Part shown: piece after piece, positions 1 to 64,000 of the stretch
Position numbering within the stretch: position 1 is the first letter of the stretch
Layout: each line of letters starts with the position of its first letter
Assembly: GCA_043771335.1 (NCBI GenBank)
Contig: JAYVHM010000001.1
Coordinates: 92,901 to 156,900 of the forward strand
From: a bacterium
GTDB lineage: Bacteria > Patescibacteriota > Minisyncoccia > Phycocordibacterales > UBA5272
Reading direction: 5' to 3'
DNA length: 64,000 nucleotides
The notes under the pieces: generated by a model
The model's database searches: none
What the model was told of the DNA's origin: nothing
The model's input: only the letters and a program-made list of their open reading frames with translations
Made by a program: the position numbers and the translations under genes

Positions 1-82
1 AATACCAATTATTATTAGTATTTAATAAATAAAAATACACACAGAAAAAAACCCAAATTTAAAATTTAGGTTTTTTCTATGT

Positions 83-88
83 TATAAT
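83..88 (+). promoter_or_regulatory. Extended -10 element (TGtTATAAT) upstream of the 106 ORF
   Basis: tatgTTATAATtat lies 17 nt before the ATG at 106. Confidence 0.35.
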
Positions 89-105
89 TATAAAAGAATA
101 AAAAT

Positions 106-1278
106 ATGTTAGACAAAAATAAAAAGAAACATTTACTAATGATTAGTTTTATAATATCCATACTCTATGCCCTACACTTTGCGATACCGTTATATGTTAC
201 CTCTACTTATTTAGCTAATTTTATACAGACTTCTTATATTGGTATTGTCTACAGCTTTATGGGACTGTTTTCATTTTTGTTAAGTATGTATTTGGGTAGA
301 TTTGTAAAGAAATATCATAGCTATAACACGTCACTATTAATTTTGCTTATTGGCTTCGTCTCTACCCTTAGCCTATCTTTTCTTACAGAAACCTGGATGA
401 TTGTTGTAGCTTTTGTGCTCAGTAATACTTGTAGTTTTTTATTCTTTTCTATACTTAACTTTTTTATCGAGGAGTTCGACAGTGATGGTGAGACTGGTGA
501 GACGCGTGGTATATTTTTAACACTTATGAATGTAGGTATCTTATTTGCAGCCTTATCTGCTGGACAGATATTATCACTATATTCTTTTTCTGTATTATGG
601 ACCATAAGTGCTGCATGTCTTATTCCTATCATGTTCCTAATAAGACACAACTATGCACATATTCCTGATCCAAAATTTAGAAATCCAAGCATGTTATCAG
701 CAGTTAAGCATGTGATGCATAACAAAAATATTTTTGCTGTTTTCTTAGCTCTACTATCTTTAGAATGTTTTTTTGTAACAATGTCCATATATGCACCTAC
801 AGTATTAAAGAATAACTTAGACATAAGTTTAGAGACATACTTATCTTTTATATTACCTTTTGCTCTTATTCCTTTTGTTGTCTTTCCTTATCAGCTCGGA
901 GTAATAGCAGATAAAAGATATGGAGAAAAAGAGATGCTAGTTATCGGTATTATAATGTTAATTATAATAGGTATAGTTTTTCCAAATATAAGTAATGTCA
1001 GCATGCTTACCGTTGCTCTATTTTTATTTATTTCTCGTATAGCTGCATCTCTAGTTGAGAGTATGTGCACTATTTATTTTTATAAAAAAGTAAATGCGGG
1101 GGAGATTTCTATTATCGCTCTTTTTAGCAGCATCAGAGTTATAGCATACATCATAATGCCACTCTTTTCTTCTGTTATATTATATTCCGGATTATCTATT
1201 GCTTATATATTTTACTTTCTAGCCTTAATGATGATCTACTCACTATACAAATTAAAAAACTTAGTAGATACAAAATAA
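106..1278 (+). CDS. Polytopic membrane transporter, MFS-like (about 12 TM)
   Basis: 390 aa with alternating hydrophobic helices and no soluble domain. Confidence 0.45.
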   Translation: MLDKNKKKHLLMISFIISILYALHFAIPLYVTSTYLANFIQTSYIGIVYSFMGLFSFLLSMYLGRFVKKYHSYNTSLLILLIGFVSTLSLSFLTETWMIVVAFVLSNTCSFLFFSILNFFIEEFDSDGETGETRGIFLTLMNVGILFAALSAGQILSLYSFSVLWTISAACLIPIMFLIRHNYAHIPDPKFRNPSMLSAVKHVMHNKNIFAVFLALLSLECFFVTMSIYAPTVLKNNLDISLETYLSFILPFALIPFVVFPYQLGVIADKRYGEKEMLVIGIIMLIIIGIVFPNISNVSMLTVALFLFISRIAASLVESMCTIYFYKKVNAGEISIIALFSSIRVIAYIIMPLFSSVILYSGLSIAYIFYFLALMMIYSLYKLKNLVDTK

Positions 1279-1315
1279 GCTTGCCAAATAGTATATTTTA
1301 TGATATTATATACAG

Positions 1316-1987
1316 ATGAAAATAACAATCACGAAAGAAAATAGAATCAACAAAGCTCTGCAAGAAACAGGCTTTTATTCTCGTCGTGAAGCCGACCGTC
1401 TTGTCGAATCAAGGAAAGTTCATATTAATGGAGAAAGAGCTGTCCTGGGTCAAATATTAAAGATTGGAGACGAGCTAGAGGTGCGTGCTGGCTCAGACTA
1501 TATAACAAAAGAACTTCGCTATGCCCTGTATAATAAACCAATAGGTGAAGTTACCGAAGTTAAAAATTCTGAAGGATTAAAAGATTTACATCCAGTAGGA
1601 AGATTAGATAAGGAGTCAGAAGGACTCTTGATGTATACTAATGACCCGACTTTAACAGAAGAGATGCTAAACCCTGAAAATAAAATAGAAAAAGAATACA
1701 GAGTAAAGACTAGAGAGAAAATGACACCGCGAGTAGAGAAAATAATGCTTAGTGGTATGTATACCCAAGAAGCGCAATATGCTCCGGCTAAAAAAGTAAC
1801 TATTGAAGATGGTGGTCACTACGTTAATGTAACATTAATAGAAGGTAAAAAGCATGAGATACGCAGAATGTTAAACGCTTTGAATATAACCATTGTAAGT
1901 CTTCGCAGAATCAGAATACATAATATGAGATTAGGTGCGATGAAGCCTGGATCATTTAAGAAAATAGAAAGGCCTGATCTAAGTTAA
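1316..1987 (+). CDS. Pseudouridine synthase, RsuA/RluB family
   Basis: N-terminal S4 domain (RINKALQETGFYSRREADRLV) and catalytic HPVGRLDKESEGLL motif. Confidence 0.8.
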   Translation: MKITITKENRINKALQETGFYSRREADRLVESRKVHINGERAVLGQILKIGDELEVRAGSDYITKELRYALYNKPIGEVTEVKNSEGLKDLHPVGRLDKESEGLLMYTNDPTLTEEMLNPENKIEKEYRVKTREKMTPRVEKIMLSGMYTQEAQYAPAKKVTIEDGGHYVNVTLIEGKKHEIRRMLNALNITIVSLRRIRIHNMRLGAMKPGSFKKIERPDLS

Positions 1988-2000
1988 AAATAAAATAATA

Positions 2001-2037
2001 GGCGACACCAAAGGTGTCGCCTATTATTTTATTTTTA
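2001..2037. terminator. Rho-independent terminator hairpin (GGCGACACC-aaa-GGTGTCGCC) between convergent genes
   Basis: Perfect 9-bp GC-rich stem with A- and T-runs on both sides, so it could act bidirectionally. Confidence 0.6.
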
Positions 2038-2038
2038 A

Positions 2039-2110
2039 CTATTTCTTAGCTACTACTTTCTTTGCTTTTTTAGTTTCTTTTCTGTGTAAATCTCTTCCTT
2101 GTTTTGACAT
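2039..2110 (-). CDS. Tiny basic ORF (MSKQGRDLHRKETKKAKKVVAKK, 23 aa)
   Basis: ATG to stop, ending directly at the terminator hairpin; no recognisable SD; below the ORF-track size cutoff. Confidence 0.2.
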   Translation of the reverse strand: MSKQGRDLHRKETKKAKKVVAKK

Positions 2111-2157
2111 ATTTTATTTTTTAATATTCTTTTTCTTTTAATACTTTTATACATTAA

Positions 2158-3252
2158 TTATATTATATTTTTTATCTTAAAAATAATCTTATCCACAATA
2201 GAAAGAACAATACTTTTCTTTCTTCTTTTTACATTTATAGCTTTTCCATTTTTATCTAAATTATTCTTTATGTAATCTAAAACTTTTGTCTCGACTTCAG
2301 AATAAGTATTAGTATCAAAAAGTTTTTCACGTAATTCTTTTGCCCCATCAAAGCCATTTACATATGCTTTGTAATGCTTCTTCATAATAGAAAAACTTTT
2401 AATGTCACTTAATTTTTCTTCAAAGAGTTTTGTATGTTCTAACATAATTTCTAATTTTTCTTTTAAATTATATTCTAAATTATTTTTATATCTCTCTACA
2501 TTGAATAACCACGGGGTTCCAAAAACTCCTCGACCTATCATTGCTCCATCGAAATTATATTTTTCATATAATTCATTACTTTGTTTTAAACTTTTAATAT
2601 CACCATTAATAATTAAAATAGTTTCTGGAGAAAGTTTTCTTACTAACTCTTGTATCTCATTTATAAGTTCAAAATGTGCTGGGACGAGTGACATTTCTTT
2701 TTTAGTTCTAAGATGTACTGTGAGAACTGGAATGTTACATTCTAATATTTTTGGTAGCCATTCTGTATACTCTATTTTATTAAAACCTATTCTTGTCTTT
2801 ACTGAAACTGGTATTTTACCTTCTACCCCTCTCTGTGCTGCACGTATAATTTCTTGTGCTAAGTCTGGAGTAGTTATTAGCTTTGCTCCTGCACCCTGAT
2901 TACCGATGGTCACAACTGGACATCCCATGTTAATATCTACTCCATCAAATCCTAACTCTAGGCACAGCTTTGCAGCACCTTCCATATTTTCTGGAACACT
3001 AGTGAAAAGCTGCGCTACCACTGGGCGCTCTGCTTCATTATACTCGAGGTCCCTCTTTAACACTTCGCGCCCAGCACTCATGAGCCCATTACAAGACACA
3101 AACTCAGTCCAGGTTACGTCAGGCTTACCATATTTTGCTATCATATAACGAAATGCCACGTCAGTTACATCCGCCATAGGAGCTAATGTATATATTGGTC
3201 TATTTTCTTTTTTGGCTTTTTCATATACCTCTGCCCAAAATCCTTTTATCAT
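2158..3252 (-). CDS. dus: tRNA-dihydrouridine synthase
   Basis: LAPMADVTD and DINMGCP motifs of the Dus TIM barrel. Confidence 0.85.
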   Translation of the reverse strand: MIKGFWAEVYEKAKKENRPIYTLAPMADVTDVAFRYMIAKYGKPDVTWTEFVSCNGLMSAGREVLKRDLEYNEAERPVVAQLFTSVPENMEGAAKLCLELGFDGVDINMGCPVVTIGNQGAGAKLITTPDLAQEIIRAAQRGVEGKIPVSVKTRIGFNKIEYTEWLPKILECNIPVLTVHLRTKKEMSLVPAHFELINEIQELVRKLSPETILIINGDIKSLKQSNELYEKYNFDGAMIGRGVFGTPWLFNVERYKNNLEYNLKEKLEIMLEHTKLFEEKLSDIKSFSIMKKHYKAYVNGFDGAKELREKLFDTNTYSEVETKVLDYIKNNLDKNGKAINVKRRKKSIVLSIVDKIIFKIKNII

Positions 3253-3257
3253 ATTTT

Positions 3258-4505
3258 TTAATTCTTAATTTTAAAAGATTTTCTAATCAGGGTTAGACCA
3301 ACCATCGCAACCATCGCAAGAAAAATCAAATTACCCCTGTACTGGACCTGAACTCCAAAAGATGAAAGCAGGAAGAATATAACTATCCAAATAATAGGTC
3401 CAAAAATAGTTGCAGCTCTTTCAAAAATTATGAACGCACTAAAATACATGGCCTGTGAATCTTTTGGTATTATACTAGAATATATAGACCTAGCGAGTGG
3501 GAAGAATAGTCCATATGCAATTCCGGCAAAGATAAGTGTAGTAAATACAAAATAGATATTAGTTGGAGATAGCGCGAAACATAAAAAAGCAAAGACATAT
3601 ACAACTCCTCCAATCAGTAATAATTTATTTTTGTTCTCAAATTTATTAACATATCTCCCAAGAAACATGCAAGTAGAAAAAAGTGCCAGCAAGCTGATTG
3701 CTCCACCTATACTCGTCATTTTATCTGTAAACCCAAAAACATTTTTCATATATAATGATAAGTAAACCTGAAGCGTAGATATAGAATCTGCTACTAGCAT
3801 ATACCCTATTAAAAAATACAAAACTTTTTTATTTTCTTTTATCTTTAATAAAAACTTTTTATAAGAAAAAAATTCTAAATTTTTATTAATTAATCCCCCT
3901 TTGTAGTTAAAAGAACTAGAAAATAGAAATGGATACGCTAAAAATAAAAATATAAAGGCTCCTAAAAATATTGCAAGGCTTTTATCGAAAAGCCCAAACA
4001 GTGTGACACCAGAACCAATAATAAGTGCACCCATCAATCCTATACTAATGGCATTGCCCAGCTGACCTATACCTAATCCAAAACTAGAGACTTTATTTTT
4101 GTCTGATCCTTCATTTTCAAAATCTTGCATCATAGCTGAATAAAAAACATAAGAACCCTGAAAAGATATTTGAAATATTATATACAAAACCGAAAGTATG
4201 GCAAGTGTTGTAAAACTAAATACTTCATTAGTATTTGAGATAAATGCTAATAATAACAAAGAGAGAGACATTACAAAAGAAGATATCTTAATATATAAAA
4301 TTCTTTTAGACTTAGAAATGTCTGCACTATTCCCTAGTTTTGGATAAAAACTTAAAAGTATAATAGTTGAAATGACGACAGAGATTCCAATCCATGTGTC
4401 ACTAGCCCCTTTTTCAGAAAGTAAAAGTGGAAAGAAGAATACTATAACAGATGATGCAAAAGAATTTGCAAAATCATACAGATACCACAGTTTTATTTTG
4501 GACAT
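3258..4505 (-). CDS. Polytopic membrane transporter, MFS-like
   Basis: About 12 TM helices. Start moved to MSKIKLW because the ORF-track N-terminus (LCYN) reads through a TGTGTTATAAT promoter at 4521..4531. Confidence 0.45.
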   Translation of the reverse strand: MSKIKLWYLYDFANSFASSVIVFFFPLLLSEKGASDTWIGISVVISTIILLSFYPKLGNSADISKSKRILYIKISSFVMSLSLLLLAFISNTNEVFSFTTLAILSVLYIIFQISFQGSYVFYSAMMQDFENEGSDKNKVSSFGLGIGQLGNAISIGLMGALIIGSGVTLFGLFDKSLAIFLGAFIFLFLAYPFLFSSSFNYKGGLINKNLEFFSYKKFLLKIKENKKVLYFLIGYMLVADSISTLQVYLSLYMKNVFGFTDKMTSIGGAISLLALFSTCMFLGRYVNKFENKNKLLLIGGVVYVFAFLCFALSPTNIYFVFTTLIFAGIAYGLFFPLARSIYSSIIPKDSQAMYFSAFIIFERAATIFGPIIWIVIFFLLSSFGVQVQYRGNLIFLAMVAMVGLTLIRKSFKIKN

Positions 4506-4520
4506 ATTTTTATTAGGACA

Positions 4521-4531
4521 ATTATAACACA
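4521..4531 (-). promoter_or_regulatory. Extended -10 promoter TGTGTTATAAT
   Basis: Reverse complement of attataacaca; ATG at 4505, 15 nt downstream. Confidence 0.4.
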
Positions 4532-4540
4532 AAAACGACA

Positions 4541-5134
4541 TTAAATCGCTTCTGTGCTAGTTGCGGCTACCGCTGAATAATCTTCTTTTAGCTTATAAAA
4601 AACTTTTGCATCAAATCGAAGATCTATGTATTCTAATTTTTTACCTTTTTTAATTAGAGATTCTAATTCATTACTCATATATACACTAACAAAATTAACC
4701 CAGGCATTCTCTAAATTATCTTTGATTTTTAATTTTATATCAAAATTAGACATCTTTTGTATATTTACTCTTGCCTTACTTTTAACGTCTTGAGATACAT
4801 TAAAAATAATTTGATTGCTTGTAGTTGAGGTTTTTATTTCTAAAGTTTCCAAATCTATTTTTTTTAATTTATTCACAAAAAGACTTAGCCATAATTTATC
4901 TTCGTAACTTAGAACCCTCCCCCCTATTGTAGTTGGTAATATTATTTCTTCTTTTTTGTTAACATACTCTACATAATTCTTATTAAAAATCTCTCCCCAT
5001 TTTATTATTTTAAATACACCATAAATTATAACCAAAACCATAAATACCCACATAGAGACTTTTAAAAAGTATTTTAATTTGATTTTAAAATTTTCTATTA
5101 TGTCGCTAATATCATGATTGCTCTTTATTTTCAT
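4541..5134 (-). CDS. Hypothetical N-terminally membrane-anchored protein
   Basis: 197 aa with a single TM (VSMWVFMVLVIIYGVF) and no recognisable motif. Confidence 0.35.
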   Translation of the reverse strand: MKIKSNHDISDIIENFKIKLKYFLKVSMWVFMVLVIIYGVFKIIKWGEIFNKNYVEYVNKKEEIILPTTIGGRVLSYEDKLWLSLFVNKLKKIDLETLEIKTSTTSNQIIFNVSQDVKSKARVNIQKMSNFDIKLKIKDNLENAWVNFVSVYMSNELESLIKKGKKLEYIDLRFDAKVFYKLKEDYSAVAATSTEAI

Positions 5135-5193
5135 TTGTTTTTAATTATTTTTTATACAACATTTTTATGTTATAATGCTATTAATATAATAAC

Positions 5194-6735
5194 ATGAAAT
5201 TAAAGATTTTTAACACTCAAAGTAGACAAGAAGAGGATTTTATACCTATCAATGAAAAAGAAATCCAATTATATTCTTGTGGCCCTACTGTCTATCATTA
5301 TCAGCATCTTGGGAATATGCGCTCTTTTGTCTTTGCAGATATTTTGAATAATACCCTATCTGCCCTGTATCCAGAATCTGAGATTACTCATGTTATAAAT
5401 ATAACAGATGTTGGTCACTTAGTCGGTGATGGCAATGACGGTGAGGACAAGATGGAAAAAGGAAGCAAGAGAACAGGTAAAACTACTTGGGAAATATCAA
5501 AATATTACACTGAAGACTTTTTACAATGCCTCAACGCATTAAATATTGGAGACAATGAATACATAAAATCAAAAGTAAAAGATGGAGAGATTTACACAGT
5601 AGAGAATTATAAAAAAGAAAAAATAATTAGTGACAAATATACTTTTGTACGTGCCACTGATTATATAAAAGAACAAATAGACCTCATTAAAAAATTAGAA
5701 GAAAAAGGTTACACTTATGCAACTAGTGATGGTATTTATTTTGATACTAGTAAATATGCTAAGTATGCGGATTTTGCAAAATTAAATGTAAAAGGATTAG
5801 AAAGTGGAAAGAGAGTTGAGGATGTTAATGGTGAAAAGAAAAATATTACAGACTTTGCCTTGTGGAAATTTTCTCCAAAGGATGAGACAAGACAAATGGA
5901 GTGGGAGTCGCCATGGGGAATAGGATTTCCAGGTTGGCACATAGAATGCTCTGCCATGAGTGAGGCGATACTAGGTAAGAATTTTGATATACACACAGGT
6001 GGTATAGACCATATACCGGTGCATCATACAAATGAGATAGCTCAGAGTGTCTGCGCTCATAGTGGTGAGAATACAGAAAATAAATTTGTAAATTATTGGA
6101 TGCATAATAACTTTTTAAATGATGCAAGTGGCAAGATGGCTAAGAGCAACGATGATTTTTTGAGACTGGAAACTTTAACTGACAAAGATTATGACCCTTC
6201 AGCTTATAGATATTTATTATTAACTACTAATTACAGAAAAGAATTAGAATTCTCTTATGAATCTCTTGATGCTGCGAGTAATGCATTAAAGAAGTTACAA
6301 AAGTATATGCATGAAGCAGCAAAAAATGTAGATAATATTATTGACGCTACAAAATATAGAATAAATGAAGATTGGTATAATAAATTTCTAGAGGCAATGT
6401 GTGAGGATTTGAACACTAGTCGCGCACTTGCTGTTATGTGGGAGCTGATAAATCTTGAAAAAGAAAATAATAAATTAGTAGAAAGTTCAGAAAAAAATGA
6501 AAACAAAAACAAATCAGAGTCTCTACATGTCTACTCTACCATACTTAAAATGAACAAAGTTCTGGGTCTTAATTTATCTTTTTCAAAAGATGTAAATGAG
6601 TTAAGTCATGAAGACCAAGAGATAGTCGATGATTTATTTGCAAAAAGAAAAGCCGCCCGTGAGTCAAAAGACTGGGCGACTAGTGATGACCTCCGCGAAC
6701 AAATCAAAGCCTTTGGTGTGGAGGTGGTGGATTAA
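5194..6735 (+). CDS. cysS: Cysteine--tRNA ligase
   Basis: CGPTVY..HLGN (HIGH-type), KMAKS (KMSKS-type) and Zn-binding Cys/His; contains an acidic insertion. Confidence 0.9.
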   Translation: MKLKIFNTQSRQEEDFIPINEKEIQLYSCGPTVYHYQHLGNMRSFVFADILNNTLSALYPESEITHVINITDVGHLVGDGNDGEDKMEKGSKRTGKTTWEISKYYTEDFLQCLNALNIGDNEYIKSKVKDGEIYTVENYKKEKIISDKYTFVRATDYIKEQIDLIKKLEEKGYTYATSDGIYFDTSKYAKYADFAKLNVKGLESGKRVEDVNGEKKNITDFALWKFSPKDETRQMEWESPWGIGFPGWHIECSAMSEAILGKNFDIHTGGIDHIPVHHTNEIAQSVCAHSGENTENKFVNYWMHNNFLNDASGKMAKSNDDFLRLETLTDKDYDPSAYRYLLLTTNYRKELEFSYESLDAASNALKKLQKYMHEAAKNVDNIIDATKYRINEDWYNKFLEAMCEDLNTSRALAVMWELINLEKENNKLVESSEKNENKNKSESLHVYSTILKMNKVLGLNLSFSKDVNELSHEDQEIVDDLFAKRKAARESKDWATSDDLREQIKAFGVEVVD

Positions 6736-6737
6736 AA

Positions 6738-9332
6738 TTATTTATTTTTCAAGACTTTCTTCAAATACTTTCCAGTATGCGAGTTTTTATTATTAGCTAC
6801 GTCCTCTGGAGTGCCGTGAGCTACCAAGTTACCACCACCGACTCCACCCTCTGGTCCTATGTCCATGATATAGTCTGCGTTTTTTATAATATCAAGATTA
6901 TGCTCGATAAGCACTACAGTATTACCTTTGTCTACTAATTTATTTAAAATCTCTATAAGCTTTGCAATATCATCATAATGCAGTCCTATAGACGGCTCAT
7001 CTAAAAGATATATAGTTTTTTCTACGTGTGGTCTGTAAAGTTCTGAAGAAATTTTAACTCTTTGAGCCTCTCCTCCTGATAATGTGGTCGCACTTTGGCC
7101 AAGTTTTAAATATCCAAGACCTACGTCATTCATACTTTTAATACGATCATGTATCGCTGGTATATCCTCAAAAAAAGTTAAGGCCTCTTCTACTGTTAGC
7201 TCTAATATTTCATAAATATTTTTCCCTTTCCATTTTACTTCGAGAGTCTCCTTCATGAATCTCTTACCATTACAAACATCACAAGTCACATATACTGTTG
7301 GCAGGAAATGCATCTCCACAGCTATCTCACCATTACCGTCACATGCCTCACAGCGACCACCAGGAACATTAAAAGAGAATCGGCCAGCTTTCCACCCACG
7401 TAGTCTCGCCTCCTCTGTCTCACAGAAAATATCACGTATATGACCCCATGCTCCGGTATAAGTTGCTGGATTAGACCTTGGTGTTCTACCTATTGCAGAC
7501 TGATCTATTAAAACTAAACGTGATAAATATTCAGAGCCGGTAAAACTTTCACAGTTAAATGTCTTTGCACTTCTCTGTCTTTTTTCTAATCTAGCTTCTA
7601 GATTTCTATTTATTACTTCATACATAAGAGTAGACTTTCCAGATCCAGAGACACCAGTAATCACACTCATAACTTTTAGTGGGACTTTTACATCCATATT
7701 TTTAATATTAAAAGCATTCGCACCTTTTATTATTAATTCACCATGTTTTTCACGTCTATTTTTGCTATAAGGTATAGACACCTCACCACGAAGATAAGCA
7801 AGTGTTCTTGATTTTGATTTATTAGTTTTTGCAGTGAGCAAGTCTTCTAGATAATCAGCAACTATAACCTGACCACCATGCACTCCTGCCGCTGGACCAA
7901 TCTCAACCATAAAATCGCTGGCAAAAATAGTGTCTTCATCATGCTCAACCACGATAATAGTATTACCCATATCACGTAGCTCAGTTAAAGTTTTTATCAA
8001 TCTATCATTGTCTCTCTGATGTAAGCCAATAGTCGGCTCATCCAATACATATAATGCACCCACTAACTTACTTCCGAGTTGTGAAGCGAGTCTTATTCTC
8101 TGTGCTTCACCACCCGATAGGGTGTCGGCACGCCTGTTAAGTTGCAAATAATTAAGTCCCACATTCAACATAAAAACTAATCTACTTTGTATCTCAGAAA
8201 TTACCACTTTTGCTATTTCTTTTTCTTTGTCAGTTAGATTTAAATTATCAAAATATTTTCTAGCATCCTCAATAGACAAGTCAGTAACATCTACTATATT
8301 TATCTTGTTCTCATCATCAAGAAAAACATTGAGCGCTTCTTTTCTTAGTCTCTTTCCATTACAATCTTCACATGGGTCCAGTGCTCCCATGTACTTTACA
8401 CCGAGACCATTACAAGACACACATGCCCCATAAGGTGAGTTAAAAGAAAATAATCTCGGCTCTATCTCAGGAAAAGAAAATCCACAATTAGCACAAGAAA
8501 ACTTATTGCTCATAATATTTTTCTCACCAAGTATGTCGAACTCTACCAGACCGTCACTCTCTGTTACTGCGCGCTCTACTGCTTCATTTAACCTCATTAA
8601 GGCATCTTTGTTCTTATCTTTTAACTTAAACTCATCTATTGCTATCTCATCTACTATTAGTGATATTTCATGTTTTTTATTTTTATCCATTTCTATTCTC
8701 TCACGCAGACTTTTTCTCTCACCATCAATCATAATCTCAGTGTAACCTTTTCCTAAAAAGTCGTACAACATCTGATAATGCTCACCTTTTCTGCCACGTA
8801 TTATAGGAGAAAGTATCACTACATTTTTATGAGAAAACTCTACCCCCATCACAGACTTTTTTATATCTTCGTATTTTACTTTTTTGATTTTCTCTAATAC
8901 AAAGTTGATAATCTCTTCATTACTTAATCTCTGTATTTTACTTCCACAGTCCACACAGTATGGCTTGCCGACACGAGCATACAAAACTCTCAAGTAGTCA
9001 TATATCTCAGTGATGGTCGCAACTGTCGAGCGGGGATTTCTGCCTGCTGATTTCTGATCTATTGATATTGCTGGTGACAGGCCGACTATCTCATCTACGT
9101 CAGGCTTTTGCATTTGATTTAAAAATTGTCTAGCATAAGCGCTCAGACTCTCTACATACCTCCTCTGACCTTCAGCAAAAATAGTATCAAAAGCAAGTGA
9201 AGATTTTCCGCTACCAGAAAGGCCAGTAAAAACAATCATTTTATTCCTTGGCAATTCTACTGTTATATTTTTTAGATTATGTGTGCGGGCACCACGAACT
9301 ATTATCTTTTCTATTTCTTTACTCTTACTCAT
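6738..9332 (-). CDS. uvrA: Excinuclease ABC subunit A
   Basis: Two ABC modules ([23 protein letters not shown] x2) and Zn-finger Cys pairs. Start at MSKSKEIEK; the MLYNLY N-terminus in the track comes from reading through the promoter -10. Confidence 0.9.
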
Positions 9333-9405
9333 ATTTAGCTTTTTCTTATATAGATTATACAACAAAAAAGACTAATTCACAATACAAAAAATGAGTACAA
9401 ATAAT

Positions 9406-9433
9406 TTGCTTTATTCTATATTATTGCTATAAT
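9406..9433 (+). promoter_or_regulatory. Sigma70-like promoter (TTGCTT-16-TATAAT); ATG 7 nt downstream, so a leaderless transcript
   Basis: TTGCTT at 9406..9411 and TATAAT at 9428..9433; ATG at 9441. Confidence 0.45.
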
Positions 9434-9440
9434 TAGTATT

Positions 9441-9728
9441 ATGTCATTAGAAAAAATAGGTGCATTCACTGAAAACTTAGCAAAATCAATATTTGGAAAG
9501 ACTTTGGAGAGAAAAGATATCTATGAAGCTGGTAATAGCTTTGTAAATAATACGACTAAGAAAAGATTCGTAGTAACTGGAACATTTAATGGTGTAGTAG
9601 AATATGTAGAATTAGACTTAAAAGATCACTTTGAATTTAAAGCCATGGATTTTGTAAGCATAGAAAAAAATAAAACTCCTATGGAGAATTTTGAAAAAAC
9701 GCTCTTAGATCTTGGTTATCAATTATAA
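9441..9728 (+). CDS. Hypothetical small protein (95 aa)
   Basis: Clean ORF with its own promoter and terminator. Confidence 0.4.
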   Translation: MSLEKIGAFTENLAKSIFGKTLERKDIYEAGNSFVNNTTKKRFVVTGTFNGVVEYVELDLKDHFEFKAMDFVSIEKNKTPMENFEKTLLDLGYQL

Positions 9729-9738
9729 TCACTAAAAT

Positions 9739-9780
9739 AAAATAGCGGCGCCTTCGGCGCCGCTATTTTATTTTGTTTTA
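9739..9780 (+). terminator. Rho-independent terminator (AAAATAGCGGCGCC-ttcg-GGCGCCGCTATTTT plus T-run)
   Basis: 14-bp stem, ttcg tetraloop, followed by tttattttg. Confidence 0.75.
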
Positions 9781-9834
9781 AAAGCCTATATAATTACTAA
9801 AGCTGAAACAAAATAATCCTAAAAAATATTTAGA

Positions 9835-10491
9835 TTATTTTACATCAACTGATTTTAATATATCAGATACTTCAGCATTATTTACTGTCGCACTTTCTAC
9901 ATATATTAACCAATCTTTGTTAGTGGCAGTTTTAAGATGCCATTCTGTAGCACCGCTCTCTGCTCTGGTCCATACAGATGATCCGTAATCAGCATTAGCA
10001 GGTGCACTGATATTTGGCACTGATTTTTTAATAGTCTCAGTAACATACTCCTCAGGAGTAGCACCACGTGCACCATTAAAATAAAAATACACAGTCGCAA
10101 CTTTTTCTCCTTTTGCATTATTTACAGTATAAAGATTTGCAGTTTTAGCAGAAGTCGTGACACTGTTCACATCGCTGTAATCAAAAGTAGCTTCTGCATT
10201 ATTATCTCCTTCAAAATTATGTTTTAAAGAAGTGTCAAAAGTCGTAAGGACAGCATTAGTGGTCGTGCTCATGCTATTTTCTATTTTTATGTTAGACATT
10301 TTAGATCTTTTCATAAGGTGCAATGCTCCCTTAGCAATAGCATAACCAAGAGCGAGCCCAAGGACAGCATATAATGCAAGTGATGCATACATTTTCAAAT
10401 TTTTCTTTTCTAAAAGATTCTTAGAATTAGAATTATTATTGTTATTATTATTATTGTTGTTATTATTTGACATATGTTTTAGTGTGTACAC
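9835..10491 (-). CDS. Membrane-anchored or secreted hypothetical protein with an N-terminal poly-Asn tract
   Basis: N13 run followed by TM/signal helix MYASLALYAVLGLALGYAIA. The true start may be the internal Met at about 10392. Confidence 0.4.
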   Translation of the reverse strand: MYTLKHMSNNNNNNNNNNNNSNSKNLLEKKNLKMYASLALYAVLGLALGYAIAKGALHLMKRSKMSNIKIENSMSTTTNAVLTTFDTSLKHNFEGDNNAEATFDYSDVNSVTTSAKTANLYTVNNAKGEKVATVYFYFNGARGATPEEYVTETIKKSVPNISAPANADYGSSVWTRAESGATEWHLKTATNKDWLIYVESATVNNAEVSDILKSVDVK

Positions 10492-10602
10492 ACTGATCAG
10501 ATTACTATGGCTGATCTAATACATATTATATCAAATATTTACTTCAGTTAGTATATTGACAAAGTTTATTTTTATATCAAATATAATAATTATATAAAAT
10601 AA

Positions 10603-10632
10603 AAACACTAGATTTAATTAAAAGTCTAGTGT
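10603..10632 (-). terminator. Hairpin terminator downstream of the ndk-like gene
   Basis: AACACTAGA-12nt-TCTAGTGTT followed by a T-run on the minus strand. Confidence 0.5.
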
Positions 10633-10668
10633 TGATTTCACTTTTTATTTAGAAGTAATCCCTTTAAA

Positions 10669-11436
10669 TTACTTTGTTTTACTCATTTCTTTCATTAATC
10701 GTTTTAAAGAGTCTTGTTTTTCTGGAAAAAACTTATCAGCGATTTTACGGCCTAGGAATACAGATATTTCACGATGTACTTCATCTGGACTGTCGCTGCA
10801 GTGACATACATTACGTATCGCTCGTGGTCCACCATCTTCTGTCCAGGCTAACTCAAAAGAATCTATCGAATATTTCCCTCGCACACTCTCTGAGGCTGCG
10901 TATTCTGGCTCAATATTTCCTAAAAATTTTCTAGCCAAAGTAAAAGTAAGATCCTCTGAAGAGTTAACGGAAAAAATAATAGCATACATGTCACCGCTAC
11001 TCATATATTCTACGAGTGCTTCTGGTATGTTATTTTTTATTTGTAAACCAATCCAGTCAGGAACGTCTTCTGGCTTAACAGATCCTAACGTAGGACGAAG
11101 GTCTCCACGTTTTTTATTGATACATGTAGCGACTATCTTCTTTCCATATTTTGTTAACCAGTCATCTGACTTGTCATAAAAACTAGCTAATCCATAAGGT
11201 TTAGTCTCGGCAGCTTTTCCTTTTTTTATGACTTTAGAAAAAAGAACTTTTACTTTTAATCCATTGTCAGTAAATCCTTTCAAAAACATTTCCTCTATTT
11301 CTTTGTGATGACGCATGCCGTCTGGTTTTACTAACACAAAGAAGAGTGTGTCTTTTTTAGGAATATTTACTGAGGCTGTTTCGGAAACTAGTCTTGTGAC
11401 TGGTTTTTTTGCTGGTGGTCTTTTTTTAGTTACCAT
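10669..11436 (-). CDS. ndk: Nucleoside diphosphate kinase with a ~90-aa internal insertion and a basic N-terminal tail
   Basis: FFVLVKPDG, LVEYMSSGDMYAIIFS and NVCHCSDSPDEVHREISVFL align with NDK motifs, including the catalytic His; 255 aa versus about 140. Confidence 0.65.
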   Translation of the reverse strand: MVTKKRPPAKKPVTRLVSETASVNIPKKDTLFFVLVKPDGMRHHKEIEEMFLKGFTDNGLKVKVLFSKVIKKGKAAETKPYGLASFYDKSDDWLTKYGKKIVATCINKKRGDLRPTLGSVKPEDVPDWIGLQIKNNIPEALVEYMSSGDMYAIIFSVNSSEDLTFTLARKFLGNIEPEYAASESVRGKYSIDSFELAWTEDGGPRAIRNVCHCSDSPDEVHREISVFLGRKIADKFFPEKQDSLKRLMKEMSKTK

Positions 11437-11518
11437 TTAACTTTCTCCTTTAAAAAAACAACGTAACAAAATAGTTACTATGCTAAAATACTAACATAAA
11501 AAATAAATCAAAGCAAAT

Positions 11519-13579
11519 CTAATCTTTTTTCTCTTCTGATAATTTATCTCTCAAATATTTTATCTCATCCCTGAGTATCGCTGCCGTCTCAAAGTCTAAT
11601 GCCTTCACAGCTTCTTTCATTTGTTTTTCTTTTAAGGTGATTAATTTATTTGGATTCTTTGCAAATATCTTTTTATCTTTTTCCAAGTCACTATTGATTA
11701 ATTTTGCTCTATCTTTTTTAATATCATCGGTAATATCATGTATTCTCTTTTTAATAGTCTCTGGGGTAATACTATGTTTTATATTATAATCTAGCTGTAT
11801 GGTCCTCCTTCTCTCTGTCTCAGCCATCGCACGCTCCATACTACCTGTAATACTATCAGCATACAGTATTACTCTACCATTAACATTACGCGCGGCACGT
11901 CCTATGGTTTGTATTAACGAAGTGTCGCTCCTAAGGAACCCCTCCTTGTCTGCATCAAGTATCCCGATGAGTGTCACCTCAGGCAGATCTAGTCCTTCAC
12001 GGAGAAGGTTAACACCAACCAGAACATCGAATTCACCTTTTCTAAGAGCTGTTAATATTTCTATACGCTCCATAGTGAGCACTCCACTGTGTACGTATTT
12101 TGCTTTCAATCCTTTTGTGATTAAATACTCTGAGAGAGATTCTGCCATTTTCTTAGTGAGTGTAGTTGCCAATACCCTACCTCCACCCTTTATTTCTTTT
12201 TCACATTCATTTATAAAATCATGAACTTGACCCGGGTAATCTTTCTTCTTTTCTTTTGTATCGTCTTTTTTAAGCTCACGCACAGGACGCACTTCTAGCA
12301 CCGGATCTATTAATCCTGTTGGTCTGATTATCTGCTCTACTATTTCTCCTCCGAATTCTCTTTCATATTTTCCTGGTGTAGCACTGACATATATTGTCTG
12401 TCCTGCCCTCTCTTCGAATTCTACATATTTGAGTGGTCTATTATCTTTTGCACTGGGTAGACGAAAACCAAAGTCAACAAGAGTCTGTTTACGACTTTGG
12501 TCACCGGCATACATAGCATTCAGCTGAGGCAGTGTAACATGTGACTCATCTATAACTGTTAAAAATTCTGGCTTACCATCTGCATCATGAGGAAAATAAC
12601 TCATCAGTGTCTCTGGCGCTTCGCCTGGCATTTTACCTGACAATATGCGTGAATAGTTCTCAATACCAGAACAAAAACCAATTTCTTTTATCATAGCCAC
12701 ATCATATGTTGTTCTTCTCTTCAATCTATCTGCTTCTAATATTTTTTTATCAGCATCAAAATCTTTTAACCTTTCTGCTAGCTCATGCTTTATCTCTTCC
12801 ACAGCCCTCTCTCTCGTATTTTCATCACTAATAAAATGTTTCGCTGGGAAAATGAAATAATCCTCTACAACTTTTATCTCACGCATAGATACTGGATCCG
12901 TCACGCTTAGTCTACTTATTTTATTATTTGCAAATTCTATTTGCAACATTACTGTCTCAGATATAGCCATAATGTCTATTCTATTTCCAACAGCACGAAA
13001 AGTTCCAGGTGATAGGTCGGCATTGGTGCGCTCATAATGTATAGCTATGAACTTTAACATTAGCTCTGTCTTATTCGTCTCATCACCTACTTGTAATCTA
13101 ATATTTACTTTTTCATATTCTTTTGGAGATCCTAAACCGTAAATACAAGATACAGAGGCACAGATTATCACGTCACTTCTAGTTAATAATGCCTGAGTAC
13201 TAGCATGTCTTAGTCTATCTATCTCTTCGTTGATACTTGCATCCTTTTCTATATATGTGTCTGTTGTTGGTATATATGCTTCTGGCTGATAATAATCATA
13301 GTAAGATACAAAATAATGCACAGCAGCATCAGGGAAAAATTCTCGAAACTCTTGAGCTAACTGAGCAGCGAGTGTCTTATTGTGAGCAATAACAAGTGTT
13401 GGCTTTTGTATTTGCTGTATAACATTTGCAATAGTAAAAGTCTTACCTGTTCCTGTGGCTCCAAGCAATGTAGTTTTTTGCTTTCCTTCATTTACATTCT
13501 TAACCAAAGCCGAAATGGCCTTTGGCTGATCTCCAGCAGGCGTAAACCCTTTTATATTGAATCTATTTTTCTGATACAT
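11519..13579 (-). CDS. uvrB: Excinuclease ABC subunit B
   Basis: GDQPKAI..LLGATGTGKTF Walker A, helicase motifs, and C-terminal UVR domain (FETAAILRDEIKYLR). Confidence 0.9.
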   Translation of the reverse strand: MYQKNRFNIKGFTPAGDQPKAISALVKNVNEGKQKTTLLGATGTGKTFTIANVIQQIQKPTLVIAHNKTLAAQLAQEFREFFPDAAVHYFVSYYDYYQPEAYIPTTDTYIEKDASINEEIDRLRHASTQALLTRSDVIICASVSCIYGLGSPKEYEKVNIRLQVGDETNKTELMLKFIAIHYERTNADLSPGTFRAVGNRIDIMAISETVMLQIEFANNKISRLSVTDPVSMREIKVVEDYFIFPAKHFISDENTRERAVEEIKHELAERLKDFDADKKILEADRLKRRTTYDVAMIKEIGFCSGIENYSRILSGKMPGEAPETLMSYFPHDADGKPEFLTVIDESHVTLPQLNAMYAGDQSRKQTLVDFGFRLPSAKDNRPLKYVEFEERAGQTIYVSATPGKYEREFGGEIVEQIIRPTGLIDPVLEVRPVRELKKDDTKEKKKDYPGQVHDFINECEKEIKGGGRVLATTLTKKMAESLSEYLITKGLKAKYVHSGVLTMERIEILTALRKGEFDVLVGVNLLREGLDLPEVTLIGILDADKEGFLRSDTSLIQTIGRAARNVNGRVILYADSITGSMERAMAETERRRTIQLDYNIKHSITPETIKKRIHDITDDIKKDRAKLINSDLEKDKKIFAKNPNKLITLKEKQMKEAVKALDFETAAILRDEIKYLRDKLSEEKKD

Positions 13580-13624
13580 AAACTTTTAAATCTAAAATTT
13601 GCAAGATAAGTTATTTAATGTCAA

Positions 13625-14725
13625 TTATAGCATATATCTCACCCCATTTCTATCAATAAAAACTTTTAATTCTTTATTTATTTTTATTTCTTTTTTGCAA
13701 GACTCTTGTTTTTCACCTTCTTCTTTTAGACTTTCTAAATTATTTTCACAGTCTTTTTTAAAAGTAATATCTAAAACTTTCCCATTTTGAACATCAGTAG
13801 AAAACCACTGATCAAAAATATAATTACCAAGTGAGTAGTAAATATTTTTATCTTTATAAATTTCTGATTCCTGCACTACATGCGGATGTGAGCCTATCAC
13901 CATGTCAGCTCCAGCATCTATCCAGGCGTGAGCCAGATCTTTTTGTTTCTGATTTGAAAGCTTATCATACTCCACCCCCCAGTGTGGCATCACGATGACA
14001 AAGTCTATAAATTTGTCTTGATTTTTTATTCTCTTTATTTCTTCATTTATGATTTCTCCGGAGACTTTCGTAGTGAACTGATTATATCCGATATATGCTA
14101 TACATATTTCTTTCTCACATACCACTTCTGAGAGACTTTCTTTTTCAAAATTATCTTTATTTATATTTAAATTGTTATTGTATGGATTACCAAAGTATTT
14201 GATGTCTCCAGCAGCCAAGAACTTTTTTGTATCTTCATACCCAGCATGAAAAAAATTATCCGTGTGATTATTTGCAAGACTTACTACTTTTATATTTAGA
14301 AATTTTAGTATCTCTACGCTACTAATGGGGAAAGTGAAAAATAGATCTTTACCATAAGTCCCATCTTCATTTAGACTTTTACTTTTGTTCTCTGTTATCG
14401 GACCTTCGAGATTTGCCATCACATAGTCATATTCATTATTTATCTCCCTTAGATTATTTAAATAATTATTAACAAAATTTTCTGCTGAGCCATATCTGTT
14501 TATCTGCTTCCTGATATATCTATCTAGCATGATGTCACCTGAAAACAAAACATTTAATTCAAATTTTTCTATTTTTCTCTCTATTTTGTTTTCGTTTATA
14601 TTATCACTTATGTATGAGATATTATTTTTACTTAAATTATACTTATAAAGTAAGACCAAAATACCTATAAACCCTAAAATTAAAACTGTAAGATATTTAT
14701 TTTTTGTTTTCATATAATATTTCAA
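13625..14725 (-). CDS. CapA/PGA_cap-family metallophosphoesterase with N-terminal TM anchor
   Basis: LANNHTDNF, MPHWGVEY and SLGNYIFDQ motifs of the calcineurin-like CapA family. Confidence 0.6.
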   Translation of the reverse strand: MKYYMKTKNKYLTVLILGFIGILVLLYKYNLSKNNISYISDNINENKIERKIEKFELNVLFSGDIMLDRYIRKQINRYGSAENFVNNYLNNLREINNEYDYVMANLEGPITENKSKSLNEDGTYGKDLFFTFPISSVEILKFLNIKVVSLANNHTDNFFHAGYEDTKKFLAAGDIKYFGNPYNNNLNINKDNFEKESLSEVVCEKEICIAYIGYNQFTTKVSGEIINEEIKRIKNQDKFIDFVIVMPHWGVEYDKLSNQKQKDLAHAWIDAGADMVIGSHPHVVQESEIYKDKNIYYSLGNYIFDQWFSTDVQNGKVLDITFKKDCENNLESLKEEGEKQESCKKEIKINKELKVFIDRNGVRYML

Positions 14726-15365
14726 GACTAATCAAGTAATGATCCATGTGTCTAATTTTGTCTTTTATTATTTTTGGATTTTTGCTTTCTAGGTCCTTAC
14801 TTATGAATATCTTATCTAGTGGTAGGAACATTCTAGTTGTATGATTCGAAAATCTAAAAGTGTCTATGAAATCTTCTAAGAATAGAAGATATGATTTTTT
14901 ATCTAATTTAGAAGAAAAATATTTATTAAAAATCCAAAGATTGGTGTCACCTAAAATTATACTTTTCTTACTAGTGAAATCTTTTAATAAACTTTTAATT
15001 TCTAACAATCTCCTTCGTGGTGAAAAAGCATCCAAGTGTATAGGCAAGAAGTTAATACTATTGATAATAAAATAATTATTGAGAGGGTGCTCTACTTCTA
15101 CAAATGGGTATTTACTTAGTAATAATATTTTAGATATTCTATTTTCTGTGTTGATGATTCTGTGGTAAATTAGTTCTGGAAATGCATTTATAATTTTTCC
15201 TATGTCTTCTGTCATTAACTCTTGCAGAAATATAATATCTGCATTTTCTTTTTTTATTATCTCTTGGATTTTATCTAGATTCTCAACTTGAAAACACTGG
15301 TGCTTTCTACCAGGAAAATGTTTTAACCATATAAAGCTACCAATATTCCAAGAGATTATTTTCAT
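14697..15365 (-). CDS. Endonuclease/exonuclease/phosphatase (EEP) family protein
   Basis: SWNIGS, IIFLQEL, GDTN and HMDHYLISLE motifs; overlaps the CapA gene by 29 nt. Confidence 0.55.
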   Translation of the reverse strand: MKIISWNIGSFIWLKHFPGRKHQCFQVENLDKIQEIIKKENADIIFLQELMTEDIGKIINAFPELIYHRIINTENRISKILLLSKYPFVEVEHPLNNYFIINSINFLPIHLDAFSPRRRLLEIKSLLKDFTSKKSIILGDTNLWIFNKYFSSKLDKKSYLLFLEDFIDTFRFSNHTTRMFLPLDKIFISKDLESKNPKIIKDKIRHMDHYLISLEILYENKK

Positions 15366-15396
15366 GCTTCTAATTATTTACTTCTTTATTTTTATA

Positions 15397-15738
15397 TTAT
15401 AGCACCTCCACCTTTATCTCTAAAATTTCTTCTGGCCAGATGTTGGCTTTGTTTCTAATTTGTTTTTTAATTGGCAATATATAATTCTCATCTTTTTTAT
15501 TCCTAAAAAGTGAAGTATCCCAAATCACTGACTCCTCTTTTTTATTTTTCTTATTTATTATAAAAACTTTTTCTCCATTAGCATGAATTATATTAACTCT
15601 AACTTTTACCATTGCAGATTTTGGATAACTCTCTCTTATTATTTTTGACAGCTCCTTATCGAGACTAACAAAATGCCATCCCATATCCCCCGGCCACACC
15701 CACATCTTTGCTTTAAAAGTAATACTTTTATTTTGCAT
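15397..15738 (-). CDS. DUF1905-like small protein
   Basis: FKAKMWVWPGDMGWHFVSLDKELS N-terminal pattern typical of DUF1905/YdeI-like proteins. Confidence 0.45.
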   Translation of the reverse strand: MQNKSITFKAKMWVWPGDMGWHFVSLDKELSKIIRESYPKSAMVKVRVNIIHANGEKVFIINKKNKKEESVIWDTSLFRNKKDENYILPIKKQIRNKANIWPEEILEIKVEVL

Positions 15739-16354
15739 AAATTAGTCGACTACCCCAATTACTCTTTAGATTTTCTTTAGAAAAAATAGCCTCAGCTTTG
15801 GTGTCAAAATATTGCTTTAGTTCAACCTCTAATTGTGAATAATCATAGTGACTTTGCCACTTCTTAAGAGCTATTTCATTTCTTACGCTATAAAAATCCT
15901 CGAGCAGTTCATTAAAGTCAACCATACAACATCTGCCGTCTTTAGCTAGTCCACAGTTAATAGAAAAGTTATAGACATTGTCATGGTAGCCCAATTGCCA
16001 CAAAGTTACACACATTTCAAAATAAGAATCCAAAAAGTTTTTTGATTTCTCTATAGATAAATTTTTAAAACCATCTCCAAAAATAAGAACTTTATCCTGC
16101 TCATAGTCTGTATCATTCAGAAATATAGGATTTCCCAAAATCTCTAGTGGTATTGTTCGTAATATTTTTCCATAATACTCTTTGGCTATTTTTTTAAAAT
16201 TAAGAATCTTAATAAAAGGTTTTAAAAATTGAAAACCTTCTGATTTCGAAAGATCAAAGACTGTTTCAAAATAATTTTTTTTAAAAACTTTCAAAACCCT
16301 ATCTTCATCTATTTGATAAACTTTATAACTATACCCTTCTCCAATCTTTTTCAT
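15728..16354 (-). CDS. Small protein-kinase-like fold protein
   Basis: Gly-rich loop plus Lys (IGEGYSYKVY..VLKVFKK), HDN catalytic-loop-like and MVDFNEL (DFG-like). Start moved to MKKIGEG because the MCYNVA N-terminus is the promoter read-through. Confidence 0.4.
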   Translation of the reverse strand: MKKIGEGYSYKVYQIDEDRVLKVFKKNYFETVFDLSKSEGFQFLKPFIKILNFKKIAKEYYGKILRTIPLEILGNPIFLNDTDYEQDKVLIFGDGFKNLSIEKSKNFLDSYFEMCVTLWQLGYHDNVYNFSINCGLAKDGRCCMVDFNELLEDFYSVRNEIALKKWQSHYDYSQLEVELKQYFDTKAEAIFSKENLKSNWGSRLIYAK

Positions 16355-16360
16355 GGCTAC

Positions 16361-16371
16361 ATTATAACACA
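16361..16371 (-). promoter_or_regulatory. Extended -10 promoter TGTGTTATAAT, 6 nt before ATG (leaderless)
   Basis: Reverse complement of attataacaca, immediately after the tgt stop; ATG at 16354. Confidence 0.45.
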
Positions 16372-16372
16372 A

Positions 16373-17644
16373 TTAAATCTTTGATTTATAATACCTCTCG
16401 CAGAATTCCTTTTTGTAATTTAGGAAGTTGTCATCTAGTATAGACTGGCGGATGTTTTCTACGAGCTTGATCAAAAAGTGCAGATTGTGAGCGCTGGCGA
16501 TAGTCGCCGCTAACATCTCCTCAGCACGGAAAAGGTGACAAAGATAGGCTTTTGTGTATTTGTTTGCTGGGCAGTCTATATCATCACACACAGGACTCAT
16601 ATCGTTTTTAAATTTTGCATTAGTAATATTTAACTTACCATCATAGCTGTGCACACTACCGTGTCTCGCTATGCGAGTTGGTGACACGCAGTCAAAAGTA
16701 TCGATTCCATACTCAACACCCAAGAAAAAGTCTACTGGCTCACCGATACCGAGTAGGTGGCGTGGTTTACCTTCTGGGAGATTCTCAGTCGCACTCTTTA
16801 CGGTTTTGCCCATGTCTTCCTTTGTAAAGCTTCCTCCGATGCCAAAGCCGTCAAAATCCATCGCACCTAGAGTCTCTGCACTCTCTTTGCGCAGATCTTC
16901 AAATGCACCGCCTTGTACCACTGCAAATAATGCTTGCTGCTCAGCTGTTGCACTGCTCACCCCGAGTCTTTTGTGCTCATCTATACACCTCTTTGCCCAT
17001 CTGTGCGTACGATCCATAGCAGATATCTGATATTCACGACTAGCAAGTGGTGAAGTACACTCATCGAATGCAAAAAATATATCAGCGCCTAGATCATGCT
17101 GTATCTGCATGCTAGTCTCAGGAGTGAATCTATGGTACGAGCCATCGATAAAAGATTTGAAAGTTACTCCTTCTTCATCTATCTTTGCCATTTGGTTTTT
17201 GCTAGATTTTATTTTCACTTTTCCTTCATCGTCTGTAGTTTGTTTTTGTTTTGCACTGAGCTGAGCACTGGTGGCTATCTTTGACACACCAGTATCAAAG
17301 GCAGCTCCGAGTGAAAACACTTGGAATCCTCCCGAGTCAGTCACAGTAGGCAAAACTCGCCCACTATCGTCCACCCAGTTCATCATCTTACCAAAGCCTC
17401 CGTGATTTTTTACTAGCTCACTTCCTGGCTGAAGATATAGATGATAAGTATTTGCCAGCACTGCTTGTCCTCCGATATTTTTCACGTCTTCTACGCTGAG
17501 CGCCTTCACTGTGGCCTTTGTACCCACAGGGATAAATGCAGGAGTGAGTATATCACCATGCGGCGTATGTATCACCCCAGCTCTAGCCAAACTCACCTCA
17601 CTACTTCTCTTTTCTATTTCAAAATTAAATTTTTTATTTTGCAT
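16373..17644 (-). CDS. tgt: Queuine tRNA-ribosyltransferase
   Basis: AGVIHTPHGDILTPAFIPVGT, LLGIGEP and C-terminal Zn site (CxCxxC..H); contains a Lys-rich insertion. Confidence 0.9.
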   Translation of the reverse strand: MQNKKFNFEIEKRSSEVSLARAGVIHTPHGDILTPAFIPVGTKATVKALSVEDVKNIGGQAVLANTYHLYLQPGSELVKNHGGFGKMMNWVDDSGRVLPTVTDSGGFQVFSLGAAFDTGVSKIATSAQLSAKQKQTTDDEGKVKIKSSKNQMAKIDEEGVTFKSFIDGSYHRFTPETSMQIQHDLGADIFFAFDECTSPLASREYQISAMDRTHRWAKRCIDEHKRLGVSSATAEQQALFAVVQGGAFEDLRKESAETLGAMDFDGFGIGGSFTKEDMGKTVKSATENLPEGKPRHLLGIGEPVDFFLGVEYGIDTFDCVSPTRIARHGSVHSYDGKLNITNAKFKNDMSPVCDDIDCPANKYTKAYLCHLFRAEEMLAATIASAHNLHFLIKLVENIRQSILDDNFLNYKKEFCERYYKSKI

Positions 17645-17650
17645 ATATTT

Positions 17651-18028
17651 TTACTTCTTCTGTCCATCTTTATAATCTACCCATTCTAAAAATAAACCTT
17701 TTTCAAAACCACCCCTAATCTCTTTCTTTTTATCTCGCATTTTTAAAACTTCCTCCAGAGATATGTCATTATGAAAAAGTATGGCATCAATAACTTCTAT
17801 TAAGTCTCCCAACTCCTCTTTTAAGTGAGTCTTATCTTCTTCATCATACGCCTCCATAACTTCCTTTGTCTCTTCGAAGACTTTAGCTTTTAAACTTTCT
17901 AATATCTCTTCTTTGTTTATATATTTAAAAGAAACAGCATTGTGAACCTCTCCTTTTATTTTATCTGCATCCCAGATGTCAGTCATTTTATCCCTAACCA
18001 ATTTATTGTATATTACTTTATTTGACAT
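17651..18028 (-). CDS. MazG-like nucleotide pyrophosphohydrolase domain protein
   Basis: EETKEVMEA...EELGDLIEVIDAI helical EExxE/D motif pattern. Confidence 0.5.
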   Translation of the reverse strand: MSNKVIYNKLVRDKMTDIWDADKIKGEVHNAVSFKYINKEEILESLKAKVFEETKEVMEAYDEEDKTHLKEELGDLIEVIDAILFHNDISLEEVLKMRDKKKEIRGGFEKGLFLEWVDYKDGQKK

Positions 18029-18032
18029 ATTC

Positions 18033-18308
18033 TTATTTACTTAAAAACCAGTAATTTAAAATACCAAAAGTTATTATAGTAATTTCAAAAACTGTAGTGA
18101 CAAATCCTCCTACCTGATTTGCTTTTTTCCATCCATGATATGTTACGTACAACCAAAGAGTCTGCGCAAAAAATGCTACAACCAATCCATACTCTGGATG
18201 TTTTATAGAAGTTAAAAGCCAGCTAACAACAGCAACTATCGGCAATGCTATTTGTATAAACTTGTCAAAAAAATTATGCTTATCTTTGTGTATCTGTATA
18301 TGCTTCAT
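18033..18308 (-). CDS. Small membrane protein (2-3 TM)
   Basis: 91 aa, hydrophobic. Confidence 0.3.
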   Translation of the reverse strand: MKHIQIHKDKHNFFDKFIQIALPIVAVVSWLLTSIKHPEYGLVVAFFAQTLWLYVTYHGWKKANQVGGFVTTVFEITIITFGILNYWFLSK

Positions 18309-18381
18309 ATTTTTATTTCTTATATTATATCATAAAATACAACAGAAATCTTTTCCTATTTTATGTGATCCAAAAATAATC

Positions 18382-18672
18382 TTATAAAATTATCTTACCA
18401 TTTATTATTTCCACTCCTTCACTTTTTAATTTATTTATTTTTTCTACTGATCCACCTCTATTATAATCACCTATCTTTCCATCACTACGAACCACTCTGT
18501 GACATGGTACAGTTGTGTCATAATTGTTTTTCATTATTGTCCCCACAGCGCGGCTCGCTCCCGATACATTTACTCTCATAGCCACCTCCTTGTAGCTCAT
18601 GACTTTTCCTTTTGGTATCTCACGCACTACCTGTAAGACCTTCTCTCTAAAATTAATCATTCTTGTCTTCAT
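18382..18672 (-). CDS. Short methylated-DNA--protein-cysteine methyltransferase (C-terminal domain only)
   Basis: VPCHRVVRSDGKIGDYNRGG active-site PCHRV motif with the Cys retained. Confidence 0.6.
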   Translation of the reverse strand: MKTRMINFREKVLQVVREIPKGKVMSYKEVAMRVNVSGASRAVGTIMKNNYDTTVPCHRVVRSDGKIGDYNRGGSVEKINKLKSEGVEIINGKIIL

Positions 18673-18680
18673 TTTATTTT

Positions 18681-19196
18681 TTAAAGGATATCACTTAATA
18701 TTTCTTTTGATATTTTCTCTGCCGACTGTAGTGATGTATCAAAAGTTTTTATATTTAGATTTTTACTTTCTAGGTACTTATTATACATATTTTTATGCTT
18801 TTCTTCTGAAAAATTAATTTTGATTCCCGGCCTAGGATTAGATGTTCTTAAGCGAAACCTACTTAACAAAATCTCATATGGAGCTTCGATATTATATTCA
18901 TATACAGCATATTTTTTTTCTTTGGCATAATCTAACACTTCAGTATTTTTATAATCAGAGACAGAATTATGATCTTCCAGGAGAATATCTTCATCTTTAT
19001 CTATTCTATTTTTACCCATAACAACAAAAAGTTCTGTAACTTTTTGCTTATCTGAAGAAGAATCATAGTCAATAAAAAATCTTTTAATAGCATCAAACTT
19101 TAACCAAAATATATCTCGCTTAGTTTCAAAAATTTTATCTATTATCGTACTCTTGCCTGCGCATGATGGGCCGTTTATAATTATTAATTTTCTCAT
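18681..19196 (-). CDS. P-loop kinase (chloramphenicol-phosphotransferase/AAA_33-like)
   Basis: LIIINGPSCAGKST Walker A at the N-terminus; 171 aa. Confidence 0.45.
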   Translation of the reverse strand: MRKLIIINGPSCAGKSTIIDKIFETKRDIFWLKFDAIKRFFIDYDSSSDKQKVTELFVVMGKNRIDKDEDILLEDHNSVSDYKNTEVLDYAKEKKYAVYEYNIEAPYEILLSRFRLRTSNPRPGIKINFSEEKHKNMYNKYLESKNLNIKTFDTSLQSAEKISKEILSDIL

Positions 19197-19200
19197 ATTT

Positions 19201-19665
19201 TTATTTTCTCATGTCCTCAACAACTTCATCTCTATGTTCTTTTGCTTTTACGCTTTCGTATACTTTCTCTATCTTACCATCAGTACCTATCAATACACTC
19301 ATGCGCTCTATGCCCATATACTCTCTGCCCATGAATTTTTTGAGTCTCCATGCTCCATAATTTTTTATCATGTCAGTACTCTCATCACTGAGTATAGGGA
19401 AATTTAGATCATACTTGTCGGCAAATTTCTTATGACTCTTAACACTATCCTTACTAACTCCAAGTATGACTAGGCTTGATTTTTCTAGGTCTTCCTTACT
19501 ATCTCTAAAATTACAAGCCTCAGTAGTACATCCTGGCGTATCATCTTTTGGATAAAAATATATCAAAACTTTTTTCTTTTGATCTGTATATTGTTTTAAA
19601 GTTTTCTCTTCTCCGTTTTGGTCTAGTAATTTAAAATCTGGGGCTTTGTCTCCTATTTTTAGCAT
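19201..19665 (-). CDS. bcp: Peroxiredoxin Bcp/PrxQ
   Basis: YFYPKDDTPGCTTEAC peroxidatic-Cys motif. Confidence 0.8.
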   Translation of the reverse strand: MLKIGDKAPDFKLLDQNGEEKTLKQYTDQKKKVLIYFYPKDDTPGCTTEACNFRDSKEDLEKSSLVILGVSKDSVKSHKKFADKYDLNFPILSDESTDMIKNYGAWRLKKFMGREYMGIERMSVLIGTDGKIEKVYESVKAKEHRDEVVEDMRK

Positions 19666-19671
19666 ATACTA

Positions 19672-19680
19672 ATTATAACA
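19672..19680 (-). promoter_or_regulatory. Extended -10 promoter TGTTATAAT, 6 nt before the bcp ATG (leaderless)
   Basis: Reverse complement of attataaca at 19672..19680; ATG at 19665. Confidence 0.45.
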
Positions 19681-19692
19681 TAAAAATTAAAT

Positions 19693-20046
19693 CTAAACCT
19701 GATTATCTCTACGTATAAAAACTCCCGGATCACAATCACCCCATATATCTGGTTTTGATATTTCTACTTCACAAGCTGTTACATTTTTATGTATTAGTAT
19801 TTTTTTAGAAATCTCTTCTGCTAAATGTTCTAATAGCTTTTTTCCTTCGCCTTTTATAACGTCATCTATCGCAGTGCGTATATGCTCATAATTAAAAGTA
19901 TGCTTTAGATCATCGCTTTCCCCTGATTTATTACTCTCTATATCACAACTAACAGACACTACAAATCTCTGAGGTTTATAATGTTCCTCTTTGTAATAGC
20001 CATGCTTAGCTAATATTGTATAATTTTTAAGAAATATTTTATTCAT
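19693..20046 (-). CDS. Dihydroneopterin aldolase family protein (FolB/FolX-like)
   Basis: HGYYKEEHYKPQRFVVSV...DDLKHTFNYEHI matches the FolB pattern; no QueD CxxxHGH. Confidence 0.55.
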   Translation of the reverse strand: MNKIFLKNYTILAKHGYYKEEHYKPQRFVVSVSCDIESNKSGESDDLKHTFNYEHIRTAIDDVIKGEGKKLLEHLAEEISKKILIHKNVTACEVEISKPDIWGDCDPGVFIRRDNQV

Positions 20047-20058
20047 GTATTTTTATTT

Positions 20059-20787
20059 TTAATTATTATTATCAAGATCTTTCTTTTTATTACTCCTGTG
20101 GCTAATGACATAAGTCGTGACCAGTATTCCCATAATAATTATAAACTTATTCAACTCACCGATATGCATAGAAAAAATGTTTTCAAGTAAAATAACAAAT
20201 CCTATCATACCAACTATCACATACGCTGCTTTTTTAAATATTGGATGCTTATGTATAAATCTGCTAATAATCTGAGTTACAAAAAGCATGGAAATTATAC
20301 CCATTGTAACACCAACCACAACTATGTAGTAATTATGCGATAGACCCACAGCAGATACAACATTATCAATGCTAAAAATCATATCTGCAAATATAATTTG
20401 AACTACTACTCCCCAAAAAGTATAGACTTTTTTTATTTTACTTTCTTCCCCATTCTCATTTCTTTTTATATACAAGTGGTCAACAGCTAAATAAATAAGA
20501 TAAAGTCCACCAATAATTAATATCCATTTATTTTGTATTATAAGCGTAGCAAAAAATAAAGCAACTAAGCGAAGCCCTGCTCCGCCTAAAATACCTATCT
20601 TTATAGCCAATTTTCTCTCCTTTGTATTAGTCAGACCCTCAGCAAGAGAGGCATTTACGAGTGCATTGTCAATAGAAAGTAAAATTTCTATAAAAAATAA
20701 AGATACTATTACAGGTAAATAAGTAGATACAAAGTCTGCTGGTAAAAAGCTAAAAAGGTTTTGAAAAGAATTTGAAATATTATCCAT
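20059..20787 (-). CDS. TerC-family integral membrane protein
   Basis: Duplicated S-I-D-N motifs (LSIDNALV and FSIDNVVS) in a polytopic protein; start moved to MDNISNSF. Confidence 0.5.
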   Translation of the reverse strand: MDNISNSFQNLFSFLPADFVSTYLPVIVSLFFIEILLSIDNALVNASLAEGLTNTKERKLAIKIGILGGAGLRLVALFFATLIIQNKWILIIGGLYLIYLAVDHLYIKRNENGEESKIKKVYTFWGVVVQIIFADMIFSIDNVVSAVGLSHNYYIVVVGVTMGIISMLFVTQIISRFIHKHPIFKKAAYVIVGMIGFVILLENIFSMHIGELNKFIIIMGILVTTYVISHRSNKKKDLDNNN

Positions 20788-20808
20788 AAAATTAAAATTA
20801 TAAGATAT

Positions 20809-20819
20809 ATTATAACACA
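20809..20819 (-). promoter_or_regulatory. Extended -10 promoter TGTGTTATAAT between lysS and the terC-like gene
   Basis: Reverse complement of attataacaca; a second TATAAT lies 6 nt downstream. Confidence 0.4.
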
Positions 20820-20827
20820 AAAAATAA

Positions 20828-22273
20828 TTATTCTGTCTTTGGTTTTAGTAATGGGAACATCTGAGTCTCACGTATAGGTAACTCTGCAAGGAATGCAAAT
20901 AATCTATCTCCAAATCCAAATCCACATGTTGGTGGCATGCCATGCTCTAGCATCTCCACGAATTCAAAGTCTGGCATCATCGCCTCATCATCGCCGCCTT
21001 CTAATAACTTTTGTTGCTCTTCAAAATTACTTCTCTGCAATCTTGGATCATTGAGCTCACTGTAACCATTACCAACTTCTGCTCCAGCAAGTATAATTTG
21101 AAACTTTTCTACTGTATCTGGGTTTTCTTTTCTTCTTTTTGCTAGTGGTGATGTTATTGCTGGATGGTTAATGAGGAATGCTGGACCTGCAATACTTTTT
21201 CTACAATATTTCCAGAGAGTATCTAAAAGTCTCTCTCTATTACCTCCTTCGTATTTTACACTCAATTCTTTTAATTTGTCTTTTATGTCTTGCTCTGTGC
21301 TGTTCCAGACATCTATACTTGTAACTTTTTTTATCTCTTCTGCATAATCTATATATGTCCAATCAGAAGCAAGATCAAAAGTAAGACCGTTGTGAGTGAA
21401 CTCTGTTTTACCAAAAACTTCCGTCGCAATCTTTCTATATAATTCTTTTGTCAGATTCATCGCATCATTGTAATTAGCATAAGCCATGTAGAATTCACAA
21501 TTTGTAAATTCTTGCAAATGATTTGGAGATGAACCTTCATTTCTATATGCGCGACCAATCTCATAAGTCCTAGGGAATCCTGCAGCCATTAACCTCTTTT
21601 GCCATAACTCTCCTATGCTTATACGCATATAGACATCAAGATCAAAATCATTATGAAAAGTTTTAAATGGTCTAGCCTCCGCACCACCAGTAGTAGTCTC
21701 AATAGTCGGGGTCTCTACTTCTAAAAAGTTTTTTTCATCAAAATAATTTCTAACAACTTTCCAGAACTTTGCTTTTTTATAAAATAAATCCCTCTTATTT
21801 TCATCGAGAAGTATATCAAGATACCTCTTACGCATTTTCTCTTCTTCATCTACGAGGCCAGCGTATTTGTCTGGGAGAGGTAATAATGCTTTTGTTAATA
21901 ATTTTATGTCAGAAATAAGTAATGAATTCTCACCTTTTTTTGTAATATAATTATTGCCAGTAACCTGCACAAAGTCACCTCCATCAATATGTTTTTCAAA
22001 ATAATTAATACTCTCTTCGCTTTTTTCTCTTTCAAATACAATTTGCACGCTAGCTGTGCCATCAAATATCTTAGCAAAAGCTAAATTACCAAAACTTCTC
22101 GTCATCATAACTCTACCTACAAGAATATTCTGTTTGCTGTCGTCAATACTAAAATCAGTCAAAAAATCTTTTACAGTCTTTGTATATTTACTCTCACTTG
22201 GATATGCGTCTATGGCATTTTCTCCGGATATTTTATTTATTCTCTCTAATTTTAATTCGTCTATGCTTGCCAT
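20828..22273 (-). CDS. lysS: Lysine--tRNA ligase, class II
   Basis: OB anticodon-binding N-terminus and class II motifs (FLEVETP, YEIGRAYRNEG, GFGFGDRL). Confidence 0.9.
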   Translation of the reverse strand: MASIDELKLERINKISGENAIDAYPSESKYTKTVKDFLTDFSIDDSKQNILVGRVMMTRSFGNLAFAKIFDGTASVQIVFEREKSEESINYFEKHIDGGDFVQVTGNNYITKKGENSLLISDIKLLTKALLPLPDKYAGLVDEEEKMRKRYLDILLDENKRDLFYKKAKFWKVVRNYFDEKNFLEVETPTIETTTGGAEARPFKTFHNDFDLDVYMRISIGELWQKRLMAAGFPRTYEIGRAYRNEGSSPNHLQEFTNCEFYMAYANYNDAMNLTKELYRKIATEVFGKTEFTHNGLTFDLASDWTYIDYAEEIKKVTSIDVWNSTEQDIKDKLKELSVKYEGGNRERLLDTLWKYCRKSIAGPAFLINHPAITSPLAKRRKENPDTVEKFQIILAGAEVGNGYSELNDPRLQRSNFEEQQKLLEGGDDEAMMPDFEFVEMLEHGMPPTCGFGFGDRLFAFLAELPIRETQMFPLLKPKTE

Positions 22274-22350
22274 ATATTTTATATTACTATTTTAATTATT
22301 GTTTAGTTTTTCTTATTTTAATAATAACATAAATAATATAATAATAAAAA

Positions 22351-23271
22351 TTACAACTCTATGTCAAAAACAATAGGCGCATGATCTGAGCCAACAATTT
22401 TCATATCAATAAAAGCAAGGCCATCTGCCACTCCAATCAAATCTTTTTCCATAGAAGCATTTTCTATTTTATCTATTATATCCTTTGAGGCGATGGCATG
22501 GTCTAGTCTAACTTTATTGCCTCTATATACATGAGAGTAATATTCTGAGTCTTCAACTTTGAAAATATCAATCATTTCATCATCTGAATCTCTTAGTCCT
22601 CTTAAGATTTTTAATCTTTTTGAATAAGAGTCAGCATTAAAATCACCAATAGCTATTACTGATTTTTTATTATTAATGTCCTCTGAGAATATTTTTCTAA
22701 CGCCGTATGATTCAGCGAGACCAATCAATTCTCCCAGAATCTCAGAGCGTGCATATTCCACGCTATTTTTAACTTCATAATCTTCACCACTTTGTATTTT
22801 GATTCTAGAGGCTATCTGAGATTTTAAGTGCACAGCATATATATTCAAATCATTAATACTGGTTTTTATATATCCTCTTTTTTGCACTAAGTATTTGTTG
22901 ATATAAGGGGTTTCATCAATTACAAAATTAGGTATCTCCAAATCTGTTAAAAATACTTCTTCATTTTTTAATTTTTCCTTAGAGAGAATAACATTTCTTA
23001 TTCCTCTCCTGTCTGGAGTTGTTTCAAAAATACAAAACTCTGGGAAAATATTCCCATACATTTTTTTAAGTAAATCAACATCTCCAATTTCATAAAAATA
23101 AGAGATGTCTGGATTTATTTCTTTTATTTTTTTGGTAAAATAATCTAATCTTTGAGCAATAAAATTTTTACTTTCTCCTATGTCTTTTACAAAGCCTTCT
23201 TTTATAAAATAATCGTAATCATAGAAATTATAAAGATTCCAAGACAAAATTTTTATGGTTTTTGTTTTCAT
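22351..23271 (-). CDS. Endonuclease/exonuclease/phosphatase (EEP) family protein
   Basis: ILSWNLYNF, GDFNAD and GSDHAPI motifs; ATG lies 9 nt after the tRNA 3' end. Confidence 0.55.
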   Translation of the reverse strand: MKTKTIKILSWNLYNFYDYDYFIKEGFVKDIGESKNFIAQRLDYFTKKIKEINPDISYFYEIGDVDLLKKMYGNIFPEFCIFETTPDRRGIRNVILSKEKLKNEEVFLTDLEIPNFVIDETPYINKYLVQKRGYIKTSINDLNIYAVHLKSQIASRIKIQSGEDYEVKNSVEYARSEILGELIGLAESYGVRKIFSEDINNKKSVIAIGDFNADSYSKRLKILRGLRDSDDEMIDIFKVEDSEYYSHVYRGNKVRLDHAIASKDIIDKIENASMEKDLIGVADGLAFIDMKIVGSDHAPIVFDIEL

Positions 23272-23279
23272 TTTATTTG

Positions 23280-23353
23280 TGTCGATGGGTGGGATCGAAC
23301 CACCGACCTTAGCTTTATGAGTGCTATGCTCTAACCAACTGAGCTACATCGAC
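23280..23353 (-). tRNA. tRNA with CAT anticodon (Met or Ile2; elongator-like, G1-C72 paired)
   Basis: Reverse complement gives GTCGATG-TA-GCTCAGTTGGTTAGAGC-A-TAGCA-CTCATAA-AGCTA-AGGTC-GGTGGTTCGATCCCACC-CATCGAC-A. Perfect acceptor, D and T arms; the anticodon stem has one A-A mismatch; CCA not encoded. Confidence 0.7.
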
Positions 23354-23397
23354 ATAAGGTGGTGAGCAATGCAAAGCATTACCCAGACCTATCCTTG

Positions 23398-23467
23398 TTG
23401 CGGAAACTGGAATCGAACCAGTGTCCCGAGGTTATGAGCCTCGTGAGTTACCTCTACTCTATTCCGC
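23398..23467 (-). tRNA. tRNA-like gene with CAT anticodon (short D-arm; Met/fMet/Ile2 undetermined)
   Basis: Reverse complement gives GCGGAAT..GAGT-AGAGGTA-ACTC-A-CGAGG-CTCATAA-CCTCG-GGAC-ACTGGTTCGATTCCAGT-TTCCGCAA. The T-loop (TTCGATT) and anticodon arm are clean; the acceptor or D spacing is atypical and needs tRNAscan. Confidence 0.5.
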
Positions 23468-23505
23468 TATGTTTTCAAGAAAATTAATACTTTTCAAGAG
23501 CTTTC

Positions 23506-23516
23506 ATTATACCACA
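23506..23516 (-). promoter_or_regulatory. Extended -10 promoter TGTGGTATAAT for the tRNA-tRNA-EEP transcription unit
   Basis: Reverse complement of attataccaca; about 38 nt upstream of the tRNA 5' end. Confidence 0.4.
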
Positions 23517-23519
23517 AAA

Positions 23520-24830
23520 TTAAATAACTTTCAAATCCTTAAACACAGTCTCATATAATACAAAAGCTTTTCTGGCTTCTCGGCTGGTTAACTGAAAACT
23601 AAGACCTTCATGAGCTATTCTATTTCTTATTTTATGTGCCTCCCAAGCAAAATCTATAGTTTTAAAATTAGCCGATTGCAACCTCTCTCCAACACCAGAC
23701 CCTAAGTATCCAATATTTTTAAGTGCTTCATCTAAGATGTTGTCAGCCTCTATAATACCAATTCTCCATAAATCAGACACTTCGTCATTCATATATTTTG
23801 AGACGATGCCCCACCTCATATCACCTTCAAATACAAGTTCCTTAACTGTAGGCTCGAATATACCAGTGGTGCTTATGGGGTTATTATTTTCATACTTTAT
23901 ATCGTGATTAATATGATTCACCTCATCGTCTTTTGTATTATATTTTATATCTGCTTTTATATTTTTAAAATTTTCTTTATGAACTGTTTTATTATGAACA
24001 TGATCAGTGTCATGATGATTAAAACCAAAAGCGTTATGAAAAAGATGATAATAATGCTCTACATCATGATTGATCTGTGCCCACCAACGTAAAAATACAT
24101 AAGTAAAAAGAAAAAACATTATAATACTTAGCATGAGAACTATACTGGCAACAAAATCTAAAAAATTATTTTGTATAGAAAACTTTAAATCTTTACTGTT
24201 AGCATTCACTAGGGTCTGTGATTTTAATTTTGAGCTCTCTCTGTAATTAACTTTTACATTATCATCAACAGCGTCAGAAAGTCCATCATTGTCTGTATCT
24301 TTTAAGTGTGGATTAGAACCTATATAAGCCTCAAATCTGTCGCCTATGCCGTCTCCATCAGAATCTATATCATTCTCTAAAACACTACGACTACTATCTG
24401 TAGGGTAAGCATCACGACCGTCTAATACACCATCCTTGTCTTGATCTGCATTAACAGCATTCAACCCTTTGTATATTTCTTCTCCATCATAAATACCATC
24501 TTCATCTGTATCTGTGCTGTTTATATTCGTACCATGTTTTAACTCATAACTGTCTGGCACACCATCTGAATCAGTGTCAGTTGGTGATAGACCAAAAAAT
24601 TCTTTTACCTTATCAGAAAAGCTATAATCAGAACCAAAAACCTCCCTTGTCTCTGCATCTGTAAAGTTATTAAAATCTTTTGGCTTAGCGTCAAAAATAT
24701 CAAAGATACTATCTCCGTCAGAATCTTTTTTTGTATTAACACCTAAGCTAGACAAAAAATCATTTATATATTTTGTATAATCTATATTATCCACTAATAC
24801 ATTATAACAGTTGTATGTCTTTTCCGACAC
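23520..24830 (-). CDS. Membrane protein with thrombospondin-type-3-like Ca-binding repeats, a His-rich segment and a C-terminal HEPN-like domain
   Basis: Five or more DxDxDGxxD motifs (DTDSDGVPD, DTDEDGIYD, DQDKDGVLD, DIDSDGDGIGD, DTDNDGLSD). Single TM (FVASIVLMLSIIMFFLFTYVFL), His-rich HYYHLFHNAFGFNHHDTDHVHN, and C-terminal AWEAHKIRNRIAHEG (R-x4-H). Confidence 0.45.
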   Translation of the reverse strand: MSEKTYNCYNVLVDNIDYTKYINDFLSSLGVNTKKDSDGDSIFDIFDAKPKDFNNFTDAETREVFGSDYSFSDKVKEFFGLSPTDTDSDGVPDSYELKHGTNINSTDTDEDGIYDGEEIYKGLNAVNADQDKDGVLDGRDAYPTDSSRSVLENDIDSDGDGIGDRFEAYIGSNPHLKDTDNDGLSDAVDDNVKVNYRESSKLKSQTLVNANSKDLKFSIQNNFLDFVASIVLMLSIIMFFLFTYVFLRWWAQINHDVEHYYHLFHNAFGFNHHDTDHVHNKTVHKENFKNIKADIKYNTKDDEVNHINHDIKYENNNPISTTGIFEPTVKELVFEGDMRWGIVSKYMNDEVSDLWRIGIIEADNILDEALKNIGYLGSGVGERLQSANFKTIDFAWEAHKIRNRIAHEGLSFQLTSREARKAFVLYETVFKDLKVI

Positions 24831-26220
24831 TTAGTAGTTCACACTCTTGATACCAATTACCTAGAAATTGTATACCAAAACTAAGACCATCTTCTGACTT
24901 GCCTGATGGCACAGATATACCAGGAACCCCTACTATATTAGCTGGAACAGTGAATATGTCCGCCAAATACATAGAAATAGGGTCTGATTTTTCTCCGAAT
25001 CTCCAAGGAAGTATTGGGGAGGTTGGTGTTGCTACAAAATCAACATCCTTGAAAACTTTTTCAAATTCTTTTTTCAGTTGAGTTCTGGCTTGTAGAGCTT
25101 TATAATAATAAGCATCATAATAACCACTAGACAGCACATAAGTGCCGAGCAAAGATCTTCTTATTGGCTCTACTCCGAGTCCTGCACTTCTACTCTCTAC
25201 CATGTTTTCATTTGGTGTTCCAACTATTACACTTTTACCATAACGCACACCATCAAAACGGGCGAGGTTAGAGCTAACTTCTGCAAACATTAATATATAA
25301 TATACAGACAGAGCCTTTTCAATATTTTTTATTTCTATGTCTTTTGTAGCATATCCTTTTTCTTCTAATTTTTTTATAGTCTCATAAAAATTCTCTCTAA
25401 CTTTTATATCTACTCCATCACTATCTATAAATGATCTAGGGACCCCTATTACTTTTCCACTTTTTTGATTGTTTTTATTTCTAATAATTTCTTTTTCTGA
25501 TTCTTCTAATGTGGTAGCATCGTGAGCATCTTTTCCATTTATTATATTGTAAACTATTTCTACATCTTCAACGCTTTGTGCCATAGGACCCACAACATCA
25601 AGCGAAGACCCCATAGCTATCAATCCGTAACGCGAGACATCACCATAAGTTGGTTTGAGGCCTGCAACTCCACAAAAACTAGCTGGCTGCCTTATACTTC
25701 CTCCTGTATCTGTTCCTATGGATACTGGTACGCCACCATAAGCAACTACTGCAGCTGAACCTCCTGATGAACCTCCTGGAACATGATTAATGTCTAATGG
25801 GTTCATAGTTTTTTTATAAGCACTATTTTCTGTGCTGCCCCCCATTGCAAATTCGTCCATGTTCGCACGTCCGACAAGTATGGCACCTGCATCTATTAAC
25901 TTTTGCACCACTGTACTGTTGTATGTAGCTACATAGTTCTCTAACATCTTAGAACCAGCACTAGTGACTTGGCCCTTTACACACAGATTATCTTTTATTA
26001 CTATTGGCACACCGGTAATTTTTGTATAGTTACCATTAGCAAACATCTCTTCTGCTTTTTTTACTTGCTCTACAATAAATGCATTGTCATATACTTCTAA
26101 TAGAGAGTTTATTCTAGACTCATTCTCTGTTATATTTTTTAGATAGAAATCTACAACTTCTCTTATTGTAGTTTTTTTATCTAATAGATTTTGATGTATT
26201 TCTAGTATTTTTGATTTCAT
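24802..26220 (-). CDS. gatA: Glutamyl-tRNA(Gln) amidotransferase subunit A
   Basis: Amidase signature GGSSGGSAAVVA...GTDTGGSIRQPA. Confidence 0.9.
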   Translation of the reverse strand: MKSKILEIHQNLLDKKTTIREVVDFYLKNITENESRINSLLEVYDNAFIVEQVKKAEEMFANGNYTKITGVPIVIKDNLCVKGQVTSAGSKMLENYVATYNSTVVQKLIDAGAILVGRANMDEFAMGGSTENSAYKKTMNPLDINHVPGGSSGGSAAVVAYGGVPVSIGTDTGGSIRQPASFCGVAGLKPTYGDVSRYGLIAMGSSLDVVGPMAQSVEDVEIVYNIINGKDAHDATTLEESEKEIIRNKNNQKSGKVIGVPRSFIDSDGVDIKVRENFYETIKKLEEKGYATKDIEIKNIEKALSVYYILMFAEVSSNLARFDGVRYGKSVIVGTPNENMVESRSAGLGVEPIRRSLLGTYVLSSGYYDAYYYKALQARTQLKKEFEKVFKDVDFVATPTSPILPWRFGEKSDPISMYLADIFTVPANIVGVPGISVPSGKSEDGLSFGIQFLGNWYQECELLSVGKDIQLL

Positions 26221-26229
26221 ATTTTTAAT

Positions 26230-26526
26230 TTATTGTTTTATAACTTGAGCTACTTTGTAGAGATTACCTATACTGTCTGGTGCATTTTTAAGTGCGCGTG
26301 ATATATGGGAATCATCTTGATTTACAACATCCTCTCTAAAATTATTAACATGCTCTTCACGCCCATCAGTATAATCACCGAGATCAAGAGTTTGTATCTC
26401 TTGTATATAACCTAAAATACCAGATATCTCTTTTTGATATTTTTCTACTTGACCTTCTGGGATTTTGACTTTGGCTAGACCTTCGAGATACTTTATTGTT
26501 TCTGTTGTGATTTCTACTTTACTCAT
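26230..26526 (-). CDS. gatC: Glutamyl-tRNA(Gln) amidotransferase subunit C
   Basis: 98 aa, typical GatC size, sitting immediately upstream of gatA. Confidence 0.75.
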   Translation of the reverse strand: MSKVEITTETIKYLEGLAKVKIPEGQVEKYQKEISGILGYIQEIQTLDLGDYTDGREEHVNNFREDVVNQDDSHISRALKNAPDSIGNLYKVAQVIKQ

Positions 26527-26580
26527 ATTTTTAAGTTATTATTAATTATTATTTATCTATTTTTTATTATAACATAGATT

Positions 26581-28686
<2,106 letters not shown>

Positions 28687-28727
28687 TTATTTTATAAAGC
28701 TTATTCTCAGAATATTTTTATATAAAA

Positions 28728-29489
28728 TTACTGTAAATACCTAACTAAAAGTCTTTTAGTAACATACTTTCCAGTGCAAGGCACAGAAGATTCTGAAACT
28801 ATTAACTTTTTATATATATTAGATTCTAAAACAGAATATACTTTTATGTCTAAGCAGGAGCTCTTTAAATACTTTTGAAAAAAAGATAAGTTATTAGCAG
28901 CATCCAAATCCGAAACATCTTTTGCTATTTTTATCTGTGTGACTACTCCGTTATTCGCTGGCACAGCTGAATAATATCCCGCTGGTGCCGTGCTGTCATT
29001 TGCAGTGACTTTTGTAAATGAGCCGTCAGAATCTACTGCTCCAGTGGTATTATTTAATATTTTATAACCAAAACATTTTACTTGATCTATGTTAAAGAAT
29101 TTGTTCTTGTTATCGGTATTGGTAATAGTATAATCTTTTGATGAGTACCCAGCTGAAGGACTTGAATCATTTTGGTCTTTTGCTACTTGATAAGTATAAG
29201 CAGTAGATGTTGGAAATAATCCAGTTACATTGTTACCTTCTAAATCAAAATATCTAATACTGTCTTCGTGACCACTGATACATTCAAGACCTGACTCTGC
29301 CAAATTATAAGCTATAGAGTTCAAAGTATTAGAAGCTGAATTCTTGATATCTCTTATTAATAATGTGCTAATAGAGATAGAAATAAGTAATGTTGCTGCT
29401 ACAATAATCAAAGCAAGGCCCAAAGTAAAACCTCGAATCTGTAAAAAGTTTTTGTATTTTCTATTAATTTGTTTGAATATTTTTTGCAT
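28728..29489 (-). CDS. Atypical pilin-like or pseudopilin protein (no Glu5)
   Basis: N-terminal RGFTLGLALIIVAATLL hydrophobic helix after a basic leader; last gene of the pilus operon. Confidence 0.4.
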   Translation of the reverse strand: MQKIFKQINRKYKNFLQIRGFTLGLALIIVAATLLISISISTLLIRDIKNSASNTLNSIAYNLAESGLECISGHEDSIRYFDLEGNNVTGLFPTSTAYTYQVAKDQNDSSPSAGYSSKDYTITNTDNKNKFFNIDQVKCFGYKILNNTTGAVDSDGSFTKVTANDSTAPAGYYSAVPANNGVVTQIKIAKDVSDLDAANNLSFFQKYLKSSCLDIKVYSVLESNIYKKLIVSESSVPCTGKYVTKRLLVRYLQ

Positions 29490-29507
29490 AGTTTATTATT
29501 TTTATTA

Positions 29508-30173
29508 CTATCTGTATATATAATACACCAAAGTAACAGCATTAGCATCACCTGTGGCACAAGCATTTTTATTTATACATACAACTGATGTTAGACGTAT
29601 AACATTATCAATTACTTCCGTTGCTGTGGTCGGAGAAAGTAAAGTTATTTGATCTAGATTATCTATATACAATCTCCTGCTAAAGGCGGTAGGTTTTGAG
29701 GTTGATGTCTGGTCACATTTGACTATGTCATCTGGCTCTTCATATATTTTACAGCTAGATTTTTTGGTGAAAATAGGGGCTAGGCTAGTATTAGAATAAT
29801 CAAAACTAGTATCATCCAAATAACATGGGGTTCCCGGTAATGGATAAGATACGCAATCAATAGAAATATCATTTACTTTTTTGACAAAGAGATCAAAACC
29901 TTCAAAATTACCATCACATTCTGACGGACTGTTAAAGCAGAATATATCCAAAGATTTTTTATAATTAATCATCAACTCTATCTGCTCCTCAGCAAGTGAA
30001 GTAGCTGTTATTTTATTTAAAGCAAATTTTGTATATTTTGCAGATTGAGACAATAATGTTAAGGGAGCCATAATAGATATTATAATTACACTCATGGCCA
30101 TCAATGACTCTACAAAGGCTATACCCTTAATTCTTTTTGATACTATTCTTTTTTTGTTTATATAGTTTTTCAT
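29508..30173 (-). CDS. Minor type IV pilin or pseudopilin
   Basis: KG-IAFVE prepilin cleavage-like motif with Glu+5 followed by a hydrophobic helix. Confidence 0.5.
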   Translation of the reverse strand: MKNYINKKRIVSKRIKGIAFVESLMAMSVIIISIMAPLTLLSQSAKYTKFALNKITATSLAEEQIELMINYKKSLDIFCFNSPSECDGNFEGFDLFVKKVNDISIDCVSYPLPGTPCYLDDTSFDYSNTSLAPIFTKKSSCKIYEEPDDIVKCDQTSTSKPTAFSRRLYIDNLDQITLLSPTTATEVIDNVIRLTSVVCINKNACATGDANAVTLVYYIYR

Positions 30174-30181
30174 ATTTTTAA

Positions 30182-30763
30182 TTAATTTGCTACTGGTCTT
30201 TGAGATATTAGACTCTCTATAGAAAAACTGGTAGATGGAAGATTTTTTGATTTTCCTTTTACTATTATCTTCATCATTGGTTGCTGTATATTACCTGTAG
30301 AAAAATTATCAGTGCCTATTAATACGAACTTAAGCTTTGTTATTTCTATGTCGTCAGAAGTTATGCTTTGAGGTAGTGTGGGGTCAGAGTATTTTTTTAT
30401 ATTACCATTCTCTAGATAATATCCAACTCTACTCGAGCTGTTGCTGTTACCTACATTAAGATAATCAAAAGAGAGACAACTATTAGTCAAGTTAGCGCCA
30501 GGGGCAGTGCTACAAACATCGCCAGTTCCTTCGAGTGTAGAATAATACAGATTTTCAAAATTAGTTCCCTGTTTTAAATCTGAGCTAATAATATCCATAG
30601 ATAAGTATACATTCTCATATATTTTCTTAGTAACTTTTAATTTGTTGTTAAATTCTTGCAGAGAGAACAAAGCAGTAACGGCAACAAACGTCACAAAAGT
30701 AAAAAGAGTTACTGCGACTAGTGTCTCTATCAAAGTAAAACCATTGACAGCAAGGACTTTCAT
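30182..30763 (-). CDS. Type IV pilin-like protein
   Basis: MKVLAVNG-FTLIETLVAV class III signal; start moved to MKVLAV. Confidence 0.6.
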   Translation of the reverse strand: MKVLAVNGFTLIETLVAVTLFTFVTFVAVTALFSLQEFNNKLKVTKKIYENVYLSMDIISSDLKQGTNFENLYYSTLEGTGDVCSTAPGANLTNSCLSFDYLNVGNSNSSSRVGYYLENGNIKKYSDPTLPQSITSDDIEITKLKFVLIGTDNFSTGNIQQPMMKIIVKGKSKNLPSTSFSIESLISQRPVAN

Positions 30764-30816
30764 TTTAGAGTTTTTTATTTTTAAAAGATTTTTAATAGTA
30801 TACATATATTTTAAGA

Positions 30817-31479
30817 TTATGGTTGAAATGAACATTCTCCTGATTTTGTTTCTACTTGACCATAATTATAAATTACAATACATTTTTTGTAATAATTACC
30901 TGGCCCTGTCTGCAATAATTCTATATAACCTTTGTCAAAAAAATTATATATACCAGACCCTAAAAAAGTCTCTGAGTAATCAGTCATATTCGCAGCGATA
31001 GAAGGTCTAACAAAAGTAACAGAAAAATTATTTACGCCATTAACTCCACATTTTTTTGATGAAGAAGTATTTTTAACACAAATATCTGAAACTTTTACGT
31101 TATTTTGTACTGTATTTATTTTAGAGATAAGATCTGAAGGGTCAGTACTAGTCGAAAAAACTCTATCACTTTTCAATGTACCTAGATAATCCAAGGTTGA
31201 GGTCGCATCCAAAAACTCTGTAAAAGTTATTCCATTTCTAGAGAAAAAAACTCCATCTCCAGAATAACTTCCTCCACGAGATGAGCCGCTTATCTGGGCT
31301 GATTTTACAATTGATACTATCTCCTGAGCAGCATTACTAAATGCTAACGCCTGAGTTAGTTTTGGATAATTATAAAAAGAAATACTCATCATAATCCCAA
31401 AAATAACCACATTAACCATTACCTCTATCAAAGTAAAACCTTGATTTTTAAACTTTTTATTTTTAACGAATAATTTCAT
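30817..31479 (-). CDS. Type IV pilin-like protein
   Basis: KNQG-FTLIEVMVNVVIFGI class III signal. Confidence 0.6.
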   Translation of the reverse strand: MKLFVKNKKFKNQGFTLIEVMVNVVIFGIMMSISFYNYPKLTQALAFSNAAQEIVSIVKSAQISGSSRGGSYSGDGVFFSRNGITFTEFLDATSTLDYLGTLKSDRVFSTSTDPSDLISKINTVQNNVKVSDICVKNTSSSKKCGVNGVNNFSVTFVRPSIAANMTDYSETFLGSGIYNFFDKGYIELLQTGPGNYYKKCIVIYNYGQVETKSGECSFQP

Positions 31480-32242
31480 ATAGACTTAGTATGTCTGACT
31501 TGGTATATAAGACAAACACAGCAGCAATTATTATAAAAGGAGTAAAGGGTATTTCGCTCTTAAGTCCATACTCTTTTTTGTGAGTCAAAATGAGAACAAG
31601 AGACACGAAAGCTCCGAGCCATATAGAGTAGAAAAAAGTAGTAACACCCATAGGTAGACCAAGAATAAAACCAAAAGCAATATATAACATCACATCTCCG
31701 AATCCAACCCATTTACCTTTTGAAAAGAAATACATAAGAGCAAAAGGTGCCGCTACTATTAATCCAGATATAGCATCTAGAAAAACAAAACCGTTCTGGA
31801 CTTGTCTATATGCAGTAAACACTACACCGATAGCTATAAGGATAGACGCCATCTCAAAAGGCACAATAGTGTGTCTCAAATCATAAATCATAATAGACAT
31901 AGAGATACATATAATCACAGACCAGATAACAAAAATAGACAACTGTTCATAAAAGTTATTAGTATAAGATAAGACTACACTAGCGAGCGCTGCTATTAAT
32001 AGACCAGAGACTATCTCACTCCAGAGATAAACCTGAGATAGTCTAGTCTTGCAGAACTTACATTTTCCTTTTTGATATAAATAGGATAATATTGGAAATA
32101 ACTCTTTCCATGATAATTTTTTAGAGCAAGTAAGACACTCACTCCTACCTCCCCATATAGATTTGACTCTAAGTCTGTCAGCTACAAGATTCGAAAAGCT
32201 TCCCAGCGCTGCCCCATAAATAAATGCAAATAATGTTATCAT
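31463..32242 (-). CDS. pilD: Prepilin peptidase (A24 family)
   Basis: N-terminal CxxC...CxxC Zn motif (CLTCSKK...CKFCKT) and polytopic membrane domain. Confidence 0.8.
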   Translation of the reverse strand: MITLFAFIYGAALGSFSNLVADRLRVKSIWGGRSECLTCSKKLSWKELFPILSYLYQKGKCKFCKTRLSQVYLWSEIVSGLLIAALASVVLSYTNNFYEQLSIFVIWSVIICISMSIMIYDLRHTIVPFEMASILIAIGVVFTAYRQVQNGFVFLDAISGLIVAAPFALMYFFSKGKWVGFGDVMLYIAFGFILGLPMGVTTFFYSIWLGAFVSLVLILTHKKEYGLKSEIPFTPFIIIAAVFVLYTKSDILSLYEIIR

Positions 32243-32335
32243 AATATATATTTCTTATTTTAATTTTAACACAAAAAAGACAAAGAAAAACTGCAGTTAT
32301 GCACTGCAGTTTTTCTTATTAAAGAGAATTCTATA

Positions 32336-32971
32336 TTATGGAACTAAATCAAATACACAATCCGCCGAAGTACTAGCATTTACTTTATTAACACAAGCTT
32401 CTGATACTCCTAATCTAGGTTTTCCTGCACCATTAAAGTCTGAGTTTACATATGTATATGTAGAACTGGCAACTAATGTATTAATGTTTACAGTCGGTCC
32501 TGTTGTTAAGGTAACAGTTGGTGTGGTAGTAGAAAGGTCAGCATCGAGGCGAAGTGCAGCATTGTCAACTTCTAGTTCTGACCAAAGCTGATAAGCTGCA
32601 CAAGTGTTAGAGTAAACAACACTAGCAACAACTGCTGGCTGATAAGTGTTACACTCAAGACCTGCATAAAAATAAACCTGGTTAGCTACGTCTGTGAATC
32701 CATTAGGTAGACGATTACCTGTAGCTGATGCCCAGGTACGAAGAGTTGCTTCGTCAGCAGGATAACGTAAACTAGTATCTATACCAGTTGTAGTTAAGAA
32801 TGTCTGCATACCTCTTAATTCTGTCATTTTTTTTGCGTCACGAGCCTTTGCGAGAGCTTGAATAAAGTTAGGTAAAACTATAACCGCTAAGATACCGATA
32901 ATAGCAATTACGATTACGAGTTCTAGTAATGTAAAACCTCTTGCTTTTTTAAATAATTTAAATAATTTCAT
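32336..32971 (-). CDS. pilA: Type IV major pilin
   Basis: KKARG-FTLLELVIVIAIIGILA canonical prepilin N-terminus; C-terminal Cys pair (D-region); locally higher GC than neighbours. Confidence 0.7.
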   Translation of the reverse strand: MKLFKLFKKARGFTLLELVIVIAIIGILAVIVLPNFIQALAKARDAKKMTELRGMQTFLTTTGIDTSLRYPADEATLRTWASATGNRLPNGFTDVANQVYFYAGLECNTYQPAVVASVVYSNTCAAYQLWSELEVDNAALRLDADLSTTTPTVTLTTGPTVNINTLVASSTYTYVNSDFNGAGKPRLGVSEACVNKVNASTSADCVFDLVP

Positions 32972-33081
32972 TTGATTTGATTTTTAATACAAATAATATA
33001 AACTTGTATAAGTATATTATACTCTTAATTAATGCTTACTAATGGCACTTATCCACAAAAGACAAAAGACGTATATTATTG

Positions 33082-34290
33082 CTATTGTATAGAGCTGGCG
33101 ATATTATACATAGGTATGAGTACCGAAGCCATGAGAAGTCCCACTCCACCACCAAGACCAACAATCATAATTGGCTCAATGAGGGCAACAGTAGAATCTA
33201 TAGTCTGATCAAGTTCACGCTTGTAAAACTTTGCTACATTTTTTAACATATAACCCAGCTTACCTGTCTCCTCACCAATACGTGTCATCTGCACCATAAT
33301 ATTTGGAATCATCGGCTCTTCTGCCAGGGCCATAGATAATACTTTACCTTCTTTTACTTTTTCTGAAACTCTTTCAAATACTTTTTTAAATACATAATTA
33401 TCAACTACATCAGCTGTGATTTGTAAGGCTTGAACTATTGGTACTCCAGAACCTATCATAGTATCTATATTATCAGCAAAACGAGAAAGATATAATTTTT
33501 TATAGAGACTACTAACAAAAGGAATCTTTAATTTGAAAGTATCAAATGCAGCTTTTCCGTCTGGAGTTTTTATATAAGCATATGTATAATAAGCAAAAGA
33601 AATAGAGGCAGGAATAAGTATGTAATAATAATGTCTTATTAGATTAGAGAATCCTAATATAATTTTTGTAAAAGTTGGAACTTCTTGACCTTGTTCGATT
33701 ATAAGATTAACCATTTTTGGTAAAACAACTAATGCCATAACCATCATAACTGCAATGAAAGTAACAATAACAAAAGCTGGGTAAGTTAAGGCTTTTTTAG
33801 TTTTTTGTATCAACTCATAATTACGCTCCATATGATCTGCTAAATATTCAAAAGTTTCTTTTAATTTTCCTGTCTCTTCACCACTACGCACCATAGATAT
33901 AAAGAATGAGTCAAAAACATCAGAATGACGAGACATTGCCTTGTATACTTGCATACCAGACTGCAAATCATCACCGATAATCTTATATCTTTCACACAAG
34001 CCAACCGAAGGAGATTCGGTAGAGAGTAATCTAAAGGCACGTAATATCTGCACTCCACCACCCACGAGAGTAGACAATTGCTTTGTGGCTAACACTATAT
34101 CTTTGTTAGTTATTTTCTTATTGAATCTGTCAAAAATGCTTCCTTCAGAAGCCACTAGTGTCTCCTCTACATTAATAACTATATTACCCTCTGCCTGCAA
34201 CTTGGTTATTACATTTTCACGACTAACATCCTCAGTGTAACCTTCTCTTATACTTGTATCTTGTGCGAAAATCTTATATTTATATTTCAT
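33082..34290 (-). CDS. pilC: Type IV pilus inner-membrane platform protein (GspF/PilC family)
   Basis: Duplicated T2SS-F domains with three TM segments. Confidence 0.85.
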   Translation of the reverse strand: MKYKYKIFAQDTSIREGYTEDVSRENVITKLQAEGNIVINVEETLVASEGSIFDRFNKKITNKDIVLATKQLSTLVGGGVQILRAFRLLSTESPSVGLCERYKIIGDDLQSGMQVYKAMSRHSDVFDSFFISMVRSGEETGKLKETFEYLADHMERNYELIQKTKKALTYPAFVIVTFIAVMMVMALVVLPKMVNLIIEQGQEVPTFTKIILGFSNLIRHYYYILIPASISFAYYTYAYIKTPDGKAAFDTFKLKIPFVSSLYKKLYLSRFADNIDTMIGSGVPIVQALQITADVVDNYVFKKVFERVSEKVKEGKVLSMALAEEPMIPNIMVQMTRIGEETGKLGYMLKNVAKFYKRELDQTIDSTVALIEPIMIVGLGGGVGLLMASVLIPMYNIASSIQ

Positions 34291-34296
34291 AATATT

Positions 34297-35367
34297 TTAA
34301 ATGAGTTGGTCAAACATTTTTGGATTCTTGGCAATACGCATAGCTTCATCCAGAGCTACATCACCACGAATAACTGCGTCAGCCAGACATCTGTCAAAAC
34401 TAATCATACCTCCAGTAGAACCAGTTTCTATTATATTATCTATCTCATGGGTTCTTTTTTCTCTGATAAGATTCTGCACCGCGCTATTAACTAACATCAG
34501 CTCGTATATTGGTATCATACCACCTCCTATTTTTGGTAAAAGTCTCTGTGAGAAAACTCCTATAAGAGAAGCGGCTAGCTGTGTCCTAACTTGATCTTGT
34601 TGATTAGCGCTAAAACTATCAATAATACGATCTACTGTCTGAGAAGCTGAGTTAGTATGTAGTGTTGAAAAAACAAGATGTCCAGTCTCAGCTGCTGTTA
34701 CTGCAGTTTTTATAGTGTCATTATCACGCATCTCACCTACTAATATAACATCAACGTCTTGTCTAAATGCTGCCTCCAGAGCAACGGTCGCCGTCGGAGC
34801 ATCTAACCCTATCTCACGCTGCATAATATAACTTTTTGCTGGTTCATGTATATATTCTATAGGGTCTTCGATGGTAGTGATCATTTTCTTTTCATTTTGA
34901 TTTATATGATTTACCATGGCAGCCAAAGTGGTAGACTTACCCTGACCTACTGGTCCCACTACTAAGAAGAACCCTTGATCACGTTTTGTTATCTCATATA
35001 TAACATCTGGAAGATTTAAATCTTTTATAGACTTAACTTTTGGTATAAGACGAAGCACCACAGCAACTGTATCCATTTGAAAAAATGCATGTCCTCTCAA
35101 TCTGTATTCATTATTATGAAAATAAGAAAAATCTATTTGCTGTTTTTCTAAAAACTCTTGATATTTTTTATCATTTATCATCTCACGTAGAATAGATACC
35201 GTGTCTGCTGATTTTAAAGCTGGAACTTTTGATATAGTGATTAGTTCACCATTAATTCTAACTGCTGGACTCATATTCACGACTAAGTGTATATCTGAAC
35301 CAGACTCTTTTACTAAAGTAAAAATTAAATTATTAAGTAGTTCTGTATAAGAAAAGTTTTCTTGCAT
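34297..35367 (-). CDS. pilT: Twitching-motility (retraction) ATPase PilT
   Basis: Walker A GPVGQGKSTT, Asp box and His box; about 350 aa, PilT-sized. Confidence 0.8.
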   Translation of the reverse strand: MQENFSYTELLNNLIFTLVKESGSDIHLVVNMSPAVRINGELITISKVPALKSADTVSILREMINDKKYQEFLEKQQIDFSYFHNNEYRLRGHAFFQMDTVAVVLRLIPKVKSIKDLNLPDVIYEITKRDQGFFLVVGPVGQGKSTTLAAMVNHINQNEKKMITTIEDPIEYIHEPAKSYIMQREIGLDAPTATVALEAAFRQDVDVILVGEMRDNDTIKTAVTAAETGHLVFSTLHTNSASQTVDRIIDSFSANQQDQVRTQLAASLIGVFSQRLLPKIGGGMIPIYELMLVNSAVQNLIREKRTHEIDNIIETGSTGGMISFDRCLADAVIRGDVALDEAMRIAKNPKMFDQLI

Positions 35368-35393
35368 ATTGTAATTATACTACAAATAACTTT

Positions 35394-37112
35394 TTATAAT
35401 CCATTGATTTCCACAAAAGGAATTATTCCTTCCATAGACTTTATCATAGCATCTTCTTTCATAAATATCATACCCTTACTTCTTGCTAATTTATATATAT
35501 CATCATCTGAAGCTTTTTGCACTATGGCATTTTGTACATCTGTATCTATGTCGAGAATCTCAAGCACAGGCACGCGACCTTTTGTTCCTGTTGGACATTC
35601 TTCAGCTGGCACGGCCTCATTAAAATCTCTATCCAGATTAATTTCCTTCTTATACACTTCTGGCAAATCAGCAAATTGTTTTTCTCTTATTGCTTTTATT
35701 ATTTCTGTGGTTTTGATTGGAGATACAGATTTTGGATATATTTGTGGTACTAAGCGCTGAGCAATAGCAAGACAAAGCGTAGGAGCTATCAAGTAAGGAT
35801 CTACGCCCATATCTGTAAGACGAGAGATAATACCAATACTATTGTTAGTGTGTATTGTAGAAAATACCAAGTGGCCAGTGAGGGCTGCCTGAATCGCTAA
35901 TTGAGCTGTCTCGGCATCACGTATCTCTCCCACCATAATAACGTCAGGGTCCTGACGTAATATAGAACGCAAACCAGAAGCAAAATCATAACCTATCTCA
36001 GGAAATATCTGAGACTGATTCATGTTTTCTACGTGATACTCTATAGGGTCCTCAAGAGACACTACATTTTTCTTCTCTCTATCTATTTCATTTATCATGG
36101 AATAGAGAGTTGTAGTCTTACCGCTACCCGTCGGACCACTTATAAGTATCATACCAAATGGCCTCTGTAATGCTTTTCTTATTTTCTCAAGATGGTCTTT
36201 ACTAAATCCTATATTTTCCAATTTCTTAACTCCACGATAACTGTCTAATATACGCATAACAATCTTCTCTCCGTAATAACCAGGCATACTGGAAACACGG
36301 AAATCTATTTTGTGTTTATTTAATTTTATAGAGAAACGCCCATCTTGAGGTTTACGCTTCTCATCTATTTTCATGTCACATAATATTTTTAACCTAGAGA
36401 TAAGATTAGCATGCATATTAGCTGGTAATAACAACTTCTCTATCAATATACCATCTATCCTATATCTTACTTTTACATTATCTCCGACATGCTCTACGTG
36501 TATATCACTGGCATTGATTTCTATCGCATCGTAAAGAATACTGTCGACTATTCTGTCTACTGAGTCATTTTTTAAGTCTATGTCTTTTACTTTTATAGCC
36601 TGAGAGATGTCATCTACCTCTTTTGAATTCAAATTCACATTAGATTTTACATCATTCAAAACAAAGCTAGTATCTTTTTGCAAATCATCTAGCTCATAAT
36701 ACTGCTTTAACCCTTCTTCGAACTCTGTATAACTAAGAAGACGTAGCTCGTACTTTACATTTTTTTCCAAACAATTTTTTTCTATAATGTTAAGCGACTG
36801 GTCTCTCTCGAAATCTAAAATACCTATAACTAGTTGATTATTCAAAAACTCAAGTGGTAAGACATGATTATCTCTTGCTATTTTTTCATCTATGTAGAAT
36901 ATGTCAGTTGCGTTGATTTGTATTTTTTTATTATACCCTAATATTCCCGATAGCTCAGATCTGATATTCTTGATTAGAACATCATCAATGCTTAATTTTC
37001 TAAGCTCATCATCAACAATAAGAGAAACACCCTCTTCTAATTTATTTTGTATATCACGAAGAGTAAGGTCATTGATTATATTTCTTTTTACTAATTCATT
37101 TAAGAGATTCAT
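35394..37112 (-). CDS. pilB: Type IV pilus assembly ATPase (GspE/PilB family)
   Basis: GSPII_E N-terminal domain plus Walker A ISGPTGSGKTTTL. Confidence 0.85.
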   Translation of the reverse strand: MNLLNELVKRNIINDLTLRDIQNKLEEGVSLIVDDELRKLSIDDVLIKNIRSELSGILGYNKKIQINATDIFYIDEKIARDNHVLPLEFLNNQLVIGILDFERDQSLNIIEKNCLEKNVKYELRLLSYTEFEEGLKQYYELDDLQKDTSFVLNDVKSNVNLNSKEVDDISQAIKVKDIDLKNDSVDRIVDSILYDAIEINASDIHVEHVGDNVKVRYRIDGILIEKLLLPANMHANLISRLKILCDMKIDEKRKPQDGRFSIKLNKHKIDFRVSSMPGYYGEKIVMRILDSYRGVKKLENIGFSKDHLEKIRKALQRPFGMILISGPTGSGKTTTLYSMINEIDREKKNVVSLEDPIEYHVENMNQSQIFPEIGYDFASGLRSILRQDPDVIMVGEIRDAETAQLAIQAALTGHLVFSTIHTNNSIGIISRLTDMGVDPYLIAPTLCLAIAQRLVPQIYPKSVSPIKTTEIIKAIREKQFADLPEVYKKEINLDRDFNEAVPAEECPTGTKGRVPVLEILDIDTDVQNAIVQKASDDDIYKLARSKGMIFMKEDAMIKSMEGIIPFVEINGL

Positions 37113-37114
37113 AC

Positions 37115-37429
37115 CTAAATAGAAAATGGATTATATCTTCCCTCATAACCTGATGGTGTGATTTTTGCATTTATATCTGTAGTATAGTTAAATATTCTCT
37201 CAAAAACAGCGTCAATTTTTGTAAAATCTATTCCTGTTTTTTTAAGATCTGCCAAAGTGTTAAACGACTTTGTAGACAAAGGATTCTCTACACTAGACTC
37301 ATAATTATTGTTCATAAAATCATATGTAAAGTATGATATGAGTATTGTTAAAATGAGGAGAGAAGAAGATAATTTAGATCTCTCTTGTGCAATATTTTTA
37401 ATTTTTTGTATATCATTTGTTAGTTTCAT
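37115..37429 (-). CDS. Small membrane-anchored hypothetical protein in the pilus operon
   Basis: 104 aa with a single TM. Confidence 0.3.
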   Translation of the reverse strand: MKLTNDIQKIKNIAQERSKLSSSLLILTILISYFTYDFMNNNYESSVENPLSTKSFNTLADLKKTGIDFTKIDAVFERIFNYTTDINAKITPSGYEGRYNPFSI

Positions 37430-37964
37430 AAGTTTCTATAGTTAAATTATAACCTAAAGTATTTTCTATTGGGTCAGTTGTTATGTTCAGGCTTTTTATG
37501 TTATAAAGCTCTAAACTAGTTTCTAATCTTTTCAAAAAATTAGAAAAAGCAAAATAATCTCCTGTCGCAGAAACGGTTAATATATGTGATTTTGTATTTT
37601 TAACTTGAACAGGCTTTGTAAATTTTATACTTGTAATTTTTAATTTATTTTCCTTTGCTAATATATCCAAATCATTAATATTTCTAATTATCTCTTTTTT
37701 TAATGGTATAGATTGCTCAAGCTTTGCTAGATAGTCTTGATTTATATTTTGATAACCAAAAACTTGTCCGTCAGTGTCTGAGCTTAGGCTCCTTGCTTTG
37801 TCAAGAGAGTCTGTAATGTTTTTGTTTTTATAATAACTCTGCACTGCCCCCTTTATTCCCAATGTTCCGTCTCCTAGACCATTATAAGCAGGTATGGCGA
37901 TAGAATAAATCATAAGCGCAGAGATAGATATCAATATCAAATTAATTAAATTTTTATTTATCAT
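37413..37964 (-). CDS. PilO-like pilus assembly protein
   Basis: N-terminal TM plus periplasmic domain; position between the pilN-like gene and pilB. Confidence 0.4.
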   Translation of the reverse strand: MINKNLINLILISISALMIYSIAIPAYNGLGDGTLGIKGAVQSYYKNKNITDSLDKARSLSSDTDGQVFGYQNINQDYLAKLEQSIPLKKEIIRNINDLDILAKENKLKITSIKFTKPVQVKNTKSHILTVSATGDYFAFSNFLKRLETSLELYNIKSLNITTDPIENTLGYNLTIETYETNK

Positions 37965-38665
37965 GGATTTTTAGTGATTACTGTAGTGCTAGAATTTAGA
38001 GTTGATGATGAATTAGTTTGAGTGCTGGTGCTGTTGGTATTTAATATTATTTTAATCGGTTTTTTAGAAGAATCATAAGATTTTTCTGATATGTCAAAAG
38101 CTAAACTTTTTACTTTTGTGTCTAATTCTATATCTAGTGAAAACTTGATACTTTCTGACCCGTCTTTTTCTGTAGAAGATAAGTCAGTAAGAGTTACTGA
38201 CTTTATAAAAGGTTTATACTTGTCAGATTTTAATCTGTCTGATTGTTTTATTATGTCTTCATAGGACTGTGCTACACCTTTTATATTTACATATCCTGAT
38301 TTAAATGTCTTATCAGAAAAATTCATATCAGTAAAATATGTATACTTTTCTATAGAGTCTGACAGTATAGCCAGCAAGACAGTTAGATTGTTCTTGTCTT
38401 TTTGAGTACCATCTACTATTGATATTCTATTAGAAAGTGCTGACATGTCGCTGAGAGGTTGTGTATTAAGCTTTTGATCTATGACACTTATCTCTTCCAG
38501 AGACTTCTGTGTCCTATACTCAAAAAAACGTCCTGCTGAGAAAAATAGTCCGGAGACCAGGAGAGATATTATCGCGAGAATTATTAGAAAAACTCTTAAA
38601 GAGTCTACTTCCACAGTCTGATTATCTAAAGTATTTACAAAGTTATTGCTTCTAATTGGTGGCAT
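37961..38665 (-). CDS. PilN-like pilus assembly protein
   Basis: Short cytoplasmic N-terminus, TM (LRVFLIILAIISLLVSGLFF), periplasmic domain; follows pilM. Confidence 0.45.
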   Translation of the reverse strand: MPPIRSNNFVNTLDNQTVEVDSLRVFLIILAIISLLVSGLFFSAGRFFEYRTQKSLEEISVIDQKLNTQPLSDMSALSNRISIVDGTQKDKNNLTVLLAILSDSIEKYTYFTDMNFSDKTFKSGYVNIKGVAQSYEDIIKQSDRLKSDKYKPFIKSVTLTDLSSTEKDGSESIKFSLDIELDTKVKSLAFDISEKSYDSSKKPIKIILNTNSTSTQTNSSSTLNSSTTVITKNP

Positions 38666-38676
38666 GTATTAAAAAA

Positions 38677-39717
38677 TTAATTAATGTCTGACATAGCAAG
38701 GCCTACAGCATTATTATATGTAGGAGAATTTTTGATAGCAAGATTTTTTATAGCTTCTGGCATAGAGAGTCTTTCAAAAGCATTTATTTTATTTATTTTT
38801 ACGCCTTCGAACTCTTTTTCTAAAAAAGCTAAAATATTATTAATCTTGGAACCTCCTCCACTAATATATATATTACTACATTTCACTTCAAATTTTATAG
38901 AAAAACTATTTTGCATGTGCATAACTTCTTCGCAAATATGATGCATGGTACTAAAAGCTATTTCAGAGGAAAGGTCTTTATTATTTAAAATATCTAAATC
39001 AAAAAACTTTTGATGAGCTTCTTTGTAATTCAGGGATAAGCCTACTTTTATATTCATAACTATTTCATTTATACCCTTTCTAAATGATTCTACTCCGGAG
39101 ATTTTATTATCCAAGATAAAAAGTATACTTGTCATACTCGCTCCAAAATCTATAACCATGCTCATGCCAGGATTATTATCTGTAATGTGTCTCATTAACC
39201 CGAATATACTTGGTTCTATTTTATAATTCTCTTTTTTAATAAAATTAGTAGCATAATTAATTCTCTCCACTTCTTTTGTTTTTACGGCGAGGACGAGGAC
39301 CCACAAAGACTCACTATTTTCTTTTATTATATTATGTGTTATAGATAATTCACTGATTGGAACTATGGTGTATCTTCTAAATTCTAATTCTATGAGATCA
39401 GCTAAAAATGTTTTAGACCTAACGGGGAACTTTATAATTTTCATCTGGCATGCTGACATGGGTATTCCTACTGTTATGTTTTTACAATCAGTTTTTGACT
39501 CATTATACATGTCTTGCATTGCGGTGCGTAGCTCATCGTCACCCAGCTTTACTGTGTCACCATTTTCTTTACCAGAATATTTACCTAGCTGTAATTCTGT
39601 GTAATTATTTAGAATGAGAGTGTCATTGTCTCTTGATATATCTACTAACTTTAAGCTAGACTCACCTATGTCTATGCCTATACTTCTTTTGTCTACTTTG
39701 TTAAATATATTAAACAT
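38677..39717 (-). CDS. pilM: Type IV pilus assembly protein PilM (actin-like ATPase fold)
   Basis: SIGIDIGESSLKLVDI N-terminal motif and actin-like fold length. Confidence 0.75.
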   Translation of the reverse strand: MFNIFNKVDKRSIGIDIGESSLKLVDISRDNDTLILNNYTELQLGKYSGKENGDTVKLGDDELRTAMQDMYNESKTDCKNITVGIPMSACQMKIIKFPVRSKTFLADLIELEFRRYTIVPISELSITHNIIKENSESLWVLVLAVKTKEVERINYATNFIKKENYKIEPSIFGLMRHITDNNPGMSMVIDFGASMTSILFILDNKISGVESFRKGINEIVMNIKVGLSLNYKEAHQKFFDLDILNNKDLSSEIAFSTMHHICEEVMHMQNSFSIKFEVKCSNIYISGGGSKINNILAFLEKEFEGVKINKINAFERLSMPEAIKNLAIKNSPTYNNAVGLAMSDIN

Positions 39718-39810
39718 ATTTTTATACTTAGAAAGATTTTCTATCTCTACTTATTTATATTATATATTATAAATAAGAAAATAATTAAAACATATACACA
39801 AACATAAAAA

Positions 39811-39842
39811 ACAAAAACAACTCGTAAGAGTTGTTTTTGTTT
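39811..39842 (-). terminator. Hairpin terminator (AAACAACTC-gtaa-GAGTTGTTT) with T-runs on both strands
   Basis: 9-bp stem with tetraloop; sits between the histone-like gene stop and the pilM start. Confidence 0.55.
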
Positions 39843-39862
39843 TAGAGTAATAATTTTTATTA

Positions 39863-40027
39863 TTATTTTCTCTTAGCCACTTTTTTAACAGCTTTTTTAG
39901 CAACTTTCTTTGCTACTGTTTTTTTAGCGACTTTCTTCACAGCTTTCTTGACTGCTTTTTTAGCAACCTTTTTTGCTGGAGCTTTTTTTGCAACTTTTTT
40001 AGCTGCTGATTTTTTTGCTACTGCCAT
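39863..40027 (-). CDS. Histone H1-like / Hc1-like basic protein (54 aa, AKK repeats)
   Basis: MAVAKKSAAKKVAKKAPAKKVAKKAVKKAVKKVAKKTVAKKVAKKAVKKVAKRK; below the ORF-track cutoff; has its own terminator. Confidence 0.6.
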   Translation of the reverse strand: MAVAKKSAAKKVAKKAPAKKVAKKAVKKAVKKVAKKTVAKKVAKKAVKKVAKRK

Positions 40028-40183
40028 AGTAATTATATAGATTTAAAACTTATGAGAGTGGGTGACTGATTGACCAAGATCATCTATCACTCTCTACTTA
40101 GTATTATTACATGTATAAAATATCTTGCAATAGTTATACACTAATTTCTCTGTGGATAACTCATAATTTTACAAAATATGTAA

Positions 40184-40206
40184 ATGCAAATGCGAAACAT
40201 TTGCAT
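40184..40206. promoter_or_regulatory. Perfect dyad ATGCAAATG-cgaaa-CATTTGCAT in the histone-like gene upstream region
   Basis: 9-bp inverted repeat with a 5-nt spacer; putative operator. Confidence 0.3.
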
Positions 40207-40244
40207 AATAAAAAAAGCATTAATATTTCTATTAATGCTTTGTT

Positions 40245-41174
40245 TTATTTTTGAGACCAGTTTTTTCCTCTTATTCCTCTTGGTTTTATATTCTTATCAA
40301 GTTGATATTCAGAATTGATACCAAAATTATTTCCAAAAACAGATCCAAATTCTTCTCTGTTCATAACTCTTACATTTTCTCTTGTATACGGTATTGAAAA
40401 ATCTTTTCTCACCAACATAAAATTTTTTCCATCTTTTAAAACTTTTAATAATGCCTCTCTCTTGCTTATGTCTGGATAATTTTTATTAACTACTTCCAAA
40501 TATATTTTTAAAAGTTCCAAAAGAGACATTTGCATAAAATAAGAATTAGAATATTCTAAGAGTTTTACATGTGTTGCGTTACGATTTATTGCAATCATTT
40601 TATCACGAAGTAAGTTAAATATTTCAGGACTTAACTTTCTTTTCATTTGAAAATAGTCATACAAAGATAATCCATTCATAAAAGCTTTTAACCTAACATT
40701 GTAGGAGCTCTCATATACTTCTTTATATCTTCTTTTAAGATCATACTTTGAAGAATCCTTTATGTACTCAAAACCATGTGATTTCAAAATGTTACAAATT
40801 GATTGTCTTGTTGCTCCTAATTTCCTAGAAACTTCAGATATCGTAGAGCCAGACTCTAGCTCCATCAAAATAAAAACTAAATCTTTATGTATTTTTGTTT
40901 CTTTAACTTCTGTAATTTTTTTTAATTTTTTACTAGAAGCCTTTTTCTTTTCAAGAGCTTTAAGGAAAACATGTTTATAATCATGGATATTTTCTGGTGA
41001 TAGATTTCTCCATTTTTGTGAGAAAAGAGAATAGCTAACCTTCAAATCTTTGCATATTTCTCGAAAATGTTTTTTACCTTTATTTTCTTCGTATATAGCT
41101 TTTGCTTTGGTTATTATCTCTAACCATCTATCTCTTGTAGTCTTCTGTTTAGAATTATCAAAATAGTCGGTCAT
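40245..41174 (-). CDS. Hypothetical protein with two HTH motifs (transposase-N / sigma-region-4-like) and no catalytic domain
   Basis: KHFREICKDLKVSYSLFSQKW and STISEVSRKLGATRQSICNILK; adjacent to tRNA-Thr. Confidence 0.4.
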   Translation of the reverse strand: MTDYFDNSKQKTTRDRWLEIITKAKAIYEENKGKKHFREICKDLKVSYSLFSQKWRNLSPENIHDYKHVFLKALEKKKASSKKLKKITEVKETKIHKDLVFILMELESGSTISEVSRKLGATRQSICNILKSHGFEYIKDSSKYDLKRRYKEVYESSYNVRLKAFMNGLSLYDYFQMKRKLSPEIFNLLRDKMIAINRNATHVKLLEYSNSYFMQMSLLELLKIYLEVVNKNYPDISKREALLKVLKDGKNFMLVRKDFSIPYTRENVRVMNREEFGSVFGNNFGINSEYQLDKNIKPRGIRGKNWSQK

Positions 41175-41290
41175 TTTTATCTCCTATAAAAAGTGCAACG
41201 TAGTTGAATTAAAAAATTATTTCTAAATAAATAATTAACCATAGACTAATATACTAACACATAGTCTTGTCTTAGTAAAGATTATTATTT

Positions 41291-41366
41291 TTTGAGAACA
41301 TGGAGCCGCCGAGCAGGATTGAACTGCCGACCTCGTCATTACCAATGACGTGCTCTACCAACTGAG
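41291..41366 (-). tRNA. tRNA-Thr (GGT), CCA encoded
   Basis: Reverse complement gives GCCGCTG-TA-GCTCAGTTGGTAGAGC-A-CGTCA-TTGGTAA-TGACG-AGGTC-GGCAGTTCAATCCTGCT-CGGCGGC-TCCA. The displayed line 41341 shows only 50 nt, so positions after 41366 in that line are uncertain. Confidence 0.85.
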
Positions 41367-41404
41367 CTACAGCGGCTAACAATTATTTATTGCTAACCAA
41401 AATA

Positions 41405-42160
41405 TTATAACATATTTTGTTCTAACTTCCACTTTTCTATTTCTTTATGATTACCACTAAGTAACACCTTTGGAACTGTATAATTTTTTACTTTTATTTT
41501 GTAAACTTTTTTATTTTTCTCTTCACTTTCTTTTTTATTTAAAGTTTTTGTTTTGTATTCATAGACTTCAGGTCTCGCATATATTTTATGTGTGCTTACT
41601 CTATTCTCTTCTAGGCTTTCTATTTTATTTAATACACCTTCTATTTGCCTGCTGATGCTGTCTATCATGACCATGGCTGGCAGTTCACCTCCAGTTAATA
41701 TGTAATCACCTATACTTATCTCCAACCCTTTATATATTTCATTTACCCTACTATCTACTCCTTCATAACGGCCACAAATAAAAATTATATCAGTATATTT
41801 TTTTGATATATCTTTTGCGATACTTGTCGTAAACTTTTCTGCGCTTGGCACAAAATGCACAAAGAGTATTTTTGACTTCTCTAATTTTTTTGTATCTTTA
41901 TTTTTATTTTTTATATCTCTCTTTTCTATATTGCTTTTTATTTTCTCTACACAGTTAACTATCGGATCTACCCACATGACCATACCAGGACCGCCCGCAA
42001 ATGGCTTACCATCTACTCTTCTGTGTTTGTCTGTTGTATAATCACGGAGAGTGTATGTGTTCACAGATATTATTTTATTCTTTATGGCACTACTAATTAT
42101 ACTCTCAGCAAAATAGGAGGTGAACATGTCTGGGAAAATAGTAATGATGTGATAATTCAT
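41405..42160 (-). CDS. trmD: tRNA (guanine37-N1)-methyltransferase
   Basis: MNYHIITIFPDMF start and GGELPAMVMIDSISRQIEGVL SPOUT motif; Lys-rich insertion. Start set by the upstream TTGTGT-17-TATAAT promoter at about 42170..42200. Confidence 0.85.
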   Translation of the reverse strand: MNYHIITIFPDMFTSYFAESIISSAIKNKIISVNTYTLRDYTTDKHRRVDGKPFAGGPGMVMWVDPIVNCVEKIKSNIEKRDIKNKNKDTKKLEKSKILFVHFVPSAEKFTTSIAKDISKKYTDIIFICGRYEGVDSRVNEIYKGLEISIGDYILTGGELPAMVMIDSISRQIEGVLNKIESLEENRVSTHKIYARPEVYEYKTKTLNKKESEEKNKKVYKIKVKNYTVPKVLLSGNHKEIEKWKLEQNML

Positions 42161-42247
42161 AATTGAGTATTTATTACTTGACATTATAGCATAAATCTTG
42201 CAGATACACAAAAGAAAAAGTGCCGAGCTAGCTCGGCACTTTTTCTT

Positions 42248-42544
42248 TTAGTGAACATCATTCATATAAGTCATGTCCTCACGAGGAGCACGCTCTACCC
42301 CGCCCGGCTCATTAATTTTAAGATTAACACGAGCATTATTCTTCATACCGACAACACGTAATAACGTGCGTATCGCTTTTGCATTATTACCCATCTTACC
42401 TATTACCTTTGGCATGTCAGCTGGTGATACTTCGAGTGTGATTAATACCCCCATCTCATCTACTTTTCTTTCTATTTTTACTGCGTCTACGTCGTCAACA
42501 ATTGATTTTACAACGTACTCTATAAATTCTTGATCTTTGTTCAT
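42248..42544 (-). CDS. KH-domain RNA-binding protein (UPF0109/YlqC-like)
   Basis: GKMGNNAKAIRTLLRVVG KH GxxG motif; conserved position between rpsP and trmD. Confidence 0.7.
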   Translation of the reverse strand: MNKDQEFIEYVVKSIVDDVDAVKIERKVDEMGVLITLEVSPADMPKVIGKMGNNAKAIRTLLRVVGMKNNARVNLKINEPGGVERAPREDMTYMNDVH

Positions 42545-42637
42545 ATATTCTTTTGGTTTTTATTTTATTTTAATTTAAACTATTACATATTTATTATATC
42601 ATACATGATATATGTAAATATATTTTTATAAACAAAA

Positions 42638-42663
42638 TACTAATTAAGATAATTAGTATTTTG
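42638..42663 (-). terminator. Hairpin (TACTAATTA-aga-TAATTAGTA) flanked by A- and T-runs, downstream of rpsP
   Basis: Perfect 9-bp stem with a 3-nt loop. Confidence 0.45.
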
Positions 42664-42670
42664 AATTAAA

Positions 42671-42967
42671 CTATTTTTTTTCTTCTTTCTTAACTGGAGT
42701 TTTCTTTGGTAAGACATTTATCTTTTTACCTTCTAATACACCTTTGCTGATTAGCAGATTATGCACCGTAGGAGAGACTTGAGCTCCAACTGATATCCAG
42801 TGCTTTACACGGTCACCTTTACATTCAAAAATACCAGCTTTTACATTGTAAGTGCCTAGTATCTCTGTGTATTGTGTAGTTTTTGGTTTTAAATAATGAG
42901 GAGTAACCACCATTCTAAAATGTGGGTCATTTTTTCTTCCGATTCTTTGTAATCTAATTTTTAACAT
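42671..42967 (-). CDS. rpsP: 30S ribosomal protein bS16
   Basis: MLKIRLQRIGRKNDPHFRMVV N-terminus. Confidence 0.9.
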   Translation of the reverse strand: MLKIRLQRIGRKNDPHFRMVVTPHYLKPKTTQYTEILGTYNVKAGIFECKGDRVKHWISVGAQVSPTVHNLLISKGVLEGKKINVLPKKTPVKKEEKK

Positions 42968-43069
42968 AAGTGTTACTATATTAACATATTTCAGAACTTT
43001 TTACAAGGCTTTATATATAATAAAACAGCAAGACAAACTTGCTGTTTTTGATTAATAATTACTTAAAAG

Positions 43070-43549
43070 TTAAAAATCATCTGCAAAAGTATTTCTGGTT
43101 ACCATCTGATCTCGAACCAGAAAGCCTTCTATCACTTTGTATATCGTAATCATCTCTATTTTTGACCCCATAAAAAAATCAGAATCCTGCACGGCAAAGT
43201 TCTCATTCGCAAGCAAGGTCCTCATATACGGATCATTTTCAAAATAATCTACTGATATAAAATTAAGTGACCTACCTGACATAGCATCCACTTCTACGCT
43301 CAGAATACTGTCCAAATAAGCACCTAGTATGCTGTGGCCCCTCCACTTTCTCTCAAAGAGAGGCCATTGTTCACCCTCCTCATCTATGCGCCACTGCTTA
43401 TCGTCGATAAATTCTAAGATAATACTTTCACCTTCTTGTGTATGATGCTCTGCTTTTTTAAGTGTCTGAGATCCACTGCCTAATAATATTGAAAAATTAT
43501 TAGCGAGTAACCACTGGACAAAAGTCTGCTGTTTTTCTGATTGATCCAT
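43070..43549 (-). CDS. Hypothetical protein, tandem paralogue A
   Basis: Shares FxxWLxxxxF, IxxxxD..IDxxG and SLNF blocks with the 43685 gene; AAGGAG SD 6 nt upstream. Confidence 0.4.
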   Translation of the reverse strand: MDQSEKQQTFVQWLLANNFSILLGSGSQTLKKAEHHTQEGESIILEFIDDKQWRIDEEGEQWPLFERKWRGHSILGAYLDSILSVEVDAMSGRSLNFISVDYFENDPYMRTLLANENFAVQDSDFFMGSKIEMITIYKVIEGFLVRDQMVTRNTFADDF

Positions 43550-43625
43550 CCTGTTCTCCTTAAAGTTAATACAAGACTTTTATACTAACATAAAAAGATA
43601 ATTACGGCAATGAGATATTTTACAA

Positions 43626-43652
43626 AAAAGAAAAAGCACATTTCTTTCTGTG
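43626..43652 (-). terminator. Hairpin terminator between the tandem paralogues
   Basis: AAGCACA-gaaagaaa-TGTGCTT followed by a T-run on the minus strand. Confidence 0.45.
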
Positions 43653-43684
43653 CTTTTGTTTTTGAGACGAGTCATTAATTACAA

Positions 43685-44269
43685 TTAGTCGTCGAGCTCT
43701 GTTAAGCCTAAATTAAGCTTTCCAGTTGCTTTATTTTTAATAAGATAAAAATAAAGAGTTTCTGATGTGTACGCATACTCATAAGAACAAATAAATAAAT
43801 CTCTACCCTCATCTAATCCTCTGTAGAAATCTTCTGGAGATCTACAACTAGAATATATGCAAAAAACTTGTATCAGGTAATCATCCAGAATAATTCCCAT
43901 ATCCTTTGTGATACCGTCTTTATTTATATCTAGAGACCAGACATGATGATATAGGTATTCTCCAACAAAATTTAAACTACTGCTACCAAAATTATATTTA
44001 ATCTTTCCAGCAGCATCAATATTAAAAGTGTGAGTAGAAAAATCTAACAAGACTTTAATTTTCGATCCATAGTCATTAGCATCTCTAGCTTCCACTCTCC
44101 TGTGTGCAGATTGTATATATTCAATATTTTTTGGCCTTAGACTTGGCACTAAGCTTAGATCGTAAAAATCTCTTGTTCTTAACCACTCCAGAAAGTTTAA
44201 TGGTTTTCTTGCTTCTGTTTTTGGTTCATATCTTGAAAGATCAACAGGTTCATCGTATCTTACTACCAT
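43685..44269 (-). CDS. Hypothetical protein, tandem paralogue B
   Basis: Paralogue of the 43070 gene; start at the second Met (MVVRYDEP) gives AAGGAG-6-ATG spacing. Confidence 0.4.
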   Translation of the reverse strand: MVVRYDEPVDLSRYEPKTEARKPLNFLEWLRTRDFYDLSLVPSLRPKNIEYIQSAHRRVEARDANDYGSKIKVLLDFSTHTFNIDAAGKIKYNFGSSSLNFVGEYLYHHVWSLDINKDGITKDMGIILDDYLIQVFCIYSSCRSPEDFYRGLDEGRDLFICSYEYAYTSETLYFYLIKNKATGKLNLGLTELDD

Positions 44270-44373
44270 AATCATCTCCTTAAAAGTTTATCGGTCGAGT
44301 AACCACAAATACACTATAACATAAAAATAGGATTATGGCAATGAGGTGATGGTTTAGCTATTTACACACTTAA

Positions 44374-46422
44374 TTACTTCACTATCTTATAATCAATCTG
44401 TTTTAATTCAAGGTCTGCTGAGATTACTTTTAATTTTACTCTATCTCCTATTTTAAACATCTCTCCACTTCTCTCACCTTTTATATAATTACCATTTTCT
44501 ATATAGTTAAAGAAGTCGTCGCCAAGATCACGAAGACGTATCATGCCCTCACATTTACTCTTTTTCTCCTCGACAAAAATACCCCACTTTGATATGCCTG
44601 ACACCACCCCATCAAAAGTCTGACCTAATCTATCCCCCATATATTCTACTTGTTTATATTTTATGCTTCCACGCTCAGCATCGGCCGCATCTTTTTCTCT
44701 GTCGCTTGCTTTTATACACAACGCACTAAGTAATATAGTCTCTTCTTCTTTTGGATTATCTTTTTCTAATATTCTTTGTAATAATCTGTGTGTTAAGACG
44801 TCAGGATATCTTCTAATCGGTGAAGTGAAGTGTGAATAGTATTGAAAAGCGAGTCCGTAGTGACCTAAATTATCGAGACTGTATATTGCTTTTGCCATTG
44901 ACCTGGTGATATGAGATTGAAGCAAATCTTTTTCTGGGCGTCCTGTCATTTTTGTTAGTAAAGCATTTAGATCTTGGGTTGGTATCGCACCGTCAATAAA
45001 GTGCACATGCTCACCTATGCCCTTTATAAATAAGTTTAGGTCATGCATTTTCTCTGGATCTGGCTTATCGTGAATACGATATATACAAATTGGTTTTTTT
45101 ATAGTTTGTGACTTTGTTATGAACTCACTTACTTTTCTATTAGCTAGTAACATATACTCCTCTATTAACTTGTGAGTATCTCCTCTAGTTTTTACATACA
45201 CATCCACCGGATGACCATCCGCATCAAGCTTGAACTTGACCTCCTCTGTCTCAAGTACTAATGCCCCAGCCTCTAACCTAGCTGCGAACATTTTCTTAGC
45301 CATGGCATTTAAGATATTTAATTCTTTTGAATGTAAGCCATTTGTATCCATACTCTCTTGAGCATTTTCATACGTGAATCTCTTTGCACTATTTATCACC
45401 GACTTTCCATACCACTCACTTAAAATATTTGCCTCACTGTCTATCTCAAATACTGCACTCATAACCAATCTGTCCTTTGCCTCTACTAGAGAACACAGAT
45501 CGTTAGATAACTCCTCGGGCAACATCGGCACACATCTGTCCACAAGGTACACAGACGTCTCACGCTCTACAGCCTCAGCATCTAGTGGAGTATTTGGGGT
45601 TACATAGTGCGACACGTCAGCAATGTGCACTCCTATCTCATAGGTGTCATTTTCTTTTCCATTGACTATGTTCTTTTTATCCAAATACTTAAAACTAATA
45701 GCATCATCAAAATCCTGAGCGTCAGCTGGGTCAATAGTAAAAGTTAAAGTATCGCGAAAATCTCTTCTGCCGGCCTTATCTTCTTCTGTTATACCTCTCC
45801 TACTTATTTCTTCGGCTTGTTTTTTACTTTCCGCAAAATGCTCGTCCGAGAATCCGCGCTCTATGGCATAAGCTAGCATCTCAGTATTATTTTTCCCTGG
45901 CACGCCGAGGTCTTTTATAATTTCAGATACAGCATTCATACTGTCTTTGAATTCAAAAATATTTACTGCGACTTTGTGACCTATTATGTCTTCTAATTTC
46001 TCTTGTCTTAACCCTGTCTTAATATCTTTTATATCTTTTTCTAAAACACCTTTTTCTATATTTATGAATATCTTTAGATATGTTTTTTTATCGCTATTCT
46101 CTAGAAAATATTTTTTATTTATATCATTTTCTTTTGTGTCCATTCTGAGTATTCCAGTGTGAGCCTTTTTGGATCTAGAATTAATCTTTATTATTTTACC
46201 ATACATCCCATCTTCATCCGTGCCCACCATCTCTACATCTACTCTATCCCCCTGCATCGCAGTATTAATATAATCATGCTTAACAAAAACACTTTCATGC
46301 TCCAGGTCAGGAACACGCACATATGCGTCTATATCCTTTGTGATACTTACAAAGCCTTGCCACACTTTATTCTCTGTTTTATTTGTTTCTGTTTTATTTT
46401 CTACTATTTTTTCTTCTGACAT
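44374..46422 (-). CDS. rnr: Ribonuclease R
   Basis: Cold-shock/OB N-terminus, RNB catalytic domain (HIADVSHYV) and C-terminal S1 domain. Confidence 0.85.
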   Translation of the reverse strand: MSEEKIVENKTETNKTENKVWQGFVSITKDIDAYVRVPDLEHESVFVKHDYINTAMQGDRVDVEMVGTDEDGMYGKIIKINSRSKKAHTGILRMDTKENDINKKYFLENSDKKTYLKIFINIEKGVLEKDIKDIKTGLRQEKLEDIIGHKVAVNIFEFKDSMNAVSEIIKDLGVPGKNNTEMLAYAIERGFSDEHFAESKKQAEEISRRGITEEDKAGRRDFRDTLTFTIDPADAQDFDDAISFKYLDKKNIVNGKENDTYEIGVHIADVSHYVTPNTPLDAEAVERETSVYLVDRCVPMLPEELSNDLCSLVEAKDRLVMSAVFEIDSEANILSEWYGKSVINSAKRFTYENAQESMDTNGLHSKELNILNAMAKKMFAARLEAGALVLETEEVKFKLDADGHPVDVYVKTRGDTHKLIEEYMLLANRKVSEFITKSQTIKKPICIYRIHDKPDPEKMHDLNLFIKGIGEHVHFIDGAIPTQDLNALLTKMTGRPEKDLLQSHITRSMAKAIYSLDNLGHYGLAFQYYSHFTSPIRRYPDVLTHRLLQRILEKDNPKEEETILLSALCIKASDREKDAADAERGSIKYKQVEYMGDRLGQTFDGVVSGISKWGIFVEEKKSKCEGMIRLRDLGDDFFNYIENGNYIKGERSGEMFKIGDRVKLKVISADLELKQIDYKIVK

Positions 46423-46448
46423 ATTTTATATATTATTTTCTTATGAAT

Positions 46449-46459
46449 ATTATAACACA
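46449..46459 (-). promoter_or_regulatory. Extended -10 promoter TGTGTTATAAT upstream of rnr
   Basis: Reverse complement of attataacaca; 26-nt leader. Confidence 0.4.
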
Positions 46460-46575
46460 AAAAGTAAAGATACTACACCTCTATTTGACTTAGAAAAATA
46501 ATTAGTGTATTATATCTTTGAAGTGAAAAAAGTTGCGTCGCGACACACTCTCCCTCTTTATACTAGGAGAAAAAC

Positions 46576-47484
46576 ATGTTCAAGCGATTAATAGGTGCCA
46601 CTAGTTTATCTTTGATAATATCTTACATATTATCCCTAATACTAATGACGTTGATGTTAAAACCTGTAATAATACCATTACTCATGTGGCTTGGAATGTT
46701 AACAACACACTTACCATTTTTTGAAGTAAAATCTGTTGAGGATTTTATAACAAGTAACGCATCCCTTGTGGGTATACTGGTTGGTGCGGTTGGATTGTAT
46801 ATATTTGCCAACTCTACTTATAGATTTTATAAACTTATCTCACTCAAAAATCATGAGAGAGTTAAAAAATCTGCTGAGGTAAATGTTTTAAAAGCGTTTA
46901 CAATTCCAATCAATTTGATTCTCTGGAATACTCTGTTTTACTTTGGACTAATTGCTGCAGTGAAGCCAGTATTGATTTATGTGGTTTTAATAGTTAACTC
47001 TACGACTGTTTTCATTGCAACTAGCTGGTTTTCTGGAATTGAAGCAGGGGCATTGATATCTGTAAATATGTTTATCTTATTCGCCATTCTTTCTATTTAT
47101 TTTTTCCTTTTCTTGTATACACACGTAAAGATAATTTCCCCATTCTTGGATAAATTAAATCTATTCGTGATGCAAAAAACAACTAAGTATGAGCCTGAAA
47201 ATGACATGAATGCTTTACTTGAAAAAGTTAACAAATACTTTGAAGGGAGACATCTTCAGCATGCATCATTACCAGCCACATATCTTCGTCGTTACGTAAT
47301 GACAGTTATAAGAATACCAGCAAGCCTTGGAAATGATATAGAGCTCACATTAAGCTATTCTTCTTTTGAAGAATTCAAAGATATTTTTGAAGAACAAGTA
47401 AGGAATGAAGCTTCTCTTTTTACAAGACAGTCAACAAAAGAAATGTTATCACAAAATGCAGGAGTAAGGGTAGAGCTCATTTAA
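46576..47484 (+). CDS. Hypothetical membrane protein (6 TM plus C-terminal soluble domain)
   Basis: GGAG SD 7 nt upstream; hydrophobic N-terminal two-thirds. Confidence 0.4.
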   Translation: MFKRLIGATSLSLIISYILSLILMTLMLKPVIIPLLMWLGMLTTHLPFFEVKSVEDFITSNASLVGILVGAVGLYIFANSTYRFYKLISLKNHERVKKSAEVNVLKAFTIPINLILWNTLFYFGLIAAVKPVLIYVVLIVNSTTVFIATSWFSGIEAGALISVNMFILFAILSIYFFLFLYTHVKIISPFLDKLNLFVMQKTTKYEPENDMNALLEKVNKYFEGRHLQHASLPATYLRRYVMTVIRIPASLGNDIELTLSYSSFEEFKDIFEEQVRNEASLFTRQSTKEMLSQNAGVRVELI

Positions 47485-47532
47485 AAAATAAAGACCATCG
47501 CAAAGTGATGGTCTTTTTATTTTTGTCTTTTT

Positions 47533-47826
47533 TTAAACCCTAACTTCATTACCTACCACTTTTCCTTCTATGTGATTATCTAAAAAGTTTATCTCGGCTG
47601 ACACTGCCTCATCCCACCCCATACCAGTATCCCTCGCTCTTCTCTTGGCCATATAGTGTATAAAAGTAGGGTATATTAGATTTTTATCCATATTAAATAT
47701 TCTAAAAAGCTCAACCTGATTCTCAACAGGTAGATTAGATATGCCATTAGAAAAAGCACTAATCTCTTGAGGTGTCATATTCATCTCTTCAAAGAGATCG
47801 ATTAATTGCTTTAATATTTTTTTCAT
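47533..47826 (-). CDS. Hypothetical small protein
   Basis: 97 aa ORF with no motif. Confidence 0.3.
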   Translation of the reverse strand: MKKILKQLIDLFEEMNMTPQEISAFSNGISNLPVENQVELFRIFNMDKNLIYPTFIHYMAKRRARDTGMGWDEAVSAEINFLDNHIEGKVVGNEVRV

Positions 47827-47886
47827 ATTTATATCTTATCATAAATAAGATTATATGTCAAGTCTATAAAAAGGTTAGAATTGCAC

Positions 47887-48186
47887 CTAATTTCTCCTTA
47901 TAATCCTAGCTTTTCCGCCGTATTCATCAAGCTGTAAAGAGACTTTATCTCCAACTAATATTCTTATCTTGTATACACGCATCTTACCTCCAAGATATGC
48001 TATCTTAACACCATCTTTTGTCTCTACTCTAAAATGAGCATTTGGTAAGGCATCTACTACTCTACCATCAACCTTAACAGCATATTCATCTTCTTCGTCT
48101 TCGGTCACATCTTTCTTAGAAGCTATATTATTTAATTTTTTATTCCTTGAATTATTAGCCCTGTTTATATTCTTATTATTATACAT
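47887..48186 (-). CDS. infA: Translation initiation factor IF-1 with a ~35-aa Asn/Lys-rich N-terminal extension
   Basis: VVDALPNAHFRVETKDGVKIAYLGGKMRVYKIRILVGDKV matches the IF-1 S1-like core. Confidence 0.75.
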   Translation of the reverse strand: MYNNKNINRANNSRNKKLNNIASKKDVTEDEEDEYAVKVDGRVVDALPNAHFRVETKDGVKIAYLGGKMRVYKIRILVGDKVSLQLDEYGGKARIIRRN

Positions 48187-48243
48187 ATTTATATCATTCT
48201 ACTACAAACTTTACAAAAATCCAAATCTCTTATCTTTTTTAAA

Positions 48244-49650
48244 TTAATTATCTTTAATAATTATATCTATTTTGTTTGTATTTTTTGGGAAAGTCTTAGA
48301 CCAAAATGGTGATATTGTTGGAACAGCTTGATTTATTTCTGTAAACTTTGATAAGACAGCGTTAAAATCTGCTTGATTATTTTTCTTATTTGCCAGCTCT
48401 GCCTTTAATGCTTCTTGATCTATGTTCATAACAATAGCCGTCTCTCCTGTTACTTTTATGCTAATCTTTTCTGTTCCCTGATTTAATGTGCTAGTAGCTA
48501 ATTCTAGTTTCAAGTTAGAAACATCTTTTAGTGTTACATTCTGCCCTGTATATTTTGTAAGATATTTATTAGCTAATTCTTTTGCTATAAAATCATCTTT
48601 TAGCAGAATTATCTTTCCGACAGCAAAAACTGTGTATTTATTATCTTTTGTTTTTGAAAGCTCTTCTTCATTATTAGTATAAGATATAAAAGATGGGTCA
48701 TAAATAGGTGAGAAGTTTTTCTTATATATAGAAGATAAATCTTTTTTTATTAATTCTCTTATCTCTGAACGTAATTGCATGTCTGTATTATCTATTTCCT
48801 CTCTAGAAAAAGAATTAGTTTTTCCATTTGCTCCGCCTGACATAGATAATTTTGATTCACCATAAAATGCAGCGTATCTGGCACTACCTTTGAAGCCAGG
48901 AATAGTAAATCTACCGCTTTGTATATTATATTCTGGACCGCTAGCATCCGCTGTTACATTTACTGTTACAGAGCCTGAGCTAGTTAAAGTTTTACCTGGC
49001 ACTGTTACAGATTCTGATATTCTAAATATTTTTCCATTCAAAGATTCAAATCTGGTATTTTTAACTAATTTTTGTGGCTTATCAGAATAGTTATTGTGTA
49101 TAGTAATGCTACCAGATGCTTTTGAGCTAATGCTTTTGGTTATGGATCTCTCTATTGGTTTTGAAACTTCTTTTTTTATTTCTATTATTTGATAGGCTTC
49201 ACTATTCTCTGTATTAGAGAAAACAAAAGTGTCATTAGCTGTTACGTCTTGAACTTTTTGAGCTACTGTAACCGTAGCACTATTAAAAATAAAAGTTAAA
49301 GCAAAAAAAATAAGAGCAGCCCCGGAAAGCAAAGCTATAAATAGACTCATTCTGGTTGAAAGCTTGAACTTTTTAGATGATTTTAAATTTCTATTTCTTA
49401 TACTGTTAAGAGATTCTTTTTTACCTTTTCTGTAAAAGCTAGATACATCATTATCCTCTTGTGTCTCATCATCATCATCATAAGAAGCAGATTCGAAAGC
49501 TTTTACTTTTCTGTTCAAGAGCCTGTTATGATTAATGTTGGCATGCTCAATACCAGAACGTATAATAGGAACACGATTTCCATCAGACTTATATCTTAAA
49601 CTTTGAGAAGACTTTTTTATGTCGTTCATGATTGTATATATCTGTTTCAA
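48244..49650 (-). CDS. Hypothetical membrane-anchored protein with a large extracytoplasmic domain
   Basis: About 100-aa polar N-terminus, TM (MSLFIALLSGAALIFFALTFIF), about 340-aa C-terminal domain; TGTTATAAT-7nt-ATG promoter at 49653..49666. Confidence 0.4.
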   Translation of the reverse strand: MKQIYTIMNDIKKSSQSLRYKSDGNRVPIIRSGIEHANINHNRLLNRKVKAFESASYDDDDETQEDNDVSSFYRKGKKESLNSIRNRNLKSSKKFKLSTRMSLFIALLSGAALIFFALTFIFNSATVTVAQKVQDVTANDTFVFSNTENSEAYQIIEIKKEVSKPIERSITKSISSKASGSITIHNNYSDKPQKLVKNTRFESLNGKIFRISESVTVPGKTLTSSGSVTVNVTADASGPEYNIQSGRFTIPGFKGSARYAAFYGESKLSMSGGANGKTNSFSREEIDNTDMQLRSEIRELIKKDLSSIYKKNFSPIYDPSFISYTNNEEELSKTKDNKYTVFAVGKIILLKDDFIAKELANKYLTKYTGQNVTLKDVSNLKLELATSTLNQGTEKISIKVTGETAIVMNIDQEALKAELANKKNNQADFNAVLSKFTEINQAVPTISPFWSKTFPKNTNKIDIIIKDN

Positions 49651-49963
49651 TTATAACATATGGTTTTTTATTTTTAATAAAAAACTGTGCATAACTGTAT
49701 CTATTTAAAACACTTTTATACCAAGTGGCATTGTCACTGACTATTAATAAAAACTCATTAGGTATGCGATCTACATAAGAGAGTGACTCTAGACACCAGA
49801 TGATGTAACCCATCCAATCATTTGCAACTTTTTCTCCAAAATTATTTTGAATTATTTTTTCTTCTCCAATATTTGAAACATATTCAAAAAGTCTGGTCCC
49901 ATTATCAATGTAAATAATATTTGTTTTGTCTTTTTGCACTTCTATGCGTAATACTGGCTTCAT
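49589..49963 (-). CDS. Hypothetical protein with weak RNase H-like motifs
   Basis: IIYIDNG and LLIVSDN resemble the RNase HI D10 and D70 regions, but Glu48 and the C-terminal Asp are not conserved; overlaps the next gene by 62 nt. Confidence 0.25.
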   Translation of the reverse strand: MKPVLRIEVQKDKTNIIYIDNGTRLFEYVSNIGEEKIIQNNFGEKVANDWMGYIIWCLESLSYVDRIPNEFLLIVSDNATWYKSVLNRYSYAQFFIKNKKPYVIIETDIYNHERHKKVFSKFKI

Positions 49964-49986
49964 GTTTATATGATAACATATAAAAT

Positions 49987-50020
49987 AAAAAGACGGCGCC
50001 GTAGGCGCCGTCTTTTTGTT
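49987..50020 (-). terminator. Rho-independent terminator downstream of dnaK (AAAGACGGCGCC-gtag-GGCGCCGTCTTT plus T-run)
   Basis: 12-bp GC-rich stem flanked by A- and T-runs. Confidence 0.75.
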
Positions 50021-50029
50021 AATAATAAT

Positions 50030-51910
50030 TTATTCTGACTTACTCTCAGGGGTTTCTCCTGTAGCACTTTCTGTTGATTCTGTATTTGTTTCCTCAGTCT
50101 TAGTATCATTCTCCTGCTTCATAGCTTCTCCTATTTTCATCATTGATGTATTTAGTTTAGCACTAGCATCGTTAAGCTTTACCATATCATTGCTTTCTTT
50201 TGCTTGTTTTAATTCTGATATGCAACTTAGTATCTCTGCTTTTAATTCGGCTGTTACTTTGTCTCCTGCATCAGTTAATGATTTTTCTGCAGTGTGAACT
50301 AGTTGATCTGCAGTATTTTTAGCGTCTGCAAATTCTTTTTTCTTAGCATCTTCAGTGGCATTCATATCAGCGTCTGCTTGCATCTTAGTTATTTCTTCTT
50401 TTGATAATCCTGAACTCGCCTCTATTCTTATTGTCTGCTCTTTGCCGCTAGTTTTATCTTTTGCTTTTACATTTAATATGCCATTAGCATCTACATCAAA
50501 AGTAACTTCTACTTGTGGCATGCCACGTGGTGCTGGTGGTATACCATCGAGGATAAATCTACCGAGAGACTTATTATCTACTGCCATTGGTCTCTCACCT
50601 TGGACAATATGAATCTCAACACTAGTTTGATTATCAGCAGCCGTTGAAAATGTCTGTGACCTACTTGTTGGTATTGTAGTATTTTTCTCTACGAGCTTAG
50701 TAGCAACGTTCCCCATAGTTTCTATACCAAGTGACAATGGTATAACATCTAATAATAATACATCCTTAACATCACCCTGCAATACCCCGGCCTGCACTGC
50801 AGCTCCGAGAGCTACTACTTCATCAGGGTTCACTGACCTATTTGGTTCTTTACCAAATAAGTTTTTAACAGCCTCAACTATCATTGGCATTCTAGTCTGA
50901 CCACCCACCATAATGATTTCATTTATATCTTCTTTTGATATACCTGAATCTTTTAGTGTCTGCTCAGTGATTTTGATTGACCTATCGACAAATGGTCTGG
51001 CGATATTTTCTAATTGCGCGCGAGTTAGCGTTACATCAAGATTCTTTGGACCCTCAGCACCAACTGAGATGTATGGTAAGAAGATTTTACTCTCTACCTG
51101 GGTAGACAATTCATGCTTTGCTTTTTCTGCTGCTTCGTCTAGTCTTTGCATTGCAAGTGAGTCAGAAGTTAAGTCTATGCCTGTTTCTTTTTTGAATTCT
51201 CCTTTTATATAACTCACAATCTCAAGGTCAATGTCACGACCACCAAGATGTGAATCTCCTCCAGTAGACTTAACCTCAACTACTCCGTCACCCATCTCAA
51301 GTATCGAGATGTCAAATGTTCCTCCTCCAAAGTCATACACAGCTAATTTTGCATGCGCTTTTTCTGTAAATCCATAAGCAAGAGCTGCTGCTGTTGGCTC
51401 ATTGATAATACGCTTAACGTCAAGACCTGCGATAGCACCGGCATCTTTTGTGGCCTGTCTTTGTGCGTCGTTAAAATATGCTGGCACTGTGATTACCGCC
51501 TCAGTTATCTTCTCACCAGTTTTCGCTTCAACGTCAGCTTTTATTTTTTGTAATATCATTGCAGATATTTCTTCTGGACGCATGTCTTTTCCTCCTATAT
51601 TAACCAGCACTCCATTATTTGGTCCGGCTTTTACTCCGTAGGTAACACGCCCTACATCATCACTCACCTCCTTGTCTGTAAATTCATGCCCCATATATCT
51701 CTTCACACCGTATATGGTATCTTTTGGATTCATTACTGCTTGACGCTTTGCTACTGCTCCGACTGTCCTGTCTCCATTTTTAGATACTGAAACTACTGAT
51801 GGAGTAGTTCTTGCACCTTCTAAATTCTCTATAATTTTTGGCACACCGCCCTCCATTATCGCTACCGCTGAGTTAGTTGTCCCCAAGTCTATTCCTATTA
51901 TTTTTGACAT
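50030..51910 (-). CDS. dnaK: Chaperone DnaK (Hsp70)
   Basis: [21 protein letters not shown] and other Hsp70 signatures. Confidence 0.95.
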
Positions 51911-52425
51911 ATATTTTTTGTTTTTTTATTTTATTTAATAATTTATAATTTTTTAATTAAAGTTTTTATGTGGTGGAGCTAACAAGTTACTGTATATTAA
52001 AAAATTAGTATTTTTAAAATTATCTTTAATTCTAGATTTTCTATTTTTTATATTAACTATAGCTAAATTATAAATATTAAATCCAAATAAAGCACGTATA
52101 AAGCTGAAGACTTTTCCAACTTTTTTTATTGTATCTTTATAAAAATTATTTAAATTTTCTTTTACTTCTAGCTTTATCTCATTTATAGAACTTACAAATA
52201 TCTCTCTAGTTTCTTCAAAAATATTAAATACATAATTAACCACAATCAAAAACACTCTAAAAATATCTTCAGAAACTTCTACCAATATTAAATATTTTTT
52301 TTGTATTGTGATTTGCATATAATTTAAATTACAACTAAGATTACTTACTTTTTTTATCAAATCTTCCTATATTATTTTTATCACAAATGATAATCTTTTG
52401 CAAGGGTAAATTAAATAATTTTATT

Positions 52426-53073
52426 TTAATTTTTGACACTCCACACCTTCACTTTTGCTGGTCTAATAACTTGCCCATTATATCTATAGCCGGACATAAT
52501 TATCTGAGCAATGGTATTTGATTTTATATTTTTTGTTGTCATTTCTTCTTCTGACAATTCTACTAATCCTAACCCTTCGTGTAGCTCTGGATTAAAAACT
52601 TCTCCTTCTGCTCCAAACTTTTCAAAACCTTGCTCAGACAATTTATTTTCAAATGTAGAGAATATATACTCTATGCCCCCACGCCAATTCATATCGACAC
52701 TCTCCCAAGCACTCTTATTGCTCTTAGCAGCATCATAAGTGTCCATAACAACAAGTAGATCCTCTGCGAATCTCTTCACCGCTAGCTTACCCCACTCTGG
52801 CTTCTCTTTGCTTATTTGCAATTCTCTGTTTTTGTAGTCAGCCTGAGAACGCATCCAGCCATCGAGATTATTTTGTTTCTCTGATTCCAAAACTTTTATT
52901 TTCTCTCTTAATTTTTTAACTACATCTTTTTTAGAAAGTTCTTCTCCATCTTCCCCCAAATCTACAAACTCTTCTATCTCATCAACGTCATTAACAGGTC
53001 CGACATTTGGAGTGTCCAGATCTTCTATATTTACTTCTACTACACCGTCTTCATTTAGGTTTTTGTTTTTCAT
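52426..53073 (-). CDS. grpE: Nucleotide exchange factor GrpE
   Basis: Acidic N-terminus, coiled coil, C-terminal GYRYNGQVIRPAKVKV. Confidence 0.85.
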   Translation of the reverse strand: MKNKNLNEDGVVEVNIEDLDTPNVGPVNDVDEIEEFVDLGEDGEELSKKDVVKKLREKIKVLESEKQNNLDGWMRSQADYKNRELQISKEKPEWGKLAVKRFAEDLLVVMDTYDAAKSNKSAWESVDMNWRGGIEYIFSTFENKLSEQGFEKFGAEGEVFNPELHEGLGLVELSEEEMTTKNIKSNTIAQIIMSGYRYNGQVIRPAKVKVWSVKN

Positions 53074-53122
53074 ATTTTTAGATTCATCCCTTACTTATTT
53101 ATAACAGAAAATATAGGAAAAA

Positions 53123-53728
53123 TCAAATTATAAGTATCAGCTTTTCCATCTCTTTTTCTGCTTCACATTTTCCATCATGATCCATAGCAATGAGGGTCAT
53201 TATTTTAAATATCAAATCATTCTTAAGGCCATCATTCATTCTACTCACCTTTATTTTATATATTAATGCTCCTGCGATACTCTCGACTGGTTCATTAGCA
53301 TTTACAAGTCTTAGAAACTCGAGCCATGCTTCTTTTTTCTTTCTCATCAAAAATAAATCTCCAAAATAAAATGCACTCTCTTTTACTTTTACTTCTCTAG
53401 CATCAAAAATAGTTTCTTTGTAACCATACTTACATAACTTTTTAAAAGTAGCATCTAATATGTCTGTCTCATCTATTATAAAAATATTCTCACTATCTCT
53501 TATTTCTTCTAAATACTTATAAAGCAAATCTCTGTAATCTTCTACATTCCAATCTTCTAAATATATTTTTGCCTTGCTTCCGAATATATCAACTTCAAAA
53601 TATTGAGGTAGCATTGATAACTCTTCTTTTCTTAAAACTTTTTCGGAAAAATTAGAAAAATTATCTCTAATATATTTATTAGCGTTCTCCCTTTCTTTTA
53701 TTTCTGTCCCAGCTTTTATTATTAACAT
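53123..53728 (-). CDS. Hypothetical protein
   Basis: 201 aa with no confident motif; adjacent to polA. Confidence 0.3.
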   Translation of the reverse strand: MLIIKAGTEIKERENANKYIRDNFSNFSEKVLRKEELSMLPQYFEVDIFGSKAKIYLEDWNVEDYRDLLYKYLEEIRDSENIFIIDETDILDATFKKLCKYGYKETIFDAREVKVKESAFYFGDLFLMRKKKEAWLEFLRLVNANEPVESIAGALIYKIKVSRMNDGLKNDLIFKIMTLIAMDHDGKCEAEKEMEKLILII

Positions 53729-53751
53729 ATATAATTAAATATTTTATATTT

Positions 53752-56226
53752 TTACAGTTCAAATAGACTTTTACCACTAACAACATTTACTTTTAATGGG
53801 ACTTTGTTTTTAAAATCATAATTGTCTAAAACATTTTGCATACTATCTGCTATTATTTTAGAATATTTTTCTACTTTATCAGCATCACACTCAAAAACTA
53901 ATTCATCATGTATCTGCAACAACATCTTAATCTCTGTATTTTGAATTCTAATACCCATCTCCTTGTCATTATGTTCTGGGTTCAAAATATTATTAACCTG
54001 TATCATGCCTAGCTTTATAATATCTGAGCTAGTTCCCTGTATCGGTGCATTGATAGCAATGCGTTCGCCCTGAGCACGCATAAAAGGCAAGTGAGACTTT
54101 AGGAGTGGCACCTGTCTACGTCTTCCAAAGAGAGTTGAAGTATAGCCATTTTTCGTAGCTTCTAATTTTACTAATTCCAAATAATCTATTAACTCATGAA
54201 AAGTATTTTTAAAATTATCATAAAAATCTTGAGCTGTTTTCCTGTCTGTATGCATAGCATCTTTGAGTGCGCTCACCCCCATACCATAAAGTATACCAAA
54301 ATTAATTGCTTTGGCTTTTCTTCTCTCTTCATCAGTCACTTCTTCTAATTTTTTCCCCAAGACTTCTGCTGCGACACCAGTGTGAATGTCTATATTATTA
54401 TTAAATATATCAATTAACTTTTTATCACCTGAAAGTATAGCTGCTGCACGCAAATCTATTTGTGAGTAATCAGCTGAAACTAATACCTTACCCTCATCTG
54501 CCACAAAGACTTTACGAAAAGCGAGACCTATCTCAGTATTGCGAGGAATATTTTGCATGTTGGGGTTTTCGCAAGAAAACCTACCTGTCGCAGCACCAGC
54601 CTGCATAAACCTTGGATGCACCCGACCGTCATCAAGTATAAAATTATGTAGTGGTTCTATGTAGGTATTAAAAACTTTTGATACTTCACGGAAATTAATT
54701 ATCTTCCCAACTATCTCATGCTCATCTTTTATGCTTTCAAGCATGTCAGCATTTGTACTTCTGGCACCGCTTGCTGTTTTTTTTATTTTAGTTCCAAGTC
54801 CTATATGATCATAGAGAATCTCTCCTAATTGCTTTGGACTAGAGATTAGAAATTCTTTTCCGGCGAGCGTATGTATTTCTTTTTCCAAATTATTTATAAT
54901 ATTTTTTACAAATATTTTTTGCTTTTCTAATTCTGTCACGTTAACAAGCACTCCATTCTCTCTCATATTTTCAAGTATGTCAAAAAGAGGTTCTTCTAAT
55001 TTTTTATAATAATTAAAAGTTCCAGCATCTTGCATTTTTTTCTCTAAAGTTTTCTTTATTATATCAAAATTATTTTGTTCTTCGTCGATATTATGTATGT
55101 TTTTAAGATCTTCTAAGCTAATATTATTTTTCTCACTCTCTATTATACTACTTATTACTTGTAACTCATTCATCTCTTTTTCTGATAATGTAACCACCAC
55201 TTTTATCTCTTCTATTTTTTCTGTATTACCAGAATCAAAATTAGAAGCACTTAATCCTCCTGTTACTATCTCTAAATTAGAATTAGTGTCTTCTTTCTTT
55301 TTAAAAATATTTTTCAAACTACGAAGCTCATATAAATCACAAAGTTTTTCATATTCAACCTTGTCATATTTTTCACCAAAATGATGTTCAAAGTTATTAA
55401 ATATATTTACGTCTATCGGAGCATCTAAGATTATTGTGGCGAGGGTCTTCGAAAACAAGGCATCCTCTTCGTTATTTTTTATATTTTCAAATATTTTTCC
55501 CTTTACTATTTTGTGTATATTAACAAAATTATTTTGCTCATCTTTTTTTATTTGTTCATAAAAATTTTCTACTGTCTTATATTCTTTTAATATTTTTATC
55601 GCTGTCTTTGGGCCTACCCCCATCACTCCTGGTATATTATCGCTGGCATCACCGGAGAATCCTTTGTAGTCTGGGATCTGTTTTGGTGACAACTCGTATT
55701 TGTCCATTACTTCTTTTTCTCCAAAAACACTTACTTCTGCGGCTTTTTTTAGGGTGCAGATTTTTACGTTATCATTTACTAATTGCAATGTGTCCATATC
55801 ACCACTAACTATAACTATGTTGTACTTATCACTATACATTTTTGATATAGTGCCCAGCATGTCATCAGCCTCAAAGCCTTCCATTTCACATATCGGTATA
55901 TTGAGAGCCTTACAAAAATCTTTTGACTGATTTATCTGCACTTTCAAATCCTCATCACTTTTTTGCCTAGTTCCTTTATATGCATCATAAGCAAGGTGGC
56001 GAAAAGTAGGCTTTGGCAAATCATAAGTAGCAACTACATAGTCAGGAGCGGCTAATTCATTCGCAGAAATAATCATTTTTAGGAATCCATAAAGGGCGCC
56101 CGTAGGGCGACCATCCCTAGTGAAAAAGTTTTGCATTGCATGATAACCACGATGTAGTAGCGCATGACTGTCTATTAACATTAGAACTTTTTTATCTTTA
56201 TTTTTACCTTTAAATATTTTTGACAT
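53752..56226 (-). CDS. polA: DNA polymerase I (5'-3' exonuclease plus polymerase; no obvious 3'-5' exonuclease motifs)
   Basis: LIDSHALLHRGYHA 5'-nuclease N-terminus; polymerase motifs DYSQIDLR (A), RRKAKAINFGILYG (B) and QIHDELVFE (C). Confidence 0.9.
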   Translation of the reverse strand: MSKIFKGKNKDKKVLMLIDSHALLHRGYHAMQNFFTRDGRPTGALYGFLKMIISANELAAPDYVVATYDLPKPTFRHLAYDAYKGTRQKSDEDLKVQINQSKDFCKALNIPICEMEGFEADDMLGTISKMYSDKYNIVIVSGDMDTLQLVNDNVKICTLKKAAEVSVFGEKEVMDKYELSPKQIPDYKGFSGDASDNIPGVMGVGPKTAIKILKEYKTVENFYEQIKKDEQNNFVNIHKIVKGKIFENIKNNEEDALFSKTLATIILDAPIDVNIFNNFEHHFGEKYDKVEYEKLCDLYELRSLKNIFKKKEDTNSNLEIVTGGLSASNFDSGNTEKIEEIKVVVTLSEKEMNELQVISSIIESEKNNISLEDLKNIHNIDEEQNNFDIIKKTLEKKMQDAGTFNYYKKLEEPLFDILENMRENGVLVNVTELEKQKIFVKNIINNLEKEIHTLAGKEFLISSPKQLGEILYDHIGLGTKIKKTASGARSTNADMLESIKDEHEIVGKIINFREVSKVFNTYIEPLHNFILDDGRVHPRFMQAGAATGRFSCENPNMQNIPRNTEIGLAFRKVFVADEGKVLVSADYSQIDLRAAAILSGDKKLIDIFNNNIDIHTGVAAEVLGKKLEEVTDEERRKAKAINFGILYGMGVSALKDAMHTDRKTAQDFYDNFKNTFHELIDYLELVKLEATKNGYTSTLFGRRRQVPLLKSHLPFMRAQGERIAINAPIQGTSSDIIKLGMIQVNNILNPEHNDKEMGIRIQNTEIKMLLQIHDELVFECDADKVEKYSKIIADSMQNVLDNYDFKNKVPLKVNVVSGKSLFEL

Positions 56227-56233
56227 GTTATTT

Positions 56234-56692
56234 TTAATATATTTCTACTTTTATATTCCTCTCTTCTTCATTTACTTTTTCTATACTTATAATCATGTCA
56301 GCATTTGGAGCATACATGTTTTTGGGCCACTCTATCAAAACTATATTCTCTTTTTTGTTATCATCCAGCCTTAAAACATGTCCTTCTTTTTTATATTCAA
56401 ATCTGTAAGCATCTATATGTAGCAACTTTTTATACTTGTTTTTATAATTATATTTTTCAAAATCTAAATCATATTCACGCATTAGGGTAAAAGTTGGTGA
56501 TTGCATGTGACCATCTATGCAAAGCTCTTTTCCTATTTTTTGAGCAAAAGTTGTTTTTCCAGCACCCATATCACCCTCTAAATAAACAACGAAAGATTCT
56601 TTCTCAGATTCCAAAAAAACTTTTACAATCTCTTTTGCTATATTTTCTAAATCTTCTATTTTTAAGTTGTTGTAACTCTTAAAACTATTCAT
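56234..56692 (-). CDS. tsaE: tRNA t6A biosynthesis protein TsaE
   Basis: YLEGDMGAGKTTF P-loop in a ~150-aa protein. Confidence 0.8.
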   Translation of the reverse strand: MNSFKSYNNLKIEDLENIAKEIVKVFLESEKESFVVYLEGDMGAGKTTFAQKIGKELCIDGHMQSPTFTLMREYDLDFEKYNYKNKYKKLLHIDAYRFEYKKEGHVLRLDDNKKENIVLIEWPKNMYAPNADMIISIEKVNEEERNIKVEIY

Positions 56693-56698
56693 AAGCTA

Positions 56699-56709
56699 AT
56701 TATAACACA
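56699..56709 (-). promoter_or_regulatory. Extended -10 promoter TGTGTTATAAT, 6 nt before the tsaE ATG (leaderless)
   Basis: Reverse complement of attataacaca; ATG at 56692. Confidence 0.45.
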
Positions 56710-56733
56710 AAAATAATAATTATAATTTTAGAA

Positions 56734-58569
56734 TTAATGATGGCCCAAAACTTGATTAGTGTGTCTCTTGTGTATCATTTTCTTGTATATATTTCTACCT
56801 AGTATATATAATATTACAAAAAGAATAATACATAATAATAGCTTGAACAGCCAACCACTCCAGAACATTGACTGACTAGAACCCTCACTTGAAGTATTAA
56901 GAGACTTGTCAGTAACTGTAGATATTATGTAAGTGCTAGATTCGTCACTTATCTCATTGTTATTTTCGTCGAGAAGATCGTAAGTTGCTAATGCTGATAC
57001 TATTAAACTTTTTCCTGTAGCCACATTTTTATCTGCTTTTAATTTTAAAATCACAACCCCTTCTTCACCTGCTTTTATTTTATTTATTTCTACAGATATG
57101 GTATTCTCGGCACCAACAGAATAATCTCTTGACGATACTGCTGTCATACCTTCTGGAACTTTTATTGTAAATAAAACATTGTTAACAGTTAACTCACTTT
57201 TATTTTTATAACTTAACTCGTATTCAGAAGTCTCACCAGCATAGACATAATTTGTTTTATTTTCTATGGCTAATAACATTAATTTATCACCCTCTTTTAA
57301 GCTTTCTGTATTACCTTCTGAATCTTTACATATTACTGTAGATTTTACAGTTTTTGTAACTTTTGTGCTTACTTTTTTCACCTGCTCTTCTCTTACTGTT
57401 GAGACGTATCTTTTTGCTTCTGATAAAGTTTTAAAACTTAATATATCACCCCTGTAGGTCCCATTGGAATTTCTAATAACAGCTCGGCAATAATATGTGG
57501 TATCTGGTTTTAAATTAGTTATAGTATTAGAAAAAGAAATAGATTCATCACCAATATCCCCAGAATTAGTAACCTTACCTAGGTCTCTGGTGCTACCATA
57601 TTCAAAATATCCATTAGTGTCTAATCCACTGTGAATATTATCTAAGGCGTTACATCTGGCACTATTCAAGCCTATTTGATTTATATTGGTAGTTATAACA
57701 CTGTCTCTATCTCTATAATTGACTGTGTATGTATTTTGAGTTGACTGAGTGCGTGTGGCATAGGTCTGCATATTGTTACTGCCCGATGGACAGTTTTCAT
57801 TTTCTGGTATATCTTTTCCATTTGCTGATCCACCCCAACAAACCTTTGTACACACTTCATAAAAATTAACCTGACTTCCATCTTTACAATTTTTCTTAAT
57901 AGGCATACAGTTTTGTCCTGAGACATTATAATTAGCTGGGCACACTACTCTTGGTGCGGTAGGTGTGTTATTATATGTTTGAGTGTAGCCATTACCTCCA
58001 CCCCAAATAGTAGGCGTTGGCGGGACATAAGCAACAGGCATTGGAGTTGGTGTATTGTAAACTACAATAGGCTTATATGTTGTAGTGTAGCCATTACCTC
58101 CACCCCAGTTAGTGACTGCAGAAGGAGTGTAAGGAGTTGAGGGTGTGGGTGTAGTATATATAGGAGAAGGTTTATATGTTGTAGTGTAGCCATTACCTCC
58201 ACCACCCCAATTAGTTACAGCAGGAGGAGAATAAGTAACATTAACACCAGTACCCCCTGTATATGTAGGAGTATTGTTATAGGTTGGACTATTCGTATAT
58301 ACTGGATTATTATTGTTTGTAGGGGATGTATACACTGGCGAATTATTAACAGGGCAAGAATAAGGCACAGTTACAAATATACCATCACCACAATCAACCT
58401 GCACAGGGTTATTTGTTGTGGGTGTTGTGTATATAGGATCTGGCTCTGGAGCTGTAACACAGCTAGGACAATCTAAATCAAAATCGTCACCAAATTCAGA
58501 ATAAGAAAAATTAAAAATTAATGTTAATAAAAGAAGGTTGAATAATATATTTTTAAGAATTTTTTTCAT
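56734..58569 (-). CDS. Cell-surface protein: signal peptide, Thr/Pro/Tyr-rich WGGGNGYTTTYKP repeats, Fn3-like domain, DUF11-like domain, C-terminal TM anchor
   Basis: Signal peptide LLLLTLIFNFSYS; three tandem repeats; Fn3-like TNGYFEYGST...TTYYCRAV; C-terminal WLFKLLLCIILFVILYILG. Confidence 0.55.
   Translation of the reverse strand: MKKILKNILFNLLLLTLIFNFSYSEFGDDFDLDCPSCVTAPEPDPIYTTPTTNNPVQVDCGDGIFVTVPYSCPVNNSPVYTSPTNNNNPVYTNSPTYNNTPTYTGGTGVNVTYSPPAVTNWGGGGNGYTTTYKPSPIYTTPTPSTPYTPSAVTNWGGGNGYTTTYKPIVVYNTPTPMPVAYVPPTPTIWGGGNGYTQTYNNTPTAPRVVCPANYNVSGQNCMPIKKNCKDGSQVNFYEVCTKVCWGGSANGKDIPENENCPSGSNNMQTYATRTQSTQNTYTVNYRDRDSVITTNINQIGLNSARCNALDNIHSGLDTNGYFEYGSTRDLGKVTNSGDIGDESISFSNTITNLKPDTTYYCRAVIRNSNGTYRGDILSFKTLSEAKRYVSTVREEQVKKVSTKVTKTVKSTVICKDSEGNTESLKEGDKLMLLAIENKTNYVYAGETSEYELSYKNKSELTVNNVLFTIKVPEGMTAVSSRDYSVGAENTISVEINKIKAGEEGVVILKLKADKNVATGKSLIVSALATYDLLDENNNEISDESSTYIISTVTDKSLNTSSEGSSQSMFWSGWLFKLLLCIILFVILYILGRNIYKKMIHKRHTNQVLGHH
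57969..58224. repeat. Tandem ~80-bp coding repeats (WGGGNGYTTTYKP units)
   Basis: ggtgtagtgtagccattacctccacccca recurs three times. Confidence 0.6.
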
Positions 58570-58571
58570 AT

Positions 58572-59288
58572 TTATTTTTTACACATACCTTCTGGACATG
58601 GTGGACACAGTGGCTCTCCAACATAAAGCCTATTAAAACATTCTGCGATATATGTCTGCTTCACTCCATTTACGTCTCTGGTATATAACTCTGTACCCTT
58701 TTTTAACACAACAAAACCCTTAGTCATAAAATCTTCTCCATTTGCACCCTGTATCTCTCCTACAGAAAGATAATCTGCTTTTAAATTAAATTTTCGCAAT
58801 CCTTCCACTTCCAAAAACTTAACTTCGTCCCCTTTATATTTTTTGATTATACTATTGATGTTGTCAAAAGATTTTGGCTTATAGTATTTTGCTTCATTTT
58901 TTTGGAACTCTCCTGCATGCCAGTCTTTTACTATTTTTTCTAAATCATTATAGACGCTAAGGTCATCTGCTTTTGGATTTTTAAGTATATGTGGGATATT
59001 TTTATTATTTAAAAATTCTTGGAATTTTCTTTTGCTTATCTGATTATTGGCAAAAGCCTGCACCTCGTCTTTTGCTTGCACTTCTTCTGACAAAAATCCA
59101 AGACTGAGGCTAGTGGCAACTACCCCTGCAGCTAACTTTCCAGCACCACCTAAAAAACCTCTTCTACTAAGAACCTCTTCTTCTCCCTCATTTACTTTTT
59201 GTGTGTCAGATAATATGCCTGCAAGAGTCGCTAGGTGTGGTGGCATTCCTAAAATTTGCTTTATATTCATAATGTAATTATCCCACAT
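58572..59288 (-). CDS. Tat-signal secreted protein with C-terminal CPPCPEGMC motif
   Basis: SRRGFLGGAG twin-arginine motif followed by a hydrophobic h-region and AKD cleavage-like site. Confidence 0.5.
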   Translation of the reverse strand: MWDNYIMNIKQILGMPPHLATLAGILSDTQKVNEGEEEVLSRRGFLGGAGKLAAGVVATSLSLGFLSEEVQAKDEVQAFANNQISKRKFQEFLNNKNIPHILKNPKADDLSVYNDLEKIVKDWHAGEFQKNEAKYYKPKSFDNINSIIKKYKGDEVKFLEVEGLRKFNLKADYLSVGEIQGANGEDFMTKGFVVLKKGTELYTRDVNGVKQTYIAECFNRLYVGEPLCPPCPEGMCKK

Positions 59289-59367
59289 TTAAGAGATATA
59301 ACAAAGCATCTTTTGCACATGATAAAATCCCCCGGCCAAAGGCCGTGGGATTTTATTCTAAAACCAA

Positions 59368-61629
59368 TTAATGAGAAGTGTTGTCATTAGAACCTAAACC
59401 CTTAACGTCTCTTAATATTACTCTACCTAACACGAACAATATCATTATTAGTGCTAAAATAGCTACCCACTCTAACAATGTGCTCGGCAATACACTTATT
59501 GATTTTGAAGATTTTTCAATATCATTAGTTTTTGTATTTGAGTCTTTGTTTGTGTCAGTTACCGTAGAAATAACATAAGCAGTTACTTCATCTTTTAAAG
59601 TTTTACCTTTTGTATCTAATACTTCGTAAGATAAGTAAGAATTAAGTACTAAGCTTTTTCCGGCTGTAGCGTTATCATCAACTTTTAATTTGATGATTTT
59701 CTCTACCGTTTCTCCTGTTCTCACTCTTGCATCCTCTATAGTAATAGAGTTTTCAATAGCATCATACTCTCCGATATTCTTATCAACAAAAGTCATATCT
59801 TTTGGAGCTGTAATTTTGGCTATCACATTAGAGAGTGTTAGCTCTGAAGTATTTTTATAAGTTACTTTATAGTCTACAACACCTCCTTTTGTGATTTGAT
59901 TAGAGATAGCCTCTATCCTTACTGTCGCTAACTTCTCACCGCTTTTGATAATATCCTTATTACCATCTACGTCTTGGCAAGTAATGTCTATACCACCTTT
60001 ATCTGATTTTGGTGCTACATAAGTTATTACTTTTTTACTTTTTACATAAGTTACTACTTGTTTTGGTTTTGGAGCTGTGACTACTGGTATGTATTTTACA
60101 TAATCACTTGCTGTTCTAAAGCTCATAAGTTCACCCTTGTAAGTACCGTTTGCATTTACTATAACTGCTCTACAATAATATAAAGTATTTGGTTTAAGAT
60201 TAGTTATAAGGCTTGAGTATTGAGTGTTCATTTGATTGCCAATATTACCAGAATTAGTATTATGTCCAAGTGATTGAGTGGCTCCATACTCAAAGTATCC
60301 ATTAGTGTTAACCCCATTAGCTATCATCGCTACACCATTACACTTTGCACTGTTTTGCATGATTTGTGTTGGTACGGTAGTAACTACTCTGTGATTAATG
60401 GTTATTATATTTCTACAATAGTTATTGTAATCATTTTGAGAATAATAAGTTCTGCTATTTACAGTACAATACCAAGTTGGTGCAGTTACAGTTTTACAGT
60501 AGTTACTGTACTCATTTTCAGTGGTATAATAATATCCATTAATAGAACAGTATTTTTTACATCCATCAGCGTATGATTGATTGGTGGAATATGTCTGACC
60601 ATTTAATGCACAATACATTGTAGTTGGAGCTTTACAGATATTATTAAATTCATTCTGAGTATTATAATAGTATCCATTGTAAGTACAGTATAATCTACAT
60701 CCTGTATTATATGAATCTTGTGTATTATAAGTAGATCCATTTAATGAACAATACCAAGTCTGAGTATTTTTACAATAAGCATCATAAGCAGATTGTGATG
60801 AGTAGTATTGACCATTAATAGAACAATATATATTCACTACTGGAGCTTTACAGTAATTATTAAAGTCTGATTGAGAGTTATAATAATATCCATTAATAGA
60901 ACAGTATTTTTTACATCCATCAGCATAAGACTGTTGAGAATTATAAGTCTGTCCATTTAACGCACAATATAAGTTAACTACATTTTTACAATTAGCATCG
61001 TAAGTTGCTTGCGAGTTATAGTATTGACCGTTAATCGCACAATATATTCTAACTTCTGGAGCTTTACAATAATTGTTAAAGTCTGACTGAGAGTGATATG
61101 TCTGTCCGTTAATAGAACAGTATAAGTTAATAACTGGTAATGATGGTGTTACTGGTGTCGGGTAAGTATATATAGGGCTTGGTGTTGTATATATGGGTGC
61201 AGGATTTGTGTATATAGGATTAGTTGGATAAGTATATATAGGGCTTGGTGTTGTATATATAGGATTAGCTGGATATGTGTACACTGGATCGTTGTATACT
61301 GGATTTGTCGGATATGTATATACTGGATCGTTGTATATAGGCTGAGTATATACTGGGTCGTTATAAATTGGATCAGTATACACTGGGTCATTAGTGTATG
61401 TATTACAACTTCCATAATATTCACAACCATAAGACACCGTATCTACATTATTATTTGTGTAGCCAGTGTAATCAGTGTTGTCATAATTGTAGTCAGTAGT
61501 GTAGTTATAATCATAGTCATACTGAGCATAAACTGATTGCACTACTACAAAGTTAGCATTGAATAAAAATGCAAAAAGCATTGATGCTGTTAATGTTTTT
61601 TTACTGATATTTATAAGGATTTTTTTCAT
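59368..61629 (-). CDS. Cell-surface protein: signal peptide, P-x-Y-T repeats, ten 2-Cys ~24-aa repeats, Fn3-like domain, DUF11-like domain, C-terminal TM anchor
   Basis: Paralogous architecture to the 56734 gene; Fn3-like block is about 55% identical (TNGYFEYGAT...TLYYCRAVIVNANGTY); C-terminal LLEWVAILALIMILFVLG. Confidence 0.55.
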   Translation of the reverse strand: MKKILINISKKTLTASMLFAFLFNANFVVVQSVYAQYDYDYNYTTDYNYDNTDYTGYTNNNVDTVSYGCEYYGSCNTYTNDPVYTDPIYNDPVYTQPIYNDPVYTYPTNPVYNDPVYTYPANPIYTTPSPIYTYPTNPIYTNPAPIYTTPSPIYTYPTPVTPSLPVINLYCSINGQTYHSQSDFNNYCKAPEVRIYCAINGQYYNSQATYDANCKNVVNLYCALNGQTYNSQQSYADGCKKYCSINGYYYNSQSDFNNYCKAPVVNIYCSINGQYYSSQSAYDAYCKNTQTWYCSLNGSTYNTQDSYNTGCRLYCTYNGYYYNTQNEFNNICKAPTTMYCALNGQTYSTNQSYADGCKKYCSINGYYYTTENEYSNYCKTVTAPTWYCTVNSRTYYSQNDYNNYCRNIITINHRVVTTVPTQIMQNSAKCNGVAMIANGVNTNGYFEYGATQSLGHNTNSGNIGNQMNTQYSSLITNLKPNTLYYCRAVIVNANGTYKGELMSFRTASDYVKYIPVVTAPKPKQVVTYVKSKKVITYVAPKSDKGGIDITCQDVDGNKDIIKSGEKLATVRIEAISNQITKGGVVDYKVTYKNTSELTLSNVIAKITAPKDMTFVDKNIGEYDAIENSITIEDARVRTGETVEKIIKLKVDDNATAGKSLVLNSYLSYEVLDTKGKTLKDEVTAYVISTVTDTNKDSNTKTNDIEKSSKSISVLPSTLLEWVAILALIMILFVLGRVILRDVKGLGSNDNTSH
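60380..61125. repeat. Tandem ~72-bp (3-unit super-period ~216 bp) coding repeats encoding YCxxNGQxYxSQxxYxxxCK units
   Basis: Near-identical DNA blocks such as aatagaacagtattttttacatccatcagc recur. Confidence 0.65.
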
Positions 61630-61800
61630 AAGTTTTGTTTTTTAAATTTTTCTATATATTTTAATAATTCTCCATTTTTAACACCTATTTTAGGGTTTTA
61701 TTATTATATCATAATACTTTACAACTTGTCAAGTGCTATGTCTTACTAAAATTACTATTTTCTATATTTTACATAACACTACCATTTTTTAAGCAAAAAG

Positions 61801-61832
61801 AAAAGCCTAACTAATTTACATTAGTTAGGCTT
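61801..61832. repeat. Perfect inverted repeat AAGCCTAACTAA-tttaca-TTAGTTAGGCTT
   Basis: 12-bp stem read directly from the sequence. Confidence 0.6.
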
Positions 61833-61837
61833 ATTAA

Positions 61838-62001
61838 AGTCTATTTATAATCCGCACGACTCATTTTTGCGGTTTAAGCATATCAGTTTTTATGCTGAGA
61901 TAACTTATTGTTGACTGGAAAGTCTATTTATAATCCGCACGACTCATTTTTGCGGTTTAAGCATATCAGTTTTTATGCTGAGATAACTTATTGTTGACTG
62001 G
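61838..62001. repeat. Perfect 81-bp direct tandem duplication (two copies separated by aa)
   Basis: agtctatttataatccgcacgactcatttttgcggtttaagcatatcagtttttatgctgagataacttattgttgactgg at 61838..61918 and 61921..62001; copy 2 contains the last 12 codons of the 61966 gene. Confidence 0.9.
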
Positions 62002-62961
62002 TTTGTACTTTTCAGCAGTTACACAACCATTAGGGAGCTTGAAATGCTTAGTCATGTCTGGCCAAGCTTTCTTCTCAATCACTTCTTGGACCTTGTCGCA
62101 ATCATTCCCAGTAACTCCACCCAGTATCATGCGTGCATAGCCAGAACCTTCACCATTGGTCCAGTCAGTAACAGTAACAAGACCTGAAGTCTTGTCATGT
62201 CCAAGCTTGAACAGGCGACCATCTGTGGTACGAATACCGCAATAATCTGCATTCACTACTCCTTGAAAAGTTGCCACTGGCCGACTGCTACAACCTTGGG
62301 TGTGGCACACTTGACCAGTTACAGAATTACTTGGACGAGCGACGGAAATGTTTGGAGTAGCCCCTGGGACTTTCATTCCTGAATCATTCCAACCTTTCCA
62401 CTGATATTGGACAGTGCCTGCTACTTCAACACCCTGAATGAGATGAATTTTTTGTCCTGGTAAGTAACATAACCACTCACCACGATCATTCATTTTATCC
62501 AAAGTGCCTGAAGCTTGATCGCAAACTTTTTTTGCTTCGCATTTAGCATCACAAACAGTTTGCATCACTGTGCCCGCATGCACACCCTGCACTACACCTG
62601 GCAGCTGAGCCGTAACTGGTTCTGACATTTGATTACCAGGTAACCAGTTAGTGTAATTGGTGCATGGCGCTGCATGCCAAGCTTTGCTTGTTGGATGTTG
62701 AGCCATTTCAAAGCCAGTAGGAAGAACTACGAATTGATAACCCTGCACTGTTTCCATCTGGATACAGGTTGAGGATGTTAACTTTTCGCGCTTCCAAGAT
62801 TTTGGAGCTGGGCGGTTCAGGCTTGGTGAGTAGAACATTGATGTTCCGTCAGCAAGAGATGACTGACATTTTCCCAAATCAGCAAAGTAGATTTTGTTCT
62901 CTCCTGCTTGTACCATAAATGGAACAAGAGAGAAAAATAAAACAAAGAACCATTTTTTCAT
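61966..62961 (-). CDS. Secreted Cys-rich hypothetical protein in the higher-GC segment
   Basis: Signal peptide MKKWFFVLFFSLVPFMVQAG and about 20 Cys; codon usage is GC-rich and unlike the rest of the window. Confidence 0.45.
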   Translation of the reverse strand: MKKWFFVLFFSLVPFMVQAGENKIYFADLGKCQSSLADGTSMFYSPSLNRPAPKSWKREKLTSSTCIQMETVQGYQFVVLPTGFEMAQHPTSKAWHAAPCTNYTNWLPGNQMSEPVTAQLPGVVQGVHAGTVMQTVCDAKCEAKKVCDQASGTLDKMNDRGEWLCYLPGQKIHLIQGVEVAGTVQYQWKGWNDSGMKVPGATPNISVARPSNSVTGQVCHTQGCSSRPVATFQGVVNADYCGIRTTDGRLFKLGHDKTSGLVTVTDWTNGEGSGYARMILGGVTGNDCDKVQEVIEKKAWPDMTKHFKLPNGCVTAEKYKPVNNKLSQHKN

Positions 62962-63134
62962 GATAATTTCCTTTAAGAATAAGTAAGTTACTGGGTGCGG
63001 AATGCACTTAATTAACCTGGATCATGTACGTTGTATATTATACTCTTTTAAAACTATTTGTCAAGTAACTTACAAGAATTAGACAAAATAAAAAGCGAAG
63101 ATTTATTTTAATTTAAATCTTCGCTTTTGGTGAC

Positions 63135-63940
63135 CTAGATATTACAAACAATCAATTGACTTCCATCGGGATTTTTAATTCCTTTAGAAATCATTCTATT
63201 TGTCTCCACTTGATCTATACCGCTAACACACATTTTTTTTAACTGCTGTGTGGCGGTTGGTTTTACTGATGGTAAAGGCTTTGCATCATCTTGTTTAGGT
63301 GATGCGGGCGATTTTACCGCAGGCGGAGGGACTGGTGCTGCTTTTGGTATCACCGGTGACGCAGGCACTACAACTGCCGGAGCAGGAGGAGTAACTTGTG
63401 GCACCGGAACTACTTTTTTACAGCGCATGGACCGTTTTGACTCAAACAGTCAAGCAATTGCTTGCTTGCAGCTAACTCAGCTTTAAGTCTCGCATTGTCA
63501 GCATCAGCCAATGTGGCTAGGGCTGAGGATGAAGACGCTGCAGCGGGTACAGCTGCTGTAGAAATAGCAGTCAATGGTTTAACACTAATGTCTTTATCTG
63601 CCCATGGACGCCACGCAAGAACAAAGAGGACAATAGCACCCACCAGCATCAAAAACCAAAGTTTATACTTATCATAAACATCAATCTTTACACCGGAGAG
63701 ATGCTTAGCCACAGCATTTTCAATGTTGGTGTTCAATGCCTGAACACCAGCAGCAACATTTCCCTGAGAAGATACCCCTGACATACCTTGATTTTGATTT
63801 AAGGCAGCAGCAACACCACTCTGAGCGGCAATGTGCGTATGAGCAGACTGAATATCCATAGGATCAAATCCTTGAGCAAGAAGTGCTTGGTGATTAAGAC
63901 CCATTCTGATATGCCCTGCTATCTGTTCGATTACATTCAT
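63135..63940 (-). pseudogene. Frameshifted or split gene: N-terminal domain, TM, Ala-rich, then Pro-rich region and C-terminal domain (TolA/TonB/FimV-like architecture)
   Basis: ORFs 63410..63940 and 63135..63428 overlap in different frames at an A6 run (gtaaaaaagtag); a 1-nt change fuses ...GPCAVKK to VVPVPQVTPP... Confidence 0.4.
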
Positions 63941-64000
63941 GATTATCTCCTTTCAAAGAGTTGCGGGATCATTAGCCCGGGGATATTATCCCTAAATAAA

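Follow-up and report, generated by a model that had tools for sequence, protein, structure and literature searches.

Four closely packed genes between tgt and uvrB in a Patescibacteria genome: probably an ordinary gene stretch, with one undescribed kinase-fold family

Background

In the 64,000-nucleotide stretch of Patescibacteria DNA analysed here (the window), four small ORFs follow one another closely between tgt and uvrB and encode a kinase-like protein, a DUF1905 protein, an EEP-superfamily enzyme and a CapA-type metallophosphoesterase. Judged by its relatives, the genome would be of the Patescibacteria/CPR and probably Paceibacterota-like. An earlier note on this DNA had read them as one coupled module or cassette, and the question raised by the locus is whether they form a functional unit or are simply neighbours. 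Short gaps and overlaps in compact, one-strand genomes say nothing about shared function, and the conservation of the neighbourhood therefore had to be checked. Literature searches on DUF1905, on AceK in connection with CPR and on CapA in connection with Patescibacteria returned nothing usable.

Results

Gene layout and packing

The four co-directional minus-strand ORFs occupy positions 13625 to 16372, bounded by tgt and uvrB (Table 1), and the tight packing that had been noticed is real. The TTG codons at 16372 and 14725 merely delimit the longest possible ORFs. In 84 of 86 homologues the kinase-like protein begins at the Met of MKKIGEGY, which places its start at the ATG at 16354, and the gene callers and the relatives agree on the ATG at 14713 for CapA. 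With these homologue-supported starts, the overlaps are therefore 11 nt (start of the DUF1905 gene and end of the kinase-like gene) and 17 nt (EEP and CapA genes), and the gap is 31 nt; the 11-nt and 31-nt values given earlier are kept, and the supposed 29-nt overlap is corrected to 17 nt.

Table 1. Features of the tgt-uvrB region, in order of transcription (positions within the window)
Feature	Position	Strand	Basis and remarks
tgt (tRNA-guanine transglycosylase)	16373..17644	-	Pfam TGT, 2.9e-130; TIGR00430, 433.9 bits against a cut-off of 306.75
P1, predicted extended -10 TGTTATAAT	16361..16369	-	ATG at 16354 follows after 6 nt (leaderless spacing)
Kinase-like protein, 208 aa	15728..16354	-	AlphaFold2 model, Foldseek, 86-sequence alignment; at the slot only in the window lineage
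DUF1905 protein, 113 aa	15397..15738	-	Pfam DUF1905 (PF08922), 50.6 bits against a cut-off of 24, E 2e-13
P2, predicted extended -10 TGCTATAAT	15396..15404	-	Lies over the DUF1905 stop codon; EEP start 30 nt downstream
EEP-superfamily phosphoesterase/nuclease, 222 aa	14697..15365	-	Pfam Exo_endo_phos (PF03372), 51.4 bits against a cut-off of 24.5, E 1.5e-13, profile positions 1-211 of 225
CapA/PGA_cap metallophosphoesterase, 362 aa, membrane anchor	13625..14713	-	Pfam PGA_cap (PF09587), 166.4 bits against a cut-off of 27, E 1.1e-48
P3, predicted extended -10 TGCTATAAT	13624..13632	-	Lies over the CapA stop codon; uvrB 44 nt downstream
uvrB	11519..13579	-	Translation and Pfam UvrB domains; downstream anchor of the conserved backbone

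This packing is no tighter than the genome background. Ten of the 58 same-strand junctions in the window overlap and 29 measure 31 nt or less, with a median gap of 34 nt; the window is 93% coding and 61 of its 66 genes lie on the minus strand. A compositional island was ruled out, as the GC content of the four genes (26-31%) resembles that of other small accessory genes in the window. An RNA element within the stretch was also ruled out, since Rfam gives only three tRNAs, all of them elsewhere in the window.

Predicted promoters

The motif TGnTATAAT occurs 27 times in the window against 8.1 copies expected (3.3-fold enrichment), and 13 of its 21 minus-strand copies fall in the 80 nt preceding a minus-strand gene start, a space that covers 7.6% of the window. 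P1 is found just downstream of the tgt stop codon, and no Shine-Dalgarno sequence separates it from the ATG at 16354. The same 6-nt spacing is seen at the gene starts 19665 and 56692 in the window. Given the enrichment of the motif and its position near gene starts, the leaderless promoter suggested by the earlier note is plausible. As a general trait of the kinase-like family it was ruled out, the 6-nt spacing being present within the family only at the window locus.

TGnTATAAT also lies directly upstream of the EEP gene in the related loci L013, L014 and L043, and an element equivalent to P3 follows CapA in L040 and L043. With predicted promoters before the kinase-like gene, the EEP gene and uvrB, at least two transcription units are predicted. 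No convincing terminator was found within the four-gene stretch, so that transcripts begun at tgt or P1 may run on through all four genes. On these motifs, the leaderless-type extended -10 promoter at the end of tgt would serve the kinase-like and DUF1905 genes, and a second one, which relatives also carry, would serve EEP and CapA; uvrB would have the third.

Gene order in related genomes

The related loci share the backbone TGT-(slot)-CapA-UvrB...UvrA, with tgt as its upstream anchor directly before the slot in every case. Ordered by tgt identity to the window, they read TGT-DUF1905-EEP-CapA in L013 (90%), TGT-EEP-CapA-(105 aa)-UvrB-..-NDK..UvrA in L043 (85%), TGT-DUF1905-EEP-CapA in L014/L015 (82-84%), TGT-CapA-UvrB-..-UvrA in L040 (75%), and TGT-DUF1653-CapA-(90 aa in L041)-UvrB..UvrA, with a different upstream context, in L041/L042 (49-66%). 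The slot in relatives contains nothing, DUF1653, EEP, or DUF1905 with EEP, and the combination of kinase-like gene, DUF1905 and EEP occurs in the window lineage only. The DUF1905 orthologues directly after tgt are 54% (L013) and 68% (L014/L015) identical to the window protein, and DUF1905 is absent from the L043 and L040-L042 loci. In L040-L043, CapA stands between tgt and uvrB, followed by uvrB orthologues of 70-87% identity. CapA is itself a member of the conserved backbone, like tgt and uvrB, and no part of an insert, contrary to the idea that all four genes had been inserted between tgt and uvrB.

EEP adjoins CapA in all four EEP-carrying genomes. In the window and L013 the two genes share a 17-nt overlap, and a promoter-like element precedes EEP in all four. 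This adjacency, the overlap and the shared promoter-like element leave room for a functional EEP-CapA link inside the clade.

The full four-gene set was found only in the window species (L001-L004, identical in all proteins compared). At ten loci carrying kinase-like homologues (L005 and L016-L024), no match to tgt, DUF1905, EEP or CapA was detected within up to 8 kb on each side and no neighbour family was held in common; the only uvrB match (L017, E 0.009) is at chance level. Similarly, no DUF1905 or CapA gene lies near the EEP homologues of 42-52% identity (L009/10, L011/12, L025 and L026), and a CapA homologue of 39% identity sits in a wholly different gene context. A metagenome scan with the EEP alignment gave two close relatives only, on short contigs, and distant ExoIII-like matches. 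In this modest sample (about 10 loci for the kinase-like gene, about 8 distinct ones for EEP and 6 for CapA, local context only), no co-occurrence beyond the shared local gene order was found: the homologues do not occur together outside a few close genomes that also share the wider synteny. Together with the second promoter-like element between DUF1905 and EEP, which relatives carry as well, this speaks against the single coupled unit of the earlier note, and it is the kind of outcome that the note had itself named as a refutation. Parsimony over these few genomes suggests that the slot genes were gained stepwise and not lost, the slot probably passing from none to EEP, then to DUF1905 with EEP, and finally, in the window lineage, taking up the kinase-like gene.

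The DUF1905, EEP and CapA proteins

The DUF1905, EEP and CapA-type assignments made earlier all hold in Pfam (Table 1), and the DUF1905 protein would be a separate actor in the slot. In the EEP protein, residues N7, E49, H110, D140, N142, D184, D208 and H209 are invariant in 8 orthologues and, judged from the alignment, form a complete catalytic residue set. The protein resembles exonuclease III/APE1-type EEP enzymes in that Exo_endo_phos spans almost its whole length and the canonical N7, E49, D140/N142, D184 and D208/H209 are conserved, but it is unusually short. It does not score as an exonuclease III (xth) equivalog (TIGR00633, 20.4 against 99.05 bits; TIGR00195, 13 against 182.55 bits), and neither sequence nor alignment-profile searches of PDB returned a match. 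No hydrophobic segment was detected by Kyte-Doolittle analysis, and the protein is predicted to be cytoplasmic; it may act as a small phosphoesterase or nuclease.

CapA has one N-terminal hydrophobic segment (residues 7-25, Kyte-Doolittle 2.0), the only anchor among the four proteins, which agrees with the membrane anchoring noted before; its catalytic domain would face outside the cytoplasmic membrane. The full-length PGA_cap match and the N-terminal anchor are shared with CapA/PgsA of the poly-gamma-glutamate complex, and the metallophosphatase-type motifs GD, NNH, HWG and GSHPH are visible. In contrast to PgsBCA/CapBCA systems, no PgsB (Mur-ligase-like) or PgsC was present among the called genes about 10 kb to either side in L001, nor in those of L040-L043, so that the locus was not assigned to PgsBCA, and CapA in this clade is syntenic with tgt and uvrB. 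Weak matches to structures of the MslH epimerase (6e-6) were also obtained, but the MslH equivalog scores 40.8 bits on this CapA against a cut-off of 700.

The kinase-like protein

Single-sequence searches of Pfam, NCBIfam and PDB with the 208-residue protein gave no match. A first AlphaFold2 model from a 3-sequence alignment (pLDDT 40) was replaced by a run on an 86-sequence alignment, which reached pLDDT 94.9 and pTM 0.89. The top Foldseek matches of this model in PDB and BFVD are all kinases, with AceK in first place; they also include UbiB-like proteins, Rio2, ePKs (eukaryotic-type protein kinases) and APH. The kinase fold that had been called from motifs alone is thereby borne out, and the Gly-loop, VLKVFKK, HDN and DFN motifs are indeed present.

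The model has the bilobal kinase fold, its N-lobe made of a beta-sheet plus helix and its C-lobe helical, and includes one long helix of 40 residues (28-67). In the 86-sequence alignment, the Gly-rich loop and the beta3 lysine are conserved (G5 in 74, G7 in 84, V12 in 82, V20 in 85 and K22 in all 86 sequences), as are the catalytic loop and Mg site (D/E125 in 85, N133 in 81, D146 in 85 and E149 in 81), D125 being the likely catalytic base. The spacing from this Asp to the Asn is atypical, with 8 residues instead of the usual 5, and no conserved alphaC glutamate stands out in the alignment. By its modelled fold and its ATP/Mg-site residues, the protein belongs to the PKL superfamily. The family, of about 208 residues (about 205-215 aa), comprises 540 cluster representatives at E<=1e-3 (about 540 clusters at 50% identity) and is seen in Patescibacteria assemblies. 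Longer or double-domain members carry no informative fused Pfam domain.

The AceK kinase domain is the best structural match (Foldseek E 1e-4; TMq, the TM-score normalised to the query, 0.56) and also the only recurrent Pfam match in the family, at a sub-threshold level (11 of 86 sequences, best E 3.3e-5); one relative, P0097, reaches 26.6 bits against a cut-off of 29.3. The profile alignment pairs N133 and D146 with an Asn and an Asp of AceK, presumably N462 and D475 of the published AceK numbering (positions counted along the alignment). However, sequence identity is 11-14%, and AceK, at about 570 aa, also carries an N-terminal regulatory domain and a loop for substrate recognition, whereas the window protein is a bare kinase core. 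As it has no additional domain and no match to Pfam AceK_kinase, it was not assigned to the AceK family (PF06315), and isocitrate dehydrogenase is not indicated as its substrate.

Rio2, the UbiB/ABC1-like proteins (MSMEG_1954, Rv3197) and APH(2'') share with it the bilobal PKL fold, the Gly-rich loop, the beta3 lysine and the Mg-binding Asn and Asp (Foldseek E 1e-3 to 2e-4), but neither the protein nor its family gives a sequence-profile match to them. A phage ABC1-like protein of 210 aa is a match of similar size (TMq/TMt 0.49/0.48, TMt being normalised to the target). Of the identities proposed earlier (Bud32, RIO, Kdo kinase and aminoglycoside phosphotransferase), none was matched by the protein in Pfam or NCBIfam at E<=0.1 and none is among the 25 Pfam families matched by most of the 86 relatives; Rio2 and APH are distant structural matches only.

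Discussion

We consider it probable (roughly 75%) that the four genes are not one functional unit but part of the ordinary run of genes in a compact one-strand genome. TGT-CapA-UvrB...UvrA would be the conserved backbone of the clade and the tgt-capA junction a variable slot that took up small accessory genes stepwise, and the four proteins would probably each act independently.

A narrower association, in which EEP and CapA form a genuine two-gene operon, for example for a phosphoester-linked envelope or nucleotide substrate, with the other two genes as passengers, is unlikely although it accounts for the EEP gene directly preceding CapA in the window, L013, L014/L015 and L043, for the 17-nt overlap and for the TGnTATAAT before EEP in every case. 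Against it, CapA occurs without EEP in L040-L042, the EEP orthologues of 42-52% identity lack CapA, and the adjacency is confined to genomes that share the surrounding gene order too. Moreover, EEP has no signal or membrane segment and CapA is anchored with its catalytic domain probably outside, and different compartments are therefore predicted for the two proteins.

Nuclease-superfamily enzymes and kinase-fold proteins are common in defence systems. The slot includes one of each, it holds 0 to 3 genes among close relatives, and the kinase-like family has a patchy distribution without constant neighbours, all of which would suit an accessory or defence hotspot with the kinase-like, DUF1905 and EEP genes as a cryptic anti-phage or stress cassette. 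We regard this as improbable, since the 5027 PADLOC models gave no match to any of the four proteins (PADLOC-DB 2.0, E<=0.01), the slot shows no sign of an integrase, transposase, tRNA or flanking repeat, the GC content of the slot genes is not anomalous, and the three genes appear to have been gained separately and not as a unit, the kinase-like family never being found alongside EEP or DUF1905 in the other sampled loci. Least credible of all is a single four-gene operon for second-messenger or nucleotide turnover. The shared direction, short junctions, absence of a convincing internal terminator and a chemistry that could in all four cases touch phosphoesters would be compatible with it, but it is already contradicted by the neighbourhood data: the set occurs in one species, and relatives carry each of the genes without the others. 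The internal promoter-like element before EEP, present in relatives as well, and packing at the background level of the genome also count against it.

What is new at the locus is confined to the 208-residue kinase-fold protein of an undescribed family, for which there is no Pfam or NCBIfam model. It would be a cytoplasmic, minimal ATP-binding PKL enzyme, in which all the ATP/Mg-binding residues are conserved. A more far-reaching reading can be put forward only tentatively, namely that these are minimal, distantly AceK-like PKL enzymes with a full ATP/Mg site, among the smallest catalytically competent kinase cores, and that the tgt-capA junction is then a small accretion hotspot for accessory genes of this sort. 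The kinase-like protein is the one item of the locus worth keeping, with a high-confidence model and an 86-sequence alignment of an unnamed, very small kinase-fold family seen in Patescibacteria assemblies, which could be curated as a new family. Should the protein phosphorylate a metabolic enzyme or a host-interaction factor, these reduced, epibiotic bacteria would possess a regulatory device of a new kind.

Gene layout between tgt and uvrB

Four co-directional ORFs, all on the minus strand, separate tgt from uvrB. The TTG starts of the first and last ORFs are simply the longest possible readings: the kinase-like protein starts at the Met of MKKIGEGY in 84 of 86 homologues (208 aa), and both gene callers and relatives place the CapA start at an ATG (362 aa). 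The co-directional layout described in the earlier note, its 11-nt overlap (kinase-like/DUF1905) and its 31-nt gap (DUF1905/EEP) stand, but the 29-nt EEP/CapA overlap becomes 17 nt with ATG 14713. The flanking distances are 18 nt from tgt to the kinase-like gene and 45 nt from the CapA gene to uvrB. Pfam matches bear out the DUF1905, EEP and CapA assignments and, with start sites and one overlap corrected, the earlier observation is largely right.

Coordinates of the features (window positions unless another locus is named)
Feature	Position	Strand	Remarks
NDK-like gene	10669-11436	minus	255 aa
uvrB	11519-13579	minus	directly downstream of the four genes
CapA gene	13625-14725	minus	TTG, longest reading; ATG at 14713; PGA_cap 1.1e-48
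EEP gene	14697-15365	minus	Exo_endo_phos 1.5e-13, profile positions 1-211 of 225
DUF1905 gene	15397-15738	minus	DUF1905 2e-13
Kinase-like gene	15728-16372	minus	TTG, longest reading; ATG at 16354 from homologue starts
tgt	16373-17644	minus	directly upstream of the four genes
MazG-like and 91-aa genes	17651-18308
TGnTATAAT before uvrB	13632-13624	minus	on CapA stop codon, 44 nt before uvrB
TGnTATAAT before EEP	15404-15396	minus	on DUF1905 stop codon, 30 nt before EEP
TGnTATAAT before kinase-like gene	16369-16361	minus	6 nt before ATG, leaderless spacing
TGnTATAAT at start 19665	19672-19680	minus	6-nt spacing
TGnTATAAT at start 56692	56699-56707	minus	6-nt spacing
TGT...CapA...UvrB...UvrA	6738-17644
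DUF1653 gene, L040	4431-4661		just upstream of tgt
DUF1653 gene, L041	5760-5969		between tgt and CapA
DUF1653 gene, L042	5758-5976		between tgt and CapA
Split kinase-like copy, L023	7992-8621		two ORFs

The tight packing, previously read as a sign of special coupling, is unexceptional here, since the window is 93% coding, 10 of its 58 same-strand junctions overlap (elsewhere by 17, 19, 29 and 41 nt) and 29 of the 58 are 31 nt or shorter (median gap 34 nt). The minus strand carries 61 of the 66 called genes. The window belongs to a metagenome scaffold of 211 kb (L001). The GC content of the four genes (26-31%; window mean 32.7%) is in line with other small accessory genes of the window, and Rfam gave no match within the stretch. 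The neighbours are a housekeeping mix: GatC, an amidase-family gene (probably gatA), a class II aminoacyl-tRNA synthetase, TerC, FolB, AhpC, MGMT, MazG, TGT, UvrB, NDK, UvrA and CysS. The NDK-like protein has a long lysine-rich N-terminal region, matches the Pfam NDK profile at positions 58-131 of 135 alone and is an atypical nucleoside diphosphate kinase; its counterpart in the related locus L043 is 33% identical.

A variable slot in a conserved backbone

In close relatives the genes between tgt and the CapA gene form a graded series, so that the stable unit is TGT...CapA...UvrB...UvrA and the TGT-CapA position is variable.

Gene orders in the window and in related loci
Locus	tgt identity to window	Gene order
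Window	100%	TGT-kinase-like-DUF1905-EEP-CapA-UvrB-NDK-...-UvrA
L013	90%	TGT-DUF1905-EEP-CapA (contig ends)
L043	85%	TGT-EEP-CapA-(105 aa)-UvrB-...-NDK-...-UvrA
L014/L015	82-84%	TGT-DUF1905-EEP-CapA (contig ends)
L040	75%	TGT-CapA-UvrB-...-UvrA; TGT-CapA gap 1 nt
L041/L042	49-66%	TGT-DUF1653-CapA-(90 aa, L041 only)-UvrB-...-UvrA

In this slot the kinase-like gene is confined to one species (four loci, L001-L004, identical in all proteins compared). As the two nearest relatives lack it, its gain in the window's lineage is the parsimonious reading of these gene orders. The backbone order is kept at CapA identities of at least 52% (L040-L043), in L041 and L042 despite wholly different genes upstream of tgt (RNR, RpiB, Rpe, transketolase), and breaks down around a 39%-identical CapA homologue, whose gene context is unrelated. 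A small DUF1653 gene adjoins tgt in the more distant relatives. Upstream of tgt, MGMT is followed in the window by two small genes, one for a MazG-like pyrophosphohydrolase of 125 aa and one for a hydrophobic/membrane protein of 91 aa; both are absent from L013 and L014/L015, where MGMT directly adjoins TGT, which again indicates turnover of small genes in this neighbourhood.

Promoter-like elements

TGnTATAAT occurs 27 times in the window against 8.1 +/- 3.0 expected (3.3-fold; no shuffle reached 27), and 13 of the 21 minus-strand copies lie within 80 nt upstream of minus-strand gene starts, a space covering 7.6% of the window. Being enriched and concentrated there, it is a credible promoter signal of this genome. 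The leaderless promoter proposed before the first gene is thus matched by a predicted element of an enriched motif, and the exact 6-nt spacing between -10 element and ATG at three gene starts (16354, 19665, 56692) suggests leaderless mRNAs; the homologue loci did not bear out this spacing as a trait of the kinase-like family. Several called starts (24830, 28671, 42184) coincide with a TGnTATAAT copy and may be mis-called.

A generic promoter scan independently found the elements before EEP and before uvrB, both with the TG extension. The former also occurs in L013, L014 and L043, the latter, following CapA, in L040 and L043. No convincing terminator was found inside the four-gene stretch: across the region scanned, sites resembling terminators were as frequent as shuffling predicts, and the two on the minus strand here fall within coding sequence. 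The best inference from these signals is two predicted units, kinase-like plus DUF1905 from the first element and EEP plus CapA from the second, with uvrB next; some read-through between them is conceivable.

The kinase-like protein

A single-sequence search with this ORF gave no match in Pfam, NCBIfam or PDB. An exhaustive HMMER search recovered 540 cluster representatives at E<=1e-3, of which 386 remain at E<=1e-10; lengths of about 200-215 aa predominate among the 150 matches listed. AlphaFold2 with an 86-sequence alignment gave a mean pLDDT of 94.9 and a pTM of 0.89 (pLDDT 40 with a 3-sequence alignment). The top matches of Foldseek searches with this model were exclusively kinases, both among viral models and in PDB, where AceK led with E 1.1e-4 and a query-normalised TM-score of 0.56, followed by the UbiB/ABC1-like MSMEG_1954 and Rv3197, Rio2, eukaryotic-type protein kinases, APH(2''), WbdD and Lpg2603. 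Column conservation across the 86 sequences has the signature of a kinase active site: Gly-rich loop (G5 74/86, G7 84/86), beta3 strand and lysine (V20 85/86, K22 86/86), hinge (Q86 86/86, D87 82/86), catalytic loop (acidic residue at 125 85/86, N133 81/86) and Mg-binding "DFG" (D146 85/86, E149 81/86; DFNE in the window protein). Model, structural matches and conserved columns all uphold the kinase fold that the earlier note had called from the sequence.

Membership of the AceK, Bud32, RIO, Kdo kinase or APH families was not confirmed. Sub-threshold Pfam AceK_kinase matches occur in 11 of the 86 members (best 3.3e-5), and the family profile aligns weakly with AceK residues 401-482 and the SteC N-lobe. 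No hydrophobic segment was found in the protein and no informative domain fusion among family members. The 208-aa protein represents a new, unnamed family inside the known protein-kinase-like superfamily, seen in Patescibacteria assemblies, and is the sole novel element of the stretch. Two members, P0017 and P0062, are of double length (476 and 463 aa, two matched stretches each), apparently by tandem duplication; the split copy in L023 looks like a pseudogene or the product of an assembly or frameshift error.

The EEP and CapA proteins

The EEP catalytic set (N7, E49, H110, D140, N142, D184, D208, H209) is invariant in eight orthologues. The protein is not an ExoIII equivalog, its score of 20 bits falling far below the cut-off of 99, and no sequence relatives were found in PDB. 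CapA carries the metallophosphatase-type motifs GD, NNH, HWG and GSHPH; lysines stand ahead of its single N-terminal anchor (residues 7-25), a pattern that suggests type II topology, in which the catalytic domain would lie outside the membrane. Genes for PgsB or PgsC were not found within ~10 kb. CapA is widespread (4724 matches at E<=1e-20), and the assemblies that hold relatives of CapA and the kinase-like protein bear the labels Paceibacterota, Parcubacteria, Saccharibacteria, Moranbacteria or "Patescibacteria group", which makes a Patescibacteria (CPR) genome the likely source of the window.

One module or independent genes

The earlier note had raised one coupled four-gene module or cassette, to be checked by co-occurrence of the homologues. 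Ten further kinase-like loci (L005 and L016-L024, the latter nine from Saccharibacteria, Paceibacterota and one unclassified bacterial assembly) lacked any match to tgt, DUF1905, EEP or CapA in the flanks covered, which reach at most 8 kb either way; the sole uvrB match, in L017, was at chance level (25% identity over 72 aa, E 0.009), and an all-against-all comparison of their neighbours revealed no family in common. PADLOC defence models matched none of the four proteins. A coupled module is not supported: in relatives each gene accretes on its own, a promoter-like element within the stretch, which relatives carry too, divides it, the products are predicted to act in different compartments, and CapA is part of the conserved backbone and not of an insert. 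A pairing of EEP with CapA restricted to this clade, where the two adjoin in the window, L013, L014/L015 and L043, is a minor possibility; EEP relatives at 42-52% identity (L009/10, L011/12, L025, L026) adjoin neither DUF1905 nor CapA. Independent accretion into a variable slot is the preferred reading, beside a backbone in which the gene for a membrane metallophosphoesterase keeps its place between one for tRNA modification and those for nucleotide-excision repair.

Follow-up and report, generated by a model that had tools for sequence, protein, structure and literature searches.

The short lysine- and alanine-rich gene at the centre of this study (the KKA gene) was found in a 64,000-nt stretch of Patescibacteria DNA, referred to here as the window. 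On balance, though with considerable reserve, it appears to encode a stand-alone, H1-tail-like polycationic nucleic-acid-binding protein that is transcribed alone, abundant and possibly under the control of DnaA. The coding sequence occupies 39863..40027 on the (-) strand and runs from ATG to TAA over 54 codons, with the translation MAVAKKSAAKKVAKKAPAKKVAKKAVKKAVKKVAKKTVAKKVAKKAVKKVAKRK. An in-frame TAA lies 6 codons 5' of the ATG, which is therefore the sole possible start of this frame.

The predicted protein is very small and strongly basic (54 aa, 5.7 kDa, pI 11.8, charge about +25). It consists of 46% K+R, 28% Ala and 19% Val with one Pro, and has zero Asp/Glu and zero aromatic residues. 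KK recurs every 4-5 residues and all 54 residues are repeat, so the full-length Lys/Ala repeat frame of 54 aa described in the initial annotation is borne out by both the reading frame and the composition. Its likeness to an H1 C-terminal tail, also proposed there, agrees with the high K+R content and the lack of acidic residues, and the composition is Hc2-like as well. AlphaFold2 predicted a helix over residues 18-53, after Pro17, with a mean pLDDT of 77. The lysines show a periodicity of 85 degrees per residue, that is, they spiral round the helix and do not line one face. The mean hydrophobic moment is 0.25, compared with 0.22 for a fragment of the H1.0 tail, with values of up to 0.56 in local 18-residue windows.

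Scans of the 54-aa protein against Pfam, NCBIfam and PHROGs returned nothing meaningful. At E <= 1, Pfam gave no match to Linker_histone (PF00538), and so no winged-helix domain, and none to Hc1 (PF07432), the N-terminal Hc1 domain being absent; ribosomal-protein and RNA-binding families were likewise unmatched in the Pfam and NCBIfam scans. None of the 8000 word-match candidates listed by a word-indexed protein search passed, and the exact sequence was absent from that collection. A full phmmer scan of 1.84 billion representatives yielded one match, a 414-aa KKAVAKKVA-repeat protein with an unrelated C-terminal domain. In a local test, the composition correction of HMMER stripped about 36 bits even from the self-match of the KKA protein. 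HMMER negatives are therefore uninformative for this protein, and the lack of a Pfam or NCBIfam match that would indicate homology to HctB repeats has to be read with the same loss of about 36 bits in mind. The KKA protein cannot be shown to be homologous to any H1-like protein so far characterised.

Because this correction hides the family, degenerate DNA-pattern scans were adopted, and relatives were reached in two ways, through the contigs of PilM homologues and through a degenerate N-terminus DNA pattern searched over GTDB genomes and JGI metagenomes. The gene was found upstream of pilM where PilM is 68-73% identical, as frames of 57 aa in L008/L009, 46 aa in L006 and 29 aa in L007. The pattern scan added L014 (58 aa), L015-L017, L019 and L022-L024 (47-51 aa), L018 and L020. 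Seven of the eight genome matches were Patescibacteria MAGs, variously labelled Paceibacterota, Paceibacteria, Parcubacteria, 'Saccharibacteria' or 'bacterium'. The same scan also matched a 33-aa peptide in a Nevskia MAG. The window has an identical counterpart in a contig of a BUSI22 metagenome assembly. Viral-contig matches obtained with a looser pattern were rejected, being merely KKA linkers within larger phage proteins. The search of related genomes for this repeat peptide that had been proposed at the outset was thus rewarded with relatives in three Patescibacteria clades.

These proteins share the N-terminus MA[VA]AKKxAAKKVAKKA, KKxx/KKxxx repeats, the C-terminus KKVAK[RK]K and a length of 29-58 aa; the search pattern itself accounts for part of the conservation at the N-terminus, and it did not require the other features. 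A lone transcription unit, a DnaA-box promoter and an intrinsic terminator were found together with them. The GC content of the three clades spans 31-47%. Clade A, the window group (GC ~31%), has tRNA-Thr, RNase P RNA or an HTH gene upstream of the KKA gene, and in every clade-A locus the gene is located directly upstream of pilMNO-pilB-pilT-pilC. Clade B, represented by L014 (GC 37%), has a SET-domain gene upstream and a gene for a TraG/VirD4-like ATPase downstream, with 23S/5S rRNA nearby, and in clade C (L015-17, L019 and L022-24; GC ~46%) the KKA gene lies between murB and secA. The SET-domain gene was found solely in L014 when the window and all fetched loci were searched. Since the neighbours differ between clades A, B and C, they offer no functional clue. 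The promoter, leader and terminator, by comparison, accompany the ORF in all three clades. The family would thus appear to consist of 'tail-only' polycationic proteins of Paceibacteria/Parcubacteria-type MAGs.

It is almost certain from these comparisons that the ORF is a real, conserved protein-coding gene. Every public contig that bears it has it among the called genes, seven of them with the identical 54-aa protein, and even the 29-aa allele is called; the initial annotation was wrong to state that ORF callers miss it. The relatives' frames measure 29, 46, 47, 51, 54, 57 and 58 aa, every one of them in frame, and the start and stop context is unchanged across these length variants. L007 and L006 carry the 29-aa and 46-aa alleles on contigs with identical flanks, and repeat number also differs within clade C (47 vs 51 aa) and clade A (54 vs 57 aa). 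Between the window and L008, seven synonymous and 0 non-synonymous differences were counted in 38 alignable codons, and the C-terminus is kept in all three clades though it was absent from the search pattern. Judged by these substitutions and variants, the protein is under protein-level purifying selection, with in-frame change of repeat number tolerated.

Were the ORF untranslated, the conserved unit would be a non-coding RNA or a mere low-complexity DNA repeat. The sequence is indeed of low complexity with a tandem-repeat structure, the protein matches no family, and the gene has no Shine-Dalgarno motif. The last point is uninformative because 50 of the 58 genes in the window also lack one, the motif being present in only eight. 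Against a non-coding unit stand the in-frame length variants with their constant start and stop context, the exclusively synonymous substitutions relative to L008, the stops held by the other reading frames across the ORF, and the absence of an Rfam match, so that this reading is extremely improbable. The idea that the region is simply the 3' UTR of pilM has the geometry wrong, since the ORF and pilM share a strand, with the ORF upstream and a strong terminator in between.

The KKA gene is, as predicted from these signals, transcribed alone, with its own sigma-70-type promoter and intrinsic terminator in every clade. The terminator (39808..39843, (-)) starts 20 bases past the stop codon and consists of a 16-bp perfect stem with a 4-nt loop, an A-tract before it and a T-tract after it. 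No other terminator-like site occurs in the region, where 0.2 were expected, and the strong terminator that had been credited to the gene is fully borne out. Relatives in all clades keep a hairpin and a T-run after the KKA gene, and the sequences differ.

On the promoter side, a -35 hexamer TTGCAA (40125..40130, (-)), kept as TTGCAA, TTGCTA or TTGTGT, is separated by a 16-nt spacer from a TG-extended -10, TGtAATAAT (40103..40111, (-)), which occurs as the same element in L006 and L014 and aligns across clades. A start about 7 nt downstream of the -10, near 40096, is predicted from this element; TAAGYAGA is conserved around it, and the predicted 5' UTR would be about 69 nt long (40028..40096, (-)). 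A second, leaderless promoter was considered and rejected: its TATAAT leaves only 4 nt to the ATG, too short a distance when other window genes have 6 nt, and clade C does not conserve it. The 135 nt upstream of the ATG are, within clade A, better conserved than both the pilM coding DNA and the synonymous sites of the KKA ORF. Identities for these 135 nt, the pilM DNA and the spacer after the gene were 100%, 87% and 78% in L003, 97.8%, 87% and 78% in L018, 94.8%, 72% and 64% in L008, and 89.1%, 74% and 49% in L006. The predicted 5' UTR is 89-100% identical in relatives whose pilM DNA is 72-87% identical. Four conserved islands emerged from the alignment of upstream regions across the three clades, namely the DnaA box, the -35/-10 elements, TAAGYAGA, and the GAGAG(T)/(A)CTCTC arms of a hairpin.

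All three dyad symmetries that had been taken as signs of tight regulation are present in the 217-nt upstream region, and this DNA is unusually strongly constrained, but the dyads differ in what they may mean. Their chance levels were estimated from 1000 dinucleotide shuffles of the region. A 9-bp arm with a short loop, as in dyad 3, appeared in 2.7% of shuffles, a 7-bp arm with a long loop, as in dyad 1, in 53%, and an 8-nt palindrome, as in dyad 2, in 86%, so that dyad 3 alone is unusual by itself. Dyad 2, TTGACCAA (40070..40077), lies in the loop of dyad 1 and was rejected as a regulatory dyad, since it is at chance level, broken in L006 and missing in clades B and C. The sequence that dyad 1 encloses, TTGGTCAA, is itself disrupted in L006 and lacking in clades B and C; of it, just GGTC recurs.

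Dyad 1 (GAGAGTG...CACTCTC; 40054..40094, (-)) begins at +2/+3 of the predicted mRNA in all three clades, a location at the 5' end of the transcript that the initial annotation had overlooked, and is meaningful because it is conserved in relatives and not by its shuffle frequency. It folds in both the MFE and the centroid structures. The GAGAG(T)/(A)CTCTC arms are conserved throughout the three clades with different loops, and in clade C a 5'-end hairpin is formed with the arm order reversed, an upstream CUCUC arm pairing with the GAGAG arm. The hairpin rests on position and conservation, because the arms are invariant and so show no co-variation, and the folding energy of the leader is no better than that of shuffles except in clade B. 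Stem-loops at the 5' terminus are well known to protect mRNA against 5'-end-dependent RNases, as in the E. coli ompA leader and the 5' stabilisers of B. subtilis. For dyad 1, a stabilising hairpin at the 5' terminus is the most likely role, ahead of an operator.

Dyad 3, the palindrome ATGCAAATG-N5-CATTTGCAT (40184..40206, (-); about -110 to -88), has a variable loop and G-T-compatible changes in clade A, is an imperfect 15-pair stem in clade B and is absent from clade C. It was flagged as terminator-like by the terminator scan in L006 and L014, and may be an upstream insulator that shields the promoter from transcription entering from upstream, a terminator or an operator. Neither the leader nor the palindrome matched an Rfam family.

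The initial annotation had further suggested the neighbouring double-HTH protein (40245..41174) as a possible regulator; on this model the three dyads are operators, and the HTH protein binds the palindrome at 40184..40206 and tightly represses the KKA gene. The palindrome is rare by chance, as the shuffles show, and is conserved in clades A and B, and the neighbour does possess HTH-like segments (HTH_23, E = 7.5e-5, below the Pfam cut-off). However, the HTH gene is absent beside an unchanged palindrome and promoter in L003, L006/7, L008/9 and L014, the control regions of L003, L006/7 and L008/9 being 89-100% identical. In L003, tRNA-Thr followed by 113 nt replaces the 1.07-kb HTH segment, and the KKA promoter and leader are 100% identical. 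The KKA family also reaches clades with other neighbours altogether (murB/secA; SET-domain and TraG-like genes). Among 5.8 billion proteins, the HTH protein has only one homologous cluster, its homologue in L018, and the two are 71% identical, where the KKA protein is 96% identical between the window and L018. It matches phage HTH and small-terminase-like families best, and its gene sits in a hypervariable spot beside tRNA-Thr with its own terminator, a fourth hairpin at 40245..40210. Comparison with relatives thus largely refutes the neighbour as regulator, a role that is now very improbable; to judge from its distribution, the HTH gene does not encode the regulator of the family and is instead a phage-like orphan, an accessory gene at a variable site.

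A further candidate for a control element, missed in the initial annotation, is a perfect match to the DnaA-box consensus, TTATCCACA (40151..40159, (-)), centred near -59 and 20 nt upstream of the -35. Judged by the textbook consensus, which may not be that of this phylum, 11 of 13 distinct upstream regions have a perfect box, and the remaining two, both of clade C, depart from it at one base. The box precedes the -10 by 39-40 nt in every clade, even though the -10 itself stands anywhere from 73 to 93 nt ahead of the ATG; by this fixed spacing the box is tied to the promoter rather than the ORF. Perfect boxes number 16 across the 207 kb of fetched loci, and 15 of these lie at a KKA promoter, against about 2 expected. 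Each KKA promoter has a single box, with no second strong one, and neither dnaA nor oriC was found in the 64,000 nt of the window.

Promoters regulated by DnaA include those of dnaA and nrdAB in E. coli, sda in B. subtilis, and gcrA and hdaA in Caulobacter. They resemble the KKA promoter in having a consensus box whose position, immediately upstream of the core promoter, is fixed, and the sequence feature that marks a DnaA regulon, a consensus box sited at the promoter and kept in its orthologues, was found here. The KKA promoter differs from the known ones in having just one box, to which binding is putative. A literature search returned nothing relevant on DnaA boxes in Patescibacteria, and we know of no nucleoid-protein gene that is a conserved DnaA target. 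Taking these points together, there is about an even chance that the KKA gene is under DnaA control.

Lys/Ala-rich H1-like proteins have long been known in bacteria. The chlamydial Hc1 and Hc2 resemble the KKA protein in their Lys/Ala-rich short repeats, and repeat number is polymorphic in both Hc2 and the KKA family. Hc1 and Hc2 condense DNA non-specifically, and the same function may be presumed for the KKA protein, although the latter is 3 to 8 times shorter, lacks the N-terminal domain of Hc1 and belongs to another phylum. Hc1 is controlled by a small RNA in the developmental cycle, unlike the KKA gene, whose conserved control element is a DnaA-box consensus. Hc2 binds DNA and varies in its number of lysine-rich pentamers, from 165 to 237 aa (PMC2848022). 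Four-residue Lys/Ala repeats are also shared with the C-terminal domains of AlgP and PhaF; the KPAA-repeat peptides of AlgP bind DNA in vitro, their repeat number is polymorphic, and AlgP localises to polyP granules (PMC9239181). AlgP and PhaF have a folded helical N-terminal domain and Pro in every repeat, whereas the KKA proteins have 1-2 Pro and no extra domain.

[quoted passage not shown] The H1 tail is disordered and folds on DNA binding. As the KKA protein is without the winged-helix globular domain of H1/H5, it is tail-like only and not a linker histone. In the actinobacterial HU proteins (HupB/MDP1 and HupS), PAKKA- or AKKA-type extensions add DNA affinity and compaction; these tails are appended to an HU fold, whereas the KKA protein stands alone. 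In this respect it is closer to protamines and Coxiella ScvA, which are very small stand-alone polycations that coat DNA and have no folded domain, but these are Arg- or Arg/Gln-rich and stage-specific, while the KKA protein is Lys/Ala/Val-rich and shows no sign of stage specificity. Because it lacks the defining globular or N-terminal domains, the KKA protein belongs to none of the H1, Hc1 and AlgP families, whose tails it resembles.

Composition makes it quite probable that the KKA protein is a nucleic-acid-binding polycation. It would bind nucleic acid backbones without sequence preference, in the way of the H1 tail, Hc2 and the tails of AlgP, PhaF and HupB, and, on the strength of its composition and expression signals, may serve as an abundant nucleoid-coating or compacting protein. 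A start about 7 nt past the TG-extended -10 would put the GAGAGTG/CACTCTC stem-loop at the extreme 5' end of the mRNA, where it could shield the message from 5'-end-dependent decay and so favour high expression. If TTATCCACA at -59 is a DnaA binding site, it might couple synthesis of the KKA protein to the initiation of replication, much as histone synthesis is coupled to S phase. Chromosomal DNA is, by a modest preference, the main target we would expect.

The main rival to this nucleoid-coating reading is that the KKA protein is a general polyanion binder, acting as an RNA or ribosome chaperone, as a counter-ion in place of polyamines or as a polyphosphate-granule protein, with a main partner other than chromosomal DNA. 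Composition cannot separate DNA from RNA or polyP; polycations of this kind have as much affinity for RNA, polyphosphate and further polyanions as for DNA. AlgP, a Pseudomonas H1-like protein, organises polyP granules (PMC9239181). Stable-RNA genes also adjoin in several loci (tRNA-Thr, RNase P RNA, and 23S/5S rRNA in L014), but these neighbours are not conserved, those of clade C being murB and secA. Ribosomal-protein and RNA-binding family matches are absent, as noted, and the DnaA-box promoter would suit a DNA- or replication-linked role better, so that general polyanion binding is considered rather unlikely. An exported or pilus-associated cationic peptide, with an antimicrobial, host-directed or DNA-uptake role beside the type IV pilus, is brought to mind by the position directly upstream of the pil genes in every clade-A locus and by the local hydrophobic-moment peaks of 0.56. 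No signal peptide or hydrophobic segment was found in the protein, however, its mean moment is only 0.25 with a lysine stripe that spirals and has no single face, the strong terminator separates the gene from pilM, and clades B and C are unlinked to pilus genes. An exported peptide is accordingly most improbable, and an amphipathic antimicrobial peptide in particular was ruled out by the hydrophobic-moment periodicity.

A search of the literature found no H1-like or nucleoid protein described in Patescibacteria, nor the KKA family, and to our knowledge the organisation of very small Patescibacteria (CPR) genomes is almost wholly unstudied. What appears to be new is a conserved family of tail-only mini-proteins in this phylum, its DnaA-box promoter architecture and its invisibility to standard homology tools. 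Profile searches, through the HMMER composition correction, and word-indexed databases are blind to the family, and similar mini-proteins are probably under-counted everywhere. The conserved DnaA box offers a concrete link, open to testing, between replication initiation and the supply of a nucleoid protein. It may be speculated, with much more doubt than confidence, that Paceibacteria-type Patescibacteria package their genomes with a 'histone-tail-only' polycation of 3-6 kDa whose synthesis is tied to replication through the DnaA box at -59, and that in at least one lineage an adjacent SET-domain lysine methyltransferase may modify this polycation. Should the KKA protein be the major coat of the DNA, it would rank with the simplest chromatin proteins described so far, and it is accessible by peptide synthesis.

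Two KKA loci of the group to which the window belongs (L006 and L007), whose contigs come from different samples, have identical flanks and differ in the length of the Lys/Ala-repeat gene by one 51-nt (17-codon) repeat unit, so that the product is 46 aa in L006 (3126-3266) versus 29 aa in L007 (3125-3214). This difference is one of repeat slippage or recombination within one population, and the same 51-nt period was also found by TRF in the window copy. In L006, positions 2548-2901 (+) additionally match bacterial class A RNase P RNA over its full length (87.6 bits, E = 4e-27). The score is below the Rfam gathering score of 100, and the sequence looks like a divergent patescibacterial rnpB missed at the default threshold.

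The genes beside the KKA gene vary among loci. At the clade B locus L014, the gene directly upstream (3099-3530, −) of the KKA gene (2733-2909) encodes a protein of 143 aa with a SET domain (PF00856, E = 8e-23). This neighbour is, as predicted from its domain, a lysine methyltransferase standing beside a lysine-rich, histone-tail-like protein. Chromatin proteins are known methylation substrates of prokaryotic SET enzymes. No SET homologues were found in the window or at loci other than L014. In the window, the gene of a 309-aa HTH protein (40245..41174, −; flanks 40228..41299) separates the KKA module from tRNA-Thr. The spot it occupies is hypervariable: its length is 113 nt at L003 and about 250 nt at L008, both loci of the window's group. 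The HTH protein is an orphan with only one other cluster among 5.8 billion proteins, and it best matches phage HTH and small-terminase-like families; the segment is possibly the remnant of an integrated element.

Besides the box upstream of the KKA gene, the perfect DnaA consensus TTATCCACA occurs in the window only at 2189..2197 (+) and 33049..33057 (+). The latter is intergenic, a short way upstream of a promoter-like TATAAT that belongs to gene 32336..32971 (−), and may therefore mark another DnaA-controlled promoter. Shine-Dalgarno motifs precede only eight of the 58 window genes. A perfect TATAAT precedes the ATG of several genes by exactly 6 nt (upstream of 19665, 35367 and 56692, −, among others), which suggests that this organism commonly makes leaderless mRNAs. 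Both GC skew and gene orientation switch near 2-5 kb (within 1..6000), the remainder of the window having negative skew and minus-strand genes, consistent with a replication terminus near its left end.

A 23-codon ORF at 2039..2110 (−), which encodes MSKQGRDLHRKETKKAKKVVAKK, may be a further gene for a tiny basic peptide or may have arisen by chance; a strong bidirectional hairpin (about 1993..2027) adjoins it. A 33-aa KKA peptide, MAAAKKKAAKKVAKKAVKKVAKKAVKKAAKKKK, is encoded in a Nevskia sp. MAG (L021:4161-4262, +; GC 62%), where it has its own terminator and is preceded by a good Shine-Dalgarno sequence; its upstream region is unrelated and contains no DnaA box. Nevskia is a gammaproteobacterium, so KKA mini-proteins that stand alone also occur outside Patescibacteria, which would reflect either convergence or transfer.

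Follow-up and report, generated by a model that had tools for sequence, protein, structure and literature searches.

A conserved, slowly evolving gene module for predicted membrane-anchored surface proteins beside tsaE-polA in Patescibacteria

Introduction

Host attachment and host recognition in Patescibacteria are largely unknown, and most of their surface proteins are unannotated. Archaeal S-layer glycoproteins have a signal peptide, Ig-like domains, a Ser/Thr-rich linker, a C-terminal transmembrane (TM) helix and a short basic tail. Fibrillar adhesins combine an adhesive domain with a stalk of repeated domains and an anchor; those with CLIPPER domains (formerly DUF11, PF01345; e.g. Acinetobacter B9T28_05395, PDB 9IFR) are a described example (PMC12617251). 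In some CLIPPER members the triad for an intramolecular isopeptide bond (Lys, Asn and an Asp of the LND motif, termed catalytic) is missing, and DUF11 proteins also occur in archaeal S-layer-associated porins and in the stabilization of cell aggregates (PMC12617251). For protein export, TatA and TatC have been reported in some Paceibacteria (PMC9166423).

Here we analyse a locus within a 64-kb stretch of DNA (hereafter the window, i.e. the whole 64,000 nucleotides analysed) from a Patescibacterium of Paceibacteria type, recovered in the metagenome of a glacier-fed stream. A sequence-only reading had described it as two paralogous anchored proteins with Fn3-like and DUF11 (CLIPPER) domains flanking a Tat-signal protein, and had proposed host attachment or surface variation. 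The described anatomy holds, but the locus is a conserved, slowly evolving gene module beside tsaE-polA and not a fast-varying adhesin island.

Gene organization and distribution

The locus consists of three minus-strand ORFs, here named A, T and B (Table 1), of 611, 238 and 753 aa, respectively, at the coordinates given by the sequence-only reading. The 238 aa of T refer to its longest ORF (58572–59288); the source record starts the gene at 59270, and the upstream ATG (59288) overlaps the predicted −10 box of a promoter-like site. The start codon of A lies 2 nt past the stop codon of T.

Table 1. Genes, protein segments and promoter- or terminator-like elements of the locus and its neighbours
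Feature	Position	Strand	Remarks
I331	61966–62961	−	331 aa; predicted secreted, Cys-containing; directly upstream of B; beyond the locus proper
Terminator-like hairpin after I331	61803–61832	−	13 pairs; separates I331 from the B promoter
Sigma-70-type promoter-like site upstream of B	61703–61732	−	TTGACA, 18 nt, TATAAT, TG before −10; 12/12 matches
Gene B	59368–61629	−	753 aa; ORF and paralogy; 'conservative copy' of the family
B signal peptide	61525–61629	−	
B Tyr/Asp/Asn/Pro-rich region	61135–61524	−	P-x-Y-T motifs
B C-x16-C modules	60415–61119	−	ten modules
B Fn3-like domain	about 60109–60402	−	
B CLIPPER-like domain	about 59554–59988	−	
B LPSTLLEW motif and TM helix	59425–59490	−	
B predicted cytoplasmic tail	59371–59424	−	
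Terminator-like hairpin between B and T	59322–59356	−	GC-rich, then UUUUAU; −23.4 kcal/mol, z −2.7
Promoter-like site directly upstream of T	59277–59304	−	TTGTTA, 16 nt, GATAAT, with TG
Gene T	58572–59270	−	232 aa, gene call of the source record
T conserved n-region	59169–59270	−	
T twin-arginine motif	59145–59168	−	SRRGFLGG
T hydrophobic region	59091–59144	−	
T c-region	59073–59090	−	ends VQA (A-x-A-like site)
T predicted mature protein	58575–59072	−	
T C-terminal Cys segment	58575–58643	−	ECFN...CPPCPEGMCKK
Gene A	56734–58569	−	611 aa; diverged paralog
A signal peptide	58498–58569	−	
A Pro/Thr/Tyr-rich region	57955–58440	−	three WGGGNGYT units
A Cys-bounded modules	57781–57954	−	
A Fn3-like domain	57424–57702	−	
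A CLIPPER domain	56911–57339	−	
A TM helix	56797–56865	−	
A basic tail	56737–56796	−	ends GHH
tsaE	56234–56692	−	TsaE profile match 1.3e-28; downstream neighbour of the family gene
polA	53752–56226	−	with tsaE, invariant downstream neighbour of the family gene

The intergenic DNA upstream of B (61630–61918) is 98.6% identical to that of a related locus (L011; L numbers denote related loci throughout). According to the alignment, the position of the hairpin between B and T is occupied by hairpins with paired changes in L010, L011 and L013, while L012 and L014 have a different hairpin there; the promoter-like site of T is conserved in L010, L011 and L013.

A pattern scan recovered the family of A and B at 67 loci from species-level Patescibacteria genomes. 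The tsaE-polA pair follows next downstream on the same strand in 64/64 loci whose contig extends that far; PolA identity ranges from 44 to 91%. The family gene is single-copy in most related genomes, and the second copy and T are confined to one subclade: the order B-T-A is kept in L010–L014 and L018, L080 has T-A and L081 has all three genes in fragmented form. Spacing between T and A is 1–8 nt across loci, with an overlap in L080. An A-type copy does not require T, as L006/L007 and L024 have two copies but no T. This conservation and synteny across a large Patescibacteria clade argue against the accessory adhesin island that had been suggested.

Domain architecture of A and B

The two large proteins are paralogs, as had been claimed (40% identity over 358 columns, BLASTP E 1e-69). 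A signal-peptide-like N-terminus and the domain with the YFEYG...YYCRAV signature can be read from the sequence in both, and the hydrophobic stretch of A forms a helix in the structure model (residues 370–406 of the model) followed by the basic tail, in agreement with the proposed C-terminal anchor.

The domain next to the membrane helix has the CnaA-like Ig beta-sandwich fold of CLIPPER domains. PF01345 reaches 21–22 bits on A alone, just below the cut-off of 24.6, and does not match B alone; at the family level it is matched by 63 of 72 members (E <= 0.01, best 3.9e-10), and precomputed PF01345 annotations are present on four proteins (P0002, P0004, P0006 and P0007). In the register to the 9IFR sequence obtained with hhalign (E 0.01, low probability), the 72-member alignment does not show the isopeptide triad: the column aligned with the LND-motif Asp is Val/Ile in 68/72 members, and no Asn is conserved in the region of the triad Asn. 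This makes an intramolecular isopeptide bond in the CLIPPER domain of this family unlikely, at least in its canonical form. Other residues (i.e. K168, D281, E282, Y269 and Y286) show little or no variation.

The preceding domain has an Fn3 beta-sandwich fold. It was compared with the RsgI4 sensor domain (7CG8) and Vibrio cholerae RbmA (4KKP), which does not imply a common function, and differs from known Fn3 domains by an invariant Cys pair (NSARCN...YYCRAV). The Pfam models fn3 (4/72 members) and Pur_ac_phosph_N (18/72) match below threshold only.

Whereas CLIPPER fibrillar adhesins have a tandem stalk, A and B contain just one CLIPPER domain; they also have no recognized adhesive head and are anchored by a conserved TM helix instead of an LPXTG signal, an OmpA-like domain or an archaeosortase signal. 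Their distal regions gave no match at or near the curated cut-offs of Pfam and NCBIfam, and no adhesive domain was recognized there; as each protein has a single Fn3-like domain besides its CLIPPER domain, there is no stalk built from repeated domains.

The TM helix and its juxtamembrane motif are the best-conserved stretch of the family protein. The motif is retained in B, A-type copies have FWSGWLFK instead, and the C-terminal module of single-copy homologs is closer to that of B than to that of A. The B-type C-terminus has a tripartite layout that recalls LPXTG-type signals, and one could read it as a processing or sorting signal at which a sortase-like or other enzyme would cut off the ectodomain and join it to the wall. 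Like LPXTG sortase substrates, B-type proteins have a Pro-x-Thr/Ser motif just before a hydrophobic helix and basic residues: [FIL][LFM]P-x-[TS]-L-x-[EG]-W is found in most members (P in 63/72, W in 64/72), followed by about 17 hydrophobic residues and then Arg/Lys in 60/72. However, the motif is LPx[TS]L (LPSTL in B) without the Gly after Thr, the tail of 15–20 residues after the helix is longer than usual for such signals, and A-type copies do without the motif. It is also restricted to this family in the available sequence (69/69 matches), a tail-profile search gave only fragments of 45–72 aa, and the two matches of a sortase catalytic-signature regex in the window and the related loci are not sortase-like. 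We consider a sorting signal very unlikely, and a membrane-retained protein is preferred.

Repeats and selection

The repeat content is as the sequence-only reading described it: A has three WGGGNGYT units, and B combines 12 P-x-Y-[TN] motifs with ten C-x16-C modules of 18 aa. These repeats had been called near-identical at the DNA level, and recombinational instability had been deduced from them. Tandem Repeats Finder and a repeat finder show that the units are only 62–90% identical in DNA, and the longest perfectly repeated stretch measures 32 nt in A and 46 nt in B.

A locus of host attachment and surface variation, whose arrays gain and lose units through recombination or slippage and so produce length variants, could build on the repeats present in both genes, and exact stretches of this length are in principle sufficient for unequal homologous recombination. 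The number of Cys modules in B also varies between species (10 in the window, 11 and 12 in the two complete orthologs of L011 and L014, and 6 in L022, whose homolog is single-copy), and the B homolog of L006 is interrupted by scaffold gaps in the repeat region. But the units have diverged, A has exactly three of them in the window and in its orthologs of L010, L011 and L013, at 78–89% identity, and the genes hardly differ in length (A: 611, 609 and 612 aa; B: 753 and 766 aa). Moreover, dN/dS of A, B and T is 0.07–0.12, the same as for the neighbours polA, grpE and dnaK, which contradicts the idea of fast evolution, and the gene is conserved and syntenic at the 67 loci. The combination that defines contingency or phase-variable loci (near-identical repeats and copy-number variation among close relatives) was thus not found among the orthologs compared, and we regard the variation scenario as highly improbable. 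Purifying selection on a conserved module describes the locus better.

Differences between lineages are found at the N-terminal side: complete family proteins range from 447 to 1147 aa, with 9–63 Cys, and their N-terminal regions differ greatly. This bears on whether A and B are host adhesins or structural envelope components (e.g. an S-layer-like or wall-spanning scaffold or the membrane anchor of such a scaffold). A single-copy gene that is always present at a fixed position in the clade, purifying selection at the level of housekeeping genes and the strong conservation of the membrane segment would suit an envelope component, in which the distal Tyr/Thr/Pro-rich, Cys-knotted region would help to construct the envelope of the cell itself or would bind to it; the S-layer-associated DUF11 proteins mentioned above point in the same direction. 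A and B also share their segment order and their conserved single-copy gene with archaeal S-layer glycoproteins, although this is an analogy only and no sequence or family relation was found. By contrast, the N-terminal variability suits recognition better than a lattice, and profile searches detected no S-layer domain. A structural role of this kind appears rather doubtful. Host attachment would be a plausible role for A and B.

Gene T, I331 and a possible cassette duplication

T resembles Tat signal peptides in having S-R-R-G-F-L-G, a hydrophobic stretch and an A-x-A-like site, and it scores 18.1–18.2 bits against TIGR01409 (curated cut-off 16.7), which bears out the proposed Tat signal; its CPPCPEGMCKK terminus is likewise confirmed. 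Unlike typical Tat signals, that of T has a conserved n-region of 34 residues (MNIKQxLGxPPxPA...) ahead of the RR. The family of T is small, with only 10 clusters among 1.84 billion representatives. Because only two Cys (C211 and C222) are invariant in the 12-member alignment, CPPCPEGMC is not a family-wide four-Cys site; CPPC occurs in many members but not in all, and the cofactor site that had been implied falls away in that form. The mature part matches no known cofactor-binding family, and the AF2 model of T (pLDDT 37) is unusable.

It may be asked whether T is a Tat substrate at all, or whether the RR just happens to occur in a Sec signal or signal anchor, with T exported unfolded or tethered to the membrane. 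RR-less homologs exist (the equivalent genes of L019, L021 and L033 encode TK, LK or KI instead), a conserved cofactor-type residue set is missing from the family, and neither TatA nor TatC was found by tblastn and regex in the window and about 1 Mb of related loci, which are small parts of the genomes only. Against this, 11 of the 12 members, even at identities as low as 29%, retain S/N-R-R-x-F-L, and the remaining one has KR; TIGR01409 matches 8/12 and PF10518 6/12; and the Tat components reported in some Paceibacteria are to be considered. We therefore judge a non-Tat T to be somewhat unlikely and favour a twin-arginine signal that T possesses or has retained.

I331, which immediately precedes B, has homologs in the corresponding place before the family gene at other loci (hhalign 95%; hmmsearch 1.6e-11), and the I331 and L050 types of this upstream protein are homologous to each other. 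The order I331-like, B, T, A also occurs in L011 and L014. I331 is the probable partner gene of B. Of the ORFs recruited by an iterated T profile, 26/26 lie directly upstream of a family gene (background 64/937 ORFs), and I331 is finally among them (E 6e-5). In direct comparison, T matches the long partner proteins (I331 and L050 types) at hhalign E 0.0045 with a probability of 8%, shows no signal with the I331 group, and the reverse search with an L050-type profile reaches one T-like protein at E 0.026. I331 is possibly a distant relative of T on this sequence evidence. As B is preceded by I331 and A by T, the simplest account would be that a cassette of two genes, for partner and anchored protein, was duplicated in tandem to give (I331, B) and (T, A); the locus may have arisen in this way, although the link between the two partners is weak.

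Proposed function and significance

Taken together, we think it probable that (i) A and B are type-I membrane-anchored cell-surface proteins, which a Sec-type signal peptide would export and the C-terminal TM helix with its short basic, His-ended cytoplasmic tail would retain in the membrane; (ii) the membrane-proximal CLIPPER (CnaA-like Ig) and Fn3-like domains would form a short stalk bearing the lineage-variable Tyr/Thr/Pro-rich repeats and small disulphide-bounded modules, presumably the ligand-binding part; (iii) B would be the conservative copy of the gene fixed directly upstream of tsaE-polA and A a diverged paralog that arose in one subclade, possibly by duplication of the cassette; and (iv) T, predicted to be translationally coupled to A, most likely works outside the cell together with A. 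In at least 26 related loci the gene just upstream of an anchored gene appears to belong to this small secreted Cys-containing family.

A more far-reaching and decidedly speculative view, which we hold to be unlikely in its entirety, is that the secreted Cys-containing partner and the TM-anchored Fn3-CLIPPER protein with its hypervariable distal region form a core envelope or host-interface apparatus of Paceibacteria, locked to tsaE-polA in every genome. A GC-rich, recombining island encoding small secreted proteins would lie ahead of it and determine the specificity for partner or host. The apparatus would have been duplicated in one subclade, where one partner switched to Tat export.

In brief, our analysis corrects the expectation of fast-varying surface loci in this case, as the locus evolves like a housekeeping gene. 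It defines a clade-wide, positionally fixed surface-protein family with a clear domain plan, a distal region that varies and a gene that is likely its partner. The family is a concrete candidate for studies of the envelope and of host contact in Patescibacteria and could serve as a marker locus for comparing lineages.

Gene organization and transcription signals

Open reading frame (ORF) analysis bears out the three minus-strand ORFs of the sequence-only reading at its coordinates: genes A and B, which encode two paralogous anchored surface proteins, and between them gene T, which encodes a small Tat-signal protein. The window belongs to a 211-kb metagenome scaffold (ENA ERZ28573538, BUSI22-1_SAMN19433714 scaffold_16), in whose gene calls T begins at the second ATG of the longer ORF. 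The window has ∼31% G+C. tsaE and polA follow downstream of A on the same strand, and a 331-aa ORF (I331) lies upstream of B.

Features of the locus and related loci (window positions unless a locus is named)
Feature	Position	Strand	Remarks
Gene A	56734-58569	minus	611 aa
Gene T	58572-59288	minus	238 aa as ORF; 232 aa in source record, from 59270
Gene B	59368-61629	minus	753 aa
Juxtamembrane motif and TM helix of B	59425-59490	minus	alignment positions 308-331
Sigma-70 promoter-like site, extended -10	~75 nt upstream of B		12/12 consensus match only
83-bp tandem duplication	61836-62001		2.0 copies, 100% identity
I331	61966-62961		331 aa
GC-rich segment	61966-64000		2 kb; extends past the window (L002 9000-11000)
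Two tRNA-Met (CAT) genes	23279-23468	minus	44 nt apart
I331 counterpart	L011 3683-4675
T-like protein before single-copy family gene	L019 5667-6384
T-like protein before single-copy family gene	L021 5746-6457
T-like protein before single-copy family gene	L033 6060-6831
B homolog with N runs	L006 830-3390
Region with split gene calls	L003 (GCA_964635125.1) 2800-14600

I331 ends in a 13-pair terminator-like hairpin, ahead of the promoter-like site of B. The gap between B and T contains a GC-rich hairpin followed by a U tract (-23.4 kcal/mol), which is kept with paired changes in three related loci (L010, L011 and L013) and is replaced by another hairpin in L012 and L014. After this hairpin comes a further promoter-like site (consensus match only). 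Its -10 box and the first ATG of the 238-aa ORF overlap, which favours the 232-aa start for T. The T stop codon and the A start codon are separated by 2 nt. These signals point to I331, B and T-A(-tsaE-polA) as the probable transcription units. Rfam returned tRNAs only, both in the window (e.g. the tRNA-Met pair) and in eight GC-rich islands.

Domain architecture of the anchored proteins

Both A and B start with a Sec-type signal peptide, as read from the sequence. They share 40% identity over the C-terminal ∼350 residues (E 1e-69) and weak similarity in their N-terminal Pro-x-Tyr-Thr stretches. The C-terminal 408 residues of A were modelled with AlphaFold (nine family sequences; mean pLDDT 65, domains 72-88), giving two beta-sandwiches, then one long C-terminal helix. 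For PF01345 (CLIPPER, formerly DUF11), A alone falls just under the Pfam cut-off and B alone gives no match. However, 63/72 family members match PF01345, and together with the two-sandwich model this upholds the Fn3-like and DUF11-like assignments made from sequence.

An isopeptide triad has been described for CLIPPER domains (PMC12617251). In the hhalign register to the sequence of 9IFR, the PDB structure of a CLIPPER protein, Val or Ile occupies the column aligned to the LND-motif Asp in 68/72 members, and the partner strand has no conserved Asn in the 72-member alignment. The family seems to lack the canonical triad, as far as this alignment indicates, although the domain may form a non-canonical bond. 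A PDB search with the family profile failed to pick up 9IFR from sequence, and T and the A C-terminus had only chance-level sequence matches in the PDB. Weak matches to DUF2118 and Lnu(D) were dismissed as noise.

Distribution and synteny of the family

A word-indexed search recovered only seven family clusters. Scanning one genome per species with the pattern YYCRAV[MI]xN, a stretch conserved in a seven-sequence alignment, yielded 67 loci, whose records carry the labels Paceibacterota, Nomurabacteria, Parcubacteria or Patescibacteria or, in some cases, are TPA assemblies with a generic label. tsaE-polA directly follows the family gene on the same strand in every contig that is long enough (64/67 loci). 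The PolA proteins of these loci are 44-91% identical to that of the window. A divergent gene for a PilB-type ATPase lies ∼2.5 kb upstream in 40 of the 43 loci with enough upstream sequence, and RuvB-type (34 loci) and RuvC-type ORFs (23 loci) lie further upstream; these neighbours were identified from sequence, with Pfam labels in L003 and L005.

Complete family members have 447-1147 aa and 9-63 Cys. All share (i) an N-terminal region with a signal peptide, Tyr/Thr/Pro/Asn-rich low-complexity repeats and arrays of short Cys-bounded modules; (ii) a conserved block of Fn3, linker and CLIPPER; and (iii) a Ser/Thr-rich linker, then a juxtamembrane motif and TM helix with the consensus [FL]LPx[TS]LxEW-LALIAILFIIFILGRSIY. 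The tails often end in His, most with one to three terminal His. The family gene is conserved and vertically inherited; its head is variable, and it is not an accessory island.

Conservation within the family is highest in the juxtamembrane motif and TM helix, even where PolA is only 45-50% identical. This conservation hints at a membrane partner or a processing enzyme. We regard a sortase-like processing signal in B-type proteins as a minor alternative: a regular expression for the sortase catalytic signature gave two matches in the window and loci, neither of them sortase-like, and a C-terminal tail profile run against a set of 5.8 billion proteins for a shared sorting signal retrieved only fragments of 45-72 aa.

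Two assembly features were also observed. The B homolog on a sister sample's scaffold (L006) has two N runs in its repeat region, which implies that family gene calls and lengths are often truncated in metagenome assemblies. In L003, the record's gene calls split or truncate all three of polA, ruvB and the PilB-type ATPase gene, although polA aligns end to end by tblastn; frameshifts or a recoded stop codon in the assembly could account for this.

The Tat signal and cysteines of T

The twin-arginine signal proposed for T scores above the curated TIGR01409 threshold and is kept in the T family, where R-R-x-F-L occurs in 11/12 members (K-R in the other) at identities down to 29%. An A-x-A-like site follows the hydrophobic stretch, and a 34-residue n-region (MNxKQFLGxPPxPA...) is conserved in several members; TIGR01409 is matched by 8/12 and PF10518 by 6/12. 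TatA and TatC are reported in some Paceibacteria (PMC9166423). Neither was found by tblastn with E. coli and B. subtilis TatA/TatC queries or by a TatA regular expression in the 64-kb window and the loci, a small fraction of the genome.

We reject a reading of the terminal CPPCPEGMC as a conserved metal site: only two Cys are invariant in the 12-member alignment and CPPC is common without being universal, so a conserved four-Cys cofactor site is unsupported. An AF2 model of T with six close homologs has a pLDDT of 37, too low for a fold search.

Duplication of the family gene and a probable two-gene cassette

Only the subclade of the window carries two copies of the family gene (L006/L007, L010-L014, L018 and L024). 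B keeps the ancestral juxtamembrane motif (LPSTLLEW), and its C-terminal module is nearer to single-copy homologs than that of A; A is the diverged copy (FWSGWLFK, tail KRH...LGHH). T homologs are rare: the word-indexed search gave six clusters, and a set of 1.84 billion representatives contains ten clusters at 50% identity. Wherever context is readable, T lies directly before the A-type gene (spacing 1-8 nt, overlapping in L080), and except in L015 a B-type gene comes before T in all contigs that extend far enough upstream. T is missing from the two-copy loci L006/L007 and L024.

We iterated a T-family profile against all 4568 ORFs of at least 60 aa in the window and loci. Each of the 26 ORFs that it picked up is the next ORF upstream of a family gene, in the same orientation (24/26 flagged by script, L080 and L081 confirmed by reading); the background rate is 64/937 ORFs. 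The first pass found short homologs lacking RR before single-copy genes (L019, L021, L033 and L042; E 3e-10 to 6e-5); those of L019, L021 and L033 have TK, LK or KI in place of RR and keep a C-terminal C-x(10-12)-CPPC. Longer proteins encoded upstream of family genes in other loci (L050 type) entered in the second pass (E 2.4e-6) and I331 in the fourth (E 6e-5).

I331 and the L050-type proteins show clear homology (hhalign 95%, E 1.7e-8; hmmsearch 1.6e-11), whereas the link between T and the long type is weaker (hhalign E 0.0045, 8% probability) and covers two colinear motifs (WHAG...Y-x-P and V-x-L-K-x-G-T-E...E-C-x-N-x-x-Y). The reverse search with an L050-type profile gave a best T-like match of E 0.026, to one protein, and T gave no signal against the I331 group. 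The order I331-like, B, T, A also occurs in L011 and L014. Given the weak link of T to the long type and the clear link of I331 to the L050 type, we regard a tandem duplication of a cassette of partner and anchored protein, (I331, B) + (T, A), as the probable though unproven origin of the locus.

Repeat variation and evolutionary rates

The repeats were described earlier as near-identical at the DNA level; the units are 62-90% identical. Exact repeats extend to at most 32 nt (A) and 46 nt (B), compared with 11-14 nt in codon-shuffled controls. The number of WGGGNGYT units in A is three in each of four genomes (the window, L010, L011 and L013). The compared relatives show no sign of rapid length variation. 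C-x16-C modules number ten in B, 11 in L011, 12 in L014 and six in the single-copy L022 homolog; module copy number drifts between species.

Nei-Gojobori dN/dS for the window versus L011 and L010, with dS near saturation (0.7-1.1), is 0.09-0.12 for A, 0.08 for B and 0.07-0.11 for T, compared with 0.07 for polA, 0.08-0.10 for grpE, 0.04-0.05 for dnaK and 0.16-0.19 for tsaE. These ratios against L010 and L011 give no sign of diversifying selection among the compared relatives.

The GC-rich upstream region

I331 lies in a segment of 43-44% G+C (genome, 31%) that also carries a 97-aa and a 176-aa ORF; none of the three has a Pfam match. In 31/36 loci, G+C in the 2 kb preceding the family gene exceeds that of tsaE-polA by >5 points (median +9), and upstream ORFs have a GC3 of 0.50 versus 0.31 (paired median +0.22). 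Rfam detects no RNA in this region. The ORFs of these islands mostly encode small signal-peptide proteins that differ between lineages.

Between the window and L011, I331 has a dS of 0.18 and 97% amino acid identity, compared with a dS of 0.7-1.1 for its neighbours, and the adjoining intergenic DNA is 98.6% identical. This suggests that the I331 segment was exchanged recently between the two lineages. The exact tandem duplication spans the 3′ end of I331 and sequence downstream of it; its unit is single-copy in L011 (97.6% identity), and the duplication is either very recent or an assembly artefact.

Functional implications

The closest known kind of protein is the CLIPPER/DUF11-containing surface adhesin (PMC12617251), from which the family differs in having a single CLIPPER domain without canonical isopeptide residues, a conserved TM anchor, unannotated distal modules, a fixed genomic position and a dedicated upstream partner gene. 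Searches of an open-access subset of the literature on DUF11/CPR and sortase gave no description of it among the papers listed, and no paper listed for DUF11/CPR mentions DUF11; a paper on Paceibacteria surface proteins offered general background only. In the best-supported reading, A and B are stalk proteins held by a TM anchor, with their variable distal repeat regions displayed on the cell surface. Upstream of each anchored gene lies one that encodes a small secreted protein containing Cys, and one of these two proteins has a Tat signal. Host binding, binding of the cell's own envelope and an S-layer-like structure are candidate roles. Based on the conservation and purifying selection of the family, we lean slightly towards a core role in the envelope or at the host interface.

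Follow-up and report, generated by a model that had tools for sequence, protein, structure and literature searches.

Fibrillar adhesins and periscope proteins share a surface anchor, an Ig-like domain of the DUF11 type, repeats that vary in copy number and a distal region; the DUF11 Ig-like domain is a recognised stalk domain, and known stalk domains are Ig-like or similar and span 70-100 residues (PMC9210967). Highly identical DNA repeats are the criterion for periscope proteins. TraN is a surface adhesin that acts in mating-pair stabilisation during F-type conjugation, and its cysteines are all predicted to be disulfide-bonded (PMC9246713). Two smaller modules also invite comparison with the repeats described here: Kazal domains (Kazal_1/Kazal_2; PF00050/PF07648), which are extracellular, disulfide-stabilised, often tandem, and hold six cysteines paired 1-5/2-4/3-6 within about 50 residues, and C2H2 zinc fingers (PF00096), metal-binding tandem units of 21-28 residues, each composed of a hairpin and a short helix.

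Here we analyse a repeat array encoded in a 64-kb stretch of DNA (the window) from an uncultivated Paceibacterota-like (CPR/Patescibacteria) bacterium. We find a two-cysteine module that is real, conserved, very rare and absent from the domain libraries searched, and we propose, with a probability of roughly 0.55, that its units are disulfide-stapled mini-domains forming a length-variable stalk or binding array of a surface adhesin.

Results

Gene and protein layout

The array lies within a 753-aa protein, and the features of its gene and neighborhood are as follows.

61803..61832, minus strand: terminator-like hairpin closing the upstream gene, a 13-pair stem and then a T-run (pattern match only)
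61703..61732, minus strand: promoter-like TTGACA-18-TATAAT, 12/12 matches, TG before the -10 (consensus scan, pattern match only)
59368..61629, minus strand: CDS of the 753-aa surface protein, stop codon included (ORF list; an identical protein is encoded on two independent metagenome contigs)
61525..61629, minus strand: putative signal peptide, aa 1-35, MKKILINISKK...VQSVYA/Q (hydropathy; K-rich n-region and VYA-Q cleavage-like site by eye)
61393..61524, minus strand: distal Tyr/Asp/Asn-rich segment with a C-x5-C loop (SYGCEYYGSC), aa 36-79 (sequence)
61123..61392, minus strand: Pro/Tyr/Thr-rich spacer with short (D/N)PxYT-type repeats, aa 80-169 (Tandem Repeats Finder, periods 15-45 nt)
60409..61122, minus strand: ten-unit array A-B-C-A-B-C-A-C-A-B, aa 170-407 (spacing, unit HMM, predicted ββα fold)
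60109..60393, minus strand: tentative FN3-like domain, aa 413-507, HRVVTTVPT...MSFRTA (weak fn3 match, E 0.035)
59560..60000, minus strand: DUF11-like (Ig-like stalk) domain, aa 544-690 (sub-threshold DUF11 match)
59419..59487, minus strand: C-terminal TM anchor, aa ~715-737, then a short basic tail ending in His (hydropathy peak 2.7)
58572..59288, minus strand: downstream 238-aa gene with a twin-arginine-like signal SRRGFLGGAGKLAA, syntenic partner (ORF list)
56734..58569, minus strand: paralogue, 611 aa, with the same FN3-like and DUF11-like domains and TM anchor and a different ectodomain (BLASTP)

The promoter-like site is about 75 nt upstream of the ATG of the repeat gene and, as the terminator-like hairpin ends the upstream gene, the repeat gene may be its own transcription unit. 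The predicted signal peptide and TM anchor indicate that the product is a C-terminally membrane-anchored, extracytoplasmic surface protein; the TM anchor is kept in orthologues, whose C-termini end in HH or HHH, and the 753-aa protein has no LPxTG motif. It is very rich in Y, T, N and S, has four His in total, and is of low complexity over its distal 135 residues. A Pfam search with the whole protein at E<=1 assigned no family, and thus no recognisable adhesive domain. The FN3-like block is the most conserved block across the orthologues and the paralogue, and the DUF11 model (PF01345, cut-off 24.6 bits) scores 12.5 bits on the window protein (E 0.19), 21.1 on the paralogue and 26.6 on orthologue P0007. 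The C-x5-C loop motif recurs in orthologue L007 and occurs twice in variant P0004, and the region of orthologue P0006 equivalent to the spacer gives a weak Extensin_1 match.

The 238-aa gene follows the repeat gene in the same order in L007 and in L001/L002. The paralogue lacks 2-Cys units of this type; it matches the repeat protein at 40% identity over the C-terminal 358 columns (BLASTP, E 1e-69) and through low-complexity matches only in the N-terminal part. An assembly chimera at a shift in GC content is rejected, since two independent assemblies, as well as an orthologous locus, contain the junction. No Dsb or VKOR genes were identified in the 64-kb window among the roughly 14 of ~57 ORFs of >=120 aa that were scanned and by a CxxC motif screen; a DsbB gene is located 4 kb from the gene of relative P0001.

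The repeat array

The ten units start at aa 170, 196, 221, 242, 268, 293, 314, 339, 360 and 387.

61060..61122, minus strand: unit 1 (A), YCSINGQTYHSQSDFNNYCKA; nearest is unit 4, at 83% DNA identity
60982..61044, minus strand: unit 2 (B), YCAINGQYYNSQATYDANCKN (sequence)
60907..60969, minus strand: unit 3 (C), YCALNGQTYNSQQSYADGCKK; 97% DNA identity to unit 3 of orthologue L006; opens the modelled segment
60844..60906, minus strand: unit 4 (A), YCSINGYYYNSQSDFNNYCKA (sequence); within the AF2-modelled segment
60766..60828, minus strand: unit 5 (B), YCSINGQYYSSQSAYDAYCKN (sequence); modelled; followed by one extra unit in L006 and L007
60691..60753, minus strand: unit 6 (C), YCSLNGSTYNTQDSYNTGCRL (sequence)
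60628..60690, minus strand: unit 7 (A), YCTYNGYYYNTQNEFNNICKA (sequence)
60553..60615, minus strand: unit 8 (C), YCALNGQTYSTNQSYADGCKK (sequence)
60490..60552, minus strand: unit 9 (A), YCSINGYYYTTENEYSNYCKT (sequence)
60409..60471, minus strand: unit 10 (B-like), YCTVNSRTYYSQNDYNNYCRN; DNA identity to the last unit of the orthologues 90% (L006) and 87% (L007)

A 23-mer that covers one unit is, for example, LYCALNGQTYNSQQSYADGCKKY.

All ten units have the form Y-C-x16-C-[KR], giving 20 cysteines, and the unit HMM scores each of them at 33-48 bits. The protein has ten C-x16-C pairs, whereas 20,000 shuffled versions of it contain 0.78 on average and never more than 5. Tandem Repeats Finder reports a super-period of 216 nt (72 aa, three units) in 2.3 copies with 76% matches. 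The unit listing, the repeat finder and the shuffles therefore bear out an earlier note on this DNA, which had described ten tandem units with 20 cysteines at C-x16-C and a three-unit super-period, and its reading of the subtype order as A-B-C-A-B-C-A-C-A-B is correct. That note had put the full spacing at C-x16-C-x(4-8); the x16 interval is indeed strict, whereas the Cys-Cys linkers between units are 3, 3, 3, 7, 7, 7, 8, 8 and 9 residues long, a range of 3-9. The C-to-A junctions form a C-x3-C motif, and most junctions span 7-9 residues.

We define the family pattern as [YF]-C-x-[ILVY]-N-G-x-x-Y-x-[STND]-x3-[YF]-x3-C with both cysteines invariant, and by unit HMM and column counts the window units belong to this 2-Cys ββα family. 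Both cysteines are invariant in 69/69 aligned units from 18 proteins, and N6, G7, Y10 and Y/F16 are nearly so.

Age and selection

The units had been thought to be near-identical at the DNA level and recently homogenised, and neither view survives comparison. The 60-nt unit cores share 50-83% DNA identity (mean 63%), and identity between the two full 216-nt super-repeats is 74.5%. For units 3-10 (8/10), the positional orthologue in another genome is closer, at 0.81-0.97 DNA identity, than paralogous units in the same protein, at 0.64-0.83; the paralogous units show large synonymous divergence, and orthologues of 35-48% identity have the A/B/C subtypes too, with the tight GCKKYC junction. The closeness of units 1 and 4 may reflect local conversion. 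Over the units, dN/dS is 0.076 at dS 0.72, compared with 0.056 over the C-terminal domains and 0.06-0.08 for the 753-aa CDS, which indicates that the units are under purifying selection. With positional orthology and this low dN/dS, the array is old rather than recently homogenised.

Relatives of the module

An exhaustive profile (HMMER) search with the unit profile against 1.84 billion representatives, of the kind the earlier note had asked for, matched 22 proteins (cluster representatives). These are orthologous Paceibacterota-type surface proteins, PG_binding_1 wall proteins, small lipoprotein-like proteins, one of them from a Fibrobacter-like genome, and, marginally, TraN-like proteins; lipoprotein-like leaders are present on some of the proteins bearing the module. 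Orthologues of the 753-aa protein are found at 85% and 57% identity. Copy number differs among relatives, with 10 units in the window, at least 11 in L006, whose match is truncated, 12 in L007, 8 each in P0005 and P0006, 6 in P0007 and 4 in P0016, and single isolated units are found in P0014, P0022 and L017. Whole-unit differences in copy number, isolated units and the occurrence of the module in unrelated architectures together suggest that the unit is autonomous.

Two TraN-like proteins, P0019 (PF06986, E 3.5e-19) and L017, carry C-x2-N-G-x-T-Y...C (C-x16-C) units, although TraN-like matches to the unit profile are marginal (E 3.3e-4). The TraN domain (PF06986) itself is absent from the window protein and among the relatives is found in P0019 only.

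Pfam and NCBIfam give no match on the repeat, in the window protein or in its relatives, even at E<=10, and no Pfam family with the same Cys framework emerged; a PDB sequence search with the unit profile returned nothing beyond a chance 10-residue match (2kob, E 0.19). The suspicion that the repeat fits no known family is thus upheld for these libraries. A word-index homology search with a two-unit profile produced 79 candidates, none of them scoring, and it also missed P0001-P0003. We found nothing specific in the literature on CPR Cys-rich surface repeats or on disulfide or zinc-free ββα folds. No match to the array emerged from tblastn against annotated plasmids and phages, and viral contigs likewise yielded none, so an origin in a mobile element or phage is unsupported. 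An ice-binding role was considered and set aside: several MAG names start with 'GFS', which may denote a glacier-fed stream, and there is no supporting evidence, one relative coming from MAG Gw_Eff. We regard the 2-Cys module as an undescribed domain family.

Predicted fold

AF2 was run on a three-unit segment starting at unit 3 with a 35-row alignment. The model has a pLDDT of 90.1, with a hairpin and a 7-residue helix in each of the three units, and the cysteines at model residues 3/20, 24/41 and 50/67 place Cys1 in strand 1 and Cys2 just past the helix. A single-sequence model of six units has low confidence (pLDDT 50) and the same secondary structure. The β-hairpin with a disulfide that had been anticipated is not what the model shows; it predicts a ββα unit, in which an α-helix follows the hairpin and the disulfide would tie strand 1 to the end of the helix. 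Each unit is probably a hairpin and a short helix with one disulfide. From the parity of the cysteines, whole-unit indels, isolated units, the extracytoplasmic context and the topology of the model, we infer that this bond would join Cys1 and Cys2 within the module.

A reading without a folded module, in which the repeat reflects only the composition or low complexity of an AT-rich genome or is repetitive non-coding DNA, is effectively refuted. The protein is extremely Y/T/N/S-rich and the flanks of the array are truly low-complexity, as such a reading expects, but the Cys spacing is invariant far above chance, the ratio of 0.076 was obtained at a dS of 0.72, the module is present in unrelated proteins and lineages, and the AF2 pLDDT is 90.

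The fold raises the question of metal binding, in which the units would be zinc-finger-like or metallothionein-like and the cysteines of adjacent units would share a metal ion. The best Foldseek matches in the PDB are without exception tandem arrays of C2H2 zinc fingers with this ββα topology and a similar period; the core Y-C-x6-Y-x5-[YF] mirrors the finger [FY]-x-C-x2-4-C-x3-F-x5-L, in the same register in hhalign, and the C-to-A junctions offer a C-x3-C motif. Those Foldseek matches are not significant, however (E 0.03-0.3, TM ~0.3), hhalign against a hand-entered set of C2H2 finger sequences gives a probability of 1.1%, and no Pfam zinc finger matches at E<=10. Each unit has two cysteines and no His column in a protein with so few His, most junctions are longer than C-x3-C, and the topology is extracytoplasmic. 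We consider metal binding very improbable.

A different affinity, the closest found in sequence, is suggested by hhalign against six Kazal domains, which gives a probability of 78% (E 1.8e-5) over 17 columns with unit Cys1 on Kazal Cys3; a genuine eukaryotic Kazal array (P0023) is also a marginal match to the unit profile (E 6.6e-4). The units might on this basis be degenerate Kazal-type (serine-protease-inhibitor-like) domains that retain only the hairpin-helix core. This seems unlikely to us: a unit has two of the six Kazal cysteines, the column opposite Kazal Cys4 is not a Cys column, and unit Cys2 is not covered by the alignment, sitting one position away from Kazal Cys5. The reactive-site-loop segment N-terminal to Cys3 is absent because the linkers span just 3-9 residues, the Kazal models of Pfam find neither the 244-aa array at E<=10 nor the whole protein at E<=1, and convergence could readily produce a C-x2-[ND]-G-x-T-Y hairpin with a capped helix. 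The likeness is genuine, though confined to a short stretch, and the earlier view that the Cys frameworks differ holds.

Discussion

We favor the reading in which the array is a stalk or binding array built from disulfide-stapled units. Each 21-27-residue unit would be a separate mini-domain, in which a hairpin of two strands, Y-C-x-[IL]-N-G-x-[TY]-Y, turning at N-G, is followed by a Ser/Thr/Asn/Asp helix cap and a helix of 7 residues. Aromatic residues conserved at three positions (Y-1, Y+7 and Y/F+13 from Cys1) would form a tiny core, and the Cys1-Cys2 disulfide would stand in for the zinc ion of the classical ββα zinc finger. Joined by linkers of 3-9 residues, the units would make a covalently stabilised, protease-resistant beads-on-a-string stalk, altered in length by gain or loss of whole units, that keeps the distal, Tyr/Pro-rich region at a distance from the base formed by the FN3-like and DUF11-like domains and the TM anchor. 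The array would probably also help to bind a ligand on the surface of a host or partner cell, because subtype-specific surfaces of the A, B and C units are conserved. We infer a stalk or adhesion role in the context of CPR host attachment.

Several observations are consistent with this proposal. The signal peptide and TM anchor, the partners of the module elsewhere (PG_binding_1, lipoprotein-like leaders and TraN) and the DsbB gene near P0001 point to an extracytoplasmic location. The order of anchor, DUF11-like domain, variable-number repeats and distal region suggests a stalk, as does a paralogue with the same anchor and another ectodomain. Counting against a stalk, the units are as conserved as the globular domains, beyond what a passive spacer needs, and the repeats lack the high identity typical of 'periscope' stalks; counting against an adhesin, no adhesive domain or ligand is recognised and the distal region is of low complexity.

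The units might alternatively be mainly ligand-binding, with a glycan, peptidoglycan or a partner-cell protein as target and the array as a multivalent binding surface. They are found alongside PG_binding_1 in proteins associated with the wall and also in TraN-like mating adhesins, and subtypes and single units are kept by position across genomes at dN/dS 0.076, as tightly as globular domains. Tyr, Asn, Gln, Ser and Thr abound at the variable positions outside the core, a composition common in carbohydrate-binding surfaces, but N/Y/S/T richness is also expected from a 33% GC genome. Pfam, NCBIfam, PDB and Foldseek show no similarity to any known binding domain, and orthologues vary freely in copy number. 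We rate this alternative as possible, though doubtful.

A more specific form of the stalk or binding array proposal can be offered only tentatively: that a ~20-residue autonomous, disulfide-held ββα mini-domain serves CPR episymbionts as a covalently stapled stalk or binding array, adjustable in length, for host attachment, and maybe shares ancestry with the Kazal core. If true, it would be a metal-free counterpart of the zinc finger and among the smallest tandem-repeat protein domains known, with one disulfide instead of zinc stabilising a 20-residue ββα fold that was then multiplied into a surface stalk. If the structural prediction holds, the module is a natural, undescribed mini-domain family for which no Pfam, NCBIfam or PDB relative was found. 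Its possible links to Kazal cores and TraN Cys-rich regions are of interest for domain evolution, and its conserved core and variable surface positions would recommend it as a natural peptide or mini-protein scaffold for engineering. Annotation also stands to gain, as CPR/Patescibacteria surface proteomes are largely unannotated and host attachment is poorly understood. By itself the family opens no major new question.

Comparison with known systems

Compared with fibrillar adhesins and periscope proteins, the window protein and its relatives have the same kinds of parts, with repeats in 4-12 copies, and the unit, at ~21 residues with one disulfide, is far smaller than the known 70-100-residue stalk domains (PMC9210967). 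With a mean identity of 63% and a maximum of 83%, its DNA repeats differ from those of periscope proteins, and the protein departs from fibrillar adhesins in having a C-terminal TM helix instead of LPxTG and no recognised adhesive domain. The Cys-rich region of TraN is comparable to the array through the units found in TraN-like proteins.

Kazal domains share with the unit the segment C-x2-[ND]-G-x-T-Y-x-[SN] followed by a helix, around Cys3, together with their extracellular, disulfide-stabilised and often tandem nature, whereas the unit has 2 Cys in ~21 residues and no reactive-site loop. Shared ancestry with the Kazal core is unproven; as to the core motif C-x2-[DN]-G-x-T-Y-x-[SN]-x-C, the hhalign result and the marginal match of the Kazal array fit either remote homology or convergence.

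C2H2 zinc fingers resemble the modelled unit in its predicted hairpin and short helix, its tandem period and the spacing of three core aromatic or hydrophobic positions, and in the model the zinc site falls at the place of the predicted hairpin-helix-end cross-link. The Cys2-His2 ligands are not in the unit, which has N in place of the second Cys and in which His is among the five commonest residues only at column 16 (a single His); the fingers bind metal, whereas the extracytoplasmic unit would use a disulfide. The likeness thus appears to be an analogy of fold and not membership. De novo designed disulfide-constrained EEH/ββα mini-proteins and zinc-free finger designs achieve metal-free ββα folds of ~20-30 residues with a small hydrophobic core and/or a disulfide. 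Those designs, which we liken by concept, are synthetic and single-domain, and the array would be their natural, tandem version.

A divergent ten-unit array

A minus-strand open reading frame at 59368..61629, encoding a protein of 753 residues, contains the flagged interval. Its translation shows ten units that fit the pattern Y-C-x16-C-[KR], span 60409..61122 and start at residues 170, 196, 221, 242, 268, 293, 314, 339, 360 and 387. The Cys1-Cys2 spacing, C-x16-C, is constant across all ten, and the linkers from Cys2 to the next Cys1 measure 3, 3, 3, 7, 7, 7, 8, 8 and 9 residues. Three subtypes follow one another in the order A-B-C-A-B-C-A-C-A-B that the earlier note had given, and the super-period is seen by Tandem Repeats Finder at 216 nt (2.3 copies, 76% matches). 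That the repeat is merely an artefact of composition is extremely improbable; the ten C-x16-C pairs compare with a mean of 0.78 and a maximum of 5 when the protein is shuffled 20,000 times. The ten-unit observation is confirmed as a whole, with corrections to strand, to linker range (3-9 residues rather than the 4-8 first read) and to DNA identity: the units had been called near-identical, but identity is only 50-83% between their 60-nt cores (mean 63%) and 74.5% between the two full-length super-repeats.

Protein architecture and genomic context

Layout of the 753-residue protein
aa 1-35: signal peptide
aa 36-79: Tyr/Asp/Asn-rich segment with a C-x5-C loop
aa 80-169: Pro/Tyr/Thr-rich spacer with short repeats
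aa 170-407: ten-unit array
aa 413-507: FN3-like domain (weak likeness)
aa 544-690: DUF11-like domain
aa ~715-737: C-terminal transmembrane helix
aa 738-753: short basic tail, His at the end

This layout, from signal peptide to C-terminal transmembrane helix, places the array outside the cytoplasm. The cytoplasmic tails beyond the anchor end in one to three histidines (…NTSH, …KSH, …AKHH, …GHHH, …GAHH, …VNHH) in this protein, in its relatives P0005, P0006, P0007 and P0016, and in the proteins of L007, the locus of an orthologue; this is a conserved, His tag-like C-terminal end.

Features of the locus and of the wider window
~61900..64000: GC-richer islet
61836..62001: exact tandem duplication, 83 bp x 2, 100% identity
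59371..59418, minus: His-terminated tail of the repeat protein
58572..59288, minus: gene for a 238-residue protein
56734..58569, minus: gene for a 611-residue paralogue
23279..23468, minus: two tRNA-Met (CAT) genes, 44 nt between

The locus is part of a cellular bacterial chromosome with 33% GC. A sigma-70-type promoter-like match (12/12) lies some 75 nt ahead of the ATG of the repeat gene and is directly preceded by a terminator-like hairpin of the upstream gene, both being pattern matches only. Downstream come the genes for the 238-residue protein and the 611-residue paralogue, followed by TsaE, PolA, GrpE and DnaK. The exact repeat protein is present on two independent metagenome contigs (L001 and L002), and the gene order is kept in L007.

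The paralogue (40% identity, E 1e-69) has only the C-terminal FN3-like/DUF11-like/transmembrane part in common with the repeat protein. It carries the repeat W-G-G-G-N-G-Y-T-x-T-Y three times, along with further short Cys modules such as CKDGSQVNFYEVC and CGDGIFVTVPYSCP; P0006, P0016 and the L007 paralogue have longer arrays of a ~15-residue module of C-x-[NS]-G-x-x-[IV]-x5-C type, which is probably a second unannotated two-Cys mini-module in the same protein family. The 238-residue protein, encoded between the two surface-protein paralogues in the window as in L007, L001 and L002, has a twin-arginine-like signal, SRRGFLGGAGKLAAG, a C-terminal CPPCPEGMCKK motif and only a weak DUF2118 match in Pfam; it may be a functional partner of the surface proteins.

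The 83-bp duplication takes in the final 36 nt of the upstream gene and extends into the intergenic region. L001 and L002, two independent assemblies of the same locus, have a single copy, so that the duplication is either polymorphic between strains or an artefact of assembly in the source of the window. The GC-richer islet (0.42-0.47 vs ~0.32 elsewhere), seen also at ~8000-10000 of L001 and 1-2000 of L007, encodes three secreted or membrane proteins of 331, 97 (Pro/Ala/Val-rich) and 176 residues, for the first and last of which Pfam has no family. An assembly chimera was ruled out here, as two assemblies, and the orthologous locus L007 as well, have the islet adjoining the repeat gene. The paired tRNA-Met genes may represent an initiator and an elongator; alternatively, one of them may encode a precursor of tRNA-Ile2.

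A rare module in several architectures

A search against Pfam, proposed as a check in the earlier note, gave no family for the whole protein at E<=1 and nothing relevant for the isolated array at E<=10, including any family with the Cys framework of the unit. NCBIfam gave no match, nor did Pfam over the units of ten relatives, and the unit profile, searched against PDB sequences, returned only a chance match of 10 residues. The suggestion of a novel disulfide module is supported by this absence from Pfam, NCBIfam and PDB: the unit is an undescribed small-domain family within a known class, the disulfide-stabilised extracellular repeat modules and stalk repeats. The family is structurally neat and very rare, and its function is putative.

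A word-index search with the array found three weak matches only, all PG_binding_1 proteins with 3-4 motif copies. An exhaustive HMMER search of 1.84 billion cluster representatives with a two-unit profile found 22 proteins at E<=1e-3, 14 of them at E<=1e-10.

Classes of related proteins
i: orthologues and close relatives of the same architecture, 4-9 units (P0005, P0006, P0007, P0009, P0016)
ii: PG_binding_1 proteins, 2-4 units plus other Cys modules (P0001-P0003, P0010-P0014); L012 resembles these
iii: lipoprotein-like proteins of 160-200 aa, 2-3 units (P0008, P0015, P0017, P0022)
iv: marginal matches, including a TraN homologue (P0019) and a eukaryotic Kazal array (P0023)

P0030, a cluster-mate of P0015, has Fib_succ_major genes as neighbours on its 1.9-Mb contig and is therefore probably from a Fibrobacter-like genome. 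The TraN homologue (PF06986, E 3.5e-19) has C-x16-C units with a clearly helix-like second half (WYCPANGNTYSSEADAIAGCR), and a metagenome scan added a second TraN-like protein with one unit (L017). Clusters of relatives have 1-4 members each, and no source names any of them; wherever a relative has a named genome, that genome is a MAG with the label 'Candidatus Paceibacterota' or 'bacterium isolate GFS_...', which points to a CPR/Patescibacteria organism for the window. Seven loci were found in 185,579 species-representative genomes and three in 241 million metagenome records, with no locus in the viral contigs scanned and no match in the annotated plasmids and phages scanned. The unit is real, mobile between architectures, always found with extracytoplasmic partners, and very rare.

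Two PG_binding_1 proteins, P0012 and P0014, have in common an insert of ~110 residues among or next to their units (…Y[TF][IV]…S[IL]YS[ST]NL…K[YN]LSKN[TN]SGY[FY]D[AS]TG…SCGDGV…), without a Pfam match, that may be another unannotated domain of Paceibacterota wall proteins. P0024 (660 aa), a marginal match to the unit profile, has at least 11 repeats of ~55 residues, C-T-I-D-G-V-x-Y-x-S-x3-A-A-x2-L-G-I…FP(D/N/G)Y, with the hairpin motif of the unit but one Cys per repeat; we take these to resemble DNA-binding hairpin-helix modules of homing-endonuclease-associated domains.

Predicted fold and proposed role

For six units modelled from a single sequence, AF2 gave an unreliable result (pLDDT 50), though with a hairpin and helix for most of them. 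With a 35-row alignment of three-unit segments, residues 220-289 were modelled at pLDDT 90.1, each unit having a pair of short strands and a helix of 7 residues. In place of the bare hairpin expected earlier, the prediction is a ββα unit. The Cys residues fall at model positions 3/20, 24/41 and 50/67, which puts Cys1 in strand 1 and Cys2 immediately after the helix. Across 69 units C3 and C20 are invariant and N6-G7 lies at the turn; Y2, Y10 and Y/F16 would fit a minimal aromatic core, and S/N/T/D at position 12 a helix cap. We infer a Cys1-Cys2 disulfide within each unit from the strict two-Cys parity per unit, the whole-unit indels, the extracytoplasmic setting, the isolated single units (P0014, P0022, L017) and the fact that in ββα folds strand 1 usually lies close to the helix C-terminus.

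Most likely the array is a stalk of one-disulfide ββα mini-domains on the cell surface. The ten units would form covalently stapled beads on a string, changing in length by whole units and holding the Tyr/Pro-rich distal part away from the FN3-like/DUF11-like/transmembrane base.

Age of the array and selection

The units match those of two orthologous loci, L006 (protein 85% identical) and L007 (57%), one to one and in the same order, with the sole exception of an extra unit in both between window units 5 and 6, a clean whole-unit indel. For units 3-10, DNA identity to the positional orthologue in L006 (0.81-0.97) is higher than to the closest paralogous unit of the gene itself (0.64-0.83). 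The A/B/C subtypes and the tight G-C-K-K-Y-C junction from C unit to A unit recur even where orthologues are no more than 35-48% identical, which marks the super-period as ancient and kept by selection; the earlier description of the units as recently homogenised does not hold. Unit 2 finds its best L006 match in L006 unit 5 (0.84) rather than in its positional partner. Unit 1 (61060..61122, minus) is the clear exception, closer to unit 4 (60844..60906, minus; 83% DNA identity, common block SQSDFNNYCKAP) than to any L006 unit, which may reflect local unit-to-unit gene conversion. Elsewhere the array is not homogenised, and this pair is its only sign of conversion.

Between window and L006, the Nei-Gojobori dN/dS ratio for the units is 0.076, at dS 0.72, and for the C-terminal domains 0.056. 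Conservation of single units and subtypes is as tight as that of the globular domains, which makes direct binding by the array a serious alternative or addition to the stalk, albeit rather unlikely as its primary role. The disulfide-stapled stalk remains the reading that we favor.

Comparison with known folds and systems

The top Foldseek matches in the PDB are tandem C2H2 zinc fingers only (BCL11A, CTCF, Zif268; E 0.03-0.3, TM ~0.3, none significant), and would reflect a ββα topology and a period common to both. The core spacing Y-C-x6-Y-x5-[YF]-x3-C parallels the finger pattern, but the unit has N at the second Cys of a finger, its Cys2 adjoins the place of the first His, His ligands are absent, and the profile-profile probability is 1.1%. 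The likeness is best viewed as a fold analogy, with a predicted disulfide where zinc would be, and a metal-binding role for the units is very unlikely. At the sequence-profile level the closest known structure is the Kazal hairpin-helix core (hhalign 78%, E 1.8e-5, 17 columns), with Cys1 of the unit aligned on Kazal Cys3. The six-Cys framework, the reactive-site loop and a Pfam match are all absent, however, which rules out Kazal family membership. The likeness may reflect remote homology, but a role for the units as degenerate Kazal inhibitors is improbable, if slightly less so than metal binding. These two explanations and the compositional one are much less likely than a stalk or binding role.

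Fibrillar adhesins combine an anchor, an Ig-like stalk domain, repeats in variable number and a distal region (PMC9210967); the window protein has a comparable architecture, but its repeat unit is far smaller and its repeats are divergent. TraN is a conjugative mating-pair adhesin with 22 conserved Cys, all predicted to be disulfide-bonded (PMC9246713), and the TraN-like proteins P0019 and L017 provide a second adhesin context that carries the unit.
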